Shown here: in pieces, positions 1 to 44,880 of the stretch
How the letters are laid out: each line of letters begins with the position of its first letter
Numbering within the stretch: position 1 is the first letter of the stretch
IMG/VR virus record: IMGVR_UViG_3300043436_004750
Source of the DNA: a virus
Lineage: Duplodnaviria > Heunggongvirae > Uroviricota > Caudoviricetes
Length of the DNA: 44,880 nt
Reading direction: 5' to 3' (one strand)
Translations under genes and position numbers: made by a program
Notes under the pieces: generated by a model
Seen by the model: the letters and a program-made list of their open reading frames with translations, nothing else
What the model was told of the DNA's origin: nothing
Database searches by the model: none

Positions 1-255
1 GTACGGGTTGGACATAAGGATGAAATAACTGCCTCACAGGTTGCAGATTTTGTTAGAGCCATGCCAGGAGTAACCAGAGTTACAGCTGTAGATTCAAATG
101 AAGATATAAATATAGTTATACTGAAAGTAAAAATCCTTACAGCAAAACAAGCCCTTCAGGTATTTGAAAAATTAAAAAAAGATACATTTAGACTAGTACC
201 TAATATAAAAAAAGTAGACCTTTCAGTTAAATCTATAGAAAAAGTAAGTCGATGA
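1..255 (+). CDS. hypothetical protein, 5'-truncated by the window edge
   Basis: Frame 1 is open from base 1 to TGA at 253-255, which overlaps the next ATG (ATGA). Confidence 0.6.
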   Translation, partial: VRVGHKDEITASQVADFVRAMPGVTRVTAVDSNEDINIVILKVKILTAKQALQVFEKLKKDTFRLVPNIKKVDLSVKSIEKVSR

Positions 256-740
256 TATTCGGAAGTAGAAGAGATTTTAGTTTATTTGTAGGAATAAACA
301 GAGAGTTATTATCAGATGTAATAGAGCAAGAAATTCTCTATTATAAACTTTCTTTAGAGCAAACTGAAGTAAATATCTACGGAGAAGGAATGGAAAAAGT
401 TTACTGGGAACCGGTAAAGCTTAACTGTATAATAACAAGAGGAGATCAGACATTTAACGTAGATGATTTTGGACCAGACCTAACAAGAGAGGCTTCTTTT
501 GCATTTTTAAGAGAGGATTTAGTATTAGTAAATACTGTACCTGAGGTAGGTGATATTATAATGTGGCATGAGAATTACTACGAAGTAGATAGTACTACAG
601 AGAACCAGTTATTCGTAGGAAAAGACGATAATTACAACCTAACACAGTATGGTTCAAACTTCGGAGCATCTGTTTCTATTATATGTCAAACACATTTAAC
701 AAGAACAGATAGAGTAGGTATAACGAGAGTGAGAATATAA
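252..740 (+). CDS. neck/head-closure protein, T4 gp14-like
   Basis: 162 aa; EILYYK...NIYGE...EKVY pattern recalls gp14-type neck proteins; lies upstream of a gp15-like gene. Confidence 0.55.
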   Translation: MIFGSRRDFSLFVGINRELLSDVIEQEILYYKLSLEQTEVNIYGEGMEKVYWEPVKLNCIITRGDQTFNVDDFGPDLTREASFAFLREDLVLVNTVPEVGDIIMWHENYYEVDSTTENQLFVGKDDNYNLTQYGSNFGASVSIICQTHLTRTDRVGITRVRI

Positions 741-743
741 TAG

Positions 744-1967
744 ATGACAAAAATTAAAAAACCTATACCGAAATCTCAAGTTGAGATATCACAAGAGACT
801 ATTACACCGTATCTAAACAACGGTAAGGCTCCTGTACCTGCAAATAAAAGAAGGGAGAATCAAAGGTCTCTAAAGAATGATGAAGTAAAACAATTCCAGG
901 TAGGGTTAAGAGATGTTGATGCAGCTATTGTTTATTATTTTGATAATGTAATTAGACCTTCCGTGGTTCAAAACGGAGTAAAAGTAAATGTTCCAATCAT
1001 ATACGGATCACCAGAAAGATGGGCTTCAGTCCAGAAAGATGGATTCTACAGAGATAAGAACGGAAAAATACAAACTCCTCTTATAATGTTTAAGAGAGAT
1101 TCTGTAACAAAGGATAGAGGATTAGGAAATAAAATGGATGCAAATAATCCACTACACTTTGGGGTATTTGAAAAGAAATATTCAAAAAAAAATATTTACG
1201 ATAACTTCTCCTTACTAACAAATAGAATACCGGTAAGAGAATTTTACGGAGTTATTATACCAGACTATGTAAACCTTGTTTATTCTTGTACAATTTTTAC
1301 AGAGTATGTAGAACAGATGAATAAAATAGTTGAATCTATTAATTTTGCTTCAGATTCATATTGGGGAGATCCAGAAAGATTCAAATTTAGAGCATCAATT
1401 GACGATTACACAACTACTACAGAACTAGTACAAGGAGGAGATAGAACAGTAAAGACAACCTTTACAATTAAGATAGGAGGATACATTGTATCAGACGCAA
1501 TTAATACATCGGTTGCTAATCCAAATAAATTTTACTCAAAATCAGCTTTAAAATTTGGAATAGAAACAGCAGGGTCAATTGAGATATTAAATGCAAGAGC
1601 AAGAACATCAACAGCACAAGCTCCTTCTAGATTCTTTGATACAGCATTTACAGGAGCAACAGGAGGTACTGCAGGTACTGCAGGTATGACAGCAGAGCAA
1701 ATTACATACGTAGGATTAAGTAATAGTGCAATTGCAGACACAGTAATAGGTACAGTAGCGACATTCAATGTACATACAATTGCACCAGCACCTCCAGGAT
1801 TTACAGTAGGACAGGATGATTTCAAAGTGTTTATAAACGGACAGTTTATATCTACAAATTTAAGAACAGTAACACAATCAGGACCAAACATAACAGTCAC
1901 ATTCTCAGGATTAGAATACCCAGTAGGTAGTAATGATCAAGTAGTATTGGTAGGAAAATTTAATTAA
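744..1967 (+). CDS. tail completion/sheath terminator protein, T4 gp15-like, with C-terminal extension
   Basis: 407 aa; VNVPIIYGSPERW resembles the gp15 family VPxxYG motif; structural context. Confidence 0.55.
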   Translation: MTKIKKPIPKSQVEISQETITPYLNNGKAPVPANKRRENQRSLKNDEVKQFQVGLRDVDAAIVYYFDNVIRPSVVQNGVKVNVPIIYGSPERWASVQKDGFYRDKNGKIQTPLIMFKRDSVTKDRGLGNKMDANNPLHFGVFEKKYSKKNIYDNFSLLTNRIPVREFYGVIIPDYVNLVYSCTIFTEYVEQMNKIVESINFASDSYWGDPERFKFRASIDDYTTTTELVQGGDRTVKTTFTIKIGGYIVSDAINTSVANPNKFYSKSALKFGIETAGSIEILNARARTSTAQAPSRFFDTAFTGATGGTAGTAGMTAEQITYVGLSNSAIADTVIGTVATFNVHTIAPAPPGFTVGQDDFKVFINGQFISTNLRTVTQSGPNITVTFSGLEYPVGSNDQVVLVGKFN

Positions 1968-1972
1968 GGAAG

Positions 1973-2338
1973 ATGGCATTAATACAGTGGAAACAATTAG
2001 ATACAGATCTTACAAGTTCGTTATATAGCGGTTCACTTAATGTAACAGGTTCTATTGTGTTAAACGGTATTGACCTATCTATTAATCAAAGTATATTTAA
2101 ACAGACTGGATCATACTGGAATACAACTAGAAATATAGGAATAACAGGATCTTTACAACTAGCACTAGATGGAGGAGTTGGTAATTATTTTGCAGTTTCT
2201 GTAGCAGGACAAGAGAAGATAAAAGTAAATACAGAAGGAACATTACAATTAGTACCTCAAGATCAAACACCGACACCAGTAGCAGGGGGTATTTTCTATA
2301 GTTCAAGTGATGCTTTCTTTCTAGGGTTCAATAATTAA
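1973..2338 (+). CDS. putative virion structural protein
   Basis: 121 aa; rich in SGS/TGS motifs like the neighbouring fibre proteins. Confidence 0.6.
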   Translation: MALIQWKQLDTDLTSSLYSGSLNVTGSIVLNGIDLSINQSIFKQTGSYWNTTRNIGITGSLQLALDGGVGNYFAVSVAGQEKIKVNTEGTLQLVPQDQTPTPVAGGIFYSSSDAFFLGFNN

Positions 2339-2370
2339 ATATATTTATTAATAAGAGAAAACAGTAAAGC

Positions 2371-3366
2371 ATGTCAAATTGGAAAAAAGTAGTAGTATCC
2401 GGGAGTAACGTCTCTCAATTAAATAACGATACCGGGTATTTAACCACGGGTACGTTAATAACTCCCAACTCATTTAGTACAGCATCTATTGGCGGTACAG
2501 CTTTAATAGCAAATACAACAACATCGTCTTTAAATTTTGCTTCTTCATCAGGACAAGGTTTAACCATTTCAGGAGATGCCGGAACAGATACTTTAACATT
2601 TGGTTTAGCAGCTATTCCAAATAATAGTTTAGCAAATTCAGCAATTACAATTGCAGGTACTTCAACTTCATTAGGAGGTTCAATTACAGCAGCAACAATA
2701 CTATCAGGAACAGGAGTATTTTCAGGATCTGCACAAATTACTTACTCTGGAATTTCAGGCATACCGGCAGGTATAGTATCAGCCTCTGTATTATCATCTC
2801 CAGCACAAGGTGAAGCTAGGTTAACTATAAACGGTGTAGCCGGTTCTATAATTGATTTAGGATTACAAACAACAGATAATCCATCCTTCGCAGGTGTAAC
2901 AGCTGGTAATATAACAGTAGGTGTTACAACTGATAATACCATTACAACCACAACTGGAGACTTAACAATTAACTCAGCAGGCGGTACTGTAACAATAGAT
3001 GATAATTTAATTATATCAAATAATTTAACAGTAATAGGTACAGCATCTTTCCAACAAACTACAAACTTAGAAGTAGCAGATAGATTCGTATTATTAGCAT
3101 CTGGTTCTAATACAACAGGAGATGGTGGTATAGCAATACAACAAGGTACTCAGAATATAGGTGAATTATTTGGATGGGATTCAGGAGTATCTAGATGGGG
3201 TGTAACAGGATCTTTTACAGCTGACCAAACCAGCTATACACCAGATGCATTTATGGCAGCAGTAGTAACAGCAGCAGGAACAACACCAACACCAGCAACC
3301 AGATATAACGCAGTAGGTAATATTTACGTCTCAAGTGGTGATGAGAGTATTTGGATTTATTCATAA
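2371..3366 (+). CDS. putative tail fibre/virion appendage protein
   Basis: 331 aa; Gly/Ser/Thr-rich; N-terminus MSNWKKVVVSGS; ATATTTAT motif at 2341. Confidence 0.6.
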   Translation: MSNWKKVVVSGSNVSQLNNDTGYLTTGTLITPNSFSTASIGGTALIANTTTSSLNFASSSGQGLTISGDAGTDTLTFGLAAIPNNSLANSAITIAGTSTSLGGSITAATILSGTGVFSGSAQITYSGISGIPAGIVSASVLSSPAQGEARLTINGVAGSIIDLGLQTTDNPSFAGVTAGNITVGVTTDNTITTTTGDLTINSAGGTVTIDDNLIISNNLTVIGTASFQQTTNLEVADRFVLLASGSNTTGDGGIAIQQGTQNIGELFGWDSGVSRWGVTGSFTADQTSYTPDAFMAAVVTAAGTTPTPATRYNAVGNIYVSSGDESIWIYS

Positions 3367-3390
3367 TTGAAAAACATAAAAAAAGTTATA

Positions 3391-3573
3391 ATGGGATTAT
3401 TAGACAAAATAAATCTTTCGCCAAAACAGGAAGAGGTTAACAGTTTTACAGCAGAAGAGTATAAATTTCTACTCTTAAAATTAAGATCGGCAACATATAC
3501 AGGACATGAATTTGAAACGTTCTACAATGTGTGGGTTAAAATTACAAAAGAATTAGAAAAATTAGAGAAATAA
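3391..3573 (+). CDS. small hypothetical protein
   Basis: ATG at 3391 after an A-rich leader preferred over TTG at 3367; followed by a terminator. Confidence 0.6.
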   Translation: MGLLDKINLSPKQEEVNSFTAEEYKFLLLKLRSATYTGHEFETFYNVWVKITKELEKLEK

Positions 3574-3575
3574 AC

Positions 3576-3597
3576 AAGAGCCTTCGGGCTCTTTTTT
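3576..3597 (+). terminator. intrinsic terminator
   Basis: AAGAGCC-TTCG-GGCTCTT hairpin with UUCG loop followed by a T tract. Confidence 0.85.
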
Positions 3598-3647
3598 GTT
3601 AGTTGAATCTTTAAAAAAAATTCATAACTTTAAAACAAAAAGCATAT

Positions 3648-3872
3648 ATGAATTTATTTACATTAGAAAATCTATCATTAGAAGAAATAAGCCTTATAAG
3701 GCAATCACTTAACGTAATTGAAATAAAAGGTAGTTCAGCTATCTTTGTAGCTACTCTTCAAATAAAACTTGATCAAGAAATATCACAAATACATTCTATG
3801 ATTCAAGAAGAAGAAAAAAAGAAGCAAGCAGGTATTCGTAAAATAGAAAAAACCACTAAAGCAGAATCTTAA
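3648..3872 (+). CDS. small coiled-coil hypothetical protein
   Basis: 74 aa; host-type promoter motif at 3602-3632. Confidence 0.65.
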   Translation: MNLFTLENLSLEEISLIRQSLNVIEIKGSSAIFVATLQIKLDQEISQIHSMIQEEEKKKQAGIRKIEKTTKAES

Positions 3873-3949
3873 GATATTTATATTATATATTATAGACCTG
3901 AAAAGGAAGTGGGCAGGCAATCCTGTAACCAATCGTAATACTACTTAAT

Positions 3950-6778
3950 ATGCCCTCATGGAAAAAAGTGATCCTTAGTGGATCAGACGCTGCTTTAAAC
4001 TCTCTTACCGTTTCAAACGGAATAACAGGTTCTTTATTTGGAACTGCTTCATACGCTACTGTAGCTGCAAATGGAGGAGTAACACAACTACTAGCAGGAC
4101 CAAATATAACACTATCACCAACAAATGGATTAGGTCAAGTTACCATTAGTTCATTAAGTGGTAGTGGTGGTGGCGGTTTTAATACTGCAACTGGCTCATA
4201 TGGTAGCTTTTACGATACAACAACACAAACAAATCCTGTCGGTAATATACCTCGTTCAATGTCTCTTGACACAACAGATATTACAAACGGGGTATCTGTA
4301 TCAGGTTCAACAAATCCTTTTAACACCTACATTAAAACAGAAAATGCGGGTGTATACGATATTCAATTTTCTGCACAAGTAGAAAAAACAGATAGTGGAA
4401 CTGATGATATAGTAATTTGGTTAAGAAAAAATGGAATTGACTTAACTGATACAGCTACAAGAATGACACTAACCGGGAATGCTACTAAAGTAGTAGCAGC
4501 TTGGAACTGGTTTGTAAATTCAGCAGCCAACGACTACTATCAAATTATATGGCAATCAGCCGATACGGGCATGAGGTTATACGCTGAACCACAAGACGGA
4601 ACTCCAGGTATCCCTTCCGTAATAGTAACAGTTAATAGAGTAGACCAATTCTTATCAAATACGGGTTCATTCTCAGGTTCATTTACAGGACAATTTACAG
4701 GTTCATTATTTGGAACAGCATCATTTGCAACAAGTGCTTCATTTGCTTCAACTGCTTCATTCCTAAACAGTACAACAAATGCTTTCATTCAAAATGGAAA
4801 CAGTTTTGGTACTCAAGCATTATTAGGAACTAATGATAATCAAAATTTAGCTTTAGAGACAAGCGGTTCTATTAGAATGTTTATATCTTCTAGTGGAAAT
4901 ATAGGTATTAATAAAGTAAACCCAAATGCAACATTAGATGTAAGCGGTAGTGCAATTATATCAGGATCTTTTACTATAACACCAGGAACTGTTAGAGAAT
5001 TACAAGTAAGAACTACAGGTGTTGATATAGGTAATCTAATAACAGATACTCATACAGTAACAGGTTCTTTATCAACATCAGGATCATTAACTGTAAACGG
5101 TAATACAATCATAACCGGTTCAACAATACTAAACGGATTACAGACCTTTCAAGGAACAACAGCATCAGATACAGCCCCACTAGGAGCTGAGTTATTAACA
5201 ACAGGCACAGGTGATGCCTCTTGGACAGGAGTCAATTTTGCAACAGGATATACTCACGTTCCAGGTTCAATAACAACACTAACATCACCACTTGCAGGGA
5301 TTGTTAACACCTTCTATCAAATGGTTTATACCATCACAGGAAGAACAGCAGGCTCAATTACAATTGCATTTGGTGGACAGTCCATTGCAGGGGTTACTGC
5401 AACAGGAGCATTTGGTCCTAGAGCAACAACAACAGATACACTTATTATCACACCAACAACAGATTTTAATGGAACAATTGTATTAAGCATTAAAACTATT
5501 GGAACTTCAAGTGCTACTACTACACTAAGAGATAGTACAGGAGTTACTACTAATGAAATAAGGGTAAGTAATATTACTACAAATACTTTTATTGGATTAA
5601 ACGCAGGACGTAGAAATACAACAGGGATTGTTAATTCATTCTTTGGTCAAAATGCAGGATCCAGTAATACAACAGGAGTAAGTAACGCATTCTTTGGTCA
5701 AAGTGCAGGATCCAGTAATACAACAGGAGCAAGTAACGCATTCTTTGGAAGAGAAGCAGGATTCAGTAATACAACAGGAACTAATAACACATCAGTTGGG
5801 GCAGCTGCATTATTTACTAATACAACAGGAGCTAGTAACACAGCAATCGGTGTAAATGCATTATTAAGTAATACAACAGCAAATAACAATACAGCAATCG
5901 GAGTAAATGCATTATCTAGTAATACAACAGCAAATAACAATACAGCAATAGGATTAGATGCATTACGATTTACAACAACGGGAGCTAGTAACACAGCAAT
6001 TGGACTTAGTGCATTACGAGTTAACACAACAGGAGCTAATAACACATCAGTTGGGGCAGCTGCATTATTTACTAATACAACAGGAGCTAGTAACACAGCA
6101 ATCGGAGTAAATGCATTATTTAATTTAGCTACAGGAAGTAGTAACACAGCAATAGGGTTTGATGCAGCTCGTAGAATATCAAACGGAACTAATTTAACAA
6201 CATCCAATAATTCTGTATTTTTAGGTCAAGACACAAGAGCATTAGCAGATAACCAAACCAACCAAATAGTAATTGGACATACCGCAATTGGACTTGGTTC
6301 AAATACTGTTGTATTAGGAAATTCTTCAATAGTAACAACAGCTCTAAGAGGAAGTGTAGGTATAGGAACAACATCACCAAATGCAACATTAGATGTAAAC
6401 GGTAGTGCAATTATATCAGGAAGTCTTTCACAAGGAAACAGTAATGTAGCAACCGGTACTTTTTCACATGCTGAAGGCTGGGAAACAGTAGCATTAGGTA
6501 CCTATCAACATGTTCAAGGCCAGTTTAATATTTCATCATCAGCACAGTCAGCTTTTATTATAGGAAATGGAACATCAAGTGGATCAAGAAGTAATCTAGT
6601 ATTTGCTTCTGGTTCACAATTCCAAGTAACAGGATCTTTAATAGTAAGAGATATCTTACAATTAGCAGTCCGTACCACAACTCCAACCCCAATAGAAGGA
6701 ATGATAATAGCATCAGGTTCAGCAGGGTCTAGTGTATTATATTACTATAACGGAACATCTTGGAATGCATTATTCTAA
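3950..6778 (+). CDS. long tail fibre/adhesin with YadA-head-like 17-aa repeats
   Basis: 942 aa; N-terminus MPSWKKVILSGS; about 11 NTTGxxNxxxGxxAxxx repeats; GIGTTSP linker motifs. Confidence 0.75.
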   Translation: MPSWKKVILSGSDAALNSLTVSNGITGSLFGTASYATVAANGGVTQLLAGPNITLSPTNGLGQVTISSLSGSGGGGFNTATGSYGSFYDTTTQTNPVGNIPRSMSLDTTDITNGVSVSGSTNPFNTYIKTENAGVYDIQFSAQVEKTDSGTDDIVIWLRKNGIDLTDTATRMTLTGNATKVVAAWNWFVNSAANDYYQIIWQSADTGMRLYAEPQDGTPGIPSVIVTVNRVDQFLSNTGSFSGSFTGQFTGSLFGTASFATSASFASTASFLNSTTNAFIQNGNSFGTQALLGTNDNQNLALETSGSIRMFISSSGNIGINKVNPNATLDVSGSAIISGSFTITPGTVRELQVRTTGVDIGNLITDTHTVTGSLSTSGSLTVNGNTIITGSTILNGLQTFQGTTASDTAPLGAELLTTGTGDASWTGVNFATGYTHVPGSITTLTSPLAGIVNTFYQMVYTITGRTAGSITIAFGGQSIAGVTATGAFGPRATTTDTLIITPTTDFNGTIVLSIKTIGTSSATTTLRDSTGVTTNEIRVSNITTNTFIGLNAGRRNTTGIVNSFFGQNAGSSNTTGVSNAFFGQSAGSSNTTGASNAFFGREAGFSNTTGTNNTSVGAAALFTNTTGASNTAIGVNALLSNTTANNNTAIGVNALSSNTTANNNTAIGLDALRFTTTGASNTAIGLSALRVNTTGANNTSVGAAALFTNTTGASNTAIGVNALFNLATGSSNTAIGFDAARRISNGTNLTTSNNSVFLGQDTRALADNQTNQIVIGHTAIGLGSNTVVLGNSSIVTTALRGSVGIGTTSPNATLDVNGSAIISGSLSQGNSNVATGTFSHAEGWETVALGTYQHVQGQFNISSSAQSAFIIGNGTSSGSRSNLVFASGSQFQVTGSLIVRDILQLAVRTTTPTPIEGMIIASGSAGSSVLYYYNGTSWNALF
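4922..6420 (+). repeat. 44-nt direct repeat pair (4922-4965 and 6377-6420) inside the fibre gene
   Basis: CCAAATGCAACATTAGATGTAA(G/A)CGGTAGTGCAATTATATCAGG, one mismatch; encodes PNATLDV(S/N)GSAIISG. Confidence 0.9.
5615..6175 (+). repeat. tandem 51-nt (17-codon) coding repeats, about 11 units
   Basis: Units such as NTTGASNTAIGVNALLS; exact 70-nt duplicate at 5781-5850 and 6036-6105, 255 nt (5 units) apart. Confidence 0.9.
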
Positions 6779-6855
6779 TAAAACAGAATAAAAATATGTA
6801 TTACTTAAACCAGTAGATAGTAAAGATATATAAACAATAAATACCAAAAACAATT

Positions 6856-7242
6856 ATGATAACTTATAAATGGATATTTTATGCATTTGATTGCAGGGTA
6901 GAAGAAGACGGACTACAAAAAGTAGTAAAAACAGTACACTGGAGATATAGAGGTACTGATGAAGATGGAATAACAGCAGAGACATACGGAGCTCAAGCTG
7001 TAGGAGAACCAAACCCGGATGCCTTTACCCCTTATCCACAAATAAGCGAAGAGCAAGTAATAGGATGGATGGAAGAAACAATGGATATGGAGACAATGAA
7101 TGAAAATATTGCATCTCAAATAAACTTAATCAAAAACCCAGTAACAGAGACTTTATCTACACCTTGGAATACAGTTAATGAAATTGAAGTAACAGAACCA
7201 GTAGTAGAAGAAGGTGAAGAAGAATTGTATACTGAAAAATAA
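6856..7242 (+). CDS. tail-fibre-associated hypothetical protein
   Basis: 128 aa; VKTVHWRYRGTD pattern; acidic C-terminus; follows the fibre gene. Confidence 0.6.
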   Translation: MITYKWIFYAFDCRVEEDGLQKVVKTVHWRYRGTDEDGITAETYGAQAVGEPNPDAFTPYPQISEEQVIGWMEETMDMETMNENIASQINLIKNPVTETLSTPWNTVNEIEVTEPVVEEGEEELYTEK

Positions 7243-7279
7243 TTTCGTACATTATAAATAAATAATAAAAATAAGTTTC

Positions 7280-7552
7280 ATGGAAAACAAAAAATTAACA
7301 CAAGAGCAGTTAGAGCAAATAGCTGAGATTCAAAACAAGTACCAAGCATTGTCTCAAGAACTAGGAAATATTGAATTACAAAAAATTGCCTTAAAAGCAA
7401 GAAGACAAGCTGCAGAGGAGTTTCTTACAGAACTTCAAACACAAGAAAAACAAATAGCAACAGCCATTGAACAAGAGTACGGAAAAGGAAACATCAACTT
7501 GAAAACAGGAGAATTTACACCTGTACAGGAAGAGGAAATAACTGTAGAATAG
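7280..7552 (+). CDS. coiled-coil hypothetical protein
   Basis: 90 aa; Gln/Glu-rich heptads; promoter motif at 7224-7255. Confidence 0.65.
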   Translation: MENKKLTQEQLEQIAEIQNKYQALSQELGNIELQKIALKARRQAAEEFLTELQTQEKQIATAIEQEYGKGNINLKTGEFTPVQEEEITVE

Positions 7553-7574
7553 TATTGCTGTTTAGATTATATTA

Positions 7575-7598
7575 AAAGGAGGGTTTAGACTCTCCTTT
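7575..7598 (+). terminator. putative terminator hairpin
   Basis: AAAGGAGGGT-TTAG-ACTCTCCTTT; T tract is short. Confidence 0.5.
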
Positions 7599-7692
7599 CC
7601 TATTTATTTAAAAAAAGTAAACCCTACCTATAGGAAAGAGGTTTATGAGAATTCCTAGATATTTATAATAAATTAAAACAAATTAAATAAAC

Positions 7693-9486
7693 ATGGCAGA
7701 ATCAATTATTTCTCCAGGAGTGTTGACAAGAGAGAATGACATCTCTTTCATAACACCAGCACCAATACAAGCAGGGGCAGCATTCATTGGACCAACAGTT
7801 AAAGGGCCGGATAACCAGCCTACTATTGTTACTTCTTATAACGATTATGTAAGAAAGTTTGGTGAAACTTTTACTTCAGGATCTTCAAATTTTGAATTCT
7901 TAACATCACTTGCAGTAAAGAATTATTTCTCTCAAGGAGGAGGAACAGCTTTAATTACAAGAGTTGTATCAGGATCATATACAAGAGCTACAAGTACATG
8001 GGTTTCTGCATCTTTAGGTCCTAAATCAGGATCTGAGCCTTTCCAATTACAGACGTTAGGAAAAGGAGCAATGTACAACAATGCAGCAACAGTAACAAGT
8101 GCAATATCAGGAGGAGCTTCATATATAAACTCAGATGGATCTTTAGTATCTGGATCAGCTGATAACTTAAGATGGGAGATTCAAAATGTTAATAATGCTC
8201 AAGGAACATTCACATTACTTGTAAGACAGGGTAATGACAGCACAAACAACCCAATAATCCTTGAAACATTTAATAACTTATCATTAGATCCAAATTCACC
8301 AAACTATATTGAAGCAGTAATTGGTAATCAATTTACAACAGTAGGTACAGACGGTTTAACATCTTATATCTATAAAGAAGGAACTTATCCTAATAGATCT
8401 AATTATATTAGAGTAAGTGCAGTAGACCTAACAACTCCTAATTATCTATCAACCGACGGAATAACTATTAACTCAGGATCAGACGGAGTAAGTTATACAA
8501 AATATTTACCTGCATCAGGATCAGGATCATTCTACAATGCATCAGGATCGATTAAGTCAGGAGCTACATATTTTGCAAGTTTAGGAACTAGTACTGCAGA
8601 TGCTCAAGGATTAGTAGGAGATAATTATTCTCAAGCATTATCACTTTTAGCAAATCAAGACGAATATCAATTCAATATTATATCAACACCGGGATTAATT
8701 TATAAAGGAAGTCAAGCACAAGGTTCAAACTTTAATGCAAAACAGATAATTAACCAAGTAGTATCTTTAGCAGAATCAAGAGGAGATTGTATTGCAGTAG
8801 TAGACTTAGTACCAACTGGATCTTTCCTTTCACATGTAATAGAGGAGGCAGCAGCAATCAACAGTTCATATGCAGCAACTTACTGGCCTTGGGTTCAAGT
8901 ACAGTCAGCTACAGGTAAAAACCAATACGTACCAGCAGGGGTAACAATCCCAGGAGTATACGCATTTACAGATAATGCTTCAGCACCATGGTTTGCACCA
9001 GCAGGACTTGTAAGAGGAGGATTGGCAGGAGTTATCCAAACAGAAAGAAAATTAACAAAAGGAGATAGAGATACATTATACTTAGGAAAAGTAAATCCAA
9101 TTGCTACTTTCCCAGGAACAGGTATATCAGTATTCGGTCAGAAAACATTACAGACAAAAGCTTCAGCTTTAGATAGAGTAAACGTTAGAAGATTGTTAAT
9201 AGAACTTAAGAAGTTCATTGGTGACCAAGCAAGAAACTTAGTATTCGAACAAAATACTATTGCAACTAGAAATAGATTTTTAGCGACGGTGAATCCATAC
9301 CTAGAATCAGTAGTACAGAGACAAGGATTATTCGCCTACAGAGTAGTAATGGACGATACAAACAACACAGCAGATGTTGTTGATAGAAATCAATTAATAG
9401 GTCAGATCTTTATACAACCTACTAGAACAATTGAATTTGTTGTATTAGACTTTACAATTGAACCAACAGGAGCAACTTTTTCGTAA
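7693..9486 (+). CDS. gp18: tail sheath protein
   Basis: 597 aa; SPGV N-terminus, WFAPAGLVRG, GQKTLQ...ALDRVNVRRL and IFIQPTRTIEF sheath motifs. Confidence 0.95.
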   Translation: MAESIISPGVLTRENDISFITPAPIQAGAAFIGPTVKGPDNQPTIVTSYNDYVRKFGETFTSGSSNFEFLTSLAVKNYFSQGGGTALITRVVSGSYTRATSTWVSASLGPKSGSEPFQLQTLGKGAMYNNAATVTSAISGGASYINSDGSLVSGSADNLRWEIQNVNNAQGTFTLLVRQGNDSTNNPIILETFNNLSLDPNSPNYIEAVIGNQFTTVGTDGLTSYIYKEGTYPNRSNYIRVSAVDLTTPNYLSTDGITINSGSDGVSYTKYLPASGSGSFYNASGSIKSGATYFASLGTSTADAQGLVGDNYSQALSLLANQDEYQFNIISTPGLIYKGSQAQGSNFNAKQIINQVVSLAESRGDCIAVVDLVPTGSFLSHVIEEAAAINSSYAATYWPWVQVQSATGKNQYVPAGVTIPGVYAFTDNASAPWFAPAGLVRGGLAGVIQTERKLTKGDRDTLYLGKVNPIATFPGTGISVFGQKTLQTKASALDRVNVRRLLIELKKFIGDQARNLVFEQNTIATRNRFLATVNPYLESVVQRQGLFAYRVVMDDTNNTADVVDRNQLIGQIFIQPTRTIEFVVLDFTIEPTGATFS

Positions 9487-9489
9487 GAA

Positions 9490-9531
9490 TTGAATTATCA
9501 GAAATTACATAATCAGATAGACTTAAAATAA
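9490..9531 (+). pseudogene. relic N-terminus of an HNH homing endonuclease
   Basis: Translates LNYQKLHNQIDLK*, compared with MNYQKIYNQIID (22991) and MDYQRIYNQIVD (10142). Confidence 0.55.
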
Positions 9532-9540
9532 AAATAAGTA

Positions 9541-9548
9541 CTATTTAT
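9541..9548 (+). promoter_or_regulatory. putative phage late promoter (C/A)TATTTAT, representative copy
   Basis: Same motif precedes genes at 2341, 3874, 7659, 10108, 10919, 11958, 14586, 20180, 20653, 22879, 23670, 24430, 27240, 30435, 37840, 40443 and 43769. Confidence 0.7.
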
Positions 9549-9582
9549 AATAAAATAAAAATAACTAAAAAAATAAAAACAT

Positions 9583-10071
9583 ATGGCTGTTCTCGATCCT
9601 AATGAGATAATGTTCAGAGCCTTCGAACCAATGGTTCAGCACAGGTTCGTAATGTACATAGATAATATACCAGCATTCATGGTTAAAAACGTGAAAGCCC
9701 CTAACTTTACAGATAGTGAGATCAAACTTGATCACATTAATTCTTATAGAAAAATAAGAGGTAAGAGAAACTGGGAGAATATGGATATGACTCTATACTC
9801 ACCAATCACTCCTTCAGGAGCTCAAGCAGTAATGGAATGGGCTCGTCTAGGGTATGAATCAGTAACTGGTAGAGCTGGTTACTCAGATTTCTACAAAAAA
9901 GACTTAACTCTTAACATCTTAGGTCCTGTAGGGGATATCGTAGGAGAATGGATCATTAAAGGAGCTTTCTTGACAAAAGGTGACTTTGGTCAATTTGATT
10001 GGACATCAGCAGATGGAATTGTAGAGATAGGAATTACAGTGGCGATGGATTTTTGCATACTTAACTATTAA
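9583..10071 (+). CDS. gp19: tail tube protein
   Basis: 162 aa; directly after the sheath; WIIKGAF and gp19-like layout. Confidence 0.9.
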   Translation: MAVLDPNEIMFRAFEPMVQHRFVMYIDNIPAFMVKNVKAPNFTDSEIKLDHINSYRKIRGKRNWENMDMTLYSPITPSGAQAVMEWARLGYESVTGRAGYSDFYKKDLTLNILGPVGDIVGEWIIKGAFLTKGDFGQFDWTSADGIVEIGITVAMDFCILNY

Positions 10072-10103
10072 GCACAGTTTTAAATTACTGGTTTACATAA
10101 TTT

Positions 10104-10133
10104 ATGCCTATTTATAATAAAGTAAATAGGCAT
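10104..10133 (+). promoter_or_regulatory. leader hairpin enclosing the late promoter of the HNH gene
   Basis: Perfect 11-bp stem ATGCCTATTTA/TAAATAGGCAT ending 8 nt before ATG 10142; CTATTTAT starts in the 5' arm. Confidence 0.7.
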
Positions 10134-10141
10134 TTTTTATT

Positions 10142-10888
10142 ATGGATTATCAAAGAATTTATAATCAAATAGTTGATCGAGCAAAAAAAGAAAATAGGTT
10201 ATACGGAAAAGGTATATATTATGAAAGACATCATATAATCCCAAAGTGCATGGGAGGGGAAGGTAGAGTTGAGCAGTGGAAAACCCATCCAAACATTGTA
10301 GTATTGACACCAAGAGAGCATTTTGTATGTCATTGGCTACTGTGTAGAACCTACCCTAAAAACAGAAGATTAGCACATGCATTTTGGTTTATGTCAAAAC
10401 AGAACGGACCTACGCAACAAAGAGATTATGTAGTAAGTTCGAGAACGTATGCTGAAGCAGTGAATAACTTAGAATTCACAGAAGAGCATAAAGAAAAAAT
10501 TAGAAAAACAAGAGTAGGTAAGAAAACTGTGGTACATCCGCAGACAAACGAGATTAGATATGTTCCAAGTGAAGAATTAAATTACTGGTTAGAGCAAGGA
10601 TGGGAGAATACAAATTACACTAGAGGAAAGAAGGGATTGATATCAAAAGAAGGGAGTAAAGTCCTCGCAGAAGCTAGAAAAAAAGATCAAACAGGTAAAA
10701 CAGGTTTACAGGCAAAAGCTGCAAAAGGACCTTACACAGTCATCTTTGAATCAGGACAGAAATATACAGCAGGCAGCTATCCAGAACTTTCAAAACTAAC
10801 AGGAATATCATACTCAACTCTCCAGCACAGAATGACACACAAACCAGAAGTCTTTGAAAGAGGTTGGAAAATCTATAAGGGAGTATAG
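10142..10888 (+). CDS. free-standing HNH homing endonuclease
   Basis: ERHHIIPKCMGG...LTPREHFVCHWLL catalytic region; sits between tube and chaperone genes. Confidence 0.85.
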   Translation: MDYQRIYNQIVDRAKKENRLYGKGIYYERHHIIPKCMGGEGRVEQWKTHPNIVVLTPREHFVCHWLLCRTYPKNRRLAHAFWFMSKQNGPTQQRDYVVSSRTYAEAVNNLEFTEEHKEKIRKTRVGKKTVVHPQTNEIRYVPSEELNYWLEQGWENTNYTRGKKGLISKEGSKVLAEARKKDQTGKTGLQAKAAKGPYTVIFESGQKYTAGSYPELSKLTGISYSTLQHRMTHKPEVFERGWKIYKGV

Positions 10889-10957
10889 GCTTTGTTGTTT
10901 TAAAAAAGTTTTTTTCATATATTTATATATAGAACTAATTACTAACAAATAAAATTT

Positions 10958-11704
10958 ATGGAACAAAAATTTAAACTACCTACCGAAATAGTAGAACTTC
11001 CCTCAAGAGGCCTACTATACCCAAAAGATTCCCCACTAGCGTCAGGTAAAATCGAAATGAAGTATATGACCGCTAAGGAAGAAGATATTTTAACAAACGC
11101 AAACTATATTAGACAAGGAATTGTTATCGATAAGTTACTAAAATCCCTTATAGTTACAGAGATTGACTATAACGATCTTTTAGTAGGAGATAAAAACGCT
11201 ATGATGGTTGCAGCTCGTATTTTAGCTTACGGAAAAGATTATGAATTTGAATACGACGGAGTTAAGCAGACTGTAGACTTAAGTAATATAATACCGAAAC
11301 CACTTTCTCAAGAATTAGAAAAAGCAACTGAAAATGAATTTATATATACTCTCCCAAGTACAGGAAATATAATTACATTTAAGTTACTAACTCACGGAGA
11401 CGATGTAAAGATTGATCAAGAAATAAAAGGATTACAGAAGATTAATAAAGATAATGTAAGCGACATTACAGTAAGGCTGTGTTACCTAGTGACTTCTATC
11501 AACGGAAGTAGAGAACAAAAAGATATTAGAGAGTTTGTAAATAATTATTTTTTAGCAAGAGATGCTAGGGAATTTAGAAAACACTACAGCGAAATAAACC
11601 CAGATTTAGACTTATCTACTACAGTAATAAATTCATTTGGCGAAGAGGAGGACGTCGATTTGCCAATTGGGCTTAACTTTTTTTGGCCTGACGCCAGAGT
11701 ATAG
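10958..11704 (+). CDS. baseplate hub assembly/tail chaperone protein, T4 gp26-like
   Basis: 248 aa; ELPSRG...MKYMTAKEEDIL resembles the gp26 family; located between tube and tape measure. Confidence 0.7.
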   Translation: MEQKFKLPTEIVELPSRGLLYPKDSPLASGKIEMKYMTAKEEDILTNANYIRQGIVIDKLLKSLIVTEIDYNDLLVGDKNAMMVAARILAYGKDYEFEYDGVKQTVDLSNIIPKPLSQELEKATENEFIYTLPSTGNIITFKLLTHGDDVKIDQEIKGLQKINKDNVSDITVRLCYLVTSINGSREQKDIREFVNNYFLARDAREFRKHYSEINPDLDLSTTVINSFGEEEDVDLPIGLNFFWPDARV

Positions 11705-11948
11705 GCTTGCAGTATTTACACAGATACATGATATAGTTTTCTACGGTAAAGGAGGGTATGATTGGGAAACTGTCTATAACATGCCTCTTTGGTTAAGAAG
11801 ATTTACTTACAGTAAGTTATATGAACATTATATACAAAAAGAAAGCGAAAGCAGTACAGACAGTAAGATACAGCAAGGAATAAAACAAGCTCTTATAGAA
11901 AGACAGGCTAAAGAAGCCACATACACAGCAAAGGCATCAAAAAAGTGA
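11637..11948 (+). CDS. gp51-like chaperone segment, probably expressed by frameshift from the upstream gene
   Basis: FFGLT...YDWETVYNMPLWLRRF; no ATG before 11781; T7 run at 11678-11684 in the overlap. Confidence 0.6.
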   Translation: MAKRRTSICQLGLTFFGLTPEYRLAVFTQIHDIVFYGKGGYDWETVYNMPLWLRRFTYSKLYEHYIQKESESSTDSKIQQGIKQALIERQAKEATYTAKASKK

Positions 11949-11983
11949 TGCCTTTTACTATTTATAAGTAAAGTATAAGATAA

Positions 11984-14584
11984 ATGGCAATTAATAAAAG
12001 CACAGTTTCAGCAGCAGATTTAAAAAACTTAAAAGACTTCAATAAGGAAGCTTCTAACTTAACTACCGTACTTAAGGAGTTAGCAGACGCATTAGGAAAA
12101 AATGCAAAAGAAGCTGCTAAATTTACAGGAGAGTCAGCAGCTGCGTATGAAACCACTTTCACAAGTGCTGTTAATTCTGCAAAAGAATTAGCCGGGTATA
12201 CTACAAAACAGTTAGCAGATAAAAAAACCGAAGCTGAGTTCCTTAAAAAAATAGCAAAAACTGAACAAGATAGAGCTCGAGTTCAAGCTAAAATCTCAGA
12301 ACTAGAGGATAAAAAAATCAATGCAACAATAGAAGAACAGAAATATATTGAAAAAACTGTTAAACTTCTTAACGATGTAGACGATGCATTAGAAGCTCAA
12401 TTAGCTCATGCAGATAAGCTAAAAAAGAAATACGAAGATATTTCTAAGGTAGATGTCTTTGCTCCGTTTAAGGAAATGATGGGAAGAATCCCATACCTAA
12501 ACAAAGCTCTTCCGGAAATGACTAAAGCCTCTCAGGCCTTTAGGGACAGTCTAGCAGAAGGAAACAGTAAGATGAAGTCTCTTGGACAAGGAGCAAAAGT
12601 ACTTACAAATGGATTAGGTCAAGCAGCATTAGGGGCAGTACTAGGAACAGCGGTTGATGAGTTTACAAAGTTAAACGAAAGATCAGTTAATATGCAACAC
12701 AACTTAGGAGTATCTCGATTAGAGGCTCTTAAGATGAACGATGGGATGATAGAAGCCTCTCAGGCTTCAGGAAAACTTTGGTTTAACTCAGAAAGATTTC
12801 AAGAAGCACAAGAAGATATAAATAAGACATTAGGAAGTAATGGTGCAATTTCTGCTGATATGGCAGAGAATTTTGCAGCTTTACATCACCAGATGGGACT
12901 CAGTACAGAAGAAGCTACACAGTTTAACCTGGCTTCTATAAACATGGGTAAAAATGCTAAAGAGTATACATCAAGTATTTCCCTACAAACCAAATTGCTA
13001 AACGGTCAGAAAAAACTTCAAATAGATAATAGGGAAATCCTAAAAGGAGTAGCAGGAACTTCTACACGAGTACAACTAAGCTTTAAAGCCTCAGGACAAA
13101 ATCTAGCACAAGCAGTATACCAAGCAAAGAGCTTAGGTATGAATATGGCGCAGGTTGAGAAAACAGCAGATAGTTTATTAGATTTTGAATCATCTATTGC
13201 AAATGAATTAGAAGCAGAACTACTATCAGGAAAAGAATACAACCTAGAGAAAGCAAGAGCAGCAGCTTTAACCAATGATATGGTTGGACTTACCTCTGAA
13301 TTAGCTAAACAAGGAATTACAGCAGCATCGTTCGGTAAAATGAATAGACTTGAACAAGAATCTACTGCTAAGATGCTTGGAATGCAAGCTGATGAATTAG
13401 CAAATTCACTAACCTTACAGGAACAGTTAAAAACAGTTTCAAAAGAATCTGGTTATCGTGATGCTAAATCTCTAGAAGATCTTCAAAAGCAAGTAACTCT
13501 TCGAGCTAAGAAAGTAGGAATGGAGAAAGCTTTAAGTGAGATAGGGGACAAGTCTTTAAGGAATCAGATCGATGCAAATACTTTTGCTGAACAGCAAGCA
13601 CTACAGCAAACAAAAATGGCTGAAAAAGTAGCTAATGCTCTAGGGCCAGAAGGCTTGCAGAAGACAATGGACTCTCTTGATAGTAGTATAAAGTACTTAA
13701 CATTAGCAATCGCAGCCTTAGCAGGACTTCAGTTAGGTAAGACTATAACAAGCCCTTTAAAAAGTGCATTTGAATATTCAAAAGGATTAGTAAAAAATCT
13801 AGGAAATAAATCAGGAACAGCAGAATCACTAACAAAATCTGCAACATCTTCTGCATCAACAGCAACAAAAGCAGCAGGAAAGAGCGGTGGAATACTTGGA
13901 AAAGTAGGAAGCTTCTTTGGCGGTATAGGAGATAAGATTGCAAATAGTGGAGTAGGAAAAGCCGTAGGAGGAGCTTTAGGGAAGATGAATCCAATTAAAG
14001 CCGCAGGAGATGTAATTAAAGGGCCACTAAAAGGATTAGGTAAATTTTTAGGACCTATTGCAACTATAATTTCAGCAGTAGGAAGTGTATCAGGAGAAAT
14101 AGCAACAGCAAGAGCACAACAAGCAGCCGGACAACAAGTAAACCCGGGTGATTTAGGGAAGAGAGTTGTACAAGGAGCAGCCTACCCAATTGTAAATGGT
14201 GCTATGAACCTTATACCAGGATTTGGTAATGCAATATCACTAGTAGATGGATTACTAAGTACCGTAGGAATGTCTCCACTTAAATGGGTATCTGACAACC
14301 TGATTGATTTTGTACCTTCAGACATGTTTGCAGGACTAGGGAACTATATACTAAAGCCATCAGGGCCGAAAAAAGAAGAAAGAAAAATGGCGACAGGAGG
14401 AATTGTAACAGGACCTACCAAAGCACTTGTAGGAGAAGCAGGACCAGAAGCTGTAGTGCCTTTAAGAGAATTCTATGCAAAAATAGATGAATTAATACAA
14501 GCAGTAAAACAAGGTCAGAATATTTATATAGGAGCAAACAAATTAAACGAATCAATTGGCTTAAACCTACATTCAGTAGGATAA
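11984..14584 (+). CDS. tape measure protein
   Basis: 866 aa; Ala/Lys-rich helical; C-terminal ATGGIVTGPTKALVGEAGPEAVVPL. Confidence 0.85.
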   Translation: MAINKSTVSAADLKNLKDFNKEASNLTTVLKELADALGKNAKEAAKFTGESAAAYETTFTSAVNSAKELAGYTTKQLADKKTEAEFLKKIAKTEQDRARVQAKISELEDKKINATIEEQKYIEKTVKLLNDVDDALEAQLAHADKLKKKYEDISKVDVFAPFKEMMGRIPYLNKALPEMTKASQAFRDSLAEGNSKMKSLGQGAKVLTNGLGQAALGAVLGTAVDEFTKLNERSVNMQHNLGVSRLEALKMNDGMIEASQASGKLWFNSERFQEAQEDINKTLGSNGAISADMAENFAALHHQMGLSTEEATQFNLASINMGKNAKEYTSSISLQTKLLNGQKKLQIDNREILKGVAGTSTRVQLSFKASGQNLAQAVYQAKSLGMNMAQVEKTADSLLDFESSIANELEAELLSGKEYNLEKARAAALTNDMVGLTSELAKQGITAASFGKMNRLEQESTAKMLGMQADELANSLTLQEQLKTVSKESGYRDAKSLEDLQKQVTLRAKKVGMEKALSEIGDKSLRNQIDANTFAEQQALQQTKMAEKVANALGPEGLQKTMDSLDSSIKYLTLAIAALAGLQLGKTITSPLKSAFEYSKGLVKNLGNKSGTAESLTKSATSSASTATKAAGKSGGILGKVGSFFGGIGDKIANSGVGKAVGGALGKMNPIKAAGDVIKGPLKGLGKFLGPIATIISAVGSVSGEIATARAQQAAGQQVNPGDLGKRVVQGAAYPIVNGAMNLIPGFGNAISLVDGLLSTVGMSPLKWVSDNLIDFVPSDMFAGLGNYILKPSGPKKEERKMATGGIVTGPTKALVGEAGPEAVVPLREFYAKIDELIQAVKQGQNIYIGANKLNESIGLNLHSVG

Positions 14585-14614
14585 GCTATTTATAATAGAT
14601 AAAAAACACTAAAC

Positions 14615-14821
14615 ATGGGATTAATAAACTTACTACCGACAAGTAACTTAGGATTACAAGGAACAACACCATCACAAATACCAAGTGCAAATCCTAACTC
14701 AGCAATGCACAACCAGTATTCTCTCAACGGAGTACCAATACAAGCACCAGCCCCTCCGCCATCGGAATTAGACTTAAACGGAATTACACCTCCAAAATAC
14801 CTAGACAATCCTCCAGGATAA
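14615..14821 (+). CDS. small Pro-rich structural hypothetical protein
   Basis: 68 aa; late motif at 14586. Confidence 0.6.
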   Translation: MGLINLLPTSNLGLQGTTPSQIPSANPNSAMHNQYSLNGVPIQAPAPPPSELDLNGITPPKYLDNPPG

Positions 14822-14833
14822 TAAAAAACCTAT

Positions 14834-16426
14834 ATGACATCACCAGGACTATTAAATCTCCGAACAGACCTTAAAAGTCTTCGTTACGGAAGCGATAAAC
14901 CCTACGTTACTAAGGACATTAATAATCCTCCTTCTAGTAATCAAACCGGTATGCAAATAACCAAGAGAGTAGATGATTTATCTAGAATCTCTCAAATGCT
15001 TATTGACCGTCCTGGATTAAAGTTTATAGGAAATCAAGCCCTACTTCAACAAGTAGATATCCAGGATAAATTACAGAAGAGTAGAGATAGAGGGAAAACC
15101 TTAGGAGGAGCTATTCTACAACAGGCGCTAGGAACGGTTAAACAGACAGCTAAAATTCTAGGATCAACCCTAGCCCAGGTTCCAGTAAATGGTACAGGTA
15201 CACATTTTGTATACGCCTTCAGAACCGATACTTATCTATCACCAGCAACTACAAATTCATTTACTCAATTCTTTGGAGCAGGAGGAGTAGAAGGAGCACC
15301 ACTTGCATTAAGGGGAGAAAAAATAGAAGGAACAGTACAATCAAACTTTTATAATCCAGGTGAAACTTACATAACAGATACCCAAGTAACCCCAGAAGAA
15401 GAATCACTAGACTTATCGAAGACCACTAACAAATACCTACCAAAAGCAAGCTCCGGAGAAGCCGCTGACGGGCTTCTTTTAGATGCATTTTTAGGAACAG
15501 GAATAGACCCACTAAATAGGACATATGTTGAGCAAAAAAAGCAAAATTTTCCAACAGAGAAATTTGCACCAGAAAGTACACCAGGGATAGGAATAACAAC
15601 AGGCTCTTACATAGGACCTGATGGACTCTCTAAAAAACTTGCAACAAATTACACATCAGGTAGTACCTATATTGCAGAACAAAAAAGAAGATTTGATAGA
15701 AACTTTGATGTAAGAAAGGAAAATAGAATTCTTTTAGGAGACCAAGGAGGAAGAAGGGATGAAGCTAAAAGTAAAAATCAATACTGGGTTACAGGAAGTA
15801 ACGGTGCAGAGCTTGATAACATAAACATGCTACGTCCTGTTACAGAATTAGTCGAACCAAAAAAAGGAAGAGATATTGTAAAATTTAGATTCCATGTAAT
15901 AACTCCTGGTGAAACAAGAATTTTATATTTTAGAGCTTTTCTTGATACCTTCTCAGATACTTACACAGGACAGTGGAATCCAACTAAATACATAGGTAGA
16001 GCAGAAGATTTTCAAGTTTATGGTGGCTTTCAAAGAAAAATTACCTTATCTTTTAAAATAGCTGCTGCTACAAGATCTGAGATGAAACCACTGTACCAGA
16101 AAATGATATACTTAGCATCTTCAACTGCTCCTACATACACCATAGATGGACAGTTTATGAGAGGAACTATTGTTGAGATGACAGTAGGGGACTACGTAAG
16201 TAAATTACCAGGAGTAATGAACAGTGTAAACTATTCTTGGAATGTAGAATATCCTTGGGAAATTGCAATGACAGAACCAGAAGGATTAGGAGATTTAGGA
16301 ATGCAAGAATTACCAATGGTAATGGATTGTAGTATAGACTTTACACCAATACATACATTTACACCTGAAACAGGTCTTAAGAAATATATTACAGCAGGAG
16401 GTAATTTTTTACAGGATGCTGAGTAG
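14834..16426 (+). CDS. baseplate/tail-tube initiator-like protein (gp48/gp54-like C-terminal domain)
   Basis: 530 aa; FRAFLDTFSDTYTGQW...GRAEDFQVYGGFQRKITLSF. Confidence 0.55.
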   Translation: MTSPGLLNLRTDLKSLRYGSDKPYVTKDINNPPSSNQTGMQITKRVDDLSRISQMLIDRPGLKFIGNQALLQQVDIQDKLQKSRDRGKTLGGAILQQALGTVKQTAKILGSTLAQVPVNGTGTHFVYAFRTDTYLSPATTNSFTQFFGAGGVEGAPLALRGEKIEGTVQSNFYNPGETYITDTQVTPEEESLDLSKTTNKYLPKASSGEAADGLLLDAFLGTGIDPLNRTYVEQKKQNFPTEKFAPESTPGIGITTGSYIGPDGLSKKLATNYTSGSTYIAEQKRRFDRNFDVRKENRILLGDQGGRRDEAKSKNQYWVTGSNGAELDNINMLRPVTELVEPKKGRDIVKFRFHVITPGETRILYFRAFLDTFSDTYTGQWNPTKYIGRAEDFQVYGGFQRKITLSFKIAAATRSEMKPLYQKMIYLASSTAPTYTIDGQFMRGTIVEMTVGDYVSKLPGVMNSVNYSWNVEYPWEIAMTEPEGLGDLGMQELPMVMDCSIDFTPIHTFTPETGLKKYITAGGNFLQDAE

Positions 16427-16482
16427 CAAGCAGCAAAAAGAGAACTTACAAGAATTAGAACAAGCATTAACAACCTTAGAAT

Positions 16483-16779
16483 ATGAAAAGATACGATACA
16501 GTACCTTTAACAGAATCACCCACAGGAAAACAGTATAGGAGAACAGTTCAATACCCAGAAATACTACCTACCTCGGAAGATTTCTACATAATTACAACAG
16601 CAGGGGATAGGTATGATAGGTTAGCACAACAATTCTATCAAGATAGTTCTTTGTGGTGGATCATAGCATCTGCAAATAATTCAGAAAGAGCTTCTTTAAT
16701 TGTACAACCAGGTGTTCAAATTAGAATACCTGTAGATAAAGCTACAGCAATAAACAACTTTACAAATCTTAATAGATAA
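16483..16779 (+). CDS. LysM-like baseplate wedge protein (gp53/tail X-like)
   Basis: 98 aa; GDRYDRLAQQFYQDSSLWWIIASAN. Confidence 0.7.
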   Translation: MKRYDTVPLTESPTGKQYRRTVQYPEILPTSEDFYIITTAGDRYDRLAQQFYQDSSLWWIIASANNSERASLIVQPGVQIRIPVDKATAINNFTNLNR

Positions 16780-16783
16780 AAAA

Positions 16784-19501
16784 ATGGCAAGTAGTAAAGT
16801 TATAGGAGGACCTTTCGATAAGGAAGTATTAAATCAATTAAATTTGAGAAGTGATATCTTTTCGAAAAAAGAACGTAGAACAGATCAAAATATACAGTAC
16901 CTTAATAGTAAGATAGGGTGGGTAAAGTTAACATCTTCAGTAAATGCAGGAGAATCTAGCGCATTAGCAAATAAGTACGTATTCATTGCAGGAACAAAAG
17001 GAAGATTTGGGGATAATACCTATAGTAATTTTACAGGAGAAGGATTAGGATTTAGACCTATGCCAGGTATCACAGGAGTGCAAATTCGAGCTATTAATAG
17101 GTTCGGGGTTCTAAAAGAAGCTACAATTACATTTAACTGCTGGGATGTTTCTCAATTACAGGAATTGGAACAACTGTATATGAGACCAGGGTTTTCAGCC
17201 TTGCTTGAATGGGGACATAGTGTTTACTATAAAGGAGCAGATAATTTTATAACAACACCAAGCACAGTACCTTCAATGTTTACAGAAGGTACAACAAAAG
17301 AAAATCTATATAAAGAAATAGATAAATTAAAAGCATCTTCTGGATACAACTACGATGGAATTTTTGGATTTATTAAAAACTTTTCTTGGAAATACAGACA
17401 AGATGGAGGGTACGACTGTACAACAACCTTAATATCTATCGGAGAAATTATAGAATCTTTAACAATTGATGTAGGATCAAGCACATTCTCAGACAGTAAG
17501 GTATCTCCAAACGAGGAATTAAAACCTACTATGTTAGAAGAAGTTTTCAACACAATTATAAAAACATCAAACGAATCGGGGATAGGTAACGTATGGAATA
17601 CATTAAAAGATAAATATAAGTCTTTTACAGATACTTACACAAGAATTAATGGAGTATCAGGAATAAATATTGCAAGTACGTCAGTTACAACTAAAGTCCC
17701 AGTAGATGATAAGTCCAATGTAAAAACAGGGGATACAAATAAATTTGTATATATGAAGTTAGATAGTTTTTGTGCACTTGTTAATACAATTTTACCAAAA
17801 GATGAAAAAAGTAAAAATCTTGTAATAAAACTAAATACCCAAATAGCAAAAATAGGAGAGGATTCAGATATACCTCTTTGCAGATATAGAACATACGATT
17901 TTCATACATCAAGCGATCCAGGAGTTTGTTTACTAATATTGCCCTCTACAAAAAAATGGGCATCTGGACAGGTATATCCGACTATTATACAGAACTTAAG
18001 AGAAACATTAAACGAAACAGCTTCTGATGAAATATTAAATATATGGGTTAATATAAACGTATTAGGAGAAGTAATAGCTACTTTGGTAGCTAATCCGGAG
18101 AAAGAAAAAAGAACTTTAATAAACTTATTTGATCCAATTTTAAAAAAAATTAATAGTGTAATAGGAGGAGACTATAACGATTTAGCTTTACATTACGAGG
18201 AAAATACACTTACCTACTACATTGTAGATAGAAAAGTTAGAGCAGCAGAATCAGAGGAAGAAACCCCTATGTTAAATATAACAGGATTAAGATCCACAGT
18301 ATCGAATTTTGACTTTACAACAAAATTATCTCCTGCTTTAAGTACAATGGTAGCTATCTCTGCTCAAAACAATGGATCTGATGTTGGGGTAGAAGCAGAA
18401 GCTCTATTTAGGTGGAATGAAGGATTAACCGACAGAATACTGGGGAATAAGTTTATCAACCAGACACAGGATACTTCTAAAAAAGAAAGTGTAGAAGAAG
18501 AGAGAAAAAAGCAACAAGTCAAAAGGTATGATAATGTATTTGCAGCATTAAAGGATTTTTACAGCAATGCCAACTACGATCCAATTAAATTTGAAAAAGC
18601 AAAAGTAGAATATACAGATTTCACTAGAACTTATATACAGACCCATACAGAGGAATCAGCAGCATCAAGTGCTAAAGCCGGTCCTGCAGGAATAATTCCT
18701 TTTGAAGTAAGTATAGACATGGAAGGAATATCTGGTATAAAAATAGGACAAGCCTTCAGGATTAATAAAGGAATAATGCCAGCCAAATACGATGAAGTAT
18801 TGGGATTTATTGTAACTGGAGTAGATCACACTATCGGAGGTAATAGATGGACAACCCAGTTAAAAGCACAAACAATAGTACTTAAACCAGGAGATAAATT
18901 AACAACAAGTCCTGAATTTGATCAAGGACAGGCTGCAGATGGAACTTCTACCACAGAAAGACAAGGTATAGGATCTTCTGCACCAATAAAAGGAAGTCCG
19001 CTACTTAAAACAGTATTAGAAAAAGCGGGATATAAACCAGGTACTTTTGAATATGAATTTGCACTTGTAATCGGAACAAAAGAAGGATGGTTACCAAATG
19101 CTAACGGAGGAAGAGGGTCAAGATCTTATAGAAACAATAACCCGGGTAATCTAGATTATAGTAAATCATTAAAAGAAATAGACCCTGGTGTAACTCTTCC
19201 ACAAGGAGAAAGATTTGCTAGATTTACTACTGCTGAATTAGGAGCAAAAGCATTAGTAGAAAAGAAAATAAAAAAATGGAGTAAAGGAAATATGCCAGTT
19301 ACAGAGGGTAATCAGAAATTACTACCAGCTAATAAGAGATATAAACAAGGAACTCCTCCTACTATAGAGCAGTTTATGTATACTTACGCACCACCTAATG
19401 AAAATAATACAGAAGGATACATAGGAAGTGTAGTAGCAAGTTTGCAAAAAAATTACCCAAAAGTAACAAGAATTACAAAACCTAATGAGTATTTACCGTA
19501 A
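16784..19501 (+). CDS. baseplate hub protein with C-terminal putative peptidoglycan hydrolase domain
   Basis: 905 aa; follows the LysM gene; C-terminal RNNNPGNL...RF...YAPPNENNT motif set. Confidence 0.6.
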   Translation: MASSKVIGGPFDKEVLNQLNLRSDIFSKKERRTDQNIQYLNSKIGWVKLTSSVNAGESSALANKYVFIAGTKGRFGDNTYSNFTGEGLGFRPMPGITGVQIRAINRFGVLKEATITFNCWDVSQLQELEQLYMRPGFSALLEWGHSVYYKGADNFITTPSTVPSMFTEGTTKENLYKEIDKLKASSGYNYDGIFGFIKNFSWKYRQDGGYDCTTTLISIGEIIESLTIDVGSSTFSDSKVSPNEELKPTMLEEVFNTIIKTSNESGIGNVWNTLKDKYKSFTDTYTRINGVSGINIASTSVTTKVPVDDKSNVKTGDTNKFVYMKLDSFCALVNTILPKDEKSKNLVIKLNTQIAKIGEDSDIPLCRYRTYDFHTSSDPGVCLLILPSTKKWASGQVYPTIIQNLRETLNETASDEILNIWVNINVLGEVIATLVANPEKEKRTLINLFDPILKKINSVIGGDYNDLALHYEENTLTYYIVDRKVRAAESEEETPMLNITGLRSTVSNFDFTTKLSPALSTMVAISAQNNGSDVGVEAEALFRWNEGLTDRILGNKFINQTQDTSKKESVEEERKKQQVKRYDNVFAALKDFYSNANYDPIKFEKAKVEYTDFTRTYIQTHTEESAASSAKAGPAGIIPFEVSIDMEGISGIKIGQAFRINKGIMPAKYDEVLGFIVTGVDHTIGGNRWTTQLKAQTIVLKPGDKLTTSPEFDQGQAADGTSTTERQGIGSSAPIKGSPLLKTVLEKAGYKPGTFEYEFALVIGTKEGWLPNANGGRGSRSYRNNNPGNLDYSKSLKEIDPGVTLPQGERFARFTTAELGAKALVEKKIKKWSKGNMPVTEGNQKLLPANKRYKQGTPPTIEQFMYTYAPPNENNTEGYIGSVVASLQKNYPKVTRITKPNEYLP

Positions 19502-20175
19502 TGGCAAAGTTTAAAAGATACATACCTAAGAGTAAATATACAGAACCAAAATATACACCAGGAGGGGAATTTGTAAATAAAAATACTCAACAGGATTATA
19601 TAGGATATTACATTGAAACATATAGAGATAGATTTTATGCAGGAAAATCTCCTCAACAAGCAGGAGAGGAAATTGTAAAAATTAAAAGTGAAGGGATTGT
19701 AAATAAAGGAGCAAAAGCAAGCCTACTTACTTTGTTATCAATTTTATCAAAAGGATTTTTTAAACCAAGTATATCCTCAGTAGATAGAGATAATGGAGTT
19801 ACTACAAGGTATTTTATTCAAGATAAAAATAACAATAAAATAACAGAAACAGACAAAAACACATACCTACAGGTACAGGATCAAATACCTAACCAGAGAT
19901 TTGCAGCAGTAGATTGGATTATAAAAGGACCAGCTGAGAATCAGATAATGAATGGGTATCCGTTTGAAGGAGCAGCTTCTAAGAATAAAAAAGCAATAGC
20001 TGCAGTAGAAAAACAAATGCCAGGTATTTCAACCTTTGTAACAGATTATTCACTCCTTGTAGAAGAACCAGTTTCTGCAACAGCAAATGAACTGTCTTCA
20101 AACACAATTATAATAGAAGATCCAGCTCTAGCATTGGAAAATTCAAGAAAGGCAAATTTCGATTTAAGAAAATAA
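19501..20175 (+). CDS. hypothetical, probably baseplate-associated protein
   Basis: 224 aa; start overlaps the previous stop (TAATG). Confidence 0.6.
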   Translation: MAKFKRYIPKSKYTEPKYTPGGEFVNKNTQQDYIGYYIETYRDRFYAGKSPQQAGEEIVKIKSEGIVNKGAKASLLTLLSILSKGFFKPSISSVDRDNGVTTRYFIQDKNNNKITETDKNTYLQVQDQIPNQRFAAVDWIIKGPAENQIMNGYPFEGAASKNKKAIAAVEKQMPGISTFVTDYSLLVEEPVSATANELSSNTIIIEDPALALENSRKANFDLRK

Positions 20176-20203
20176 AATACTATTTATATAAAAATAGGAT
20201 ATA

Positions 20204-20632
20204 ATGAAAAAATCAGAGCTGATACAGGTCATAAAGGAAGAACTTACTACTTTACGGGGATTATATAGAGCTAAAGTTGGAGATAAAATCTGGATAGGAA
20301 AACAGGGTCAGCAATATAAGAGTAGATCAGAAATAACTAAGATTCTTCCTGATGGAAAATTAGTTTCAAAAGATGGAAATATATTTTATCCAAATGGTAG
20401 ATTATATAAAGGATCATCTCCTCAATACCAAAAAACAAAAAATCCTGGAAAGGAAGTTTCTGCTCAATTAGCTACTCAGGAAGATTTTAACAAAGAATAT
20501 AAAAGAATTAAAGTAGACTTTTTAAGGAAATTTGATTGGGATAAAATGGATATTGTGGATTTAGAAAAGTTAATTGATCAACTACCTATAAAGCAAGCAA
20601 ATACGCTAACTACATCTAGGTTTGTAAAATAG
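20204..20632 (+). CDS. hypothetical late protein
   Basis: 142 aa; MKKSELIQVIKEEL N-terminus; late motif at 20180. Confidence 0.6.
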   Translation: MKKSELIQVIKEELTTLRGLYRAKVGDKIWIGKQGQQYKSRSEITKILPDGKLVSKDGNIFYPNGRLYKGSSPQYQKTKNPGKEVSAQLATQEDFNKEYKRIKVDFLRKFDWDKMDIVDLEKLIDQLPIKQANTLTTSRFVK

Positions 20633-20670
20633 TATATAAATATCTTTAAGTGCTATTTATATTAAAGAAG

Positions 20671-20750
20671 AGTACTGCAACTACTTAAAAAAAATATTAC
20701 GGAGATTTTAGAAGAACACCTTGTTGCAGAGGGCTTATTCTAATTTCTCC
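20671..20750 (+). ncRNA. kissing-loop leader element, copy A
   Basis: AGTA[CTGCAAC]TACT, then GGAGA-TT-TTAGAA..CCTT[GTTGCAG]AGGG..TTCTAA-TT-TCTCC; the two loops are complementary. Confidence 0.75.
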
Positions 20751-20764
20751 TTTTTTTATTTAAT

Positions 20765-21499
20765 ATGGTAGGAATTTATAAAATTACAAGTCCAAGTGGA
20801 AAAGTTTATATAGGGCAAAGTGTTGATTTGGAAAGAAGAAAATGTGAGTACTTATCACCAAGTAACAGTAAAAGTCAACGAAAGCTTCACAACTCAATAG
20901 TGAAATACGGTTTCTCTACTCATATCTTCGAGATAGTGGAAGAATGTGCTATCAAGGAATTGAACACCCGAGAGAGACACTGGCAGGATTTTTACAATGT
21001 ACTAGAGGAAGGACTAAACTGCAGACTAACAACTACATTAGATCGGTCAGGAAAGGTATCAAAGGAAACTGATAGAAAAAGATCGGAAAAGAAGAAAAAA
21101 CCGGTACTACAGTATTCGTTACAAGGTATTTTAATTAAGGAATGGAGCTCAATTAAAGAAGCAGGTCAAGCACTAGGTATACAGACAGGTAACATACCAG
21201 CATGCTGTAAAGAGAAAAAATTCTCAGTAGGAAAGTTTATTTGGAGATATAAAGCAAATACCGTAGAGCAAACAATAGAAGTAGGTAATAAAACACAGAC
21301 ATCCAGTAAAGTAGGTAGAATGTGGTCAGGAAGAAGTAAAAAACCTGTACTACAGTATACAAAAGAAGGTACTTTTGTTAAAGAGTGGAAATCAATAGTA
21401 GAAGCAGCAAAAAATTCAGCAATTAGAGAAACAGGTATAATAAATTGCTGTAAATACAGAATCAAAACATCAGGAGGGTTTATTTGGATATATAAATAA
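20765..21499 (+). CDS. GIY-YIG homing endonuclease with two NUMOD1-like domains
   Basis: GIYKITSPSGKVYIGQS; two KPVLQY...KEWxSIxEA...CC...FIWxY repeats. Confidence 0.9.
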   Translation: MVGIYKITSPSGKVYIGQSVDLERRKCEYLSPSNSKSQRKLHNSIVKYGFSTHIFEIVEECAIKELNTRERHWQDFYNVLEEGLNCRLTTTLDRSGKVSKETDRKRSEKKKKPVLQYSLQGILIKEWSSIKEAGQALGIQTGNIPACCKEKKFSVGKFIWRYKANTVEQTIEVGNKTQTSSKVGRMWSGRSKKPVLQYTKEGTFVKEWKSIVEAAKNSAIRETGIINCCKYRIKTSGGFIWIYK

Positions 21500-21533
21500 A
21501 ATTTACTATATTATATAAAATTAGTTATAGTAA

Positions 21534-22859
21534 ATGTTCTATATAGTAGAATCAGATCAGCAATTAGATATACTTAAAGGTTATAGTGAAAAAGGAGCAT
21601 ACATAAAAGTAATCTCCTCAAACGATAACTATCACCCTCTTCTTACAAAAACCATAGCAGTTTATCTACGACCATTAAATCATGAGGAAGGATATATTAT
21701 TCCTATAAATCACGATGAAGGACTTAATGTAGATAAAAACCGTATCTACGACATTTTAAAGCAATACAAAACACTTTATACCATAGATAAGAAAGAGTTG
21801 CTGTATCACTTTATATTGAAGGATGTTATAGATATATCCCTACTGTACTCAATGACAAACTACGATAGGTTGGAGTTAGGTAGGAATAACTCAACTTATA
21901 ACTGGTTCTATAGTAGATTGCATGACTTCAAAGAAGTAAATGCTTTGATTCCAATTTCAAAGTTATATGAAAAATGCGAAGAAGATTACCAAGCAGTATA
22001 TTCCATATTGCAATATGCAATACCAAACGGATTTGATTTCTACAACAAAACAGCAACATCTGTATTTTTTGCAATAGAGCACACAGGACTAAGAACAATT
22101 CATCAGCCATATATAGATTTATTCAAACCAAATAATCCTATATTCAATATGCAAGATAATATTGCATATACTTCGTATAACCTATATAATACAACCTCTC
22201 GTCCAACAAATGCTTTTAACTCAGTTAACTATGCTGCAATACCAAAAGCACCTGAATTCAGAAAAGCAATCATACCTCAGAACGATTACTTTGTAGCATA
22301 CGATTATGACGGTTATCATCTTAGGCTATTATGTGAACAAATAGGGTATAACTTAACAAACGAATCAGCACATGCGCAATTGGCTAGACTTTATTTTGGT
22401 AAAGATGAAATAGCTGAAGAAGATTATGCAAAAGCAAAACAAATTAACTTTCATGCAATTTATGGAAAGATTCCGCCTGAGTATGCTTTCCTAGAGGTTT
22501 TTGAAAAGATGGAAAGGTACACATCATTGCTGTGGAAGCAATTTAAAGAACAGGGATATGTACAGGATCCAATATCAGGTAAGAGGTTTACACAAGAACT
22601 GCCAGAAATGCATCCACAGAAGTTACTAAACTACCTTATGCAAAGTTTAGAGACAAGTAGAAATATTTTAATACTAAAAGAATTAATAAAGTACCTAGCA
22701 GGAAAGAAAACTAGAATAGCTCTGTATGTGTACGATGCAATAATATTTGACTTTAGCAAAGAGGATGGAAAAGAAACGTTGGAAGAAATTGAAAGAATAA
22801 TGGAATCGGAAGGAAGGTATCCGACAAAGGTAGAGTATGGAAAATCGTTAAATTTTTAA
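21534..22859 (+). CDS. DNA polymerase family A, compact form
   Basis: 441 aa; motif A DYDGYHLRL, motif B AKQINFHAIYG, motif C VYDAIIFD. Confidence 0.85.
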   Translation: MFYIVESDQQLDILKGYSEKGAYIKVISSNDNYHPLLTKTIAVYLRPLNHEEGYIIPINHDEGLNVDKNRIYDILKQYKTLYTIDKKELLYHFILKDVIDISLLYSMTNYDRLELGRNNSTYNWFYSRLHDFKEVNALIPISKLYEKCEEDYQAVYSILQYAIPNGFDFYNKTATSVFFAIEHTGLRTIHQPYIDLFKPNNPIFNMQDNIAYTSYNLYNTTSRPTNAFNSVNYAAIPKAPEFRKAIIPQNDYFVAYDYDGYHLRLLCEQIGYNLTNESAHAQLARLYFGKDEIAEEDYAKAKQINFHAIYGKIPPEYAFLEVFEKMERYTSLLWKQFKEQGYVQDPISGKRFTQELPEMHPQKLLNYLMQSLETSRNILILKELIKYLAGKKTRIALYVYDAIIFDFSKEDGKETLEEIERIMESEGRYPTKVEYGKSLNF

Positions 22860-22897
22860 CGGTTTGGGAAAAAACTTGCTATTTATATTAAATAGAA

Positions 22898-22976
22898 GGT
22901 ACTGGTCCTACCGATAAAAGCATTACGGAGATTTTAAAAAGACACTACGGACCAGGTAGTTATTTTTAATTTCTCC
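22898..22976 (+). ncRNA. kissing-loop leader element, copy B
   Basis: GGTA[CTGGTCC]TACC, then GGAGA-TT-TTAAAA..ACTAC[GGACCAG]GTAGT..TTTTAA-TT-TCTCC. Confidence 0.8.
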
Positions 22977-22990
22977 TTTTTTTATTTAAT

Positions 22991-23617
22991 ATGAATTACC
23001 AAAAAATCTATAATCAAATAATTGATCGAGCAAAGGATAGAGAATTAAACTGTTATAAAGAAAACCATCATATTATTCCAAGGTGTATGGGTGGAACTAA
23101 TATTAAGGACAACTTGGTAGCATTAACTGCAAGAGAGCACTTTATATCCCATTGGCTGCTAACCAGAATACATCCGGAAAATAAAAAACTGGTACGGGCC
23201 TTTTGGGGAATGTGCAATCAAAAAAATAAAGGTAGAGACTATAGAGTTGGTAGTAAAGCCTATGAAGAGTCCAAGACAGCATTTTCTAAAATCCAATCAG
23301 AAAAAATGTTAGGAAGTAATAATCCTCAATATAACAAGATACCATGGAATAAAGGAATACCAGCATCAGAGAGTTCAAATAAAAAGAGATCACAAGCACT
23401 ATCAGGTGAGAATCATTTTATGTTCGGAAAACACCATACGGAGGATACTATACAGAAACTTAAACGTCCAAAAACACAGGAGCATATAGAAGCAATGAAA
23501 GGACCTCGAAAACCTTACGGACCTCAAGTAAAAGTAATTTGCCCCCACTGTAACAAGCAAGGAGGCAATTCTATGAGAAGATGGCATTTTGAAAATTGTA
23601 AAAACATAGAGTTGTAA
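22991..23617 (+). CDS. HNH homing endonuclease with NUMOD3-like and C-terminal Zn-ribbon modules
   Basis: ENHHIIPRCMGG...LTAREHFISHWLL; C-terminal CPHCNKQGGNSMRRWHFENC. Confidence 0.85.
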   Translation: MNYQKIYNQIIDRAKDRELNCYKENHHIIPRCMGGTNIKDNLVALTAREHFISHWLLTRIHPENKKLVRAFWGMCNQKNKGRDYRVGSKAYEESKTAFSKIQSEKMLGSNNPQYNKIPWNKGIPASESSNKKRSQALSGENHFMFGKHHTEDTIQKLKRPKTQEHIEAMKGPRKPYGPQVKVICPHCNKQGGNSMRRWHFENCKNIEL

Positions 23618-23679
23618 AATAAGAATATTTTTCGTATATTAAATAAAAGTAGGTTAGTAAAAAAAAGTTATATTTATAC

Positions 23680-24135
23680 ATGATACAAGAAGCATTAGAA
23701 CTAAGAAAATTCGATTACGACATTGAATACGATTACAACCTACTAACCATGTCAAATAAACTATTTTGTACTTTCTCTTCAGAACAACAACTAGACGAGA
23801 TTTTAAGTACAATACAAAACAAATACGAGATCATTTATAACAAGATTTTTGTTCTTTATTCAAAGAGCCAAGATGAGTATATCTGTACATATAACGTAGA
23901 ATTTGGAAACGTATCCAATTTCTTAGATAATACAATCCTTGTGCACCGCAAAAAGGAGAGTAATTCTCTATATACAATCAATTCACTTAACAGATTGATT
24001 GAGTCCTTAAACGGAGGAGTCCTAGATGTAACCTATAAGATAAACTGGATGGATTATCAAAATTGTATACTACTAACAAAAGGAAACGAACTAAGACGAA
24101 TTAACACTAAACTTTTTCGTATTATAGAATTATAA
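23680..24135 (+). CDS. hypothetical protein
   Basis: 151 aa ORF; an alternative start at MSNKLFCTF is possible. Confidence 0.7.
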   Translation: MIQEALELRKFDYDIEYDYNLLTMSNKLFCTFSSEQQLDEILSTIQNKYEIIYNKIFVLYSKSQDEYICTYNVEFGNVSNFLDNTILVHRKKESNSLYTINSLNRLIESLNGGVLDVTYKINWMDYQNCILLTKGNELRRINTKLFRIIEL

Positions 24136-24139
24136 GTAA

Positions 24140-24418
24140 ATGGAATCATTTGATATAGCAAAATGGAAGAAGAACTTCCTAAATAAAAATATACAAGAGA
24201 AGTACCAAGTAGTATTTCACGACTATGGTGGAGATGATGTTCCTTATACTGAGCAGTTTTTTAATAGTGAAAGTGATGCTGAGGATTTTGTAATAGCTAA
24301 TGAGTGGGAAGAGGATGTACAGGATTGGGAAGGAAATTACAGCACAAGAACTCGATACTATAATCCACAACAAAATGAATCAGAATTTGGGTATCATATA
24401 GAAAAAGTGGCGGTTTAG
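24140..24418 (+). CDS. acidic hypothetical protein
   Basis: 92 aa ORF. Confidence 0.6.
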   Translation: MESFDIAKWKKNFLNKNIQEKYQVVFHDYGGDDVPYTEQFFNSESDAEDFVIANEWEEDVQDWEGNYSTRTRYYNPQQNESEFGYHIEKVAV

Positions 24419-24449
24419 GAAAAAAGTTGCTATTTATACTAAATAAGAA

Positions 24450-24528
24450 GGTACTCGTCCTACCGATAAAAACATTATGGAGATTTTAGAATGACACTAC
24501 GGACGAGGTAGTTATTTCTAATTTCTCC
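24450..24528 (+). ncRNA. kissing-loop leader element, copy C
   Basis: GGTA[CTCGTCC]TACC, then GGAGA-TT-TTAGAA..ACTAC[GGACGAG]GTAGT..TTCTAA-TT-TCTCC. Confidence 0.8.
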
Positions 24529-24542
24529 TTTTTTTATTTAAT

Positions 24543-25232
24543 ATGATAGGAATTTATAAAATAACAAATCCAAAAGGGAAAATTTACATAGGACAGAGTA
24601 CAAATATACAAAATAGATTTAAGCAGTACAAAAGTCCACATTTTAAAAAACAGTATAAGCTTTTTTATTCAATAGAAAAATATGGTTATAATTCACATGT
24701 ATTTGAAGTATTAGAAGAATGTGCTGAAAGTGTATTGAATATACGAGAAAGGTACTGGCAAGATTTCTATAATGTACTACAAGAGGGGTTGAATTTACAC
24801 TTAACAAAAACAGAGAGTAAACCAGCAAAGCATTCAGAAGAAACTAAGCAAAAAATTAAAGAAAGCTTAATTGGTAGAATAATGACAGACGAACATAAAA
24901 AACGTCTATCAATAGCTAGAATGGCACTACCTGAAGAAATTAGGAAAGCAGCAGGTCAGCATAAAAAAGGTTATAAAGAATCTACAGAGTCTAATAAGAA
25001 GAGATCGGAAAAGCTACTAGGAGCAGTCAGATCGGAAGAGACTAGGAATAAGATGAAAAAACCTAAGTCAAAGTCTCACAGTGAAAATATCTCAAAGGCA
25101 AAAAAGGGCTTAGAGAGTTTAATTAAAGGACGATTAGATCAAATAATAACCTGCCCCTACTGTAAAAAAGAAGGAGGAAATTCAGGAATGAAACGATGGC
25201 ATTTTGAAAAATGTTCAAAAAGAGAGTTGTAA
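24543..25232 (+). CDS. GIY-YIG homing endonuclease with NUMOD3 and Zn-ribbon modules
   Basis: GIYKITNPKGKIYIGQS; HSEETKQKI; CPYCKKEGGNSGMKRWHFEKC. Confidence 0.9.
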   Translation: MIGIYKITNPKGKIYIGQSTNIQNRFKQYKSPHFKKQYKLFYSIEKYGYNSHVFEVLEECAESVLNIRERYWQDFYNVLQEGLNLHLTKTESKPAKHSEETKQKIKESLIGRIMTDEHKKRLSIARMALPEEIRKAAGQHKKGYKESTESNKKRSEKLLGAVRSEETRNKMKKPKSKSHSENISKAKKGLESLIKGRLDQIITCPYCKKEGGNSGMKRWHFEKCSKREL

Positions 25233-25295
25233 AATCGAAAAAGGTTTCGTATATTATAATAAAGTAAAATAAAGTTAAATTAAAAAAAAGTTATT

Positions 25296-26147
25296 ATGGA
25301 TTTGAATGCAATTAAAAATAAGCTAGCAGCTTTAAACAGTGGTGGAAACCAGGACAGAGAAAAAGTAGACTTCGACAAGATCTACTGGAGACCGGCAAAC
25401 GGTAAAAGTACCATACGTATTGTTCCTTCAGCATTTAATGCTGCAGATCCTTTCACAGAAATCAAATTACACTATAATATAGGAAAGTTCCCTATGGTAT
25501 CTCTTTCTAATTATGGTAAACAAGATCCAATCGAAGAGTTTGTAAAAGAATTAAGAAAGACTTCTGATAAGGACAACTGGTCATTATCTGGAAAATTATC
25601 TCCTAAATCTAGATTCTTTGCTCCTGTTATTGTAAGAGGAGAAGAAGACAAAGGAGTTCGTCTTTGGTCATTCGGTATTAACATCTATAAAGCATTATTG
25701 GCTTTAGCAGAGGATGAAGATATTGGAGACTTTACAGATGTAATGAATGGATGGGATATGGTTGTTGAAACCACACCAGCAGCAGGACCAGGTCAATTCC
25801 CAACTACTACAGTTCGTATTAAACCTAAACAAACTCCATTATCAGACGATAACACCCAGGTTGATTTATGGTTAAAAGAACAACCAAATGCTTTAGAAGT
25901 ACAAACTCAGTACGACTATGAGTTTATCAAAAAGAAATTACAAGAGTACTTAAACCCAGGAGAGGAAGTAACATCTCCAGCTCCAGTAGCAGCAGAATCA
26001 ATCGCACCAGTTGCACCAGCACCAGTACAGGCAGAAGAAACTGACTTGGATAGAGCTTTAGGAAGCAATAAGACAGATTTCACTCTAGAGAATGCAACAG
26101 CAGGAAATAAGAGTACAGTTTCTAAATTTGACGATTTATTCAACTAA
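25296..26147 (+). CDS. gp32: single-stranded DNA-binding protein, T4 gp32-like
   Basis: 283 aa; WRP...TIRIVP N-terminus and acidic FDDLF tail. Confidence 0.8.
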   Translation: MDLNAIKNKLAALNSGGNQDREKVDFDKIYWRPANGKSTIRIVPSAFNAADPFTEIKLHYNIGKFPMVSLSNYGKQDPIEEFVKELRKTSDKDNWSLSGKLSPKSRFFAPVIVRGEEDKGVRLWSFGINIYKALLALAEDEDIGDFTDVMNGWDMVVETTPAAGPGQFPTTTVRIKPKQTPLSDDNTQVDLWLKEQPNALEVQTQYDYEFIKKKLQEYLNPGEEVTSPAPVAAESIAPVAPAPVQAEETDLDRALGSNKTDFTLENATAGNKSTVSKFDDLFN

Positions 26148-26149
26148 GA

Positions 26150-27223
26150 ATGGCAGCTAAAAAAGAAACAGCAAAAACCGCTAGCGAAATAATCAAAGGC
26201 GGTTTTAGTTTGAGCAACTTTAAAAAGAATAAAGGATTTAGCTCTCAATCTGTAAAGTTTAAAAGCCAAGACTGGATTCCAGTTTCAAAAGCCTTCCAAG
26301 ACATCGTCTCTTTACCAGGTATTCCAACAGGGCATATCACCTTACTAAGAGGGCATTCTGATACAGGAAAGACAACGCTTTTATTAGAAGCTGCTGTCTC
26401 TGCACAGAAAAGAGGTATACTACCAGTCTTTATTATTACTGAGATGAAATGGTCATGGCCACATGCTCAGACAATGGGGTTAGAAGTAGAAGAAGTGATC
26501 GATGAAGAGACAGGAGAGATTACTGACTATCAAGGATTTTTCTTATATGCTGATAGAGGTAGTTTAAATACTATTGAAGATGTAGCAGCGTATATTTTAG
26601 ATCTAATCGATGAACAAAAGAAAGGAAATCTTCCTTATGATTTATGCTTCTTCTGGGATTCAGTAGGATCCGTTCCATGTGAAATGTCTGTTAAATCCAA
26701 CAAAAACAACAATGAATGGGCAGCTGGTGCAATGTCTACACAATTTGGAAATAATGTAAATCAGAGGATAATGTTATCCAGAAAAGAGGGGAGTAAGTAC
26801 ACAAACACTTTAGTAGCTATCAACAAAGTGTGGACTGCTAAACCAGAACACATAATGGGGCAACCTCGATTAGAAAATAAAGGGGGAAAGGCAATGTGGT
26901 ACGATGCTACTGTTATTATAACCTTTGGAAACATTACAAATTCCGGTACTTCCAAAATCAAAGCAATTGCTAAAGGGAAAGAGTATGAATTTGCAAAAAA
27001 GACAAAAGTCCAAATTGAAAAAAATCACATAAATGGAATCCAATCAAGAGGACCTATCGTGATGACACAGCATGGATTTATAGCAGATGACAAGAAGGAG
27101 ATTGATACATATAAAGATGCACATAAGCACGAATGGGCCCACACCCTAGGATCAAACGAATTCTCAGTAGTAGTTGAAGCAGATATGGAGGAAGATCCGC
27201 TAAATAGAGAGATTATTGATTAA
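26150..27223 (+). CDS. uvsX: RecA/UvsX-like recombinase
   Basis: 357 aa; Walker A GHSDTGKT; FFWDSVGS Walker B region. Confidence 0.85.
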   Translation: MAAKKETAKTASEIIKGGFSLSNFKKNKGFSSQSVKFKSQDWIPVSKAFQDIVSLPGIPTGHITLLRGHSDTGKTTLLLEAAVSAQKRGILPVFIITEMKWSWPHAQTMGLEVEEVIDEETGEITDYQGFFLYADRGSLNTIEDVAAYILDLIDEQKKGNLPYDLCFFWDSVGSVPCEMSVKSNKNNNEWAAGAMSTQFGNNVNQRIMLSRKEGSKYTNTLVAINKVWTAKPEHIMGQPRLENKGGKAMWYDATVIITFGNITNSGTSKIKAIAKGKEYEFAKKTKVQIEKNHINGIQSRGPIVMTQHGFIADDKKEIDTYKDAHKHEWAHTLGSNEFSVVVEADMEEDPLNREIID

Positions 27224-27250
27224 TTTATAGAAAAGTTGACTATTTATGTA

Positions 27251-27335
27251 TGTAGTGTCGGAGCTACAAATGTAAATAAAATATCAACTAAAGCTATAGG
27301 CAAGTAGAGACTCCGACCTCGAAAGCCATAGCTTT
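27251..27335 (+). ncRNA. kissing-loop leader element, divergent copy D
   Basis: TGTAG[TGTCGGAG]CTACA, then AAAGCTAT-A-GGC..GAG[ACTCCGAC]CTC..GCC-ATAGCTTT. Confidence 0.7.
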
Positions 27336-27342
27336 TTTTATT

Positions 27343-27993
27343 ATGACAGGAATATATAAAATAACAAATCCTAATGGAAAGATTTACATTGGGCAAAGCG
27401 TTTGCATCGAAAGAAGAAAGGTTATTTATAAAAACGAAAAATGCAAACGACAACCTAAAGTGTACAATTCCATAAAGAAATATGGATTCTCCCAACACAT
27501 TTTTGAAATTATAGAAGAATGTACAGTTCAAGAACTAAATAAAAGAGAGAGGTATTGGCAAGACTTCTACGAAGTATTAGGAGAAAACGGATTGAACCTC
27601 AGCTTAACAAACTCAAACGATAAGTCAGGACACATATCAGAAGAAGTTAAAAAAGTAATCTCAGAAAAGCTAACAGGAAGAGAACGCTCTCAAGAACATT
27701 GTAACAATATTGGAAAAGCTAAAAAAGGAAAAGAGAGTTGGTGGAAAGGGCACATACGGACAGAAGAACACCAGAAGAACTTAACTGAATCACTAAAGGG
27801 AAAGTCCTCCTGGAGTAAAGGAAAAACAGGATGCTACTCAGAAGAAACGTACAAGAAGTGGTCTGAGAATAAGCAGGGAGATAAAAATCCAATGTACGGA
27901 AAGAAGCAGAAAGAAATTGAATGTCCGCATTGTAAAAAAGTAGGAGGAGTCAATGTAATGAAACGTTGGCATTTTCAAAATTGTAAGAAATAG
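27343..27993 (+). CDS. GIY-YIG homing endonuclease with NUMOD3 and Zn-ribbon modules
   Basis: GIYKITNPNGKIYIGQS; CPHCKKVGGVNVMKRWHFQNC. Confidence 0.9.
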   Translation: MTGIYKITNPNGKIYIGQSVCIERRKVIYKNEKCKRQPKVYNSIKKYGFSQHIFEIIEECTVQELNKRERYWQDFYEVLGENGLNLSLTNSNDKSGHISEEVKKVISEKLTGRERSQEHCNNIGKAKKGKESWWKGHIRTEEHQKNLTESLKGKSSWSKGKTGCYSEETYKKWSENKQGDKNPMYGKKQKEIECPHCKKVGGVNVMKRWHFQNCKK

Positions 27994-27999
27994 AAAGTT

Positions 28000-29025
28000 A
28001 TGGAAAAGAGTTATAGTGAAATCCTAAACGGATTAAAAAAGAAGCCTGATCGGAAGTTAAACGATCACGTACTTGTGATCGATAGCATGAATACCTTCAT
28101 ACGATCATTTGCTATGCTACAGTCAATGAACCCAAAGGGACACCATACGGGAGGATTAGTGGGTTTCTTGAGATCGTTAGGGTTCTTGATGAGGACAATT
28201 GACCCTACAAGAATCATTTGTGTGTTTGATGGACAAGCTTCTTCTTCAAGTAGAAAGAATATTGATTCTGAATACAAAGCAAATAGAAATATTAAGAGGA
28301 TTACCAATTGGGAATTGTTCGATGATAAAGATGATGAGTACGCATCAATGACCATGCAAATGCATAGGTTAGTGGAGTATTTACAATGTCTTCCTATTAC
28401 TTTGATTTCTATCGATAAAGTAGAAGCAGATGATACCATATCCTACCTAGCTCAGAAATTTGGAGCTAATGGTAAGAAAGTAACAATTGTTTCTTCTGAT
28501 AAGGATTTTTTACAGATAGTGGATGAAAATATAGAAGTATATTCCCCTATCAAGAAAAAAACCTATGGAAAAAAAGAGGTACTGGAAGAATTAGGTATGA
28601 TTTCTGAGAATTATTTAATTATGAAATCTCTATTAGGAGATAATTCAGATAACCTTACCGGTATAAAAGGACTAGGACCTAAAACACTTCTAAAAGAATT
28701 TCCAGGCATAGTAAATGATCCTTCATTTGAATTAAATGATATTCATAAAATTTGTACAGAAAAATTACAGACTAAGAAAATATTCGCACAAATATTATAT
28801 GATTGGGAAAAAGTAAAAACTAATTGGGAATTAATGAATCTTTTACAGCCGAGGTTGGGAGATTACGAAATAGTTCATATATTAGATAAGATAAAAGAGC
28901 CAACACCGGCATTACAAGTAGTTACTTTTTTAAACATGTTAGAGGCAGATCAAATCGAAGCTCTAAACAAAAACGTTGAAGGATGGCTTGAATTATTCAG
29001 ACCGCTTTCAACATATAAAAAATAA
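28000..29025 (+). CDS. 5'-3' exonuclease/flap endonuclease (T4 RNase H-like)
   Basis: IDSMN, CVFDG, EADD, SSDKD and GDNSDNLTGIKGLGPKT motifs. Confidence 0.9.
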   Translation: MEKSYSEILNGLKKKPDRKLNDHVLVIDSMNTFIRSFAMLQSMNPKGHHTGGLVGFLRSLGFLMRTIDPTRIICVFDGQASSSSRKNIDSEYKANRNIKRITNWELFDDKDDEYASMTMQMHRLVEYLQCLPITLISIDKVEADDTISYLAQKFGANGKKVTIVSSDKDFLQIVDENIEVYSPIKKKTYGKKEVLEELGMISENYLIMKSLLGDNSDNLTGIKGLGPKTLLKEFPGIVNDPSFELNDIHKICTEKLQTKKIFAQILYDWEKVKTNWELMNLLQPRLGDYEIVHILDKIKEPTPALQVVTFLNMLEADQIEALNKNVEGWLELFRPLSTYKK

Positions 29026-29045
29026 GTTATAATAAAATAAGTTAC

Positions 29046-30392
29046 ATGACATCATTAGCAAAATTATCTTCCTACGGAAAAGGATTCCAATTAAAAGTAT
29101 TGGGAGCATTATTAACAGACAAGAAATTTCTACTTAACACAAGAGATTTGTTAAGACCAGATTATTTTGATTCAGATGCTCACAAATGGATTCTAGAAAC
29201 TACTATCAAGTATTATGATAAGTATCATACTACAATTTCTTTAGAGGCATTAAAAATCGAATTACAGAAAGTAGAGAATGATATTTTACAAGTAGCAGTT
29301 AAATCAGAATTGAGAAATTGTTATGAAGCAACTCAAGAGGATTTAGCATACGTTGTAGAAGAATTTACTACCTTTGCGAAAAACCAAGAACTTAAAGCAG
29401 CATTACTAAACTCAGCAGACTTATTGAATCAAGGAGACTTTGATGGAATAAGAGGATTGATTGAAAGAGCTATGAGAGCTGGTATGGATAAGAATATGGG
29501 GCATGAATATAATAAGGATGTAGAGAGTCGTTATAGAGAGAACTACAGGCCTACTATTCCAACACCTTGGCCGATTATGAATGAAACCATTGGAGGAGGA
29601 TTTGGACCTGGAGATTTAGTTATTATGTTTGGTAATCCTGGAGGAGGTAAATCTTGGACGATGGTTGCAGCAGCAGCACATGCAGTAATGATGGGATACA
29701 ATGTAAATTACTATACTTTAGAGCTTGGAGAAGATTATGTAGGTAAACGATTTGACTGTTACTTTACAGGACATGGAATTGAAGAAGTAAATAAGCATAG
29801 AGGAGAGGTAGAGAAAATTGTAGGTAAATTAAAAGGAAAATTAATTGTAAAAGAATATCCGCCAAAAGGAGCTTCAATCAATACAATTAAATCACATATA
29901 CAGAAATGTATTGATATGGATCATAAACCAGATATGATTGTAATTGACTATGTCGACTATCTAAAACCACCTTCTAGGACTCGTTTTACAGAAAGGAAAG
30001 ATGAAATTGATGATGTATTTATTGCAACGAAGGGATTGGCTAAGGAATTACAAATACCTATACTAACACCCTCTCAAGTTAATAGAATGGGAGCTAAGGA
30101 TTCAGTTATCGAAGGAGATAAAGCAGCAGGTTCTTACGACAAGATGATGGTTGCCGATGTATGTTTATCTTTATCGAGAATGAAAGAAGATAAGGTATTA
30201 GGAACAGGACGTATTCACGTTATGAAGAACAGATACGGAATGGATGGTATGACCTGGGATGCAAAAGTAGATACAAATAATGGACATATTGAGATACTTG
30301 GAAGCATGTCTTTAATTGAACTAGAGAATAAATCTACGGGAAATTTTAAAGAGTTAGCCAATAAATTCTTTGCATTAGAGGAGACAAAATAA
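29046..30392 (+). CDS. dnaB: DnaB-like replicative helicase
   Basis: Walker A GNPGGGKS; IVIDYVDYL; SQVNR; KNRYG. Confidence 0.9.
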   Translation: MTSLAKLSSYGKGFQLKVLGALLTDKKFLLNTRDLLRPDYFDSDAHKWILETTIKYYDKYHTTISLEALKIELQKVENDILQVAVKSELRNCYEATQEDLAYVVEEFTTFAKNQELKAALLNSADLLNQGDFDGIRGLIERAMRAGMDKNMGHEYNKDVESRYRENYRPTIPTPWPIMNETIGGGFGPGDLVIMFGNPGGGKSWTMVAAAAHAVMMGYNVNYYTLELGEDYVGKRFDCYFTGHGIEEVNKHRGEVEKIVGKLKGKLIVKEYPPKGASINTIKSHIQKCIDMDHKPDMIVIDYVDYLKPPSRTRFTERKDEIDDVFIATKGLAKELQIPILTPSQVNRMGAKDSVIEGDKAAGSYDKMMVADVCLSLSRMKEDKVLGTGRIHVMKNRYGMDGMTWDAKVDTNNGHIEILGSMSLIELENKSTGNFKELANKFFALEETK

Positions 30393-30476
30393 CAAGTAAA
30401 AGAAAAAACAATTAAGCAAAATAAAAGTAGACTGCTATTTATCTCTACAGTAAAAACAGAATAAACAAATAGATTT

Positions 30477-31427
30477 ATGCTAACACAACCAAGACATTTT
30501 TATAAACCATTTGAATACCAAGAAGCATTTGACTTCTACTTAGATCAACAAAGAGCCCACTGGCTGGCAGATGAAGTACCATTAGCATCTGACTTAAATG
30601 ACTGGAAGCAAAAACTCACAGAATCTGAAAAAAATTTAATAGGAAACATTTTGAAATCCTTTGCACAGACCGAAGTACACGTAAATGACTACTGGTCTTC
30701 AAATGTTTCGAAATGGTTCCCAAAACCGGAAATAGTAGCAATGACTTCTACTTTTGGTTCCTTTGAAGCAATTCACGCTCATGCTTATGCCCGTTTAAAT
30801 GAAGAGTTGGGTTTAGAAGACTTTGCAGCATTTCTAGAGGATGAAGTATCTGCAGCTAAAATTGAAAGATTACTAAATACACCAAATGAAACCCTAAAAG
30901 AGAAAGCACAGTCTTTAGCTATATTTTCAGCATTTACAGAAGGAGTGAACTTATTTTCTTCATTTGCAATTTTAATGTCTTTTCAATTAAGAAATTTAAT
31001 GAAAGGTACAGGTCAAATCGTTGAATGGAGTGTGAGAGATGAGTCACTACACTCCAAAGCAGGATGCTGGTTATTCAGAACTTTATTAAACGAAAACCCA
31101 GAATTAAATACAGACGAGTTAAGAAATACAATAATAGAAGCTTGTCATCTTTCAGTACAATTAGAATTTAATTTTATTGATAAAGCATTTGAAATGGGAG
31201 AAGTTGAGGGGTTAAATCAAGAGCAGTTAAAGAATTTTATAAAAGCTAGAGCTAATGAAAAAATGATCGAATTGGGATATCATGCAGCCTACAATGATAT
31301 AGATCCAAACCAGCTCAAACAAATGGAATGGTTTAGTCATCTAACATCAGGAAAAACTCAACAGGATTTCTTTGCAAACCGCGTGACTTCGTATTCCAAA
31401 TCTATATCAGATTGGAGCGATTTATAG
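30477..31427 (+). CDS. nrdB: ribonucleotide reductase class Ia beta subunit
   Basis: EAIHAHAY, EGVNLFSSF and RDESLH di-iron motifs. Confidence 0.95.
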   Translation: MLTQPRHFYKPFEYQEAFDFYLDQQRAHWLADEVPLASDLNDWKQKLTESEKNLIGNILKSFAQTEVHVNDYWSSNVSKWFPKPEIVAMTSTFGSFEAIHAHAYARLNEELGLEDFAAFLEDEVSAAKIERLLNTPNETLKEKAQSLAIFSAFTEGVNLFSSFAILMSFQLRNLMKGTGQIVEWSVRDESLHSKAGCWLFRTLLNENPELNTDELRNTIIEACHLSVQLEFNFIDKAFEMGEVEGLNQEQLKNFIKARANEKMIELGYHAAYNDIDPNQLKQMEWFSHLTSGKTQQDFFANRVTSYSKSISDWSDL

Positions 31428-31449
31428 AAAATAACAAAACAAATATAAA

Positions 31450-33174
31450 ATGAGTTTACAAGTAGACACAAGTAAGTGGGTAAAAGGAAAGAATTATCCG
31501 GAATGGGCAGATGAAATTGCAATAAATATAGTATCAAAAGGGTACTTACTTCCTGAGGAAGATATGTTTAAGGCATTTACAAGAGTAAGTAAAGCATCAG
31601 CTAGGAGATTAAAAAGAAAAGATTTACAGCCGTACTTCTATGAAGCTATGGTTAAAAATTGGCTATGTCTAGCGTCTCCGGTATTTTCTAATCTAGGAAC
31701 AGAAAGAGGAATGCCTATTTCATGCTTTGGTATTGATGTTGATGATTCTATTGAAGGAATTGCTCACTCAAACTCAGAACTTATGAGACTAACCTCACAA
31801 GGAGGAGGAGTAGGAATAAGTCTATCACGTATTAGGGGGAGAGGAAAGCATATAAAAGACAATGGAGTGAGTGAGGGGATAGTACCTTGGGCTAAGATTT
31901 TTGATTCAACTATTTTAGCAACAAATCAAGGATCAGTTCGTAGAGGAGCAGCTTCAGTAAACCTATCTATTAATCACCCAGATATTGAAGAATTCCTAAG
32001 TATTAGAAGACCTAAAGGGGATGTAAACAGACAGTGTTTAAATCTACACCAATGTGTTGTGGTGGATGATGCTTTTATGAAACAGTTAGAAGAAAAAGAT
32101 ACTAAGGCATTAAAACTGTGGGGGGAGATATTAAAGACAAGATTGGAGACAGGGGAACCTTACATTATGTTTGAAGACAATGTGAATAGTGTAAACCCTC
32201 AAGCATATAAGCAAAACAACCTGAAAGCCTCTATGACAAATATATGCTCAGAAATAACTCTATATACAGATGAACTTCATTCGTTTATTTGCTGTTTATC
32301 TTCTCTAAACCTAGCAAGATGGGATGAATGGAAGGACTATAAATTTGAAAATGGAATGACATTACCAGAATTGTCAACCTGGTTCCTAGAAGGGGTATTA
32401 CAGGAATTTATTGACAGAGCAAAGAATATTAAGTTTTTTGAAAATACAGTAAGGTCGGCAACAAAAGGAAGAGCAATTGGATTAGGAGTATTGGGGTGGC
32501 ATACATATTTACAGGAGAAGGAACTTCCATTTGCTTCAGTAGCATCTACATCAACTAGGAAACACATTTCAAAGTTTATTTATGAACAAGCAATTAAAGC
32601 CTCAAGAGACCAGGCTAAGGAATACGGAGAACCGGAATGGTGTAAGGGTACAGGATTACGACACACCCACCACATAGCAATAGCTCCAACAGTAACAAAT
32701 GCACAAATCTCAGGTGGTGCATCCCCTTCCATTGAACCTCTTCCTGCAAACGTATATAACCTAAAGACAGCTAAGGGGGTGTTTATTAAGAAAAATCCCG
32801 TACTAGAAAGAGTTTTAGAGCAAAAAGGGTACAATATAGATAGCGTATGGGAGCAAGTGCTTAGAGACGAAGGATCAGTACAGGGGTTGCCTGAATATAT
32901 ACTAACAGATGAAGAAAAGGAGATATTCTTAACATTTAAAGAAATCAATCAGTTAGAGATAGTAAAACAGACAGCAGCATGTTATGAGTGGGTTGATCAA
33001 GCAGTTTCTTTAAATTTAATATTTGATCCAAATGATACACCGAAATGGATAAGTACAGTACATAAGGAAGCACATAGGTTAGGAATAAAAACACTATACT
33101 ATATGAGAACAGAATCAGTACTCCGGGGGGATACTTTATCTAGAATGTCGGAATGTGTATCATGTGCTGGATAA
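31450..33174 (+). CDS. nrdA: ribonucleotide reductase class Ia alpha subunit, no ATP cone
   Basis: 574 aa; ISCF, NICSEI, IAPT motifs and C-terminal CVSC. Confidence 0.95.
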   Translation: MSLQVDTSKWVKGKNYPEWADEIAINIVSKGYLLPEEDMFKAFTRVSKASARRLKRKDLQPYFYEAMVKNWLCLASPVFSNLGTERGMPISCFGIDVDDSIEGIAHSNSELMRLTSQGGGVGISLSRIRGRGKHIKDNGVSEGIVPWAKIFDSTILATNQGSVRRGAASVNLSINHPDIEEFLSIRRPKGDVNRQCLNLHQCVVVDDAFMKQLEEKDTKALKLWGEILKTRLETGEPYIMFEDNVNSVNPQAYKQNNLKASMTNICSEITLYTDELHSFICCLSSLNLARWDEWKDYKFENGMTLPELSTWFLEGVLQEFIDRAKNIKFFENTVRSATKGRAIGLGVLGWHTYLQEKELPFASVASTSTRKHISKFIYEQAIKASRDQAKEYGEPEWCKGTGLRHTHHIAIAPTVTNAQISGGASPSIEPLPANVYNLKTAKGVFIKKNPVLERVLEQKGYNIDSVWEQVLRDEGSVQGLPEYILTDEEKEIFLTFKEINQLEIVKQTAACYEWVDQAVSLNLIFDPNDTPKWISTVHKEAHRLGIKTLYYMRTESVLRGDTLSRMSECVSCAG

Positions 33175-33194
33175 ATAAAAAATAAACATAACTA

Positions 33195-33635
33195 ATGAAA
33201 ATACTTGTAACAATAATAGTAGTAGTGGTAGCTGTACTTGGTACAGTTATCCACAGGCTACGAAATAAAATTAAAAGACTACGTACAGAAGCAATTACTG
33301 TTGCTGAATATTTCGAAAAGGAAAGGGTAAAAATTCACGAAAATTCTAAATTTAGGTCAGCAGCTGCCAATTGGGGGTTTACTATTGAAAATTTTGTACC
33401 TTTTATAGATACATTTCCTATACCCTCAGAAGATGTAAACTTTTTAGGAAAACCTATTGACTTTGTAGGGTTTACAAACACAGGCAGTGCAACTAAATGT
33501 GAAGTACATTTTATAGAAGTAAAAAGCGGATCAGCATTTCTCTCTCAGAAGCAAAAGAATATTAAAAAAGCTATACAAGAGGGTAGAGTTAAGTGGCATG
33601 AAGTAAGAGTAGAAGGAAATAAGCCAGTAAAATAA
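33195..33635 (+). CDS. Holliday-junction-resolvase-like endonuclease with N-terminal hydrophobic segment
   Basis: FLGKPIDFVGF...FIEVKSG...LSQKQKNIKKAI PD-(D/E)xK pattern. Confidence 0.75.
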   Translation: MKILVTIIVVVVAVLGTVIHRLRNKIKRLRTEAITVAEYFEKERVKIHENSKFRSAAANWGFTIENFVPFIDTFPIPSEDVNFLGKPIDFVGFTNTGSATKCEVHFIEVKSGSAFLSQKQKNIKKAIQEGRVKWHEVRVEGNKPVK

Positions 33636-33641
33636 GTATAA

Positions 33642-33743
33642 ATGAAAAAATACTGCTTTAAATTTAAGAACAGAATCTATCAACTTACCGGCAAATGGGA
33701 GGAAACGTGTATAAACGATTCAAAGGACTTTCAAATGGAGTAG
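33642..33743 (+). CDS. small hypothetical protein (33 aa, not in the ORF track)
   Basis: MKKYCFKFKNRIYQLTGKWEETCINDSKDFQME*. Confidence 0.4.
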   Translation: MKKYCFKFKNRIYQLTGKWEETCINDSKDFQME

Positions 33744-33864
33744 TTTAATTACTTATTACAAATAAAAGACCATACTACAGTAGAAAATCGAATAATAAAT
33801 CAGGTATCTTTTGGATTTCTAAAAGAAAGTTCATATATTAAATAATAATTAAAAAACAGAAAAT

Positions 33865-34008
33865 ATGTCTAAAAATTCAGCAAAGAGTATGTACACTCAA
33901 TTAATGGAATGGGTTGCTACATTGAAGAGACCAGCATCAACCGAAATTAAAGAACAACCATCAGGTAAATTTAGCAAAGCCGATTATTACAAAAAACGAG
34001 GAGTATAA
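33865..34008 (+). CDS. small hypothetical protein (47 aa, not in the ORF track)
   Basis: MSKNSAKSMYTQLMEWV...KKRGV*; promoter at 33810-33841; TAATG coupling to thioredoxin. Confidence 0.65.
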   Translation: MSKNSAKSMYTQLMEWVATLKRPASTEIKEQPSGKFSKADYYKKRGV

Positions 34009-34271
34009 TGAAAAAAGAAGTAATTAAATTCTACAGTAACGGATGTACTCCATGTAAACAGTATGGACCGGTTTTCGAAAAAGTAAAGCAAGACTTACAG
34101 GGGGAGATTATTTTCACAGAAATAAATGTAGAAAATGATCCTGAAAATTTAACCGGACACTATAAAGTAAAGGGAATACCTCATACAGTTATTTTAATAA
34201 ACAATCAGGAAATTAAAAAACATTCAGGCGGAATGACTGAAGAGCAATTAAGTCAATTTATTTTAAACTAA
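34008..34271 (+). CDS. thioredoxin-like protein
   Basis: 87 aa; CTPC active site; VKGIP. Confidence 0.85.
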   Translation: MKKEVIKFYSNGCTPCKQYGPVFEKVKQDLQGEIIFTEINVENDPENLTGHYKVKGIPHTVILINNQEIKKHSGGMTEEQLSQFILN

Positions 34272-34283
34272 AAATTAATACAA

Positions 34284-34595
34284 ATGTTACGAAACCCAAA
34301 CTCAATACCAGCAGGTGATACAATCATAGAAGATCCAGTATTAGAACCTTTTTTTATTACAAATTCTTCTACAGGAGGTTATACAGTTTACGAAAAAGTT
34401 AGTAGAGGAAAGGATGACAAAGCGTATCTACGCTCGGTTTGTTATCCATCTACATTTAATTATGCATTAAAGGTTATTGCTAAAGAAAAGTTAAGTACCG
34501 GGGAGACAAACCATTACACGACAATTAGCGAATATGTTACTAAATGGGAATCAATCACTAAAGCAATTGAAAAAGCAACCCTAATGGAACTATAA
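34284..34595 (+). CDS. hypothetical protein
   Basis: 103 aa ORF. Confidence 0.65.
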   Translation: MLRNPNSIPAGDTIIEDPVLEPFFITNSSTGGYTVYEKVSRGKDDKAYLRSVCYPSTFNYALKVIAKEKLSTGETNHYTTISEYVTKWESITKAIEKATLMEL

Positions 34596-34596
34596 A

Positions 34597-34743
34597 ATGG
34601 GAGAAGTTATAGGACACCTTTGCGGGACTTGTGGAGAAAATCATCCAAGTCTATTAACTTTACCTGCACTTTTAGTTGTATTCGGAGGATATTTTTCTTA
34701 TATTAAATGTAAAATAAAATCATTATGGAAGAAGGAGGATTAA
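34597..34743 (+). CDS. small membrane protein with CxxC (48 aa, not in the ORF track)
   Basis: MGEVIGHLCGTCGENHPSLLTLPALLVVFGGYFSYIKCKIKSLWKKED*. Confidence 0.55.
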   Translation: MGEVIGHLCGTCGENHPSLLTLPALLVVFGGYFSYIKCKIKSLWKKED

Positions 34744-34928
34744 TATCGTTATACGACTATTTAGGTTATGCAGCAGGAGGTGAACTAGGAAAAGAGGTAG
34801 CTACTGCAGCCGGTAAAGCAAAAGAAAAAATAGGTAAGAGATTTGTTACCAATACTCGATACAAAGGAGAAATACTACTTTATAGGAGAGAATTTTTAGA
34901 AGAATATTTCAAAAGTAAACAACTATAG
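34725..34928 (+). CDS. small hypothetical protein
   Basis: 67 aa; SLYDYLGYAAG...YKGEILLY. Confidence 0.65.
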   Translation: MEEGGLISLYDYLGYAAGGELGKEVATAAGKAKEKIGKRFVTNTRYKGEILLYRREFLEEYFKSKQL

Positions 34929-34959
34929 CGTTTGCCTATACGCTTCAAATACCTGGCAA
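34927..34959 (+). promoter_or_regulatory. compact H-type pseudoknot in the queC leader
   Basis: P1 AGCGT/ACGCT (34927-31/34940-44) and P2 TTGCC/GGCAA (34932-36/34955-59), then an A-rich tail to the ATG. Confidence 0.5.
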
Positions 34960-34977
34960 AATAAAAATAAATAAATT

Positions 34978-35829
34978 ATGTCTAAAAAACATGTTGTTCT
35001 TAGCCTCAGCGGCGGGATGGACTCAAGTACTTTATTACTTAGATGTCTAAAAGAGTATGATAGTGTAACAGCTATCTCATTTGACTATGGTCAAAAACAC
35101 AGAGTAGAGCTAGAGAGAGCTCAATCATTAATAGATTATATTAATGGAAATCCTGAAAAGCCTATTAAGTCTTGTTTTCCAATTAATTACCGTCAAATCC
35201 AATTAAATGGATTAGTTGATTTATTAGATTCAGCTTTAGTAACAGGAGGTGAAGATGTACCGGAAGGTCACTATGCAGAAGATAATATGAAAGCAACAGT
35301 TGTTCCTAACAGAAACAAAATATTTGCTTCTATTACTCAAGCAGTAGCTTTATCAGTTGCAAATCGTACAGGAGAAAATTGTGATATTGCTTTAGGGATC
35401 CACAGCGGCGATCATCATATATATCCTGATTGTAGACAAGAATTCAGAGATGCAGACGATGCAGCTTTTAGAATTGGAAACTGGGAAGCAGAAAGAGTAG
35501 GATATTTTACACCTTACTTAGAAGGAGATAAATTTACTATCTTACAAGATGGAGAAGTATTATGTAAAGAATTATCCTTAGATTTTGATGAAGTTTATAA
35601 ACGTACAAATACATCTTATAAGCCAATTTTTATTGCATATGAAACACATGCTTTTAAAGGAGGAAAATGGTACTCAGATTATAAATCAGCTTCATCAGTT
35701 GAAAGAGTAGAAGCGTTTATTAAATTAGGAAGAAAAGATCCAGCTCCTTATGCAGACGAAACAGGACCAGTAACATGGGAACATGTAGTAGAAGAAGTAA
35801 CAAAAGTATTAGATAACCATAACAAATAA
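34978..35829 (+). CDS. queC: 7-cyano-7-deazaguanine synthase
   Basis: SLSGGMDS, FDYGQKH, VVPNRN and YPDCR motifs. Confidence 0.92.
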   Translation: MSKKHVVLSLSGGMDSSTLLLRCLKEYDSVTAISFDYGQKHRVELERAQSLIDYINGNPEKPIKSCFPINYRQIQLNGLVDLLDSALVTGGEDVPEGHYAEDNMKATVVPNRNKIFASITQAVALSVANRTGENCDIALGIHSGDHHIYPDCRQEFRDADDAAFRIGNWEAERVGYFTPYLEGDKFTILQDGEVLCKELSLDFDEVYKRTNTSYKPIFIAYETHAFKGGKWYSDYKSASSVERVEAFIKLGRKDPAPYADETGPVTWEHVVEEVTKVLDNHNK

Positions 35830-35833
35830 AATT

Positions 35834-36214
35834 ATGAATGAAACAAACACAGGATACTATTCAGGAACAATAGGAACAGTATCATCAGGAACAACATTAG
35901 GATATTCAGGAACATCAATTACAACCATTACAGATGGTTCAGGACTAACCTTACAAGGAAATTCAACAATTAATTATTCACATTCAATTTTAACACCAGT
36001 AAGTAATATGAGACCAACACAAGTAAAAGTAGCAGTATTCACAATCACAAGAGATTCAGATACAAATGAAATCAATTCAACAAAATTCTTAAAAGAATTA
36101 TGGGTTGAGCAAAAAAATGGAGCATCAATTGATTTAATCGTTGCAAAACATTTAGATAAAGACTTTGATCCAGAAACAACTGTCATTAAAGTACTTTCTA
36201 CAGTAAGCTTCTAA
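35834..36214 (+). CDS. hypothetical protein with Ser/Gly/Thr-rich N-terminus
   Basis: 126 aa ORF. Confidence 0.6.
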   Translation: MNETNTGYYSGTIGTVSSGTTLGYSGTSITTITDGSGLTLQGNSTINYSHSILTPVSNMRPTQVKVAVFTITRDSDTNEINSTKFLKELWVEQKNGASIDLIVAKHLDKDFDPETTVIKVLSTVSF

Positions 36215-36715
36215 ATGAGAACTAAGATAGTATCCGCATTTCCTGGCGTAGGAAAGACAACCTATCATAAAAACAACCCTGACACCACTTTGGATTCCGA
36301 TTCGAGTGGGTTTAGTTGGGTTGTTAATGAGAATGGTGAAAAGGTAAGAAACCCTGAGTTTCCTCAGAATTATATTACCCATATTAAAGAGAATATAGGA
36401 AAGTACAAATACATCTTTGTTTCTTCACATAAAGAAGTGAGAGATGCGTTATTGGACAATTGTCTATACTACTATTTGGTTTATCCTGATGATGAAAGAA
36501 AAGAAGAGTTCATTCAACGATATAAAGATAGAGGTAACGACGAGAGTTTTATTAAGTTGGTTGATTCTAAATGGGATGAATGGATGAGAGAGTTTTATTG
36601 GATGGATAGAGGTTGTGAAAAACTAACTGCTTATGATGGTTGGAATTTGGAAGATGTATTAAATGCTCAAGAAGCAAGAGATTACGGAGAAGTATTAACA
36701 GAAGAAATACAGTAA
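36215..36715 (+). CDS. P-loop NTPase/kinase-like protein
   Basis: AFPGVGKT Walker A at the N-terminus. Confidence 0.7.
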   Translation: MRTKIVSAFPGVGKTTYHKNNPDTTLDSDSSGFSWVVNENGEKVRNPEFPQNYITHIKENIGKYKYIFVSSHKEVRDALLDNCLYYYLVYPDDERKEEFIQRYKDRGNDESFIKLVDSKWDEWMREFYWMDRGCEKLTAYDGWNLEDVLNAQEARDYGEVLTEEIQ

Positions 36716-36716
36716 T

Positions 36717-36992
36717 ATGGGACAGTACAGAAAAAAACCAGTTGTAATTGAAGCAATTCAGTTTACAAGAAATAATATTACTGAGGTTGAGACTTTTACT
36801 GAATATGCTGCTCATACTTTTCAAATTGAAAGGAGAATAGATGGTATTGCTACTTGTATCATACCAACTCTAGAAGGTCAACATATAGCAACTGAAGGTG
36901 ATTGGATTATAAAAAGAGTAAATGGAGAATATTACCCCTGCAAACCAGATATTTTTGAAAAAACTTACGAAAAAGTTGCAGAAGAAGAATAA
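36717..36992 (+). CDS. conserved phage hypothetical protein
   Basis: YRKKPVVIEA...TLEG...GDWII...YPCKPDIFEKTYE pattern. Confidence 0.75.
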   Translation: MGQYRKKPVVIEAIQFTRNNITEVETFTEYAAHTFQIERRIDGIATCIIPTLEGQHIATEGDWIIKRVNGEYYPCKPDIFEKTYEKVAEEE

Positions 36993-37034
36993 AGTTCGTA
37001 TCTTTAAGTATTATTAATAACAAATAAAAGAAAA

Positions 37035-37232
37035 ATGAAAAAAGTATTTTTAACATTAGCATTAGTAGCAGTAGTATTAGTTTCTTGTAAACAAGTAAAC
37101 ACAACTGAAACATCAACAGTAGATTCAACAGCAGTAGCAGTTGATTCAGTACAAGTTGATACAACTCAAGAAGCTGCAATCATTGAAACTGAAAAAGTTC
37201 AGGATTCAATCGACGCTGCAACTACAAAGTAA
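37035..37232 (+). CDS. small Bacteroidota-type lipoprotein
   Basis: MKK plus hydrophobic core plus lipobox LVSC; own promoter at 36975-37006. Confidence 0.8.
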   Translation: MKKVFLTLALVAVVLVSCKQVNTTETSTVDSTAVAVDSVQVDTTQEAAIIETEKVQDSIDAATTK

Positions 37233-37358
37233 TTACCAATGCTCGCTGTTAATTGAGAGGTAGAGTGTATTAATTTCCGAACAAGGGTTTATAGTAGGAA
37301 GGCGTCACTTATTGCACTCAATCAGAAACCCTGAAAGACCAAGGTTGGTAAAAAGAAG

Positions 37359-37466
37359 AATCGGTTGGTGTAAGTGGGAATGAATACCACCTAGGGTAAC
37401 ATGTTAGCTGAGATAGCATCTCTTAATTTGCTGATAGATAGAGGTTCGAATCCTCTACCGACTCCA
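37359..37466 (+). ncRNA. tRNA-like RNA with oversized, unassignable central domain
   Basis: Acceptor AATCGGT/ACCGACT, D arm GTGT/ATAC, canonical T arm AGAGG-TTCGAAT-CCTCT; about 108 nt. Confidence 0.55.
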
Positions 37467-37503
37467 AATTTTCTACCGTTCTTTGAAATAAAACTTATAA
37501 ATT

Positions 37504-37809
37504 ATGGAACAAATCTTAGCTTTTGTTTTAGGTATTGGTATAGCTGCCTTTGTATGGGCAGTTGTAGTAGTGTTTAGAACATCAAAATTAGCAAAACAGA
37601 ATGAACAAAGCATTCTAAATATAGAACAATGGGTTTCTAGAAACGATGAATTAATAAATCGTAGAATTGACCAAGAAATTGATAGAGTAAATAATCTACA
37701 TCAAGACAGTATTTCATTTACTGATTCTAGAGTAGATAAATTAGAAGCAAAACTCTTATCCGTTGATAAGGATGGTTGTGAACCAATAAAAAAATTAATA
37801 AAAGGATAA
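37504..37809 (+). CDS. membrane-anchored coiled-coil protein
   Basis: N-terminal hydrophobic helix followed by heptad repeats. Confidence 0.65.
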   Translation: MEQILAFVLGIGIAAFVWAVVVVFRTSKLAKQNEQSILNIEQWVSRNDELINRRIDQEIDRVNNLHQDSISFTDSRVDKLEAKLLSVDKDGCEPIKKLIKG

Positions 37810-37857
37810 ATTAACCCAAAGAACGGTAGTAAAATATTCCTATTTATATAAAAACAC

Positions 37858-38364
37858 ATGGCAGGAAAATTAAATACAGTAAAAAACACGTTACTTGTAA
37901 GCATTTTGAAAGAAGTAACACTTTCGGAAATATTTGACAGTAGGCCATTTAAAACATCTTTTAATATAAGACCTGGATTTGAAGCAGATTATGAAACAGA
38001 GAGCTTCAAAGACTTACAAGGAAATGCAGTAGATATCTTTTTTCTAGAATCAGGAGAAGATACGTATGAAGTAGATTTTCAAGTAAATGGAAATAGTTTT
38101 AAAGCATCTGGAGTAGAGTATAGTTTAGGGGATTATACAAGCTTACTTGCAACAGTAGCTGCAGCAGTAACACAGTTCCTAAGTAATTATGAACCCTACG
38201 GAGTAGTATTCAGAGGAGCAGATGATTTTGCATCTGTAAGTAAAAATCCTAACAAAAAAGGGCAAAAAGATAGAATATATGATTATTTCATTACACAGTT
38301 AGGAGATAATGAAAAATACAAATTAGGAAGATATCCAGACGGAATAGGTCTTCAAAGGATTTAA
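37858..38364 (+). CDS. hypothetical late protein
   Basis: 168 aa; late motif at 37840. Confidence 0.65.
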   Translation: MAGKLNTVKNTLLVSILKEVTLSEIFDSRPFKTSFNIRPGFEADYETESFKDLQGNAVDIFFLESGEDTYEVDFQVNGNSFKASGVEYSLGDYTSLLATVAAAVTQFLSNYEPYGVVFRGADDFASVSKNPNKKGQKDRIYDYFITQLGDNEKYKLGRYPDGIGLQRI

Positions 38365-38430
38365 TAGTTGGATCATAAAGTAAAAGTTCGTATATTTATA
38401 AAAGATAATAAGAAAAAAAATATAAAAATA

Positions 38431-38462
38431 GTTGGACTGGAATGGAAAAGTTCATATATTTA
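38431..38462 (+). promoter_or_regulatory. host-type (Bacteroidota-like -33/-7) promoter, representative copy
   Basis: GTTG-N20-TATATTTA; the same architecture occurs at 3602, 7224, 21483, 23611, 25226, 33810, 36975, 38367, 38699, 41954 and 42821. Confidence 0.7.
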
Positions 38463-38480
38463 TATATAGAAACAAATAAA

Positions 38481-38621
38481 ATGAAAGCAATTCAAAACAT
38501 ACATCAATTAAATCATACAGCGCAGAGAGCCATTAGTATATGGTCGGATTCGTTATGTGGTGATGTTGTTCTTGGCTTTACGTATAATAACGAACCGAAA
38601 CAAGGAGGTACCGAGGTATGA
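38481..38621 (+). CDS. 46-aa putative attenuator leader peptide (not in the ORF track)
   Basis: MKAIQNIHQLNHTAQRAISIWSDSLCGDVVLGFTYNNEPKQGGTEV*; lies between promoter and terminator. Confidence 0.65.
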   Translation: MKAIQNIHQLNHTAQRAISIWSDSLCGDVVLGFTYNNEPKQGGTEV

Positions 38622-38657
38622 TATGATATAATAAAAAATACATATTATAAATAAGGT

Positions 38658-38690
38658 ACCCGGATCAAAAAAAGATTCGGGTTTTTTATT
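38658..38690 (+). terminator. intrinsic terminator/attenuator upstream of the tRNA array
   Basis: ACCCGGATC-A7-GATTCGGGT followed by TTTTTATT. Confidence 0.8.
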
Positions 38691-38749
38691 AAAAAAAAGT
38701 TGCTAGAAAGAAATAAAGATCATATCTTTAGGTACAGAAATAAATAAGA

Positions 38750-38765
38750 GTTCATTGACATATTG
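38750..38765 (+). promoter_or_regulatory. boxA-like antitermination motif
   Basis: GTTCATTGACATATTG; near-copy GATCATTGAAATATTG at 42868, each 12-13 nt before a tRNA block. Confidence 0.55.
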
Positions 38766-38777
38766 GATAAAATTAAA

Positions 38778-38865
38778 GGAAGAGTAAGCCAAGTCGGTCT
38801 ACGGGTCGCGGTCTTGAAAACCGTTGGGTGTAACAGCCGTGTGAGTTCAAGTCTCACCTCTTCCG
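38778..38865 (+). tRNA. tRNA-Ser(TGA)
   Basis: GGAAGAG/CTCTTCC acceptor; GCGGT-CTTGAAA-ACCGT; long variable arm. Confidence 0.9.
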
Positions 38866-38871
38866 CAATAC

Positions 38872-38943
38872 TGAGTTATAGTGTAACGGTTAGCACAAAA
38901 CACTTTGACTGTTTTAGTCTAGGTTCGAATCCTAGTAGCTCAG
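38872..38943 (+). tRNA. tRNA-Gln(TTG)
   Basis: TGAGTTA/TAGCTCA; AAACA-CTTTGAC-TGTTT. Confidence 0.9.
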
Positions 38944-39158
38944 CAAATAATTGTGAGTATTGAAATCCTCTCCCAACACTTGATCAGTAAGTAGGACGGT
39001 TAGTAAAGAAAGCATTATCAGTAAGTAGTGGAGAAATCCATGCGGAGAAAACGATGCAAGACGCAAGTACAGGGAACCAGCCCGATGGCTTTGCTTACGG
39101 ACATTACAGTAGTTTTGAGATGGGCGAATTCTACTTTAAAAAAATAATCCCTTCACCA

Positions 39159-39234
39159 CTGGATGTAGAGGAGCCCGGTTTATCTCGCTAGCCTTGGACG
39201 CTAGAGCACGCAGGTTCGAATCCTGCCTACCAGA
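39159..39234 (+). tRNA. tRNA-Pro(TGG)
   Basis: CTAGC-CTTGGAC-GCTAG; two acceptor mismatches at 5:68 and 6:67. Confidence 0.8.
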
Positions 39235-39298
39235 CCGAGAGACTGTTACTAATTCATAGGAGCGTTAAAGGACTTACGCCTGCATAGAATTAGATTTT

Positions 39299-39371
39299 GC
39301 CTTCGAAGCTCATGTGGACGGGCACCGGGCTTTTAACTCGGGGGTAGCTGGTTCGAGGCCAGCCGGGGGTA
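39299..39371 (+). tRNA. tRNA-Lys(TTT)
   Basis: CCGGG-CTTTTAA-CTCGG; T loop TTCGAGG. Confidence 0.85.
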
Positions 39372-39453
39372 CGATAGTCAGATCGCAACTGGCACCAGAT
39401 AGGGTTTTTGATTCACTGTTCCCTCTGAAATAACAAAAAGACAGGAAAAGCTT

Positions 39454-39524
39454 GCCTTGTTGGCGTAATGGTAGCGTATTTGTTTTACATGCAAAGGGCG
39501 ATAGTTCGATTCTATCACAAGGTA
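39454..39524 (+). tRNA. tRNA-Val(TAC)
   Basis: GCCTTGT/ACAAGGT; TTTGT-TTTACAT-GCAAA. Confidence 0.85.
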
Positions 39525-39623
39525 CAAAATTCTGGGTAGTAAGTAAAATACCGGCAAGTATTTTCAAGTCTATAAGGAGTCTATTATGAGTTATTAATTT
39601 GCCGATGAAAGCTTGTTGTAGTT

Positions 39624-39695
39624 TCGTTCTTAGTGGAATGGTGACCACGCTGCCCGTGGAGGGTGGAGAAGCAGGTTCGATTCCTGTAGAATGAT
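39624..39695 (+). tRNA. tRNA of undetermined identity (loop CGTGGAG; TGG with G33)
   Basis: Complete cloverleaf TCGTTCT/AGAATGA, normal D and T arms; anticodon loop lacks U33. Confidence 0.55.
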
Positions 39696-39701
39696 CAAAT
39701 T

Positions 39702-39784
39702 GGGATGCTTCAGTCACTGGTGTGATAAGCGGTCTGTAAAATCGTTGCTGTAAGAAGCGTGTGGTTCGATTCCACAGTATCCCA
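39702..39784 (+). tRNA. tRNA-Tyr(GTA)
   Basis: GGGATGC/GTATCCC; GCGGT-CTGTAAA-ATCGT; long variable arm. Confidence 0.9.
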
Positions 39785-39789
39785 CAACA

Positions 39790-39862
39790 GGGTCTTTCGT
39801 ATAGATGGTTCGTACGTCCGCCTGAAGAGCGAAAGGAGCAGGTTCGATTCCTGCAGGACCCA
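39790..39862 (+). tRNA. tRNA-Phe(GAA)
   Basis: GGGTCTT/AGGACCC; loop CTGAAGA. Confidence 0.88.
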
Positions 39863-39941
39863 CGTAAGTCGCTGAAACCTTAAAACTGGCGAAATTCAAA
39901 TAAGTAAGTATTAGGTGACTATTCGGAGAGACGGATAAATT

Positions 39942-40013
39942 GGGTTTGTCGTATAAAGGTTATTACGGGTGACTGTTAATCACTTTATGAAGGTTCGATT
40001 CCTTCCAGGCCCG
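39942..40013 (+). tRNA. tRNA-Asn(GTT)
   Basis: GGGTTTG/CAGGCCC; GGTGA-CTGTTAA-TCACT. Confidence 0.9.
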
Positions 40014-40020
40014 CAAAACT

Positions 40021-40092
40021 GCTCCTATAGTAGAATGGTTAGCACACATTCCTGATAAGAATGAAAAGAAGGTTCAATTCCTTCTAGGAGTA
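40021..40092 (+). tRNA. tRNA-Ile(GAT)
   Basis: GCTCCTA/TAGGAGT; CATTC-CTGATAA-GAATG. Confidence 0.9.
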
Positions 40093-40098
40093 CAAAAT

Positions 40099-40184
40099 GG
40101 AAAGTAAAACAATCAGGGTATTGTCACCGCCTGCTAAGCGAGTGGTTCTGTAAAAGGAATGGATTTCGAATATTCTGCTTTCCG
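40099..40184 (+). tRNA. tRNA-Ser(GCT)
   Basis: GGAAAGT/GCTTTCC; loop CTGCTAA; long variable arm; T53-A61 instead of G53-C61. Confidence 0.8.
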
Positions 40185-40189
40185 CAATT

Positions 40190-40257
40190 ACCGAGAGGTC
40201 AAGGACCATGGATGGCTCATATCCAACCATAGAATGGAGCATTACCATTTCTCGGTA
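40190..40257 (+). tRNA. atypical 68-nt tRNA(CAT), possibly elongator Met
   Basis: ACCGAGA/TCTCGGT; minimal D hairpin GGTC-AAG-GACC; loop CTCATAT; T arm AATGG-AGCATTA-CCATT. Confidence 0.6.
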
Positions 40258-40264
40258 CTAACAT

Positions 40265-40338
40265 GGTGATTGTAGCTGAATTGGTAAAGCGTCTGATTGT
40301 GGTTCAGGAGATTGTGGGTTCGAGTCCCATCTTTCACA
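40265..40338 (+). tRNA. tRNA-His(GTG)
   Basis: Encoded G-1; TCTGA-TTGTGGT-TCAGG; acceptor mismatches at 5:68 and 6:67; A73. Confidence 0.82.
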
Positions 40339-40344
40339 CAAAAT

Positions 40345-40418
40345 ACCTCCGTGATGGAACTGGAATACATATCGATCTTAAACGTCGAGTTTTGAGGGTT
40401 CGAATCCCTTCGGAGGTA
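40345..40418 (+). tRNA. tRNA-Leu(TAA), short variable arm
   Basis: ACCTCCG/CGGAGGT; TCGAT-CTTAAAC-GTCGA. Confidence 0.85.
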
Positions 40419-40464
40419 CTGTAGACTTTTTGAAATATTAGCCTATTTATAATAAAGAATAAGT

Positions 40465-41118
40465 ATGGCTAATATCAAAGAGAATAAGAAATACCATTTC
40501 ACTTATAAGACAACAAATCTTATAAACAATAAGTACTACTTGGGAATGCATTCAACTAACCATCTAGATGACGGTTACTTAGGAAGCGGTAAGAGGTTGT
40601 ACTACGAACTAAATAAGTACGGTAGAGACAATTTTAAATTTGAAATACTGGAACAATTTGATTCGAGAGAAGAATTAGTTCAAGCTGAGATTAAGTTAAT
40701 AACAGAGCAGGATTTAACTAATCAAAACTGTTTAAATCTAAGTAGAGGAGGTAGTGGAGGTATTCATAACGAAGAGCATTACGCAGCTTTTTCAAAAGGA
40801 AGAGAACAAAGTAGCTCCAGAGGCGGAATCACTTCTCAAAAAAGGTTTAGGAACAACCCAGAAGAAGTTAAGAGAAGAGCCTTTTTACAGGGAAAGTCTT
40901 TAACTAGATACTACGAGGAAAGACCAGGTACCTTCAAAGGGAAGGTACATACATCTGAAACTATTAATAAGATGAAACAGTCCAAACAAAATCAAGGAAG
41001 AGGAGAGGATAACTCACAGTACGGTACTTGTTGGATAACAAATGAAAAAGAGAATACAAAAATACGCAAAGGAGATACAATCCCAGAAGGATGGAGATTG
41101 GGAAGAAAATTAAAATAA
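40465..41118 (+). CDS. Seg-like GIY-YIG homing endonuclease in the tRNA array
   Basis: HFTYKTTNLINNKYYLGMHST...YLGSG; NUMOD3-like HTSETINKM. Confidence 0.85.
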   Translation: MANIKENKKYHFTYKTTNLINNKYYLGMHSTNHLDDGYLGSGKRLYYELNKYGRDNFKFEILEQFDSREELVQAEIKLITEQDLTNQNCLNLSRGGSGGIHNEEHYAAFSKGREQSSSRGGITSQKRFRNNPEEVKRRAFLQGKSLTRYYEERPGTFKGKVHTSETINKMKQSKQNQGRGEDNSQYGTCWITNEKENTKIRKGDTIPEGWRLGRKLK

Positions 41119-41120
41119 CT

Positions 41121-41192
41121 GGTCTTATAGTTTAATTGGAAAAACTTATCGCTACGAACGATAGAATTCAGGTTCGAGACCTGATAGGACCT
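41121..41192 (+). tRNA. tRNA-Arg(ACG)
   Basis: GGTCTTA/TAGGACC; TATCG-CTACGAA-CGATA. Confidence 0.9.
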
Positions 41193-41197
41193 CAACT

Positions 41198-41268
41198 GCC
41201 CGTATAGTTCAAAGGAAGAACATATCTCTTCTAAAGATAGAATCCTGGTTCGAGTCCAGGTATGGGTT
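41198..41268 (+). tRNA. tRNA-Arg(TCT)
   Basis: GCCCGTA/TATGGGT; TATCT-CTTCTAA-AGATA. Confidence 0.9.
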
Positions 41269-41341
41269 CAAAAATCGTCTCATCATATTGAGTTAATTAG
41301 AAGATACATCTCTAAGTAGGTTAAACGATATCCTACAAAAT

Positions 41342-41413
41342 GCAAGTGAGGCTGAGGTAGCCGATGGAACTCCAAATCCCATGTTCGAGCAGGTTCGATT
41401 CCTGCCATTTGCG
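41342..41413 (+). tRNA. tRNA-Trp(CCA)
   Basis: GCAAGTG/CATTTGC; loop CTCCAAA; short D loop. Confidence 0.8.
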
Positions 41414-41447
41414 CAAAATATATTGTTTCATTAAAAATTAAGAAATC

Positions 41448-41954
41448 ATGAGTAAGTACCAAAAAACACTAGTAGTGGATTCAAGCTTTATCGCCCGGAG
41501 TATCATCTCAACAGAAAGAGCATTTGTGATTTCTTATAAAGGTAATGCAGAGGTAATAGCAGAACATCCAGAAACATTTGGATTAGTAAATCCAAATCTA
41601 GAGATTTACAAACCTTCTATTATTAGAGTATTTACATACGTAAAGCAGCATATACATAAAGTTCCACTAACAAGAGAAAACATCTATAAAAGAGATAATT
41701 ATGAATGTGTTTATTGTGGGAGTTCAAATCAAAGAACATTAACACTTGATCACGTTATCCCTCAATCAAAAGGAGGAAAAGATACTTGGGATAATTTAGT
41801 AACAGCATGCCGTACATGCAACCATGAAAAAGCAGATCTAACGTTAGAGGAATACGGTAAGGATATACCTGAACCAAAACGTCCACATTATTTAATGTTA
41901 CTAAGACAGGTTCAAGAAATGCCAAAAGAATGGGAAACATTTTTACTATTTTAG
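41448..41954 (+). CDS. HNH endonuclease (McrA-like family)
   Basis: RDNYECVYCG...LTLDHVIPQSKGGKDTWDNLVTACRTCNHEK. Confidence 0.9.
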   Translation: MSKYQKTLVVDSSFIARSIISTERAFVISYKGNAEVIAEHPETFGLVNPNLEIYKPSIIRVFTYVKQHIHKVPLTRENIYKRDNYECVYCGSSNQRTLTLDHVIPQSKGGKDTWDNLVTACRTCNHEKADLTLEEYGKDIPEPKRPHYLMLLRQVQEMPKEWETFLLF

Positions 41955-42154
41955 TTGGCTATTGCAAAATAATTTCTTATATTTAGGTATAATTAAAGAG
42001 ATACAAAAATCGGAATTGACCGAGGCACGTGGTTAACGGTATTGCACCGACTCGCTTAAGCCCTAAGAGCACTTTAATTTTAAATATAAAATACCTGCTA
42101 CGTAACGCACGATCGACGACACGTACTATCTGGAAAGTCAGATCAGGTAAATTT

Positions 42155-42225
42155 GGGCGATTGGTCGATTGGTTAGGCGCAGGATTGCAAACTCTGTTAG
42201 GTTGGTTCGATTCCAACATTGCCCT
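42155..42225 (+). tRNA. tRNA-Cys(GCA)
   Basis: GGGCGAT/ATTGCCC; loop TTGCAAA; U73. Confidence 0.85.
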
Positions 42226-42240
42226 CAAAAAAATCAAAAT

Positions 42241-42696
42241 ATGATAAAATTAGTAGATCTTTTAAAAGAAGTAGTAGATTTATATTTACCTAATGAATTA
42301 CATAGTAAAGATATTTCTATTGAGGTTAAAGAAGAGAATAAAAGAAAGTTTAAAGTAATATTAACATATAAAGATAATTATTACGAATTTATAGCACTCC
42401 CTTTACTAAATCCTAAAAGACCATCAATCAATTTTGGAGATACTGACAAACAAGGAATTAATTTAAACTTAAACAATTTATTAAATTCTCCACATTCTCC
42501 CAGAATATTAGCAGCTATTTTTGGACTATTGAGATATTGGGTTGACAAGTATGATATACGGGAATTTGAATATGGAGCTGAAGGTAATATAAGAACCAAA
42601 TTATACGATATGTACTTAACAAAACATTTTCCTGATTTCGAAAATTCACAAGAGAAATACGGAGAACATACACTACAGATATGGACCAAGAAGTAA
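42241..42696 (+). CDS. hypothetical protein
   Basis: ATG at 42241 (MIKLVDLLKE) preferred because the track start at 42169 lies inside tRNA-Cys. Confidence 0.7.
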   Translation: MIKLVDLLKEVVDLYLPNELHSKDISIEVKEENKRKFKVILTYKDNYYEFIALPLLNPKRPSINFGDTDKQGINLNLNNLLNSPHSPRILAAIFGLLRYWVDKYDIREFEYGAEGNIRTKLYDMYLTKHFPDFENSQEKYGEHTLQIWTKK

Positions 42697-42833
42697 TTTT
42701 AGTTAGGAAATTAGAACTCTTACAACATATTGAAAGAATATATAATATTGAAATAGGAGATGATGAAATAGAATTAATAATAACTTTTGAAGATTTAATT
42801 AACTTAGTTATTAAAAAAAGTTTGGCTATCTAA
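42681..42833 (+). CDS. 50-aa ORF resembling the C-terminal half of an acyl carrier protein (not in the ORF track)
   Basis: MDQEVILVRKLELLQHIERIYNIEIGDDEIELIITFEDLINLVIKKSLAI*; lacks the DSL serine. Confidence 0.45.
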   Translation: MDQEVILVRKLELLQHIERIYNIEIGDDEIELIITFEDLINLVIKKSLAI

Positions 42834-42896
42834 ATTATTTTTCATATATTTAGATATAAGAAAGTAAGATCATTGAAATATTGGATAAAATAAATT

Positions 42897-42972
42897 GCAC
42901 TTGTGGGCAAACTGGCAAAGCCGTCTGACTTAGAATCAGAAGATGTTGTGGGTTCGACTCCCACCAGGTGTA
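42897..42972 (+). tRNA. tRNA-Leu(TAG), short variable arm
   Basis: GCACTTG/CAGGTGT; TCTGA-CTTAGAA-TCAGA. Confidence 0.88.
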
Positions 42973-43169
42973 CAAAATTTAAAATCACTTGCTTGAAGAT
43001 AAACAGCTAATTTTACGTGGTGCTATCCTATTAAAAAAGAGTAAATATGCATATTAAACTGTACTAGCAGTTGTGTTTATTGTAGAGATATGAGGAGATG
43101 TCTACAGCTAGTGTAAGTCTAGCAATTTATATTCCACTAGAATTTGGACAAGTGATTTAAAATAAAAAT

Positions 43170-43234
43170 TAGAGTTAGCTTATAGTAAAGCAGCGGGGGC
43201 TAACCTGCAGAACGGATACGAAAACCGACTCTAA
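43170..43234 (+). ncRNA. degenerate tRNA-like cloverleaf
   Basis: TAGAGTT/GACTCTA; GCTT/AAGC D arm; GCGGG-GGCTAA-CCTGC; weak T arm with TACGAAA loop. Confidence 0.4.
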
Positions 43235-43240
43235 TTATCT

Positions 43241-43314
43241 GCTTCTGACGCATGAACGGTGGTGCACCTGATTTGTAACCAGGAATAGAGTCGGTTCGAT
43301 CCCGACCAGAAGCT
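43241..43314 (+). tRNA. tRNA-Thr(TGT)
   Basis: GCTTCTG/CAGAAGC; loop TTTGTAA. Confidence 0.88.
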
Positions 43315-43409
43315 CAAAGTGTTGTTCCCTTGAGAAAGGAAAATAGAGTGGCTACACGGTTGTTGCAACAACTAGTAAAGACTAGCACAGAGGAACTCAA
43401 CCTCAAACT

Positions 43410-43481
43410 GCGAGTGTAGTATAACGGCTATTATGCCTGGCTTCCAACCAGGAGATGGGGTTTCGATTACCCCCATTCGCT
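43410..43481 (+). tRNA. tRNA-Gly(TCC)
   Basis: GCGAGTG/CATTCGC; CCTGG-CTTCCAA-CCAGG; T53-A61. Confidence 0.88.
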
Positions 43482-43532
43482 CAGGGGTGTGTGGGAACCC
43501 GTGAATATGTGATGAGCATACACCCACAATTT

Positions 43533-43604
43533 GCTACCGTCGTCTAATGGCCAGGACACAACACTTTCACTGTTGAAATGGGAGTTCGATTCTCCTCGGT
43601 AGTG
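43533..43604 (+). tRNA. tRNA-Glu(TTC)
   Basis: GCTACCG/CGGTAGT; CAACA-CTTTCAC-TGTTG. Confidence 0.9.
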
Positions 43605-43669
43605 CAAAATCCTATAGTAGGGTAGATGGAAGGTGCTAGTCAATAGCAAGCCGCTACTGTAGGTAAACT

Positions 43670-43744
43670 GGGGGCACATGTACCAAGGCTTGGCGAAAAA
43701 CACTTGCAATGTTTCTGTGATGGGTTCGATTCCCATTGTCTCCA
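43670..43744 (+). tRNA. tRNA-Ala(TGC)
   Basis: GGGGGCA/TGTCTCC with G3:U70; AAACA-CTTGCAA-TGTTT. Confidence 0.9.
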
Positions 43745-43790
43745 CTGTAGACTTTTTGAAAAGTTAGCCTATTTATTATAAAAGATAGAT

Positions 43791-44438
43791 ATGGCTAACA
43801 TTAAAGAGAATAAAAGATTTCATTTTACTTATAAGACAACAAATCTTATAAATGGAAGATATTATCTGGGAATGCATTCAACTAATCGTTTAGATGACGG
43901 TTATTTGGGAAGTGGTAAGAGACTGTACTATGAGTTGAATAAATACGGCAGAGACAATTTTAAATTTGAAATACTGAAGCAATTTGAATCAAGAGAACAA
44001 TTAGTTCAAGCTGAAATAAAATTAATAACAGAACACGATTTAAAAAATCCAAACTGCTTAAATTGTAAACCAGGAGGCGAAGGAGGGTTCCTAGATAGTA
44101 CTAGAATGGATAATGCAGAAAGGAAGCGCAGGTTTCTTGATAAGATGAGTAACGATAGTGAGTATAGGGAAGGATTTTTAGATAAGTGTAGGGAAAACTA
44201 CCCTAAGACCTTAGGAAAATATAAAGCATTAGGAACTCACGATTATGCAACTTTTAAAGGAAAAAAGCATACACCTGAAACTATTGAGAAAATGAAAGAG
44301 AGTAAGAAGGATTACGGAAAAGGATCTACAAATTCTCAATACGGAACTTGTTGGATAACAAATGAAGTTGAAAATAAAAAAATATACAAAGGCGACTCAA
44401 TTCCTCAAGGATGGAAATTGGGAAGGAAATTAAAATAA
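43791..44438 (+). CDS. Seg-like GIY-YIG homing endonuclease, paralogue of 40465-41118
   Basis: HFTYKTTNLINGRYYLGMHST...YLGSG; shared C-terminus NSQYGTCWITNE...GRKLK. Confidence 0.85.
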   Translation: MANIKENKRFHFTYKTTNLINGRYYLGMHSTNRLDDGYLGSGKRLYYELNKYGRDNFKFEILKQFESREQLVQAEIKLITEHDLKNPNCLNCKPGGEGGFLDSTRMDNAERKRRFLDKMSNDSEYREGFLDKCRENYPKTLGKYKALGTHDYATFKGKKHTPETIEKMKESKKDYGKGSTNSQYGTCWITNEVENKKIYKGDSIPQGWKLGRKLK

Positions 44439-44442
44439 TTTT

Positions 44443-44514
44443 AGTCTATTGGTCCAGGGGAATGGATGCCTGCCTGTCACGTAGGAGACCCGGGTTCGAA
44501 TCCCGGATAGACCG
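44443..44514 (+). tRNA. tRNA-Asp(GTC)
   Basis: CCTGC-CTGTCAC-GTAGG; A1:C72 mismatch; G73. Confidence 0.85.
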
Positions 44515-44521
44515 CAACAAT

Positions 44522-44597
44522 GGCGGGTGGATCCGGTTGGTATCGGGGGTAGTCTCATAAGCTACATTAAAGGAGGTTCGATTCCTCCACGTCGCAA
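44522..44597 (+). tRNA. initiator-like tRNA-fMet(CAT)
   Basis: GTAGT-CTCATAA-GCTAC; unpaired 1:72 and a bulged acceptor stem. Confidence 0.7.
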
Positions 44598-44786
44598 CAA
44601 AGCCGGTTTTGACACTCCGCTCATGGGAGGTCAGTTTTCTGGAGGAGAAAATTGGGATGCAGCATTGAGGGTTTTAAAAGTTTGTACCGACAAAGAATGG
44701 GTTTTGCCTGCAAAGCGTGTTTACGCCTTATAAACACAACTTGAAAATAGAAAGGGGTGTAGGTCAGCTTTAACCGAACCCTATTT

Positions 44787-44859
44787 GGACCTGTAGCTCA
44801 GTGGTAAGAGCGCCCGCCTCATAAGCGGAGGGTCGGAGGTTCAAATCCTCCCTGGTCCA
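44787..44859 (+). tRNA. tRNA(CAT), probably Ile2 (lysidine type)
   Basis: GGACCTG/CTGGTCC; TAGCTCAG D arm; loop CTCATAA; A73. Ile2 versus Met is an inference. Confidence 0.8.
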
Positions 44860-44880
44860 CAAAAATATTTTATCCAATAA

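Follow-up and report, generated by a model that had tools for sequence, protein, structure and literature searches.

The window analysed here, a 44,880-nt stretch of DNA from an uncultured, Flavobacterium-type phage, carries three homing endonuclease genes that are each preceded by a copy of the same structured RNA leader (class A); the cassette parts located below lie on the + strand. In copy 1, a short hairpin (P1, 20671-20685, or 20670-20686 with an outer G.U pair) bears the loop L1 CTGCAAC (20675-20681) and is followed by a long hairpin (P2, 20701-20750) with a GGAGA/TCTCC base and the loop L2 GTTGCAG (20723-20729). A stretch of T7 plus ATTTAAT (20751-20764) then leads to the ATG of a GIY-YIG gene with NUMOD1 (20765-21499). 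Copy 2 repeats this arrangement with P1 at 22898-22912 (L1 CTGGTCC, 22902-22908), P2 at 22927-22976 (L2 GGACCAG, 22949-22955) and the U run and spacer at 22977-22990, ahead of an HNH-type gene (22991-23617; phrog_655, E 4e-59; NUMOD3; weak Pfam HNH). Copy 3 comprises P1 at 24450-24464 (L1 CTCGTCC, 24454-24460), P2 at 24479-24528 (L2 GGACGAG, 24501-24507) and the U run and spacer at 24529-24542, and precedes a GIY-YIG gene with a weak NUMOD3 (24543-25232). P1 was delineated by fold and covariation, P2 by fold and pattern search, and the GIY-YIG genes by Pfam and PHROGs matches. The positions of the three copies, reported in an earlier note, proved correct when the coordinates were rechecked, as did the gene identities given there (Pfam, PHROGs) and the 14-nt gap from TCTCC to ATG, which is exact in 3/3 copies. 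The P2 pattern occurred three times in the window and in 0 of 100 shuffles, and the RNA fold z-scores of the copies ranged from -2.3 to -2.7; the leader pattern is far beyond chance.

Each copy follows a putative promoter, recognized as a sequence motif: CTATTTAT/CTATTTATA at 20653-20660 (to 20661) in cassette 1, and its counterparts at 22879-22886 (to 22887) and 24430-24437 (to 24438) in cassettes 2 and 3. The gap from motif to P1 measured 10, 11 and 12 nt, slightly off the 12-13 nt given previously. The general motif, [CA]TATTTATA, is enriched on the + strand and lies 9-33 nt ahead of the ATG in many genes, including those for tail sheath and tail tube. The motif's earlier designation as a late promoter is a prediction from sequence that this placement checks only in part. 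In cassette 1, the motif lies 103 nt ahead of its own ATG. In leader classes that have a host-type TAnnTTTG box, P1 begins 4-6 nt past it. Additionally, promoter-like TTGTAA-N17-TATATT elements are found downstream of two cassettes, so the genes beyond them need not rely on read-through.

A fourth leader (class B, 27240-27342) is unrelated to class A in sequence and identical in architecture. It consists of the motif CTATTTATG (27240-27248), P1 (27251-27268, with L1 GTCGGAG at 27257-27263), a linker (27269-27289), P2 (27290-27335, with L2 CTCCGAC at 27311-27317) and a T7 run (27333-27339), and precedes the ATG at 27343 of a GIY-YIG-type homing endonuclease gene (27343-27993; phrog_314/7168/5123, NUMOD3).

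The leader, about 85-95 nt in all, opens with P1, which is a weak hairpin, and continues through 12-24 nt of A/U-rich linker to the long hairpin P2; the apical loop of P2 pairs with the P1 loop over 6-8 nt. The pairing is an intramolecular kissing loop that makes the fold compact and pseudoknotted. The covarying kissing-loop structure described in the earlier note held up strongly in homologues of both classes. Class A was sampled with 89 leaders taken from contigs of viruses, metagenomes and genomes. In 88 of them the loops were exactly complementary, across at least 12 loop versions; 97.3% of the loop-loop helix was paired, compared with 37-53% in slid controls, and both sides had changed in 5/7 pairs. 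In class B, the loop-loop helix was 100% paired with both sides changed in 6/7 pairs. By computed energy, P1 is weak on its own (0 to -5 kcal/mol) and P2 in some classes reaches only -8 to -9 kcal/mol, while the loop-loop duplex contributes -7 to -15 kcal/mol, suggesting that the fold could owe part of its stability to the kissing loop.

We fetched GIY-YIG genes by protein similarity alone and then scanned their upstream regions for the fold, which was found in 18/63 cases under a strict rule and in 21/64 true cases (22 matches) under a loose one. ORF-internal regions gave 0/64-65, and shuffles gave 0/1260 and 33/1280. Overall, at least nine unrelated sequence classes share the fold, which occupies about one third of the protein-fetched GIY-YIG upstream regions; its presence in many unrelated classes had been overlooked earlier. 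Some internal loops are conserved from class to class (UGAU/UGAU; AGUA/GAAA), and conservation is also seen at the linker's 3' end. Within class A, nucleotide diversity from the U run to the ATG was low (pi 0.07) compared with synonymous sites (0.41) and with apical loops and stems (0.31-0.46). Loop cores vary near the synonymous rate (0.31-0.34), and the sequence constraint on basal P2 and the linker exceeds what pairing needs.

The suggestion that the leader belongs to no described family was corroborated by Rfam 15, in which no family matched it. In a scan of the whole window, tRNAs alone reached the gathering score. With the cutoff relaxed to E 10 for 20600-27400, TEG147, a terminator-like element, scored highest, its 23.8 bits falling short of the threshold of 56.1. 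This sub-threshold match, the sole near-match in Rfam, sits on P2 of the class-B leader. We found no description of this kissing-loop leader in the literature.

The leader is linked to nuclease genes and is part of a mobile cassette. The earlier claim that it is common to unrelated nuclease families holds, and the families found are GIY-YIG, the phrog_655 HNH-type and endonuclease-VII-like C-terminal HNH proteins. It is also portable, as previously claimed: an allele lacking the HNH-type gene lacks promoter, leader and gene together. This allele, a 1523-nt lake-metagenome contig, fuses position 22850 to 23629 with 29 other letters between, which bounds cassette 2 (promoter, leader and HNH-type gene) at 22851-23628. 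The phage immuto, a relative, has the same neighbour genes and lacks the nuclease genes, and the fold was not found in its first 50 kb. GIY-YIG or HNH genes are thus present or absent between conserved neighbours, as expected of homing endonuclease cassettes. Leaders and nucleases also reassort: one leader class occurs with different nucleases, one nuclease type occurs with different leader classes, and the same leader is found joined to different flanks. One leader, L160, combines two leader types, the crossover falling within the conserved linker, although it may be an assembly chimera. Across 728 kb of loci, the fold in sense orientation precedes nuclease genes only, and the downstream ORFs are all homing-endonuclease-like. 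Three solo leaders without a nuclease ORF (L035/L037 and L165) retain loop pairing with differing loops in two diverged backgrounds; these are three cases only, with one deletion junction common to all.

Taken together, the leader most likely keeps nuclease expression low. We tentatively favour a reading, still somewhat short of probable, in which P2 and the U run form a promoter-proximal intrinsic terminator that is braced by the kissing loop and throttles expression of the nuclease. In every leader, the base of P2 is GC-closed and abuts 5-8 U, with the ATG 0-10 nt beyond the U run. This GC-rich stem base followed by a U run, as in intrinsic terminators, is strongly conserved in class A. In a scan without a T-run rule, a GC-ended P2 base stood directly before T5-8 in 21/21 true cases, and the same loci came back (21/21) when P1 and linker served as the anchors, showing that the U-run signature is no search artefact. 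The terminator signature of the long hairpin and U run, present in every class, had gone unremarked before. The context counted for this reading comprises the leader's absence from the allele lacking the nuclease gene, the start of P1 4-6 nt past the host-type box in the classes that have one, the promoter-like elements behind two cassettes, and the distance of just 9-33 nt from the same promoter motif to the ATG in other genes. Furthermore, hairpins and internal terminators restrain expression of T4-family nuclease genes, with about 30% termination at mobE (PMC2988022).

The data show the fold and its covariation, its association with nuclease genes and its place inside the mobile cassette; from these we infer termination, a contribution of the kissing loop to it and an effect on translation as follows. 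The cassette would be a self-contained mobile unit of promoter, leader RNA and homing endonuclease gene, in which most transcripts from the cassette promoter, together with upstream read-through, would stop at P2 and the U run, and only a minority of read-through transcripts would carry the nuclease ORF. On these, a stable fold 7-17 nt from the AUG would hold ribosome loading down as well, the host being one without Shine-Dalgarno use, and a potentially toxic nuclease would on balance be throttled independently of context. Counting against the terminator reading, a simple terminator scan of P2 returned no call; at 30-53 nt, with internal loops and an apical loop of 7-8 nt, P2 is not the compact short-loop hairpin usual in intrinsic terminators. 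One 431-nt metatranscriptome contig (depth 3.6) extends from the recA-like gene upstream, across a class-B leader and into an HNH ORF; if it derives from RNA, it represents read-through, which is compatible with leaky termination and lends termination no support. Contigs cannot show ends. The U-rich stretch ahead of the AUG could simply be a ribosome loading site, and the nuclease gene at 10142 has the same ATTTTTTATT ATG. By analogy with the guanidine-IV riboswitch (PMC11611296), the kissing loop could equally oppose termination. Among the functions suggested in the earlier note, a switch or throttle on expression fits best. A role as nuclease inhibitor or nuclease-bound RNA appears unlikely, because one leader serves three unrelated families and pairing stays intact after nuclease loss.

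The leader might instead act post-transcriptionally only, which we consider possible but unlikely, its compact 5' fold shielding the mRNA from 5'-end-dependent decay and tuning 30S loading with no real termination. Such a role agrees with P1 lying at or beside the predicted transcript start in host-promoter classes, with the 7-17 nt from the P2 base to the AUG, with T4 precedent (PMC2988022) and with T4-like designs elsewhere in the window (10108-10144, 40435 and 43763). In class A, moreover, a candidate helix P0 may form between ATATTAAATAAGAAG, which overlaps the 3' end of the promoter motif, and TTTTTTATTTAATAT; its 3' side takes in the AU of AUG, and the start would be hidden in read-through transcripts only, as in T4. 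P0 is 93.3% paired compared with 55-60% when slid, but only two of its pairs (4 cells) changed on both sides, its pairs are A-U and G.U only, and it has no counterpart in class B or the host-promoter classes. The start codon is never inside P2, and a purely post-transcriptional role leaves the GC-closed stem abutting a U run in every class unexplained. More doubtful is that the stretch from promoter to U run is a small-RNA gene whose terminated RNA of about 85-95 nt is itself the functional product, whether decoy, cofactor or inhibitor, with the nuclease made by read-through only. Its variant, in which an abundant RNA acts in trans to the benefit of phage or selfish element, for instance by soaking up an RNA-binding factor of host or phage or together with the nuclease's shared DNA-binding modules, is just as doubtful. 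The layout of promoter, 5' hairpin, A/U-rich single strand, terminator hairpin and U tail is indeed typical of small RNAs, the solo leaders retain their pairing in two diverged backgrounds, and the constraint on basal P2 and linker beyond pairing would be accounted for. However, the sense fold stands solely before nuclease genes and is missing from the surveyed part of nuclease-free immuto, the distance between U run and AUG, always within 0-10 nt, argues for cis coupling, hypervariable loops exclude a common trans target for the loops, and the solo cases number just three with a single deletion junction.

A regulated switch, in which a protein, ligand, Mg2+ or temperature shifts the balance between the kissing loop and a fully closed terminator, seems improbable. 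Its models are guanidine in the guanidine-IV riboswitch, whose topology of hairpin, linker, hairpin extending into a terminator and kissing loops is matched here (PMC11611296), and cobalamin via a loop-loop contact. The recurrent internal loops (UGAU/UGAU; AGUA/GAAA) and the conserved 3' end of the linker could be binding sites. Nevertheless, a kissing loop whose sequences drift near the neutral rate is no conserved pocket for a ligand, no Rfam family matches, the downstream genes are selfish nucleases rather than metabolic genes or transporters, and antiterminator pairing lacks covariation, the linker-to-U-run helix having shown none. Finally, a role mainly in recombination at the DNA level, comparable to that of PeSL cassettes (PMC2839356, PMC4122927) and with the RNA structure incidental, would suit the joining of one leader to different nucleases and flanks and the crossover in the linker of L160. 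As sole explanation it is highly improbable and largely refuted by covariation, because it cannot explain exact loop complementarity across at least 12 plus 8 versions and at least nine unrelated classes; besides, the promoter-then-stem-loop order is the reverse of PeSL, and L160 is possibly an assembly artefact. A secondary role in recombination could remain.

If the terminator reading holds, the leader would represent an undescribed, widespread structured-RNA family of Bacteroidota phages from lakes and from some marine samples. Such a family is recognized by its architecture and not by its sequence, and its natural covariation is unusually clear. It would imply that selfish nucleases outside the T4/E. 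coli world are also tightly leashed via a different device, a kissing-loop-braced terminator hairpin inside a mobile cassette. The leaders also supply, ready-made by nature, loop pairs that are interchangeable and mutually orthogonal while sharing a single constant scaffold; these could serve to probe loop-loop effects on termination and translation in a non-Shine-Dalgarno phylum. Should the leader prove to be a small RNA that does a job of its own, homing endonucleases would have a new type of linked cargo, one that would outlive nuclease loss.

Kissing complexes are familiar from the antisense RNAs of ColE1 (RNAI/RNAII) and R1 (CopA/CopT), in which 6-7 nt are fully paired and the loops are free to vary with their partner. 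Those complexes join two molecules from opposite-strand genes, whereas the pairing here lies within one transcript. In phage T4, translation of gene 32 is controlled by a leader that opens with a pseudoknot and continues as an A/U-rich stretch. The guanidine-IV (mepA motif) riboswitch resembles our leaders in its 5' hairpin, linker, terminator-extending hairpin, kissing loops and promoter-proximal position (PMC11611296; PMC7736828). In contrast to its conserved loop nucleotides and its ligand-dependent kissing loop that opposes the terminator, the loops here are hypervariable (pi 0.31-0.34 compared with 0.41, at least 12 versions), no ligand is indicated, Rfam has no match, and homing-endonuclease-like ORFs rather than guanidine export or detoxification genes lie downstream. 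PeSL of T4-type phages are likewise short, conserved, repeated modules with promoter and terminator-like elements that flank variable genes and are possible recombination points (PMC2839356, PMC4122927). PeSL, however, place a stem-loop before an early promoter and are interpreted at the DNA level, while here a promoter precedes a covarying RNA pseudoknot and a recombination role is hinted at only by the L160 chimera.

T4-family nuclease genes with structured leaders include I-TevI/II/III, segB, mobE, segF and seg43(25) (reviewed in PMC2988022). In these, a single hairpin occludes the ribosome-binding site and its 5' arm contains the promoter, whereas the fold here has two hairpins and a kissing loop, lies downstream of the promoter and excludes the AUG; the host belongs to another phylum, without Shine-Dalgarno use, and there is no sequence similarity. 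The gap between P2 and the ATG is 14 nt in class A and 7-10 nt in class B, and only the candidate helix P0 of class A would reach the AU of the AUG. Both systems nevertheless place a cis RNA structure 5' of free-standing, lowly expressed GIY-YIG or HNH genes of large myophages, with a phage promoter adjoining the structure and terminators at or near the gene start, and the likeness extends to seg43(25), in which a stable hairpin stands just 5' of the initiation site and leaves it uncovered.

The three leader copies that an earlier note had placed in the window were re-found at their coordinates, with the long hairpin P2 matched by pattern at 20701-20750, 22927-22976 and 24479-24528 (cassettes 1 to 3; hereafter class A). 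This pattern gave three matches in the window and none in 100 shuffles. Each copy starts with hairpin P1 (4-5 bp, 7-nt loop L1), continues through 13-14 nt of A-rich linker and then forms P2. The GGAGA/TCTCC base of P2 is topped by a U.U/U.U internal loop, 6-7 bp of stem, another internal loop and an apical stem of 4-5 bp. As the note had it, the 7-nt loop of P2 (L2) is exactly complementary to L1 in all three copies, and the gap to the ATG is exactly 14 nt in each, measured from the end of TCTCC; the final 24 nt including the ATG are the same in all three. Only the spacing of 12-13 nt between the promoter motif CTATTTAT and the leader was slightly off, as P1 begins 10-12 nt after the motif. 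RNAfold recovered P1 and P2 in the three copies, with z-scores of -2.3 to -2.7. The genes behind them are of the types described earlier, namely a GIY-YIG gene with NUMOD1, an HNH-type homing endonuclease gene (phrog_655, E 4e-59; NUMOD3) and a GIY-YIG gene. A fourth leader (class B, 27240-27342) has the promoter motif and the same architecture, with unrelated sequence: P1 is TGTAG/CTACA, L1 GTCGGAG and L2 CTCCGAC, and after P2 (AAAGCTAT...ATAGCTTT) come T7, ATT and the start codon (ATG) of a further GIY-YIG gene.

Homologues were sought by pattern scans and a custom descriptor search. Scanning viral contigs for the class-A P2 pattern yielded 39 loci, and metagenome and genome contigs added 35 further true copies, the genome contigs giving mostly chance hairpins and a sole true copy (L152). 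Across these three sources, L1 and L2 are complementary in 88 of 89 class-A leaders, among which 53 sequences are distinct and at least 12 loop pairs occur (e.g., CTGGTCC/GGACCAG, CTGCGAC/GTCGCAG, CTAGTCC/GGACTAG, CTGGAAC/GTTCCAG, CTTGCCC/GGGCAAG, CTGACC/GGTCAG and ATGCAAC/GTTGCAT). The covariation proposed from the three window copies held in an alignment of 37 distinct sequences, where the structure is 94.6% paired overall, compared with 37-53% when helix partners are slid. Pairing in the loop-loop helix reaches 97.3%, five of its seven pairs having changed on both sides, and the few unpaired loop cells are 6-nt loops misaligned by MAFFT. In class B (12 distinct sequences, 8 loop pairs), the same helix is 100% paired, both sides have changed in 6/7 pairs, and two pairs of the P2 stem are swapped too. 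The sole class-A leader with mismatched loops, on a 1160-nt metagenome contig (L160), carries L1 of one leader type (CTGCGAC) and L2 of another (GTACCAG). Its crossover falls inside the conserved linker, and it arose either by natural recombination or as an artefact of assembly. Wobble cells, used as a strand test, were not decisive (35 G.U versus 21 A.C). Loops differ among all copies inside one genome (the window, L010 and the contig of L029, L032 and L036), a pattern that by a rough estimate would arise by chance about one time in five. Diversifying selection on the loops, or loop orthogonality within genomes, was not supported; the loops vary at approximately the synonymous rate.

The architecture extends well beyond these two sequence classes. 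We fetched 80 loci through GIY-YIG protein similarity only and examined the region upstream of each gene. A strict descriptor (two hairpin loops complementary over 7 nt, plus an outer stem and a T run) matched 18 of 63 distinct upstream regions, none of 64 ORF-internal controls and none of 1260 shuffles. A loose one, requiring a 6-nt complement and dropping the T-run and outer-stem rules, matched 22 of 64 upstream regions (one probably false), 0/65 controls and 33/1280 shuffles. The matches span at least nine unrelated sequence classes, and two additional classes (loci L080 and L100) fit the leader plan when judged by eye. Several classes lie behind a canonical Bacteroidota -7 box (TTGTATATTTG) with P1 beginning 4-6 nt downstream, which places P1 at or adjoining the 5' end of the transcript in those classes. 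All ORFs behind kissing-loop leaders are nucleases, of three unrelated kinds (GIY-YIG, phrog_655 HNH-type, and endonuclease-VII-like with a C-terminal HNH), and within 728 kb of loci the sense-orientation fold was found before nuclease genes only. No such fold occurs within the first 50 kb of the nuclease-free Flavobacterium phage immuto, and no nucleotide match to either window leader class was found among 50,697 records of cultured phages. In Flavobacterium phage FL-1, the GIY-YIG gene carries a promoter and a simple terminator-like hairpin without a kissing loop. Two P2 internal loops recur among otherwise unrelated classes (C-E, in loci L065, L070 and L105; and B, F and G, at window 27299-27324, L087 and L089): a symmetric UGAU/UGAU, possibly forming tandem G.A pairs, and AGUA opposite GAAA, a candidate loop E/sarcin-ricin-like motif.

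In every true leader found without the T-run rule, the base of P2 is GC-ended and runs directly into 5-8 T, and the ATG lies 0-10 nt past the T run. Nucleotide diversity in class A is 0.07 from the U run to the ATG and 0.07-0.10 in basal P2, rising to 0.31-0.34 in L1 and L2 and reaching 0.46 in the internal loops and apical stem; for comparison, GIY-YIG third codon positions give 0.41. The apex thus drifts approximately neutrally yet stays paired, whereas the base and U run are constrained in sequence. The search pattern did not create this constraint, since the same loci were recovered (21/21) when a scan was anchored solely on P1 plus linker. Computed energies are marginal for P1 alone (0 to -5 kcal/mol), -7 to -15 kcal/mol for the loop-loop duplex and -8 to -22 kcal/mol for P2. 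A simple terminator scan, unsuited to long hairpins, did not call P2. Another group of GIY-YIG genes carries a plain hairpin and T6-7 directly abutting the ATG, so a position just 3' of a terminator-like hairpin is a general habit of these genes.

Genome comparisons show that leader and gene travel together. Immuto is the closest cultured relative, matching at 79% identity across only 480 nt; genes of its replication module follow the order seen in the window (polA, a 151-aa ORF, a hypothetical protein, SSB, RecA-like and 5'-3' exonuclease) with no nuclease genes between those neighbours, so the window has four such cassettes inserted in intergenic gaps. In a 1523-nt contig from a different lake sample, 22850 is joined to 23629 with 29 other letters between, and promoter, leader and HNH gene are all missing together. 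The same promoter motif lies 9-33 nt upstream of the ATG in other phage genes, including tail sheath and tail tube; given that short gap, the leader looks as though some 90 nt had been inserted behind a standard promoter, ahead of the start codon. Downstream of the HNH and GIY-YIG cassettes 2 and 3 lies a conserved block of about 45 nt (23612-23649 and 25227-25264), which reads GAGTTGTAAAAT...TTTCGTATATTA.AATAAAG, i.e., TTGTAA-N17-TATATT overlapping the stop codon, which is probably the promoter of the downstream gene; TATATTAAATAA within it echoes the leader start. The nuclease-free allele has TTGCAA at this element with unchanged spacing, so downstream genes may restart their own transcription. 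A metatranscriptome contig (run X24), from another freshwater sample, joins window 26947-27311 to 22981-23028 (recA-like gene, class-B leader with a different L2, HNH gene start), so in a relative the HNH gene occupies the site of a GIY-YIG gene of the window. The family-A DNA polymerase is split into a 441-aa ORF and a separate 151-aa ORF (21534-22859 and 23680-24135; also L061 1-1801), and the immuto polymerase is likewise two ORFs, 19 nt apart, making the split older than the HNH insertion between them.

Other nuclease genes of the window are arranged differently. The tail tube gene and the gene after it are separated by a seventh homing endonuclease gene (10142-10888, phrog_655). Its leader is of T4 design (region 10108-10888), with the promoter motif inside the 5' arm of hairpin GCCTATTTA/TAAATAGGC, then ATTTTTTATT and the ATG. 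Two more Seg-like GIY-YIG genes (noted at 40443-40467 and 43769-43795) sit in the tRNA island; their promoter motif is just 13 nt from the ATG, and they lack a kissing-loop leader. The array at 38778-44859 holds 21 tRNA genes, all above the Rfam gathering threshold.

From these sequence patterns, we tentatively propose that the leader acts as an intrinsic terminator close to the promoter, with the kissing loop bracing its hairpin, and that it limits nuclease expression. P2 and the U run would terminate transcription near the promoter, the nuclease would be made from read-through transcripts, and ribosome loading might be further penalised by a fold 7-17 nt from the AUG. The metatranscriptome contig described above, which spans the recA-like gene, the class-B leader and the start of an HNH ORF without a break, would fit leaky termination but is weak evidence either way. 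In class A, a candidate long-range helix (P0), in which the segment overlapping the promoter would pair with the stretch from the U run to the AU of the AUG, may additionally mask the start codon of read-through transcripts, as happens in T4. This helix is 93% paired versus 55-60% slid, with few compensatory changes. P0 has no counterpart in other classes and was ruled out as a general feature, being class-A-specific at most. Pairing of the linker with the U run, suggested by minimum-free-energy folds, was rejected, as it shows no covariation and shuffles perform equally.

A purely post-transcriptional role of the leader is a less likely alternative, and we are more doubtful that the leader is a small RNA and itself the functional product. 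Solo class-A leaders upstream of a gp32-like gene (L035:2300-2510 on the minus strand, L037 and L165:870-1066) lend the latter some weight, as their loops are still complementary after loss of the nuclease ORF, deleted from the ATG to near the stop at one common junction. Upstream flanks have diverged between L035/L037 and L165, and their loops differ, each pair being complementary. Less probable again is a regulated switch like guanidine-IV, which shares the leader's topology (PMC11611296) but has conserved loops where those of the leader are not. A role purely at the DNA level, like that of PeSL cassettes, seems very improbable, leaving the loop covariation unexplained.

The novelty suspected earlier stood up to an Rfam 15 search, in which neither the gathering thresholds nor a limit of E 10 gave a match; readings as a group I intron, ribozyme or tRNA-like element had no Rfam support, and a full-text literature search found no description of the fold. 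We rate the leader as an undescribed RNA fold that would serve a known kind of control, namely cis control of homing endonuclease expression. The guanidine-IV riboswitch is alike in topology, but its conserved loops have no counterpart in the leader (PMC11611296). The logic proposed here for the leader is that known from T4-family nuclease genes, with their start-occluding hairpins and embedded late promoters; in mobE, about 30% of transcripts end at an internal terminator (PMC2988022).

Follow-up and report, generated by a model that had tools for sequence, protein, structure and literature searches.

The stretch of DNA analysed here (the window, 44,880 nucleotides at its full length) belongs to an uncultured T4-like Flavobacterium phage with approximately 84% identity to the cultured immuto phages. 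On its plus strand, a cassette consisting of a leader and an open reading frame (ORF) is inserted between the genes for a recombinase (stop codon at 27221-27223) and a 5'-3' exonuclease (ATG at 28000). In the immuto phages these two genes overlap and carry no insert, and BLAST homology to immuto ends at 27196 and picks up again at 28081. The ORF encodes a homing endonuclease that is 43% identical (E = 6e-54) to the product of a neighbouring endonuclease gene (24543-25232), which matches Pfam GIY-YIG. The exonuclease ATG lies 6 nt past the stop codon of the nuclease gene, and no promoter motif is present in this gap. A structured RNA, the 5' leader of this mobile cassette, is encoded by 27249-27335; cassette and leader have the following features.

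27224..27999, plus strand: homing-endonuclease cassette (leader and ORF), delimited by BLAST against immuto
27230..27248, plus strand: promoter-like box GAAAAGTTGA-CTATTTAT-G, a late-type TATTTAT element with a conserved AAAAAGTTG upstream, from a site census
27251..27268, plus strand: first hairpin (H1), stem TGTAG (27251-27255), loop TGTCGGAG (27256-27263), CTACA (27264-27268), read directly
27269..27289, plus strand: A-rich 21-nt linker AATGTAAATAAAATATCAACT, poorly conserved
27290..27335, plus strand: second hairpin (H2), AAAGCTAT-A-GGC / AAGTA / GAG / loop ACTCCGAC / CTC / GAAA / GCC-ATAGCTTT
27302..27324, plus strand: sarcin-ricin (bulged-G / loop E) signature, AGUA (27303-27306) opposite GAA (27321-23), from 45 relatives
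27333..27342, plus strand: T7 run (27333-27339) followed by ATT, directly before the ATG at 27343, read directly
27343..27993, plus strand: GIY-YIG / NUMOD3 homing-endonuclease ORF, 216 amino acids (NUMOD3 E = 3.8e-10)

Anatomy of the leader RNA

The leader RNA of approximately 87 bases (leader D) contains two hairpins with complementary loops, and all elements that a first-pass annotation had described at 27251-27335 are found there when the sequence is read directly. The 8-nt loop of H1 comprises key 1, GTCGGAG (27257-27263), and H1 alone folds at -5.2 kcal/mol. H2, which alone folds at -14.8 kcal/mol, is composed of a lower stem (AAAGCTAT-a-GGC / GCC-ATAGCTTT), an internal loop (A-AGUA / GAA-A) and an upper stem (GAG/CTC) closed by the 8-nt loop ACTCCGAC (27310-27317), which comprises key 2, CTCCGAC (27311-27317). 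The proposed loop pairing over 7 bp is correct, GTCGGAG being the exact reverse complement of CTCCGAC; as a duplex, both keys yield -10.7 kcal/mol. The first three T's of the T7 run are the last bases of H2 and pair with AAA at its base, and the distance from the end of H2 to the AUG is 7 nt. The linker, 18-23 nt long in relatives, has the highest pairwise diversity of all segments (0.43). The minimum free energy (MFE) of the whole leader, -31.5 kcal/mol (z = -4.1), is better than that of 200 out of 200 shuffled sequences, and we are highly confident that the fold exists. In form, the stable H2 stem with the T7 run immediately behind it is an intrinsic terminator.

Two further readings of the fold were dropped. 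In many MFE folds GTTG and the box also pair with the linker, but this extra pairing lacks convincing covariation, and the box itself is near-palindromic, so that we make no claim for it. A K-turn in the internal loop of H2 is ruled out by the absence of tandem G.A pairs beside a 3-nt bulge. With respect to an antiterminator, the key helix runs into mismatches beyond 7-8 bp by inspection, and no structure competing with H2 was found. No description of this leader element was found in the literature and no known family in Rfam 15 matches leader D, the search returning a chance match to the terminator-like TEG147 (E = 0.38) and otherwise tRNAs.

One architecture in two sequence families

The first-pass annotation had regarded leader D as the fourth occurrence of a kissing-loop topology in the window and had proposed a descriptor-based search. 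Such a search, in which two hairpins, a loop complementarity of at least 7 nt and a T-run were the terms, gave six raw matches in the window against 0.07 per shuffle. Plus-strand matches with 7-nt loop complementarity correspond exactly to four endonuclease leaders, namely leader D and leaders A, B and C (20653-20767, 22879-22993 and 24430-24545). A kissing leader thus precedes four of the seven endonuclease genes in the window; of the other plus-strand ORFs with 70 or more amino acids, approximately 45 in number, none has one. As had been noted, the four keys differ (CTGCAAC, CTGGTCC and CTCGTCC in A-C versus GTCGGAG in D).

Other endonuclease genes of the window are arranged differently. An HNH-like endonuclease gene at 10142-10888 (MDYQRIYNQ...) possesses a simpler, single-hairpin leader (GCCTATTTA/TAAATAGGC, 10105-10144) followed by T6-ATT-ATG; unlike in leader D, the late-promoter box lies within the hairpin and forms its 5' arm. 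Transcripts begun at this box would be without the 5' arm, which is the logic of T4 I-TevI. The window further contains a cluster of 21 tRNA genes (38778-44859, Rfam), in which two SegE-like GIY-YIG genes (40465-41118 and 43791-44438; direct repeats of approximately 300 nt) are interspersed. Both have a CTATTTAT box 22 nt from the ATG (40443-40467, 43769-43793) and no structured leader, showing that the kissing leader is not universal to the endonuclease genes of this phage.

Covariance models separate leader D from the other three. The A-C model detects A, B and C with 94-101 bits and leaves 27249-27335 unmatched at E<10 with filters off; conversely, leader D reaches 106 bits with the D model, which fails to find A-C. 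The earlier statement that similarity between D and A-C is limited to the TAC of the first stem therefore holds for the RNA body, in which the models fail to cross-detect at E<10, and fails for the flanks, which are shared: both types have AAAAGTTG-CTATTTAT with a AAAAAGTTG-CTATTTATA box upstream and T-run-ATT-ATG downstream of a body of 85-90 nt. In both, the box is followed by a 5' hairpin and by a long T-run hairpin at the ATG, the loops pair over 7 bp with compensatory changes, and the leader is linked to GIY-YIG and HNH-like genes. They differ in that H1 begins 10-12 nt from the box in A-C and 2-3 nt from it in D, and in the D loops, which are 8 nt long with one unpaired base. As judged from these comparisons, D is not a fourth copy; it is a member of a second sequence family that has one architecture with A-C.

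Both types occur within the same genomes, one 102-kb contig carrying four of each with eight different keys. Intermediates between the types were found neither among approximately 70 leaders nor in two complete related genomes, and a descriptor scan of these two genomes (330 kb) for a third sequence type yielded only leaders already detected by the models and AT-rich noise. Either of the two origins that had been envisaged, an old diversified family or convergence, may apply: common descent is hinted at by the flanks that both families share and by their equal length, while no intermediates were found.

We collected 45 distinct relatives of leader D, all in uncultured phage contigs, by four routes: a pattern for the lower stem, a metagenome pattern in which loop 2 was left free, a pattern of box and H1, and a covariance model run on related genomes. 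Neither leader type was found in cultured phages by blastn, or in immuto by covariance model search. Covariation was counted on the model-based alignment of the 45 relatives.

Kissing helix: 7/7 pairs covary; 315/315 cells paired (314 Watson-Crick, one U.G)
H2 lower stem: 9/11 pairs covary; 99.6% of cells paired
H2 upper stem: 2/3 pairs covary; 99.3% of cells paired
H1 stem: 2/5 pairs covary (GC<->AU, UA<->CG); 97.3% of cells paired

All seven kissing pairs have changes on both sides, and sliding the partner by 1-3 columns reduces the pairing of the whole structure (26 pairs) from 99% to 28-43%. Since loop 1 was outside the metagenome pattern and H2 outside the pattern of box and H1, the covariation of the keys is no artefact of the search. 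Approximately 21 G.U cells in the stems are compatible with the plus strand only. Around 20 different keys occur among the D-type relatives, including GTCGGAG, GTAGGAG, GTGGATG, GTCGTAG, ATTGGAG, GTCAGAG, GTCGAGA, GTCGGAC, ATTGAGG, GTAACGG, GTGGAAG and GTTGCGG. Their diversity (pi 0.33) is near that of the free linker and exceeds that of the H1 stem (0.11) about threefold, and many of the changes are transversions, in matched pairs and without wobble intermediates. Of the 45 relatives, 39 have a run of at least six T's; in the other six this run is interrupted. The view that architecture rather than sequence is selected is thus borne out within D's own family, which keeps its topology by compensatory change, and a chance arrangement is excluded by the covariation together with the shuffles. 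With its box, 5' hairpin, long hairpin by the ATG and compensated loop pairing, D belongs to the architecture class of kissing-loop endonuclease leaders.

In a divergent D-type subgroup (L121, L130, L132, L136, L118 and L134), both H1 and the kissing keys are retained, as is the AGUA/GAA loop described below; this subgroup has GGUU(C/A)UUACU(A/U)(A/U)UAUG instead of the U-tract and is without the AAAAAGTTG upstream element.

The internal loop of H2 was overlooked in the first-pass annotation. AGUA is found in 45/45 relatives and its opposite strand is GAA in 44/45 and AAA in 1/45, flanked in leader D by an A.A apposition (27302/27324). Its position is constant, 3 bp below the kissing loop, and the stems on both sides covary (GGC/GCC, GGU/ACC, AGU/GCU and others below; GAG/CUC, GGG/CCC, AGG/CCU and AAG/CUU above). 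AGUA/GAA and AGUA/AAA are canonical sequences of the sarcin-ricin motif (PMC1865062). By sequence and with the strands in the right order, the D-type loop between its Watson-Crick stems can thus be classed as a sarcin-ricin, or loop E, signature. rRNA, 5S rRNA, viroids and some riboswitches contain such motifs, which are not known from the mRNA leaders of phages; it is the sequence signature that is seen here. Leaders of the A-C family share the architecture but not the AGUA/GAA loop.

Loop-loop contacts are also made by the aptamers of lysine and purine riboswitches, and P2 of the lysine riboswitch contains a loop E/S-turn. As in leader D, an intramolecular loop-loop helix organises these leaders upstream of a terminator and, in the lysine riboswitch, one of the kissing loops sits on the helix that contains the S-turn. 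In contrast to riboswitches, leader D is devoid of a multi-way junction, a conserved unpaired pocket and an Rfam match, and its linker, bulge and loop bases are its most variable positions. By any criterion tested, leader D is no riboswitch.

Promoter box, keys and the genes behind the leader

The CTATTTAT element of leader D is located at 27240-27247. All 14 CTATTTAT sites in the window lie on the plus strand, in intergenic DNA just 5' of genes, with 6.1 sites expected on both strands, and the promoter box is kept in 45/45 D-type relatives. Ordinary genes have a spacing of 10-45 nt between box and ATG; in the four structured leaders it amounts to 103-113 nt. Close relatives of the D nuclease protein (L002-L015, IMG/VR) are encoded behind a box that is 3-12 nt before the ATG, with no structured leader between them, which indicates that the leader is an insert between promoter and gene. 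A gap of just 3 nt moreover implies that transcription starts at most approximately 4 nt past the box, and thereby that H1, which begins 2 nt past the TATTTATA box or 3 nt past CTATTTAT, is perhaps located at the exact 5' end; H1 may be the 5'-terminal hairpin of the transcript.

A hairpin at this place would also suit an element of RNA stability or processing, either a 5' hairpin locked to the 3' hairpin so as to shield the message from nucleases or a quasi-continuous helix cut by RNase III. Next to the spacing from the box and the 3-nt gap in the relatives, the second position of the H1 stem agrees with this, as it is always a purine (G in 41 and A in 4 relatives) and covaries, and so does the first position, which pairs poorly (6 mismatches). 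However, a protective hairpin needs no complementary partner loop, and the greater distance of H1 from the box in the A-C family does not fit either. We consider such an element very unlikely.

D-type leaders precede GIY-YIG genes and HNH-like MNYQRIYDQ genes with an I-HmuI NUMOD-like domain, and also, as had been missed in the first-pass annotation, genes outside the GIY-YIG and HNH types, which are either Vsr/PvuRts1I-like (PD-(D/E)xK) or of an MKKCSKCK type. Examples behind D-type leaders of these latter kinds are the following.

L068:652-1269, plus strand: Vsr/PvuRts1I-like or MKKCSKCK type
L066:1170-1847, plus strand: Vsr/PvuRts1I-like or MKKCSKCK type
L073:599-1285, minus strand: Vsr/PvuRts1I-like or MKKCSKCK type

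MKKCSKCK proteins measure 150-230 amino acids, have no Pfam assignment and may represent an unrecognised endonuclease family. One and the same key is found with different gene families, so that the key is not tied to the protein. The leader is a portable module; the unrelated ORFs that follow it are far less conserved. MKRWHF(E/Q)(N/K)C forms the C-terminal end of three genes of the window, the HNH-like B and the GIY-YIG C and D (23573-23617, 25188-25232 and 27955-27993), and in related contigs a GGFIWKY end is common to GIY-YIG and HNH-like genes. Nuclease domains seem to have been swapped within a constant cassette frame.

Some leaders are found next to remnants of genes. At L057:2333-2504 (minus strand), a solo A-C-type leader with intact box, keys (CTGCGAC/GTCGCAG) and T-run is followed by a 19-amino-acid remnant and then directly by a gene for a gp32-like ssDNA-binding protein, from which it can be concluded that the nuclease ORF was deleted and the leader kept. 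Intact D-type leaders at L026:6159-6246 (minus strand) and L133:8624-8709 (plus strand) precede HNH-like ORFs of just 44 and 74 codons, respectively, which look like decaying nuclease genes with a preserved leader.

These data also bear on a DNA-level element, in the form of protein-bound inverted repeats, a nuclease target or a recombination site. In DNA the keys are a 7-bp inverted repeat, and the occurrence of the same leader with different ORF families could reflect its use as portable homology for ORF swapping. Nevertheless, around 20 different keys cannot be the site of one protein, one key accompanies different nuclease families, the G.U cells fit one strand only, and T-run, box and gene are all on the plus strand. 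Even taken together with a chance arrangement, a DNA-level element is extremely improbable.

It had further been suggested that different keys prevent cross-pairing between transcripts. The D key is compatible with this, being energetically orthogonal to A-C (-10.7 kcal/mol for cognate pairing versus -3.8 kcal/mol or weaker for non-cognate pairing), but the distinctness of keys within genomes is not significant, all-distinct keys having a probability by chance of approximately 0.06. With pairing inside one molecule, insulation between keys is moreover not obviously needed.

Candidate roles of the leader

Homing endonucleases require an expression that is high enough to spread and too low to harm the phage. 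Outside T4 the way in which this balance is set is, to our knowledge, largely unknown, and we know of nothing reported for hosts like the Bacteroidota, which lack Shine-Dalgarno-led initiation. From its sequence features we propose, with moderate confidence, that leader D is cis-acting and limits nuclease expression via a terminator and/or a start-site hairpin that is locked by the kissing contact. Transcripts would either read through from the recombinase gene or begin at the TATTTAT box of the cassette. The kissing contact would lock the weak 3-bp upper stem, H2 closing fast and staying closed, and most transcripts would end at the U-tract and/or have their start region, 7 nt downstream, occluded. 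The nuclease would then be made at low output, by a minor and perhaps timed share of the transcripts.

The terminator-like form of H2 (-14.8 kcal/mol) with U7, adjoining the AUG, argues for this restraint. An early-type promoter lies within approximately 22 nt of the nuclease stop codon in 23/44 cassettes, and an early-type promoter or a late box is near this stop in 26/44, compared to a background of 17% for either motif; promoters at the 3' ends are expected if the cassette interrupts transcription. An embedded early-type promoter would restart transcription of the downstream phage gene. The early-type motif reads TTG-N19-21-TAnnTTTA, for instance at 23612-23642 and 25225-25259, and cassette D (27343-27993) is without one.

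Several points count against the proposed restraint. A strong terminator in cassette D would be polar on the exonuclease, a replication gene, and the 6/45 relatives without an uninterrupted U-tract imply that termination is not a universal core function. A plain terminator could do without the kissing partner and the S-turn, and the kissing contact could equally weaken the function of H2. Finally, lowering expression by means of a consensus promoter placed right before a terminator would be odd, and this order better fits a selected short RNA. Given this order, matched keys that evolve fast and the survival of leaders beyond their nuclease genes, a selected short RNA or a protein-gated switch fits at least as well as the restraint in cis.

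T4 restrains its homing endonucleases by hairpins and terminators, and the endonucleases of its family (I-TevI/II/III, segB, mobE), each with a late promoter of its own and, near the start, a hairpin in the RNA or a terminator, resemble the D cassette (PMC2988022). A further likeness is that the 3' end of the cassette contains restart promoters that serve the host gene downstream. In T4, however, late transcripts escape the inhibitory hairpin since their promoter is located within it, and the hairpins hide a Shine-Dalgarno site; in leader D the box is 42 nt upstream of H2, and a Shine-Dalgarno site is absent. A translational hairpin of the T4 type was accordingly not found in leader D, whose box (27240-27247) is outside H2 and whose ATG is 7 nt outside the stem. 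Conversely, no T4 element has the second kissing hairpin, the variable keys or the S-turn, the latter present as a signature, of leader D.

The kissing contact itself recalls the antisense control of plasmids and attenuators by kissing loops, as in ColE1 RNA I/RNA II with Rom, R1 CopA/CopT and pT181. Like leader D, these systems use fully paired 7-nt loop-loop helices in which the loop sequence sets specificity and, in systems of the pT181 type, pairing decides on terminator formation. They differ in that two molecules are made from opposite strands, which renders complementarity automatic; in leader D both loops lie on one transcript, and each change of key therefore needs two mutations. By this analogy, the leader could be a stand-alone small RNA of approximately 90 nt, from promoter box to U-tract, possibly with nascent transcripts from its own cassette as targets in trans, its variable key being a private address per cassette comparable to the incompatibility groups of antisense-controlled plasmids. 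In agreement with this are the near-consensus promoter with a terminator-like hairpin 87 nt later, a leader conservation far above that of the unrelated ORFs behind, and keys that diversify approximately three times faster than the H1 stem by matched, mostly transversional changes. Same-type keys within one contig all differ (8/8 keys in the 102-kb contig), with weak non-cognate pairing, and leaders survive the deletion of the nuclease (A-C type, L057) or stand before a 44-amino-acid stump (D type, L026). On the other hand, both keys are on one molecule and would pair in cis long before they could in trans, the within-genome distinctness of the keys falls short of significance (p ~0.06) and six relatives lack the intact U-tract that would set the 3' end. 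We regard a small RNA as unlikely. A more specific form of this idea, in which the keys are under diversifying selection as a private RNA lock per selfish cassette, with the leader RNA acting on transcripts of its own cassette only and the S-turn as a platform for readout, is quite unlikely; if true, homing endonucleases would be controlled by an addressable circuit resembling plasmid incompatibility.

Alternatively, the S-turn and the kissing complex could be recognised, whatever the key, by a phage or host protein for which the leader is an operator; binding would turn nuclease expression on or off at a fixed point of the infection. Rom, which binds ColE1 kissing complexes, is a precedent. 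The AGUA/GAA loop is invariant in sequence and position amid covarying surroundings, sarcin-ricin / loop E motifs are typical docking sites of proteins, and a plain terminator would have no need of the motif. Nonetheless, the A-C family shares the architecture without this loop, no candidate protein was identified, and the S-turn may merely shape the helix so that the loops meet, as in the lysine riboswitch. A protein operator, too, appears unlikely to us.

Whichever way the leader RNA acts, two families without detectable similarity that have one architecture and dozens of compensatory changes each are unusually clean evidence that the kissing contact is selected. Approximately 20 natural, mutually orthogonal 7-nt keys in a constant scaffold moreover offer ready variants for studying loop-loop effects on terminator and start-site hairpins, and the leader element merits an entry in Rfam.

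Elsewhere in the window, a 942-amino-acid ORF (3950-6778) contains ten tandem repeats of 51 nt (17 codons) at 5614-6217.

Follow-up and report, generated by a model that had tools for sequence, protein, structure and literature searches.

In classical leader-peptide transcription attenuators of amino-acid operons, such as E. coli trpL, hisL, pheL, thrL, leuL and ilvL and the Bacteroidetes trp leader motif, a short translated ORF is followed by an intrinsic terminator, an alternative pairing competes with this terminator, and the position of the ribosome decides which structure forms, with stalling giving read-through. Cases of this kind have been reported for Flavobacterium (PMC9723704). The pheST attenuator of E. 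coli, with its pheM leader, is a cellular example in which a component of the decoding machinery rather than a biosynthetic pathway is controlled, although it senses Phe only and regulates a synthetase. Leader ORFs of antibiotic resistance genes (vmlR, mef/mel-msrD; PMC9226507, PMC4335068) switch a terminator to an antiterminator when general interference with elongation stalls the ribosome, but respond to drug-bound ribosomes at particular nascent-peptide contexts. T-box riboswitches also couple tRNA charging status to read-through of a terminator upstream of translation-related genes, but bind one uncharged tRNA directly, have no ORF, and are not expected in Bacteroidetes. In phages, tRNA arrays have been considered as a counter to tRNA-targeting defences (PMC10264068), where phage tRNAs replace host tRNAs that are depleted or cleaved during infection. 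Here we describe a conserved phage leader ORF that contains all 20 amino acids, lies directly upstream of a tRNA array and has features of a leader-peptide attenuator. Full-text literature searches returned no report of a sensing leader or leader ORF upstream of a phage tRNA array.

The locus was identified in a 44,880-nucleotide Flavobacterium-phage-like contig (IMG/VR record IMGVR_UViG_3300043436_004750; hereafter the window), the nearest isolate of which is Flavobacterium phage vB_FspM_immuto, with about 80% nucleotide identity over part of the window. Near-identical DNA is present in lake-water metagenomes. All elements proposed in an earlier note, which had been made from the sequence alone, were confirmed, and the elements from the first promoter to the tRNA array are on the plus strand. 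Two tandem promoter motifs of the Bacteroidetes type (TTG-N20-TAnnTTT) lie at 38368-38397 (P1, predicted start about 38403) and 38432-38461 (P2, predicted start about 38467), and a third (P3, predicted start about 38735) lies at 38700-38729. These motifs match the sigma-A -7 box TAnnTTTG at -12 to -5 described for Flavobacterium (PMC9723704), which gives transcripts from P2 a 14-nt A-rich 5' UTR. The ORF (38481-38621, ATG to TGA) encodes 46 aa with all 20 amino acids and 33 different codons. The chance of all 20 kinds in 46 residues is 0.0086 from composition and 0.0062 in real 46-aa windows taken from the ORFs of the window. Notably, five NCG codons are present (GCG, TCG twice, ACG and CCG), whereas NCG makes up 1.0% of codons in 32 long ORFs of the window (binomial P about 9e-5 for 5 or more in 45); GGC and GCC are also rare.

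Downstream of the terminator and P3, a tRNA array at 38778-44860 starts with tRNA-Ser(UGA). ARAGORN identified 21 tRNAs, and Rfam added tRNA-Thr(UGU) at 43241-43314 (41 bits) and tRNA-Ala(UGC) at 43672-43744 (34 bits), with anticodons read from the sequence, so that the 23 tRNAs cover all 20 amino acids. ORFs of 168-217 aa interrupt the array at 40465-41118, 41448-41954 and 43791-44438, and further host-type promoter motifs lie at 41955 and 42822, indicating that the array is probably several transcription units. One array slot, between tRNA-Val and tRNA-Tyr (39624-39696 in the window), appears to hold a fast-evolving or anticodon-switching tRNA: it is Pro(UGG) in the window and in L007 (L numbers denote related loci), Pro(CGG) in L013, Ser(CGA) in L023, Ser(UGA) in L035, Phe(AAA) in L041 and Leu(UAA) in L025. 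A 24-nt box of unknown function (GAGTTCATTGACATATTGGATAAA) at 38748-38771 is nearly invariant just 5' of the first tRNA in relatives and is the most conserved stretch of the whole region; a second copy at 42866-42889 follows another promoter and precedes tRNA-Leu. At both places the box follows a host-type promoter by about 15-20 nt and ends 6-8 nt before a tRNA. Between P3 and this box, L006, L018, L022, L023, L031 and L047 carry a tRNA-like element of about 130 nt (for example L023:4700-4840) with a 7-bp acceptor-like stem (GGGGCGG...CTGCTCCA) and two T-arm-like hairpins, which is not called by ARAGORN and is absent from the window at this place. Upstream of the 101-aa gene that neighbours the leader, a tRNA-like gene with an oversized middle part lies at 37359-37466 (L001:3247-3332). 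Rfam gives only a partial tRNA hit of 21.6 bits at 37403-37458, the homologous 86-nt stretch is annotated as tRNA-Cys in the immuto record, and in relatives ARAGORN calls Leu(CAG), Leu(GAG), Ile(UAU), Met or Pro(AGG) at the same place.

To evaluate the conservation of the leader ORF, we collected loci using the neighbouring 101-aa gene as an anchor and then the peptide itself, yielding 43 and 48 IMG/VR loci, 60 metagenome loci and 119 protein clusters. The ORF belongs to a family of at least 184 distinct peptides of 44-58 aa from freshwater and marine Flavobacterium-type phage contigs. In every locus with enough downstream sequence (48/48 from IMG/VR and 45/45 from metagenomes), a plus-strand tRNA, usually tRNA-Ser(UGA), follows the ORF by 65-866 nt. 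This holds when other genes are inserted upstream and when the anchor gene lies about 40 kb away on the same contig (L010/L074, L002/L078). All indels inside the ORF are multiples of three and the stop position is fixed, whereas the spacer after the stop has 1-2 nt indels; the ORF is therefore under selection as a reading frame. A promoter of the P2 type precedes the ORF in relatives. However, a blastn search of GenBank phages with 38300-38800 found nothing, and immuto has an unrelated 51-aa ORF (18 kinds of amino acid, no terminator) in front of its tRNA-Ser, which neither supports nor refutes the proposed function. The 46-aa product has no Pfam or PHROG match at E <= 0.1, and AlphaFold2 with 103 homologues gave no confident fold (pLDDT 55, pTM 0.16). 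An Rfam search of 37000-38900 at E <= 1 returned only tRNA hits and a chance-level partial hit to DUF2693 RNA, with no leader family or T-box.

Of the 184 distinct peptides, 166 contain all 20 amino acids and the rest lack one. Sampling each alignment column independently predicts 75% with all 20, so ordinary site conservation explains most of this retention, but not all of it. The excess comes mainly from His, which is expected to be missing in 11.9% and is observed missing in 1.6%. The usual His (codon 8) is replaced by Gln in 25 peptides, of which 22 have a His elsewhere, spread over seven different alignment columns (six in the N-terminal part, two near the C terminus; one peptide has two), whereas only 5 of 159 peptides that keep His8 have a second one. 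Intermediates with two His exist, including the window's own peptide, and we count at least 6 His relocations, without correction for phylogeny. Trp has moved twice, once into an inserted segment and once onto the Cys codon. However, Cys is lost without replacement in 6 peptides and Arg in 4, so the rule is strong but not absolute, and leader composition does not correlate with tRNA repertoire, since the Cys-less leader of L034 still has a tRNA-Cys in its array. In relatives the 20th kind is reached at the EPK motif at codon 38-44, leaving 5-7 codons that add none; in the window all 20 kinds lie within codons 1-40 (38481-38600), together with the conserved rare codons TCG, TCG, GGC and CCG. 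No run of any codon is present, and 6-10 kinds occur exactly once in nearly all variants.

The intrinsic terminator (38658-38690) comprises a 9-bp stem, a 7-nt A loop and a U tract, and is present in 85 of 86 unique loci with three covarying pairs. In the window, the ORF tail (codons 41-46 plus TGA, 38601-38621) carries GGTACC at 38607-38612, which can pair with GGTACC at 38655-38660, the last 3 nt of which form the base of the terminator stem. This pairing surrounds an inner hairpin (38617-38649) that encloses the stop codon, is present in all subtypes and shows one compensatory A-U to G-C change in L115; the 111-nt fold has z = -4.7. The leader's TGA also overlaps an ATG that opens a two-codon mini-ORF (ATG-ATA-TGA, 38618-38626). 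The mini-ORF is found in 76 of 83 unique related loci, with TAA in 41, TAG in 23 and TGA in 12 and never the sense codon TGG, although the same bases form the 5' strand of the stop-codon hairpin and the conservation may be structural.

RNAalifold on 19 and 38 aligned transcripts recovered only the terminator, since the register of the antiterminator differs by 2 nt between sequence classes, and we therefore tested the alternative pairing without relying on columns. The last 5-8 codons are complementary to the terminator 5' arm in every locus. Tails with CCGAG face arms with CTCGG, CCGGG faces CCCGG (or CTCGG through a G-U pair), GATCTGGG faces CCCGGATC or CCCAGATC, GATTTGGG faces CCCAAATC, and in the window subtype GGTACC faces the GGTACC flank. 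In this last subtype a CCGAG tail would mismatch the CCCGG arm, and all 11 such loci carry the GGTACC repeat instead. No incompatible combination occurs in 85 loci, and random re-pairing of tails and arms among 47 unique combinations never reached the observed mean duplex energy in 20,000 trials (P about 5e-5). When the segment from the tail to the 5' arm was folded without the 3' arm, the arm paired with the tail in the MFE of 71 of 71 unique sequences, and the fold also held a hairpin containing the stop codon. The tail is the best partner of the arm within the ORF in 69 of 81 loci, and a fixed-register count on 38 sequences gave 84% of cells paired and 12 double-change cells, which 0 of 500 shuffles reached. 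These statistics are not corrected for phylogeny, and we estimate 4-6 independent compensatory events in the helix. The amino acids encoded by the tail vary between classes (QGGTEV, QGKTGV, TTKTGI, QDTDLG), as expected if the RNA rather than the peptide is constrained. Because the 5' arm cannot pair with the tail and the 3' arm at once, two exclusive structures are both under selection, which is the signature of an attenuator. The tail strand lies 2-12 nt before the stop codon, which, given the usual extent of a ribosome footprint, would place it under a terminating ribosome.

Based on these comparative and structural data, we propose that the element is more likely than not a ribosome-dependent transcription attenuator, with translation, stalling, ribosome-polymerase coupling and read-through all inferred. 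In this model, host RNA polymerase starts at P1/P2 and a ribosome translates the leader. If decoding of codons 1-40 is smooth, the ribosome would sit on the last codons and the stop codon while the terminator is transcribed, melting the stop-codon hairpin and covering the 5' strand of the antiterminator, so that the full terminator forms and the transcript ends at about 38690. If the ribosome lags or stalls anywhere in the sensor part, for example because a charged tRNA is short, tRNAs have been cleaved or translation is inhibited, the free tail would pair with the 5' arm, sequestering the base of the terminator stem, and polymerase would read on through P3 into the array. The three comparative checks suggested in the earlier note, namely a homologous short ORF upstream of related arrays, full amino-acid coverage and covarying hairpins, all came back positive. 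Its concern that the overlap with the terminator is only 3 nt applies to the window's own subtype, where the trimmed terminator persists even in the equilibrium fold, whereas other subtypes overlap by 5-8 nt; in every subtype the overlap covers the stem base next to the U tract. In most subtypes, however, the full terminator is 7-10 kcal/mol more stable than the antiterminator domain, so antitermination would have to be kinetic.

The second concern of the note, that a promoter follows the terminator, stands and is general, since 78 of 81 loci have a promoter between terminator and array. Read-through therefore most likely adds to array transcription rather than gating it, and the leader unit could be self-contained. 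Three natural variants have no promoter between the leader and the first tRNA, namely L004/L082, L137, and L047, which has also lost the terminator's 3' arm; this suggests that their first tRNA would have to be transcribed from the leader promoter. Contigs from an RNA library cover the ORF and bridge the terminator (38575-38696 and 38667-38773), none covers 38300-38367, and coverage rises near the predicted P1 start, but this is weak evidence because such contigs may include DNA and come from relatives. In contrast to classical attenuators, the element has a full amino-acid set instead of a run of codons for one amino acid, is carried by a phage and precedes tRNA genes rather than biosynthetic enzymes. 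No separate 1:2 anti-antiterminator hairpin was found, so absence of translation should also give read-through.

Other explanations appear less likely. The peptide itself could be the product of an autonomous small gene, for example a counter-defence or regulatory peptide related to tRNA biology, that travels with the array as part of one early module, its all-20 composition being an inherited accident. This is consistent with the unit having its own promoter and strong terminator, with P3-type promoters in 78 of 81 loci, with the strongly conserved blocks WSDSLC and YNNEPK, which together with their frozen rare codons are not explained by the attenuator model, and with an ORF evolving at about the same rate as the neighbouring 101-aa gene (aa identity 0.66 against 0.63), as well as with the 75% expectation from column conservation. 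We consider it unlikely, since it does not explain why the tail covaries with a terminator arm that cannot pair with both partners at once, why the tail's amino acids are free to change, why His and Trp are kept irrespective of position, or why three loci have no other promoter for the first tRNA, and neither a confident fold nor a family match was obtained. The view that the terminator merely insulates the array from upstream transcription, with incidental tail complementarity, draws on the terminator being the only element with classical column-wise covariation and on P3 following it. It is very improbable, because tail and arm change together across five sequence classes and the ORF and its composition are conserved, neither of which insulation needs.

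Alternatively, the abundant terminated transcript of about 220-290 nt could act in trans as a small RNA or a ribosome/tRNA sponge, with the ORF secondary, as for the attenuator-derived rnTrpL of Sinorhizobium (PMC6614838). The tandem strong promoters, the strong terminator, a window transcript that folds well below shuffles (z = -4.8) and many frozen synonymous sites, including rare codons (TCG 71/74 and 65/65 Ser, GGC 80/82, CCG 75/80), are compatible with this reading, which nevertheless remains improbable. No conserved helix was found by RNAalifold in the ORF apart from the terminator, and the long hairpin inside the ORF in the window's MFE is not conserved. A candidate 8-12 bp helix between UUCGUUAU (codons 23-26) and AUAACGAA (codons 36-38), which could have explained the frozen rare codons or acted as a pause hairpin, has a mean pairing probability of 0.23 (0.07 in the window), is broken without compensation in 22 of 78 sequences and is not supported, and TCGGATTCG (codons 22-24) does not covary with the terminator arms when these change. 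Moreover, the reading frame is strictly kept through many indels, and overall codon identity is only slightly above that of the neighbouring gene (0.87 against 0.80), which is not distinctive. The rare codons may tune decoding speed, but this is speculative.

More tentatively, the element may be a phage-encoded sensor of overall decoding capacity. Since the leader carries one or two codons of every amino acid, several of them rare, shortage or cleavage of any tRNA through host shut-off, anticodon nucleases or starvation would delay the pioneer ribosome, and transcription from strong early promoters would flow into a complete 20-amino-acid tRNA set. This would be an inducible counter-measure to tRNA-targeting defence and the first attenuator known to control tRNA genes. 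The family is abundant in lake and marine metagenomes and offers natural mutants in which the terminator arm is deleted or the downstream promoter is absent. Why phages carry large tRNA sets, and how these are expressed, is still debated. A leader that reads out the supply of all 20 aminoacyl-tRNAs and feeds back on a complete array would show that a phage monitors translation capacity and responds to it, would link tRNA arrays to tRNA-targeting defences, and would extend leader-peptide attenuation from single-amino-acid sensing of biosynthetic operons to general sensing that controls non-coding genes.
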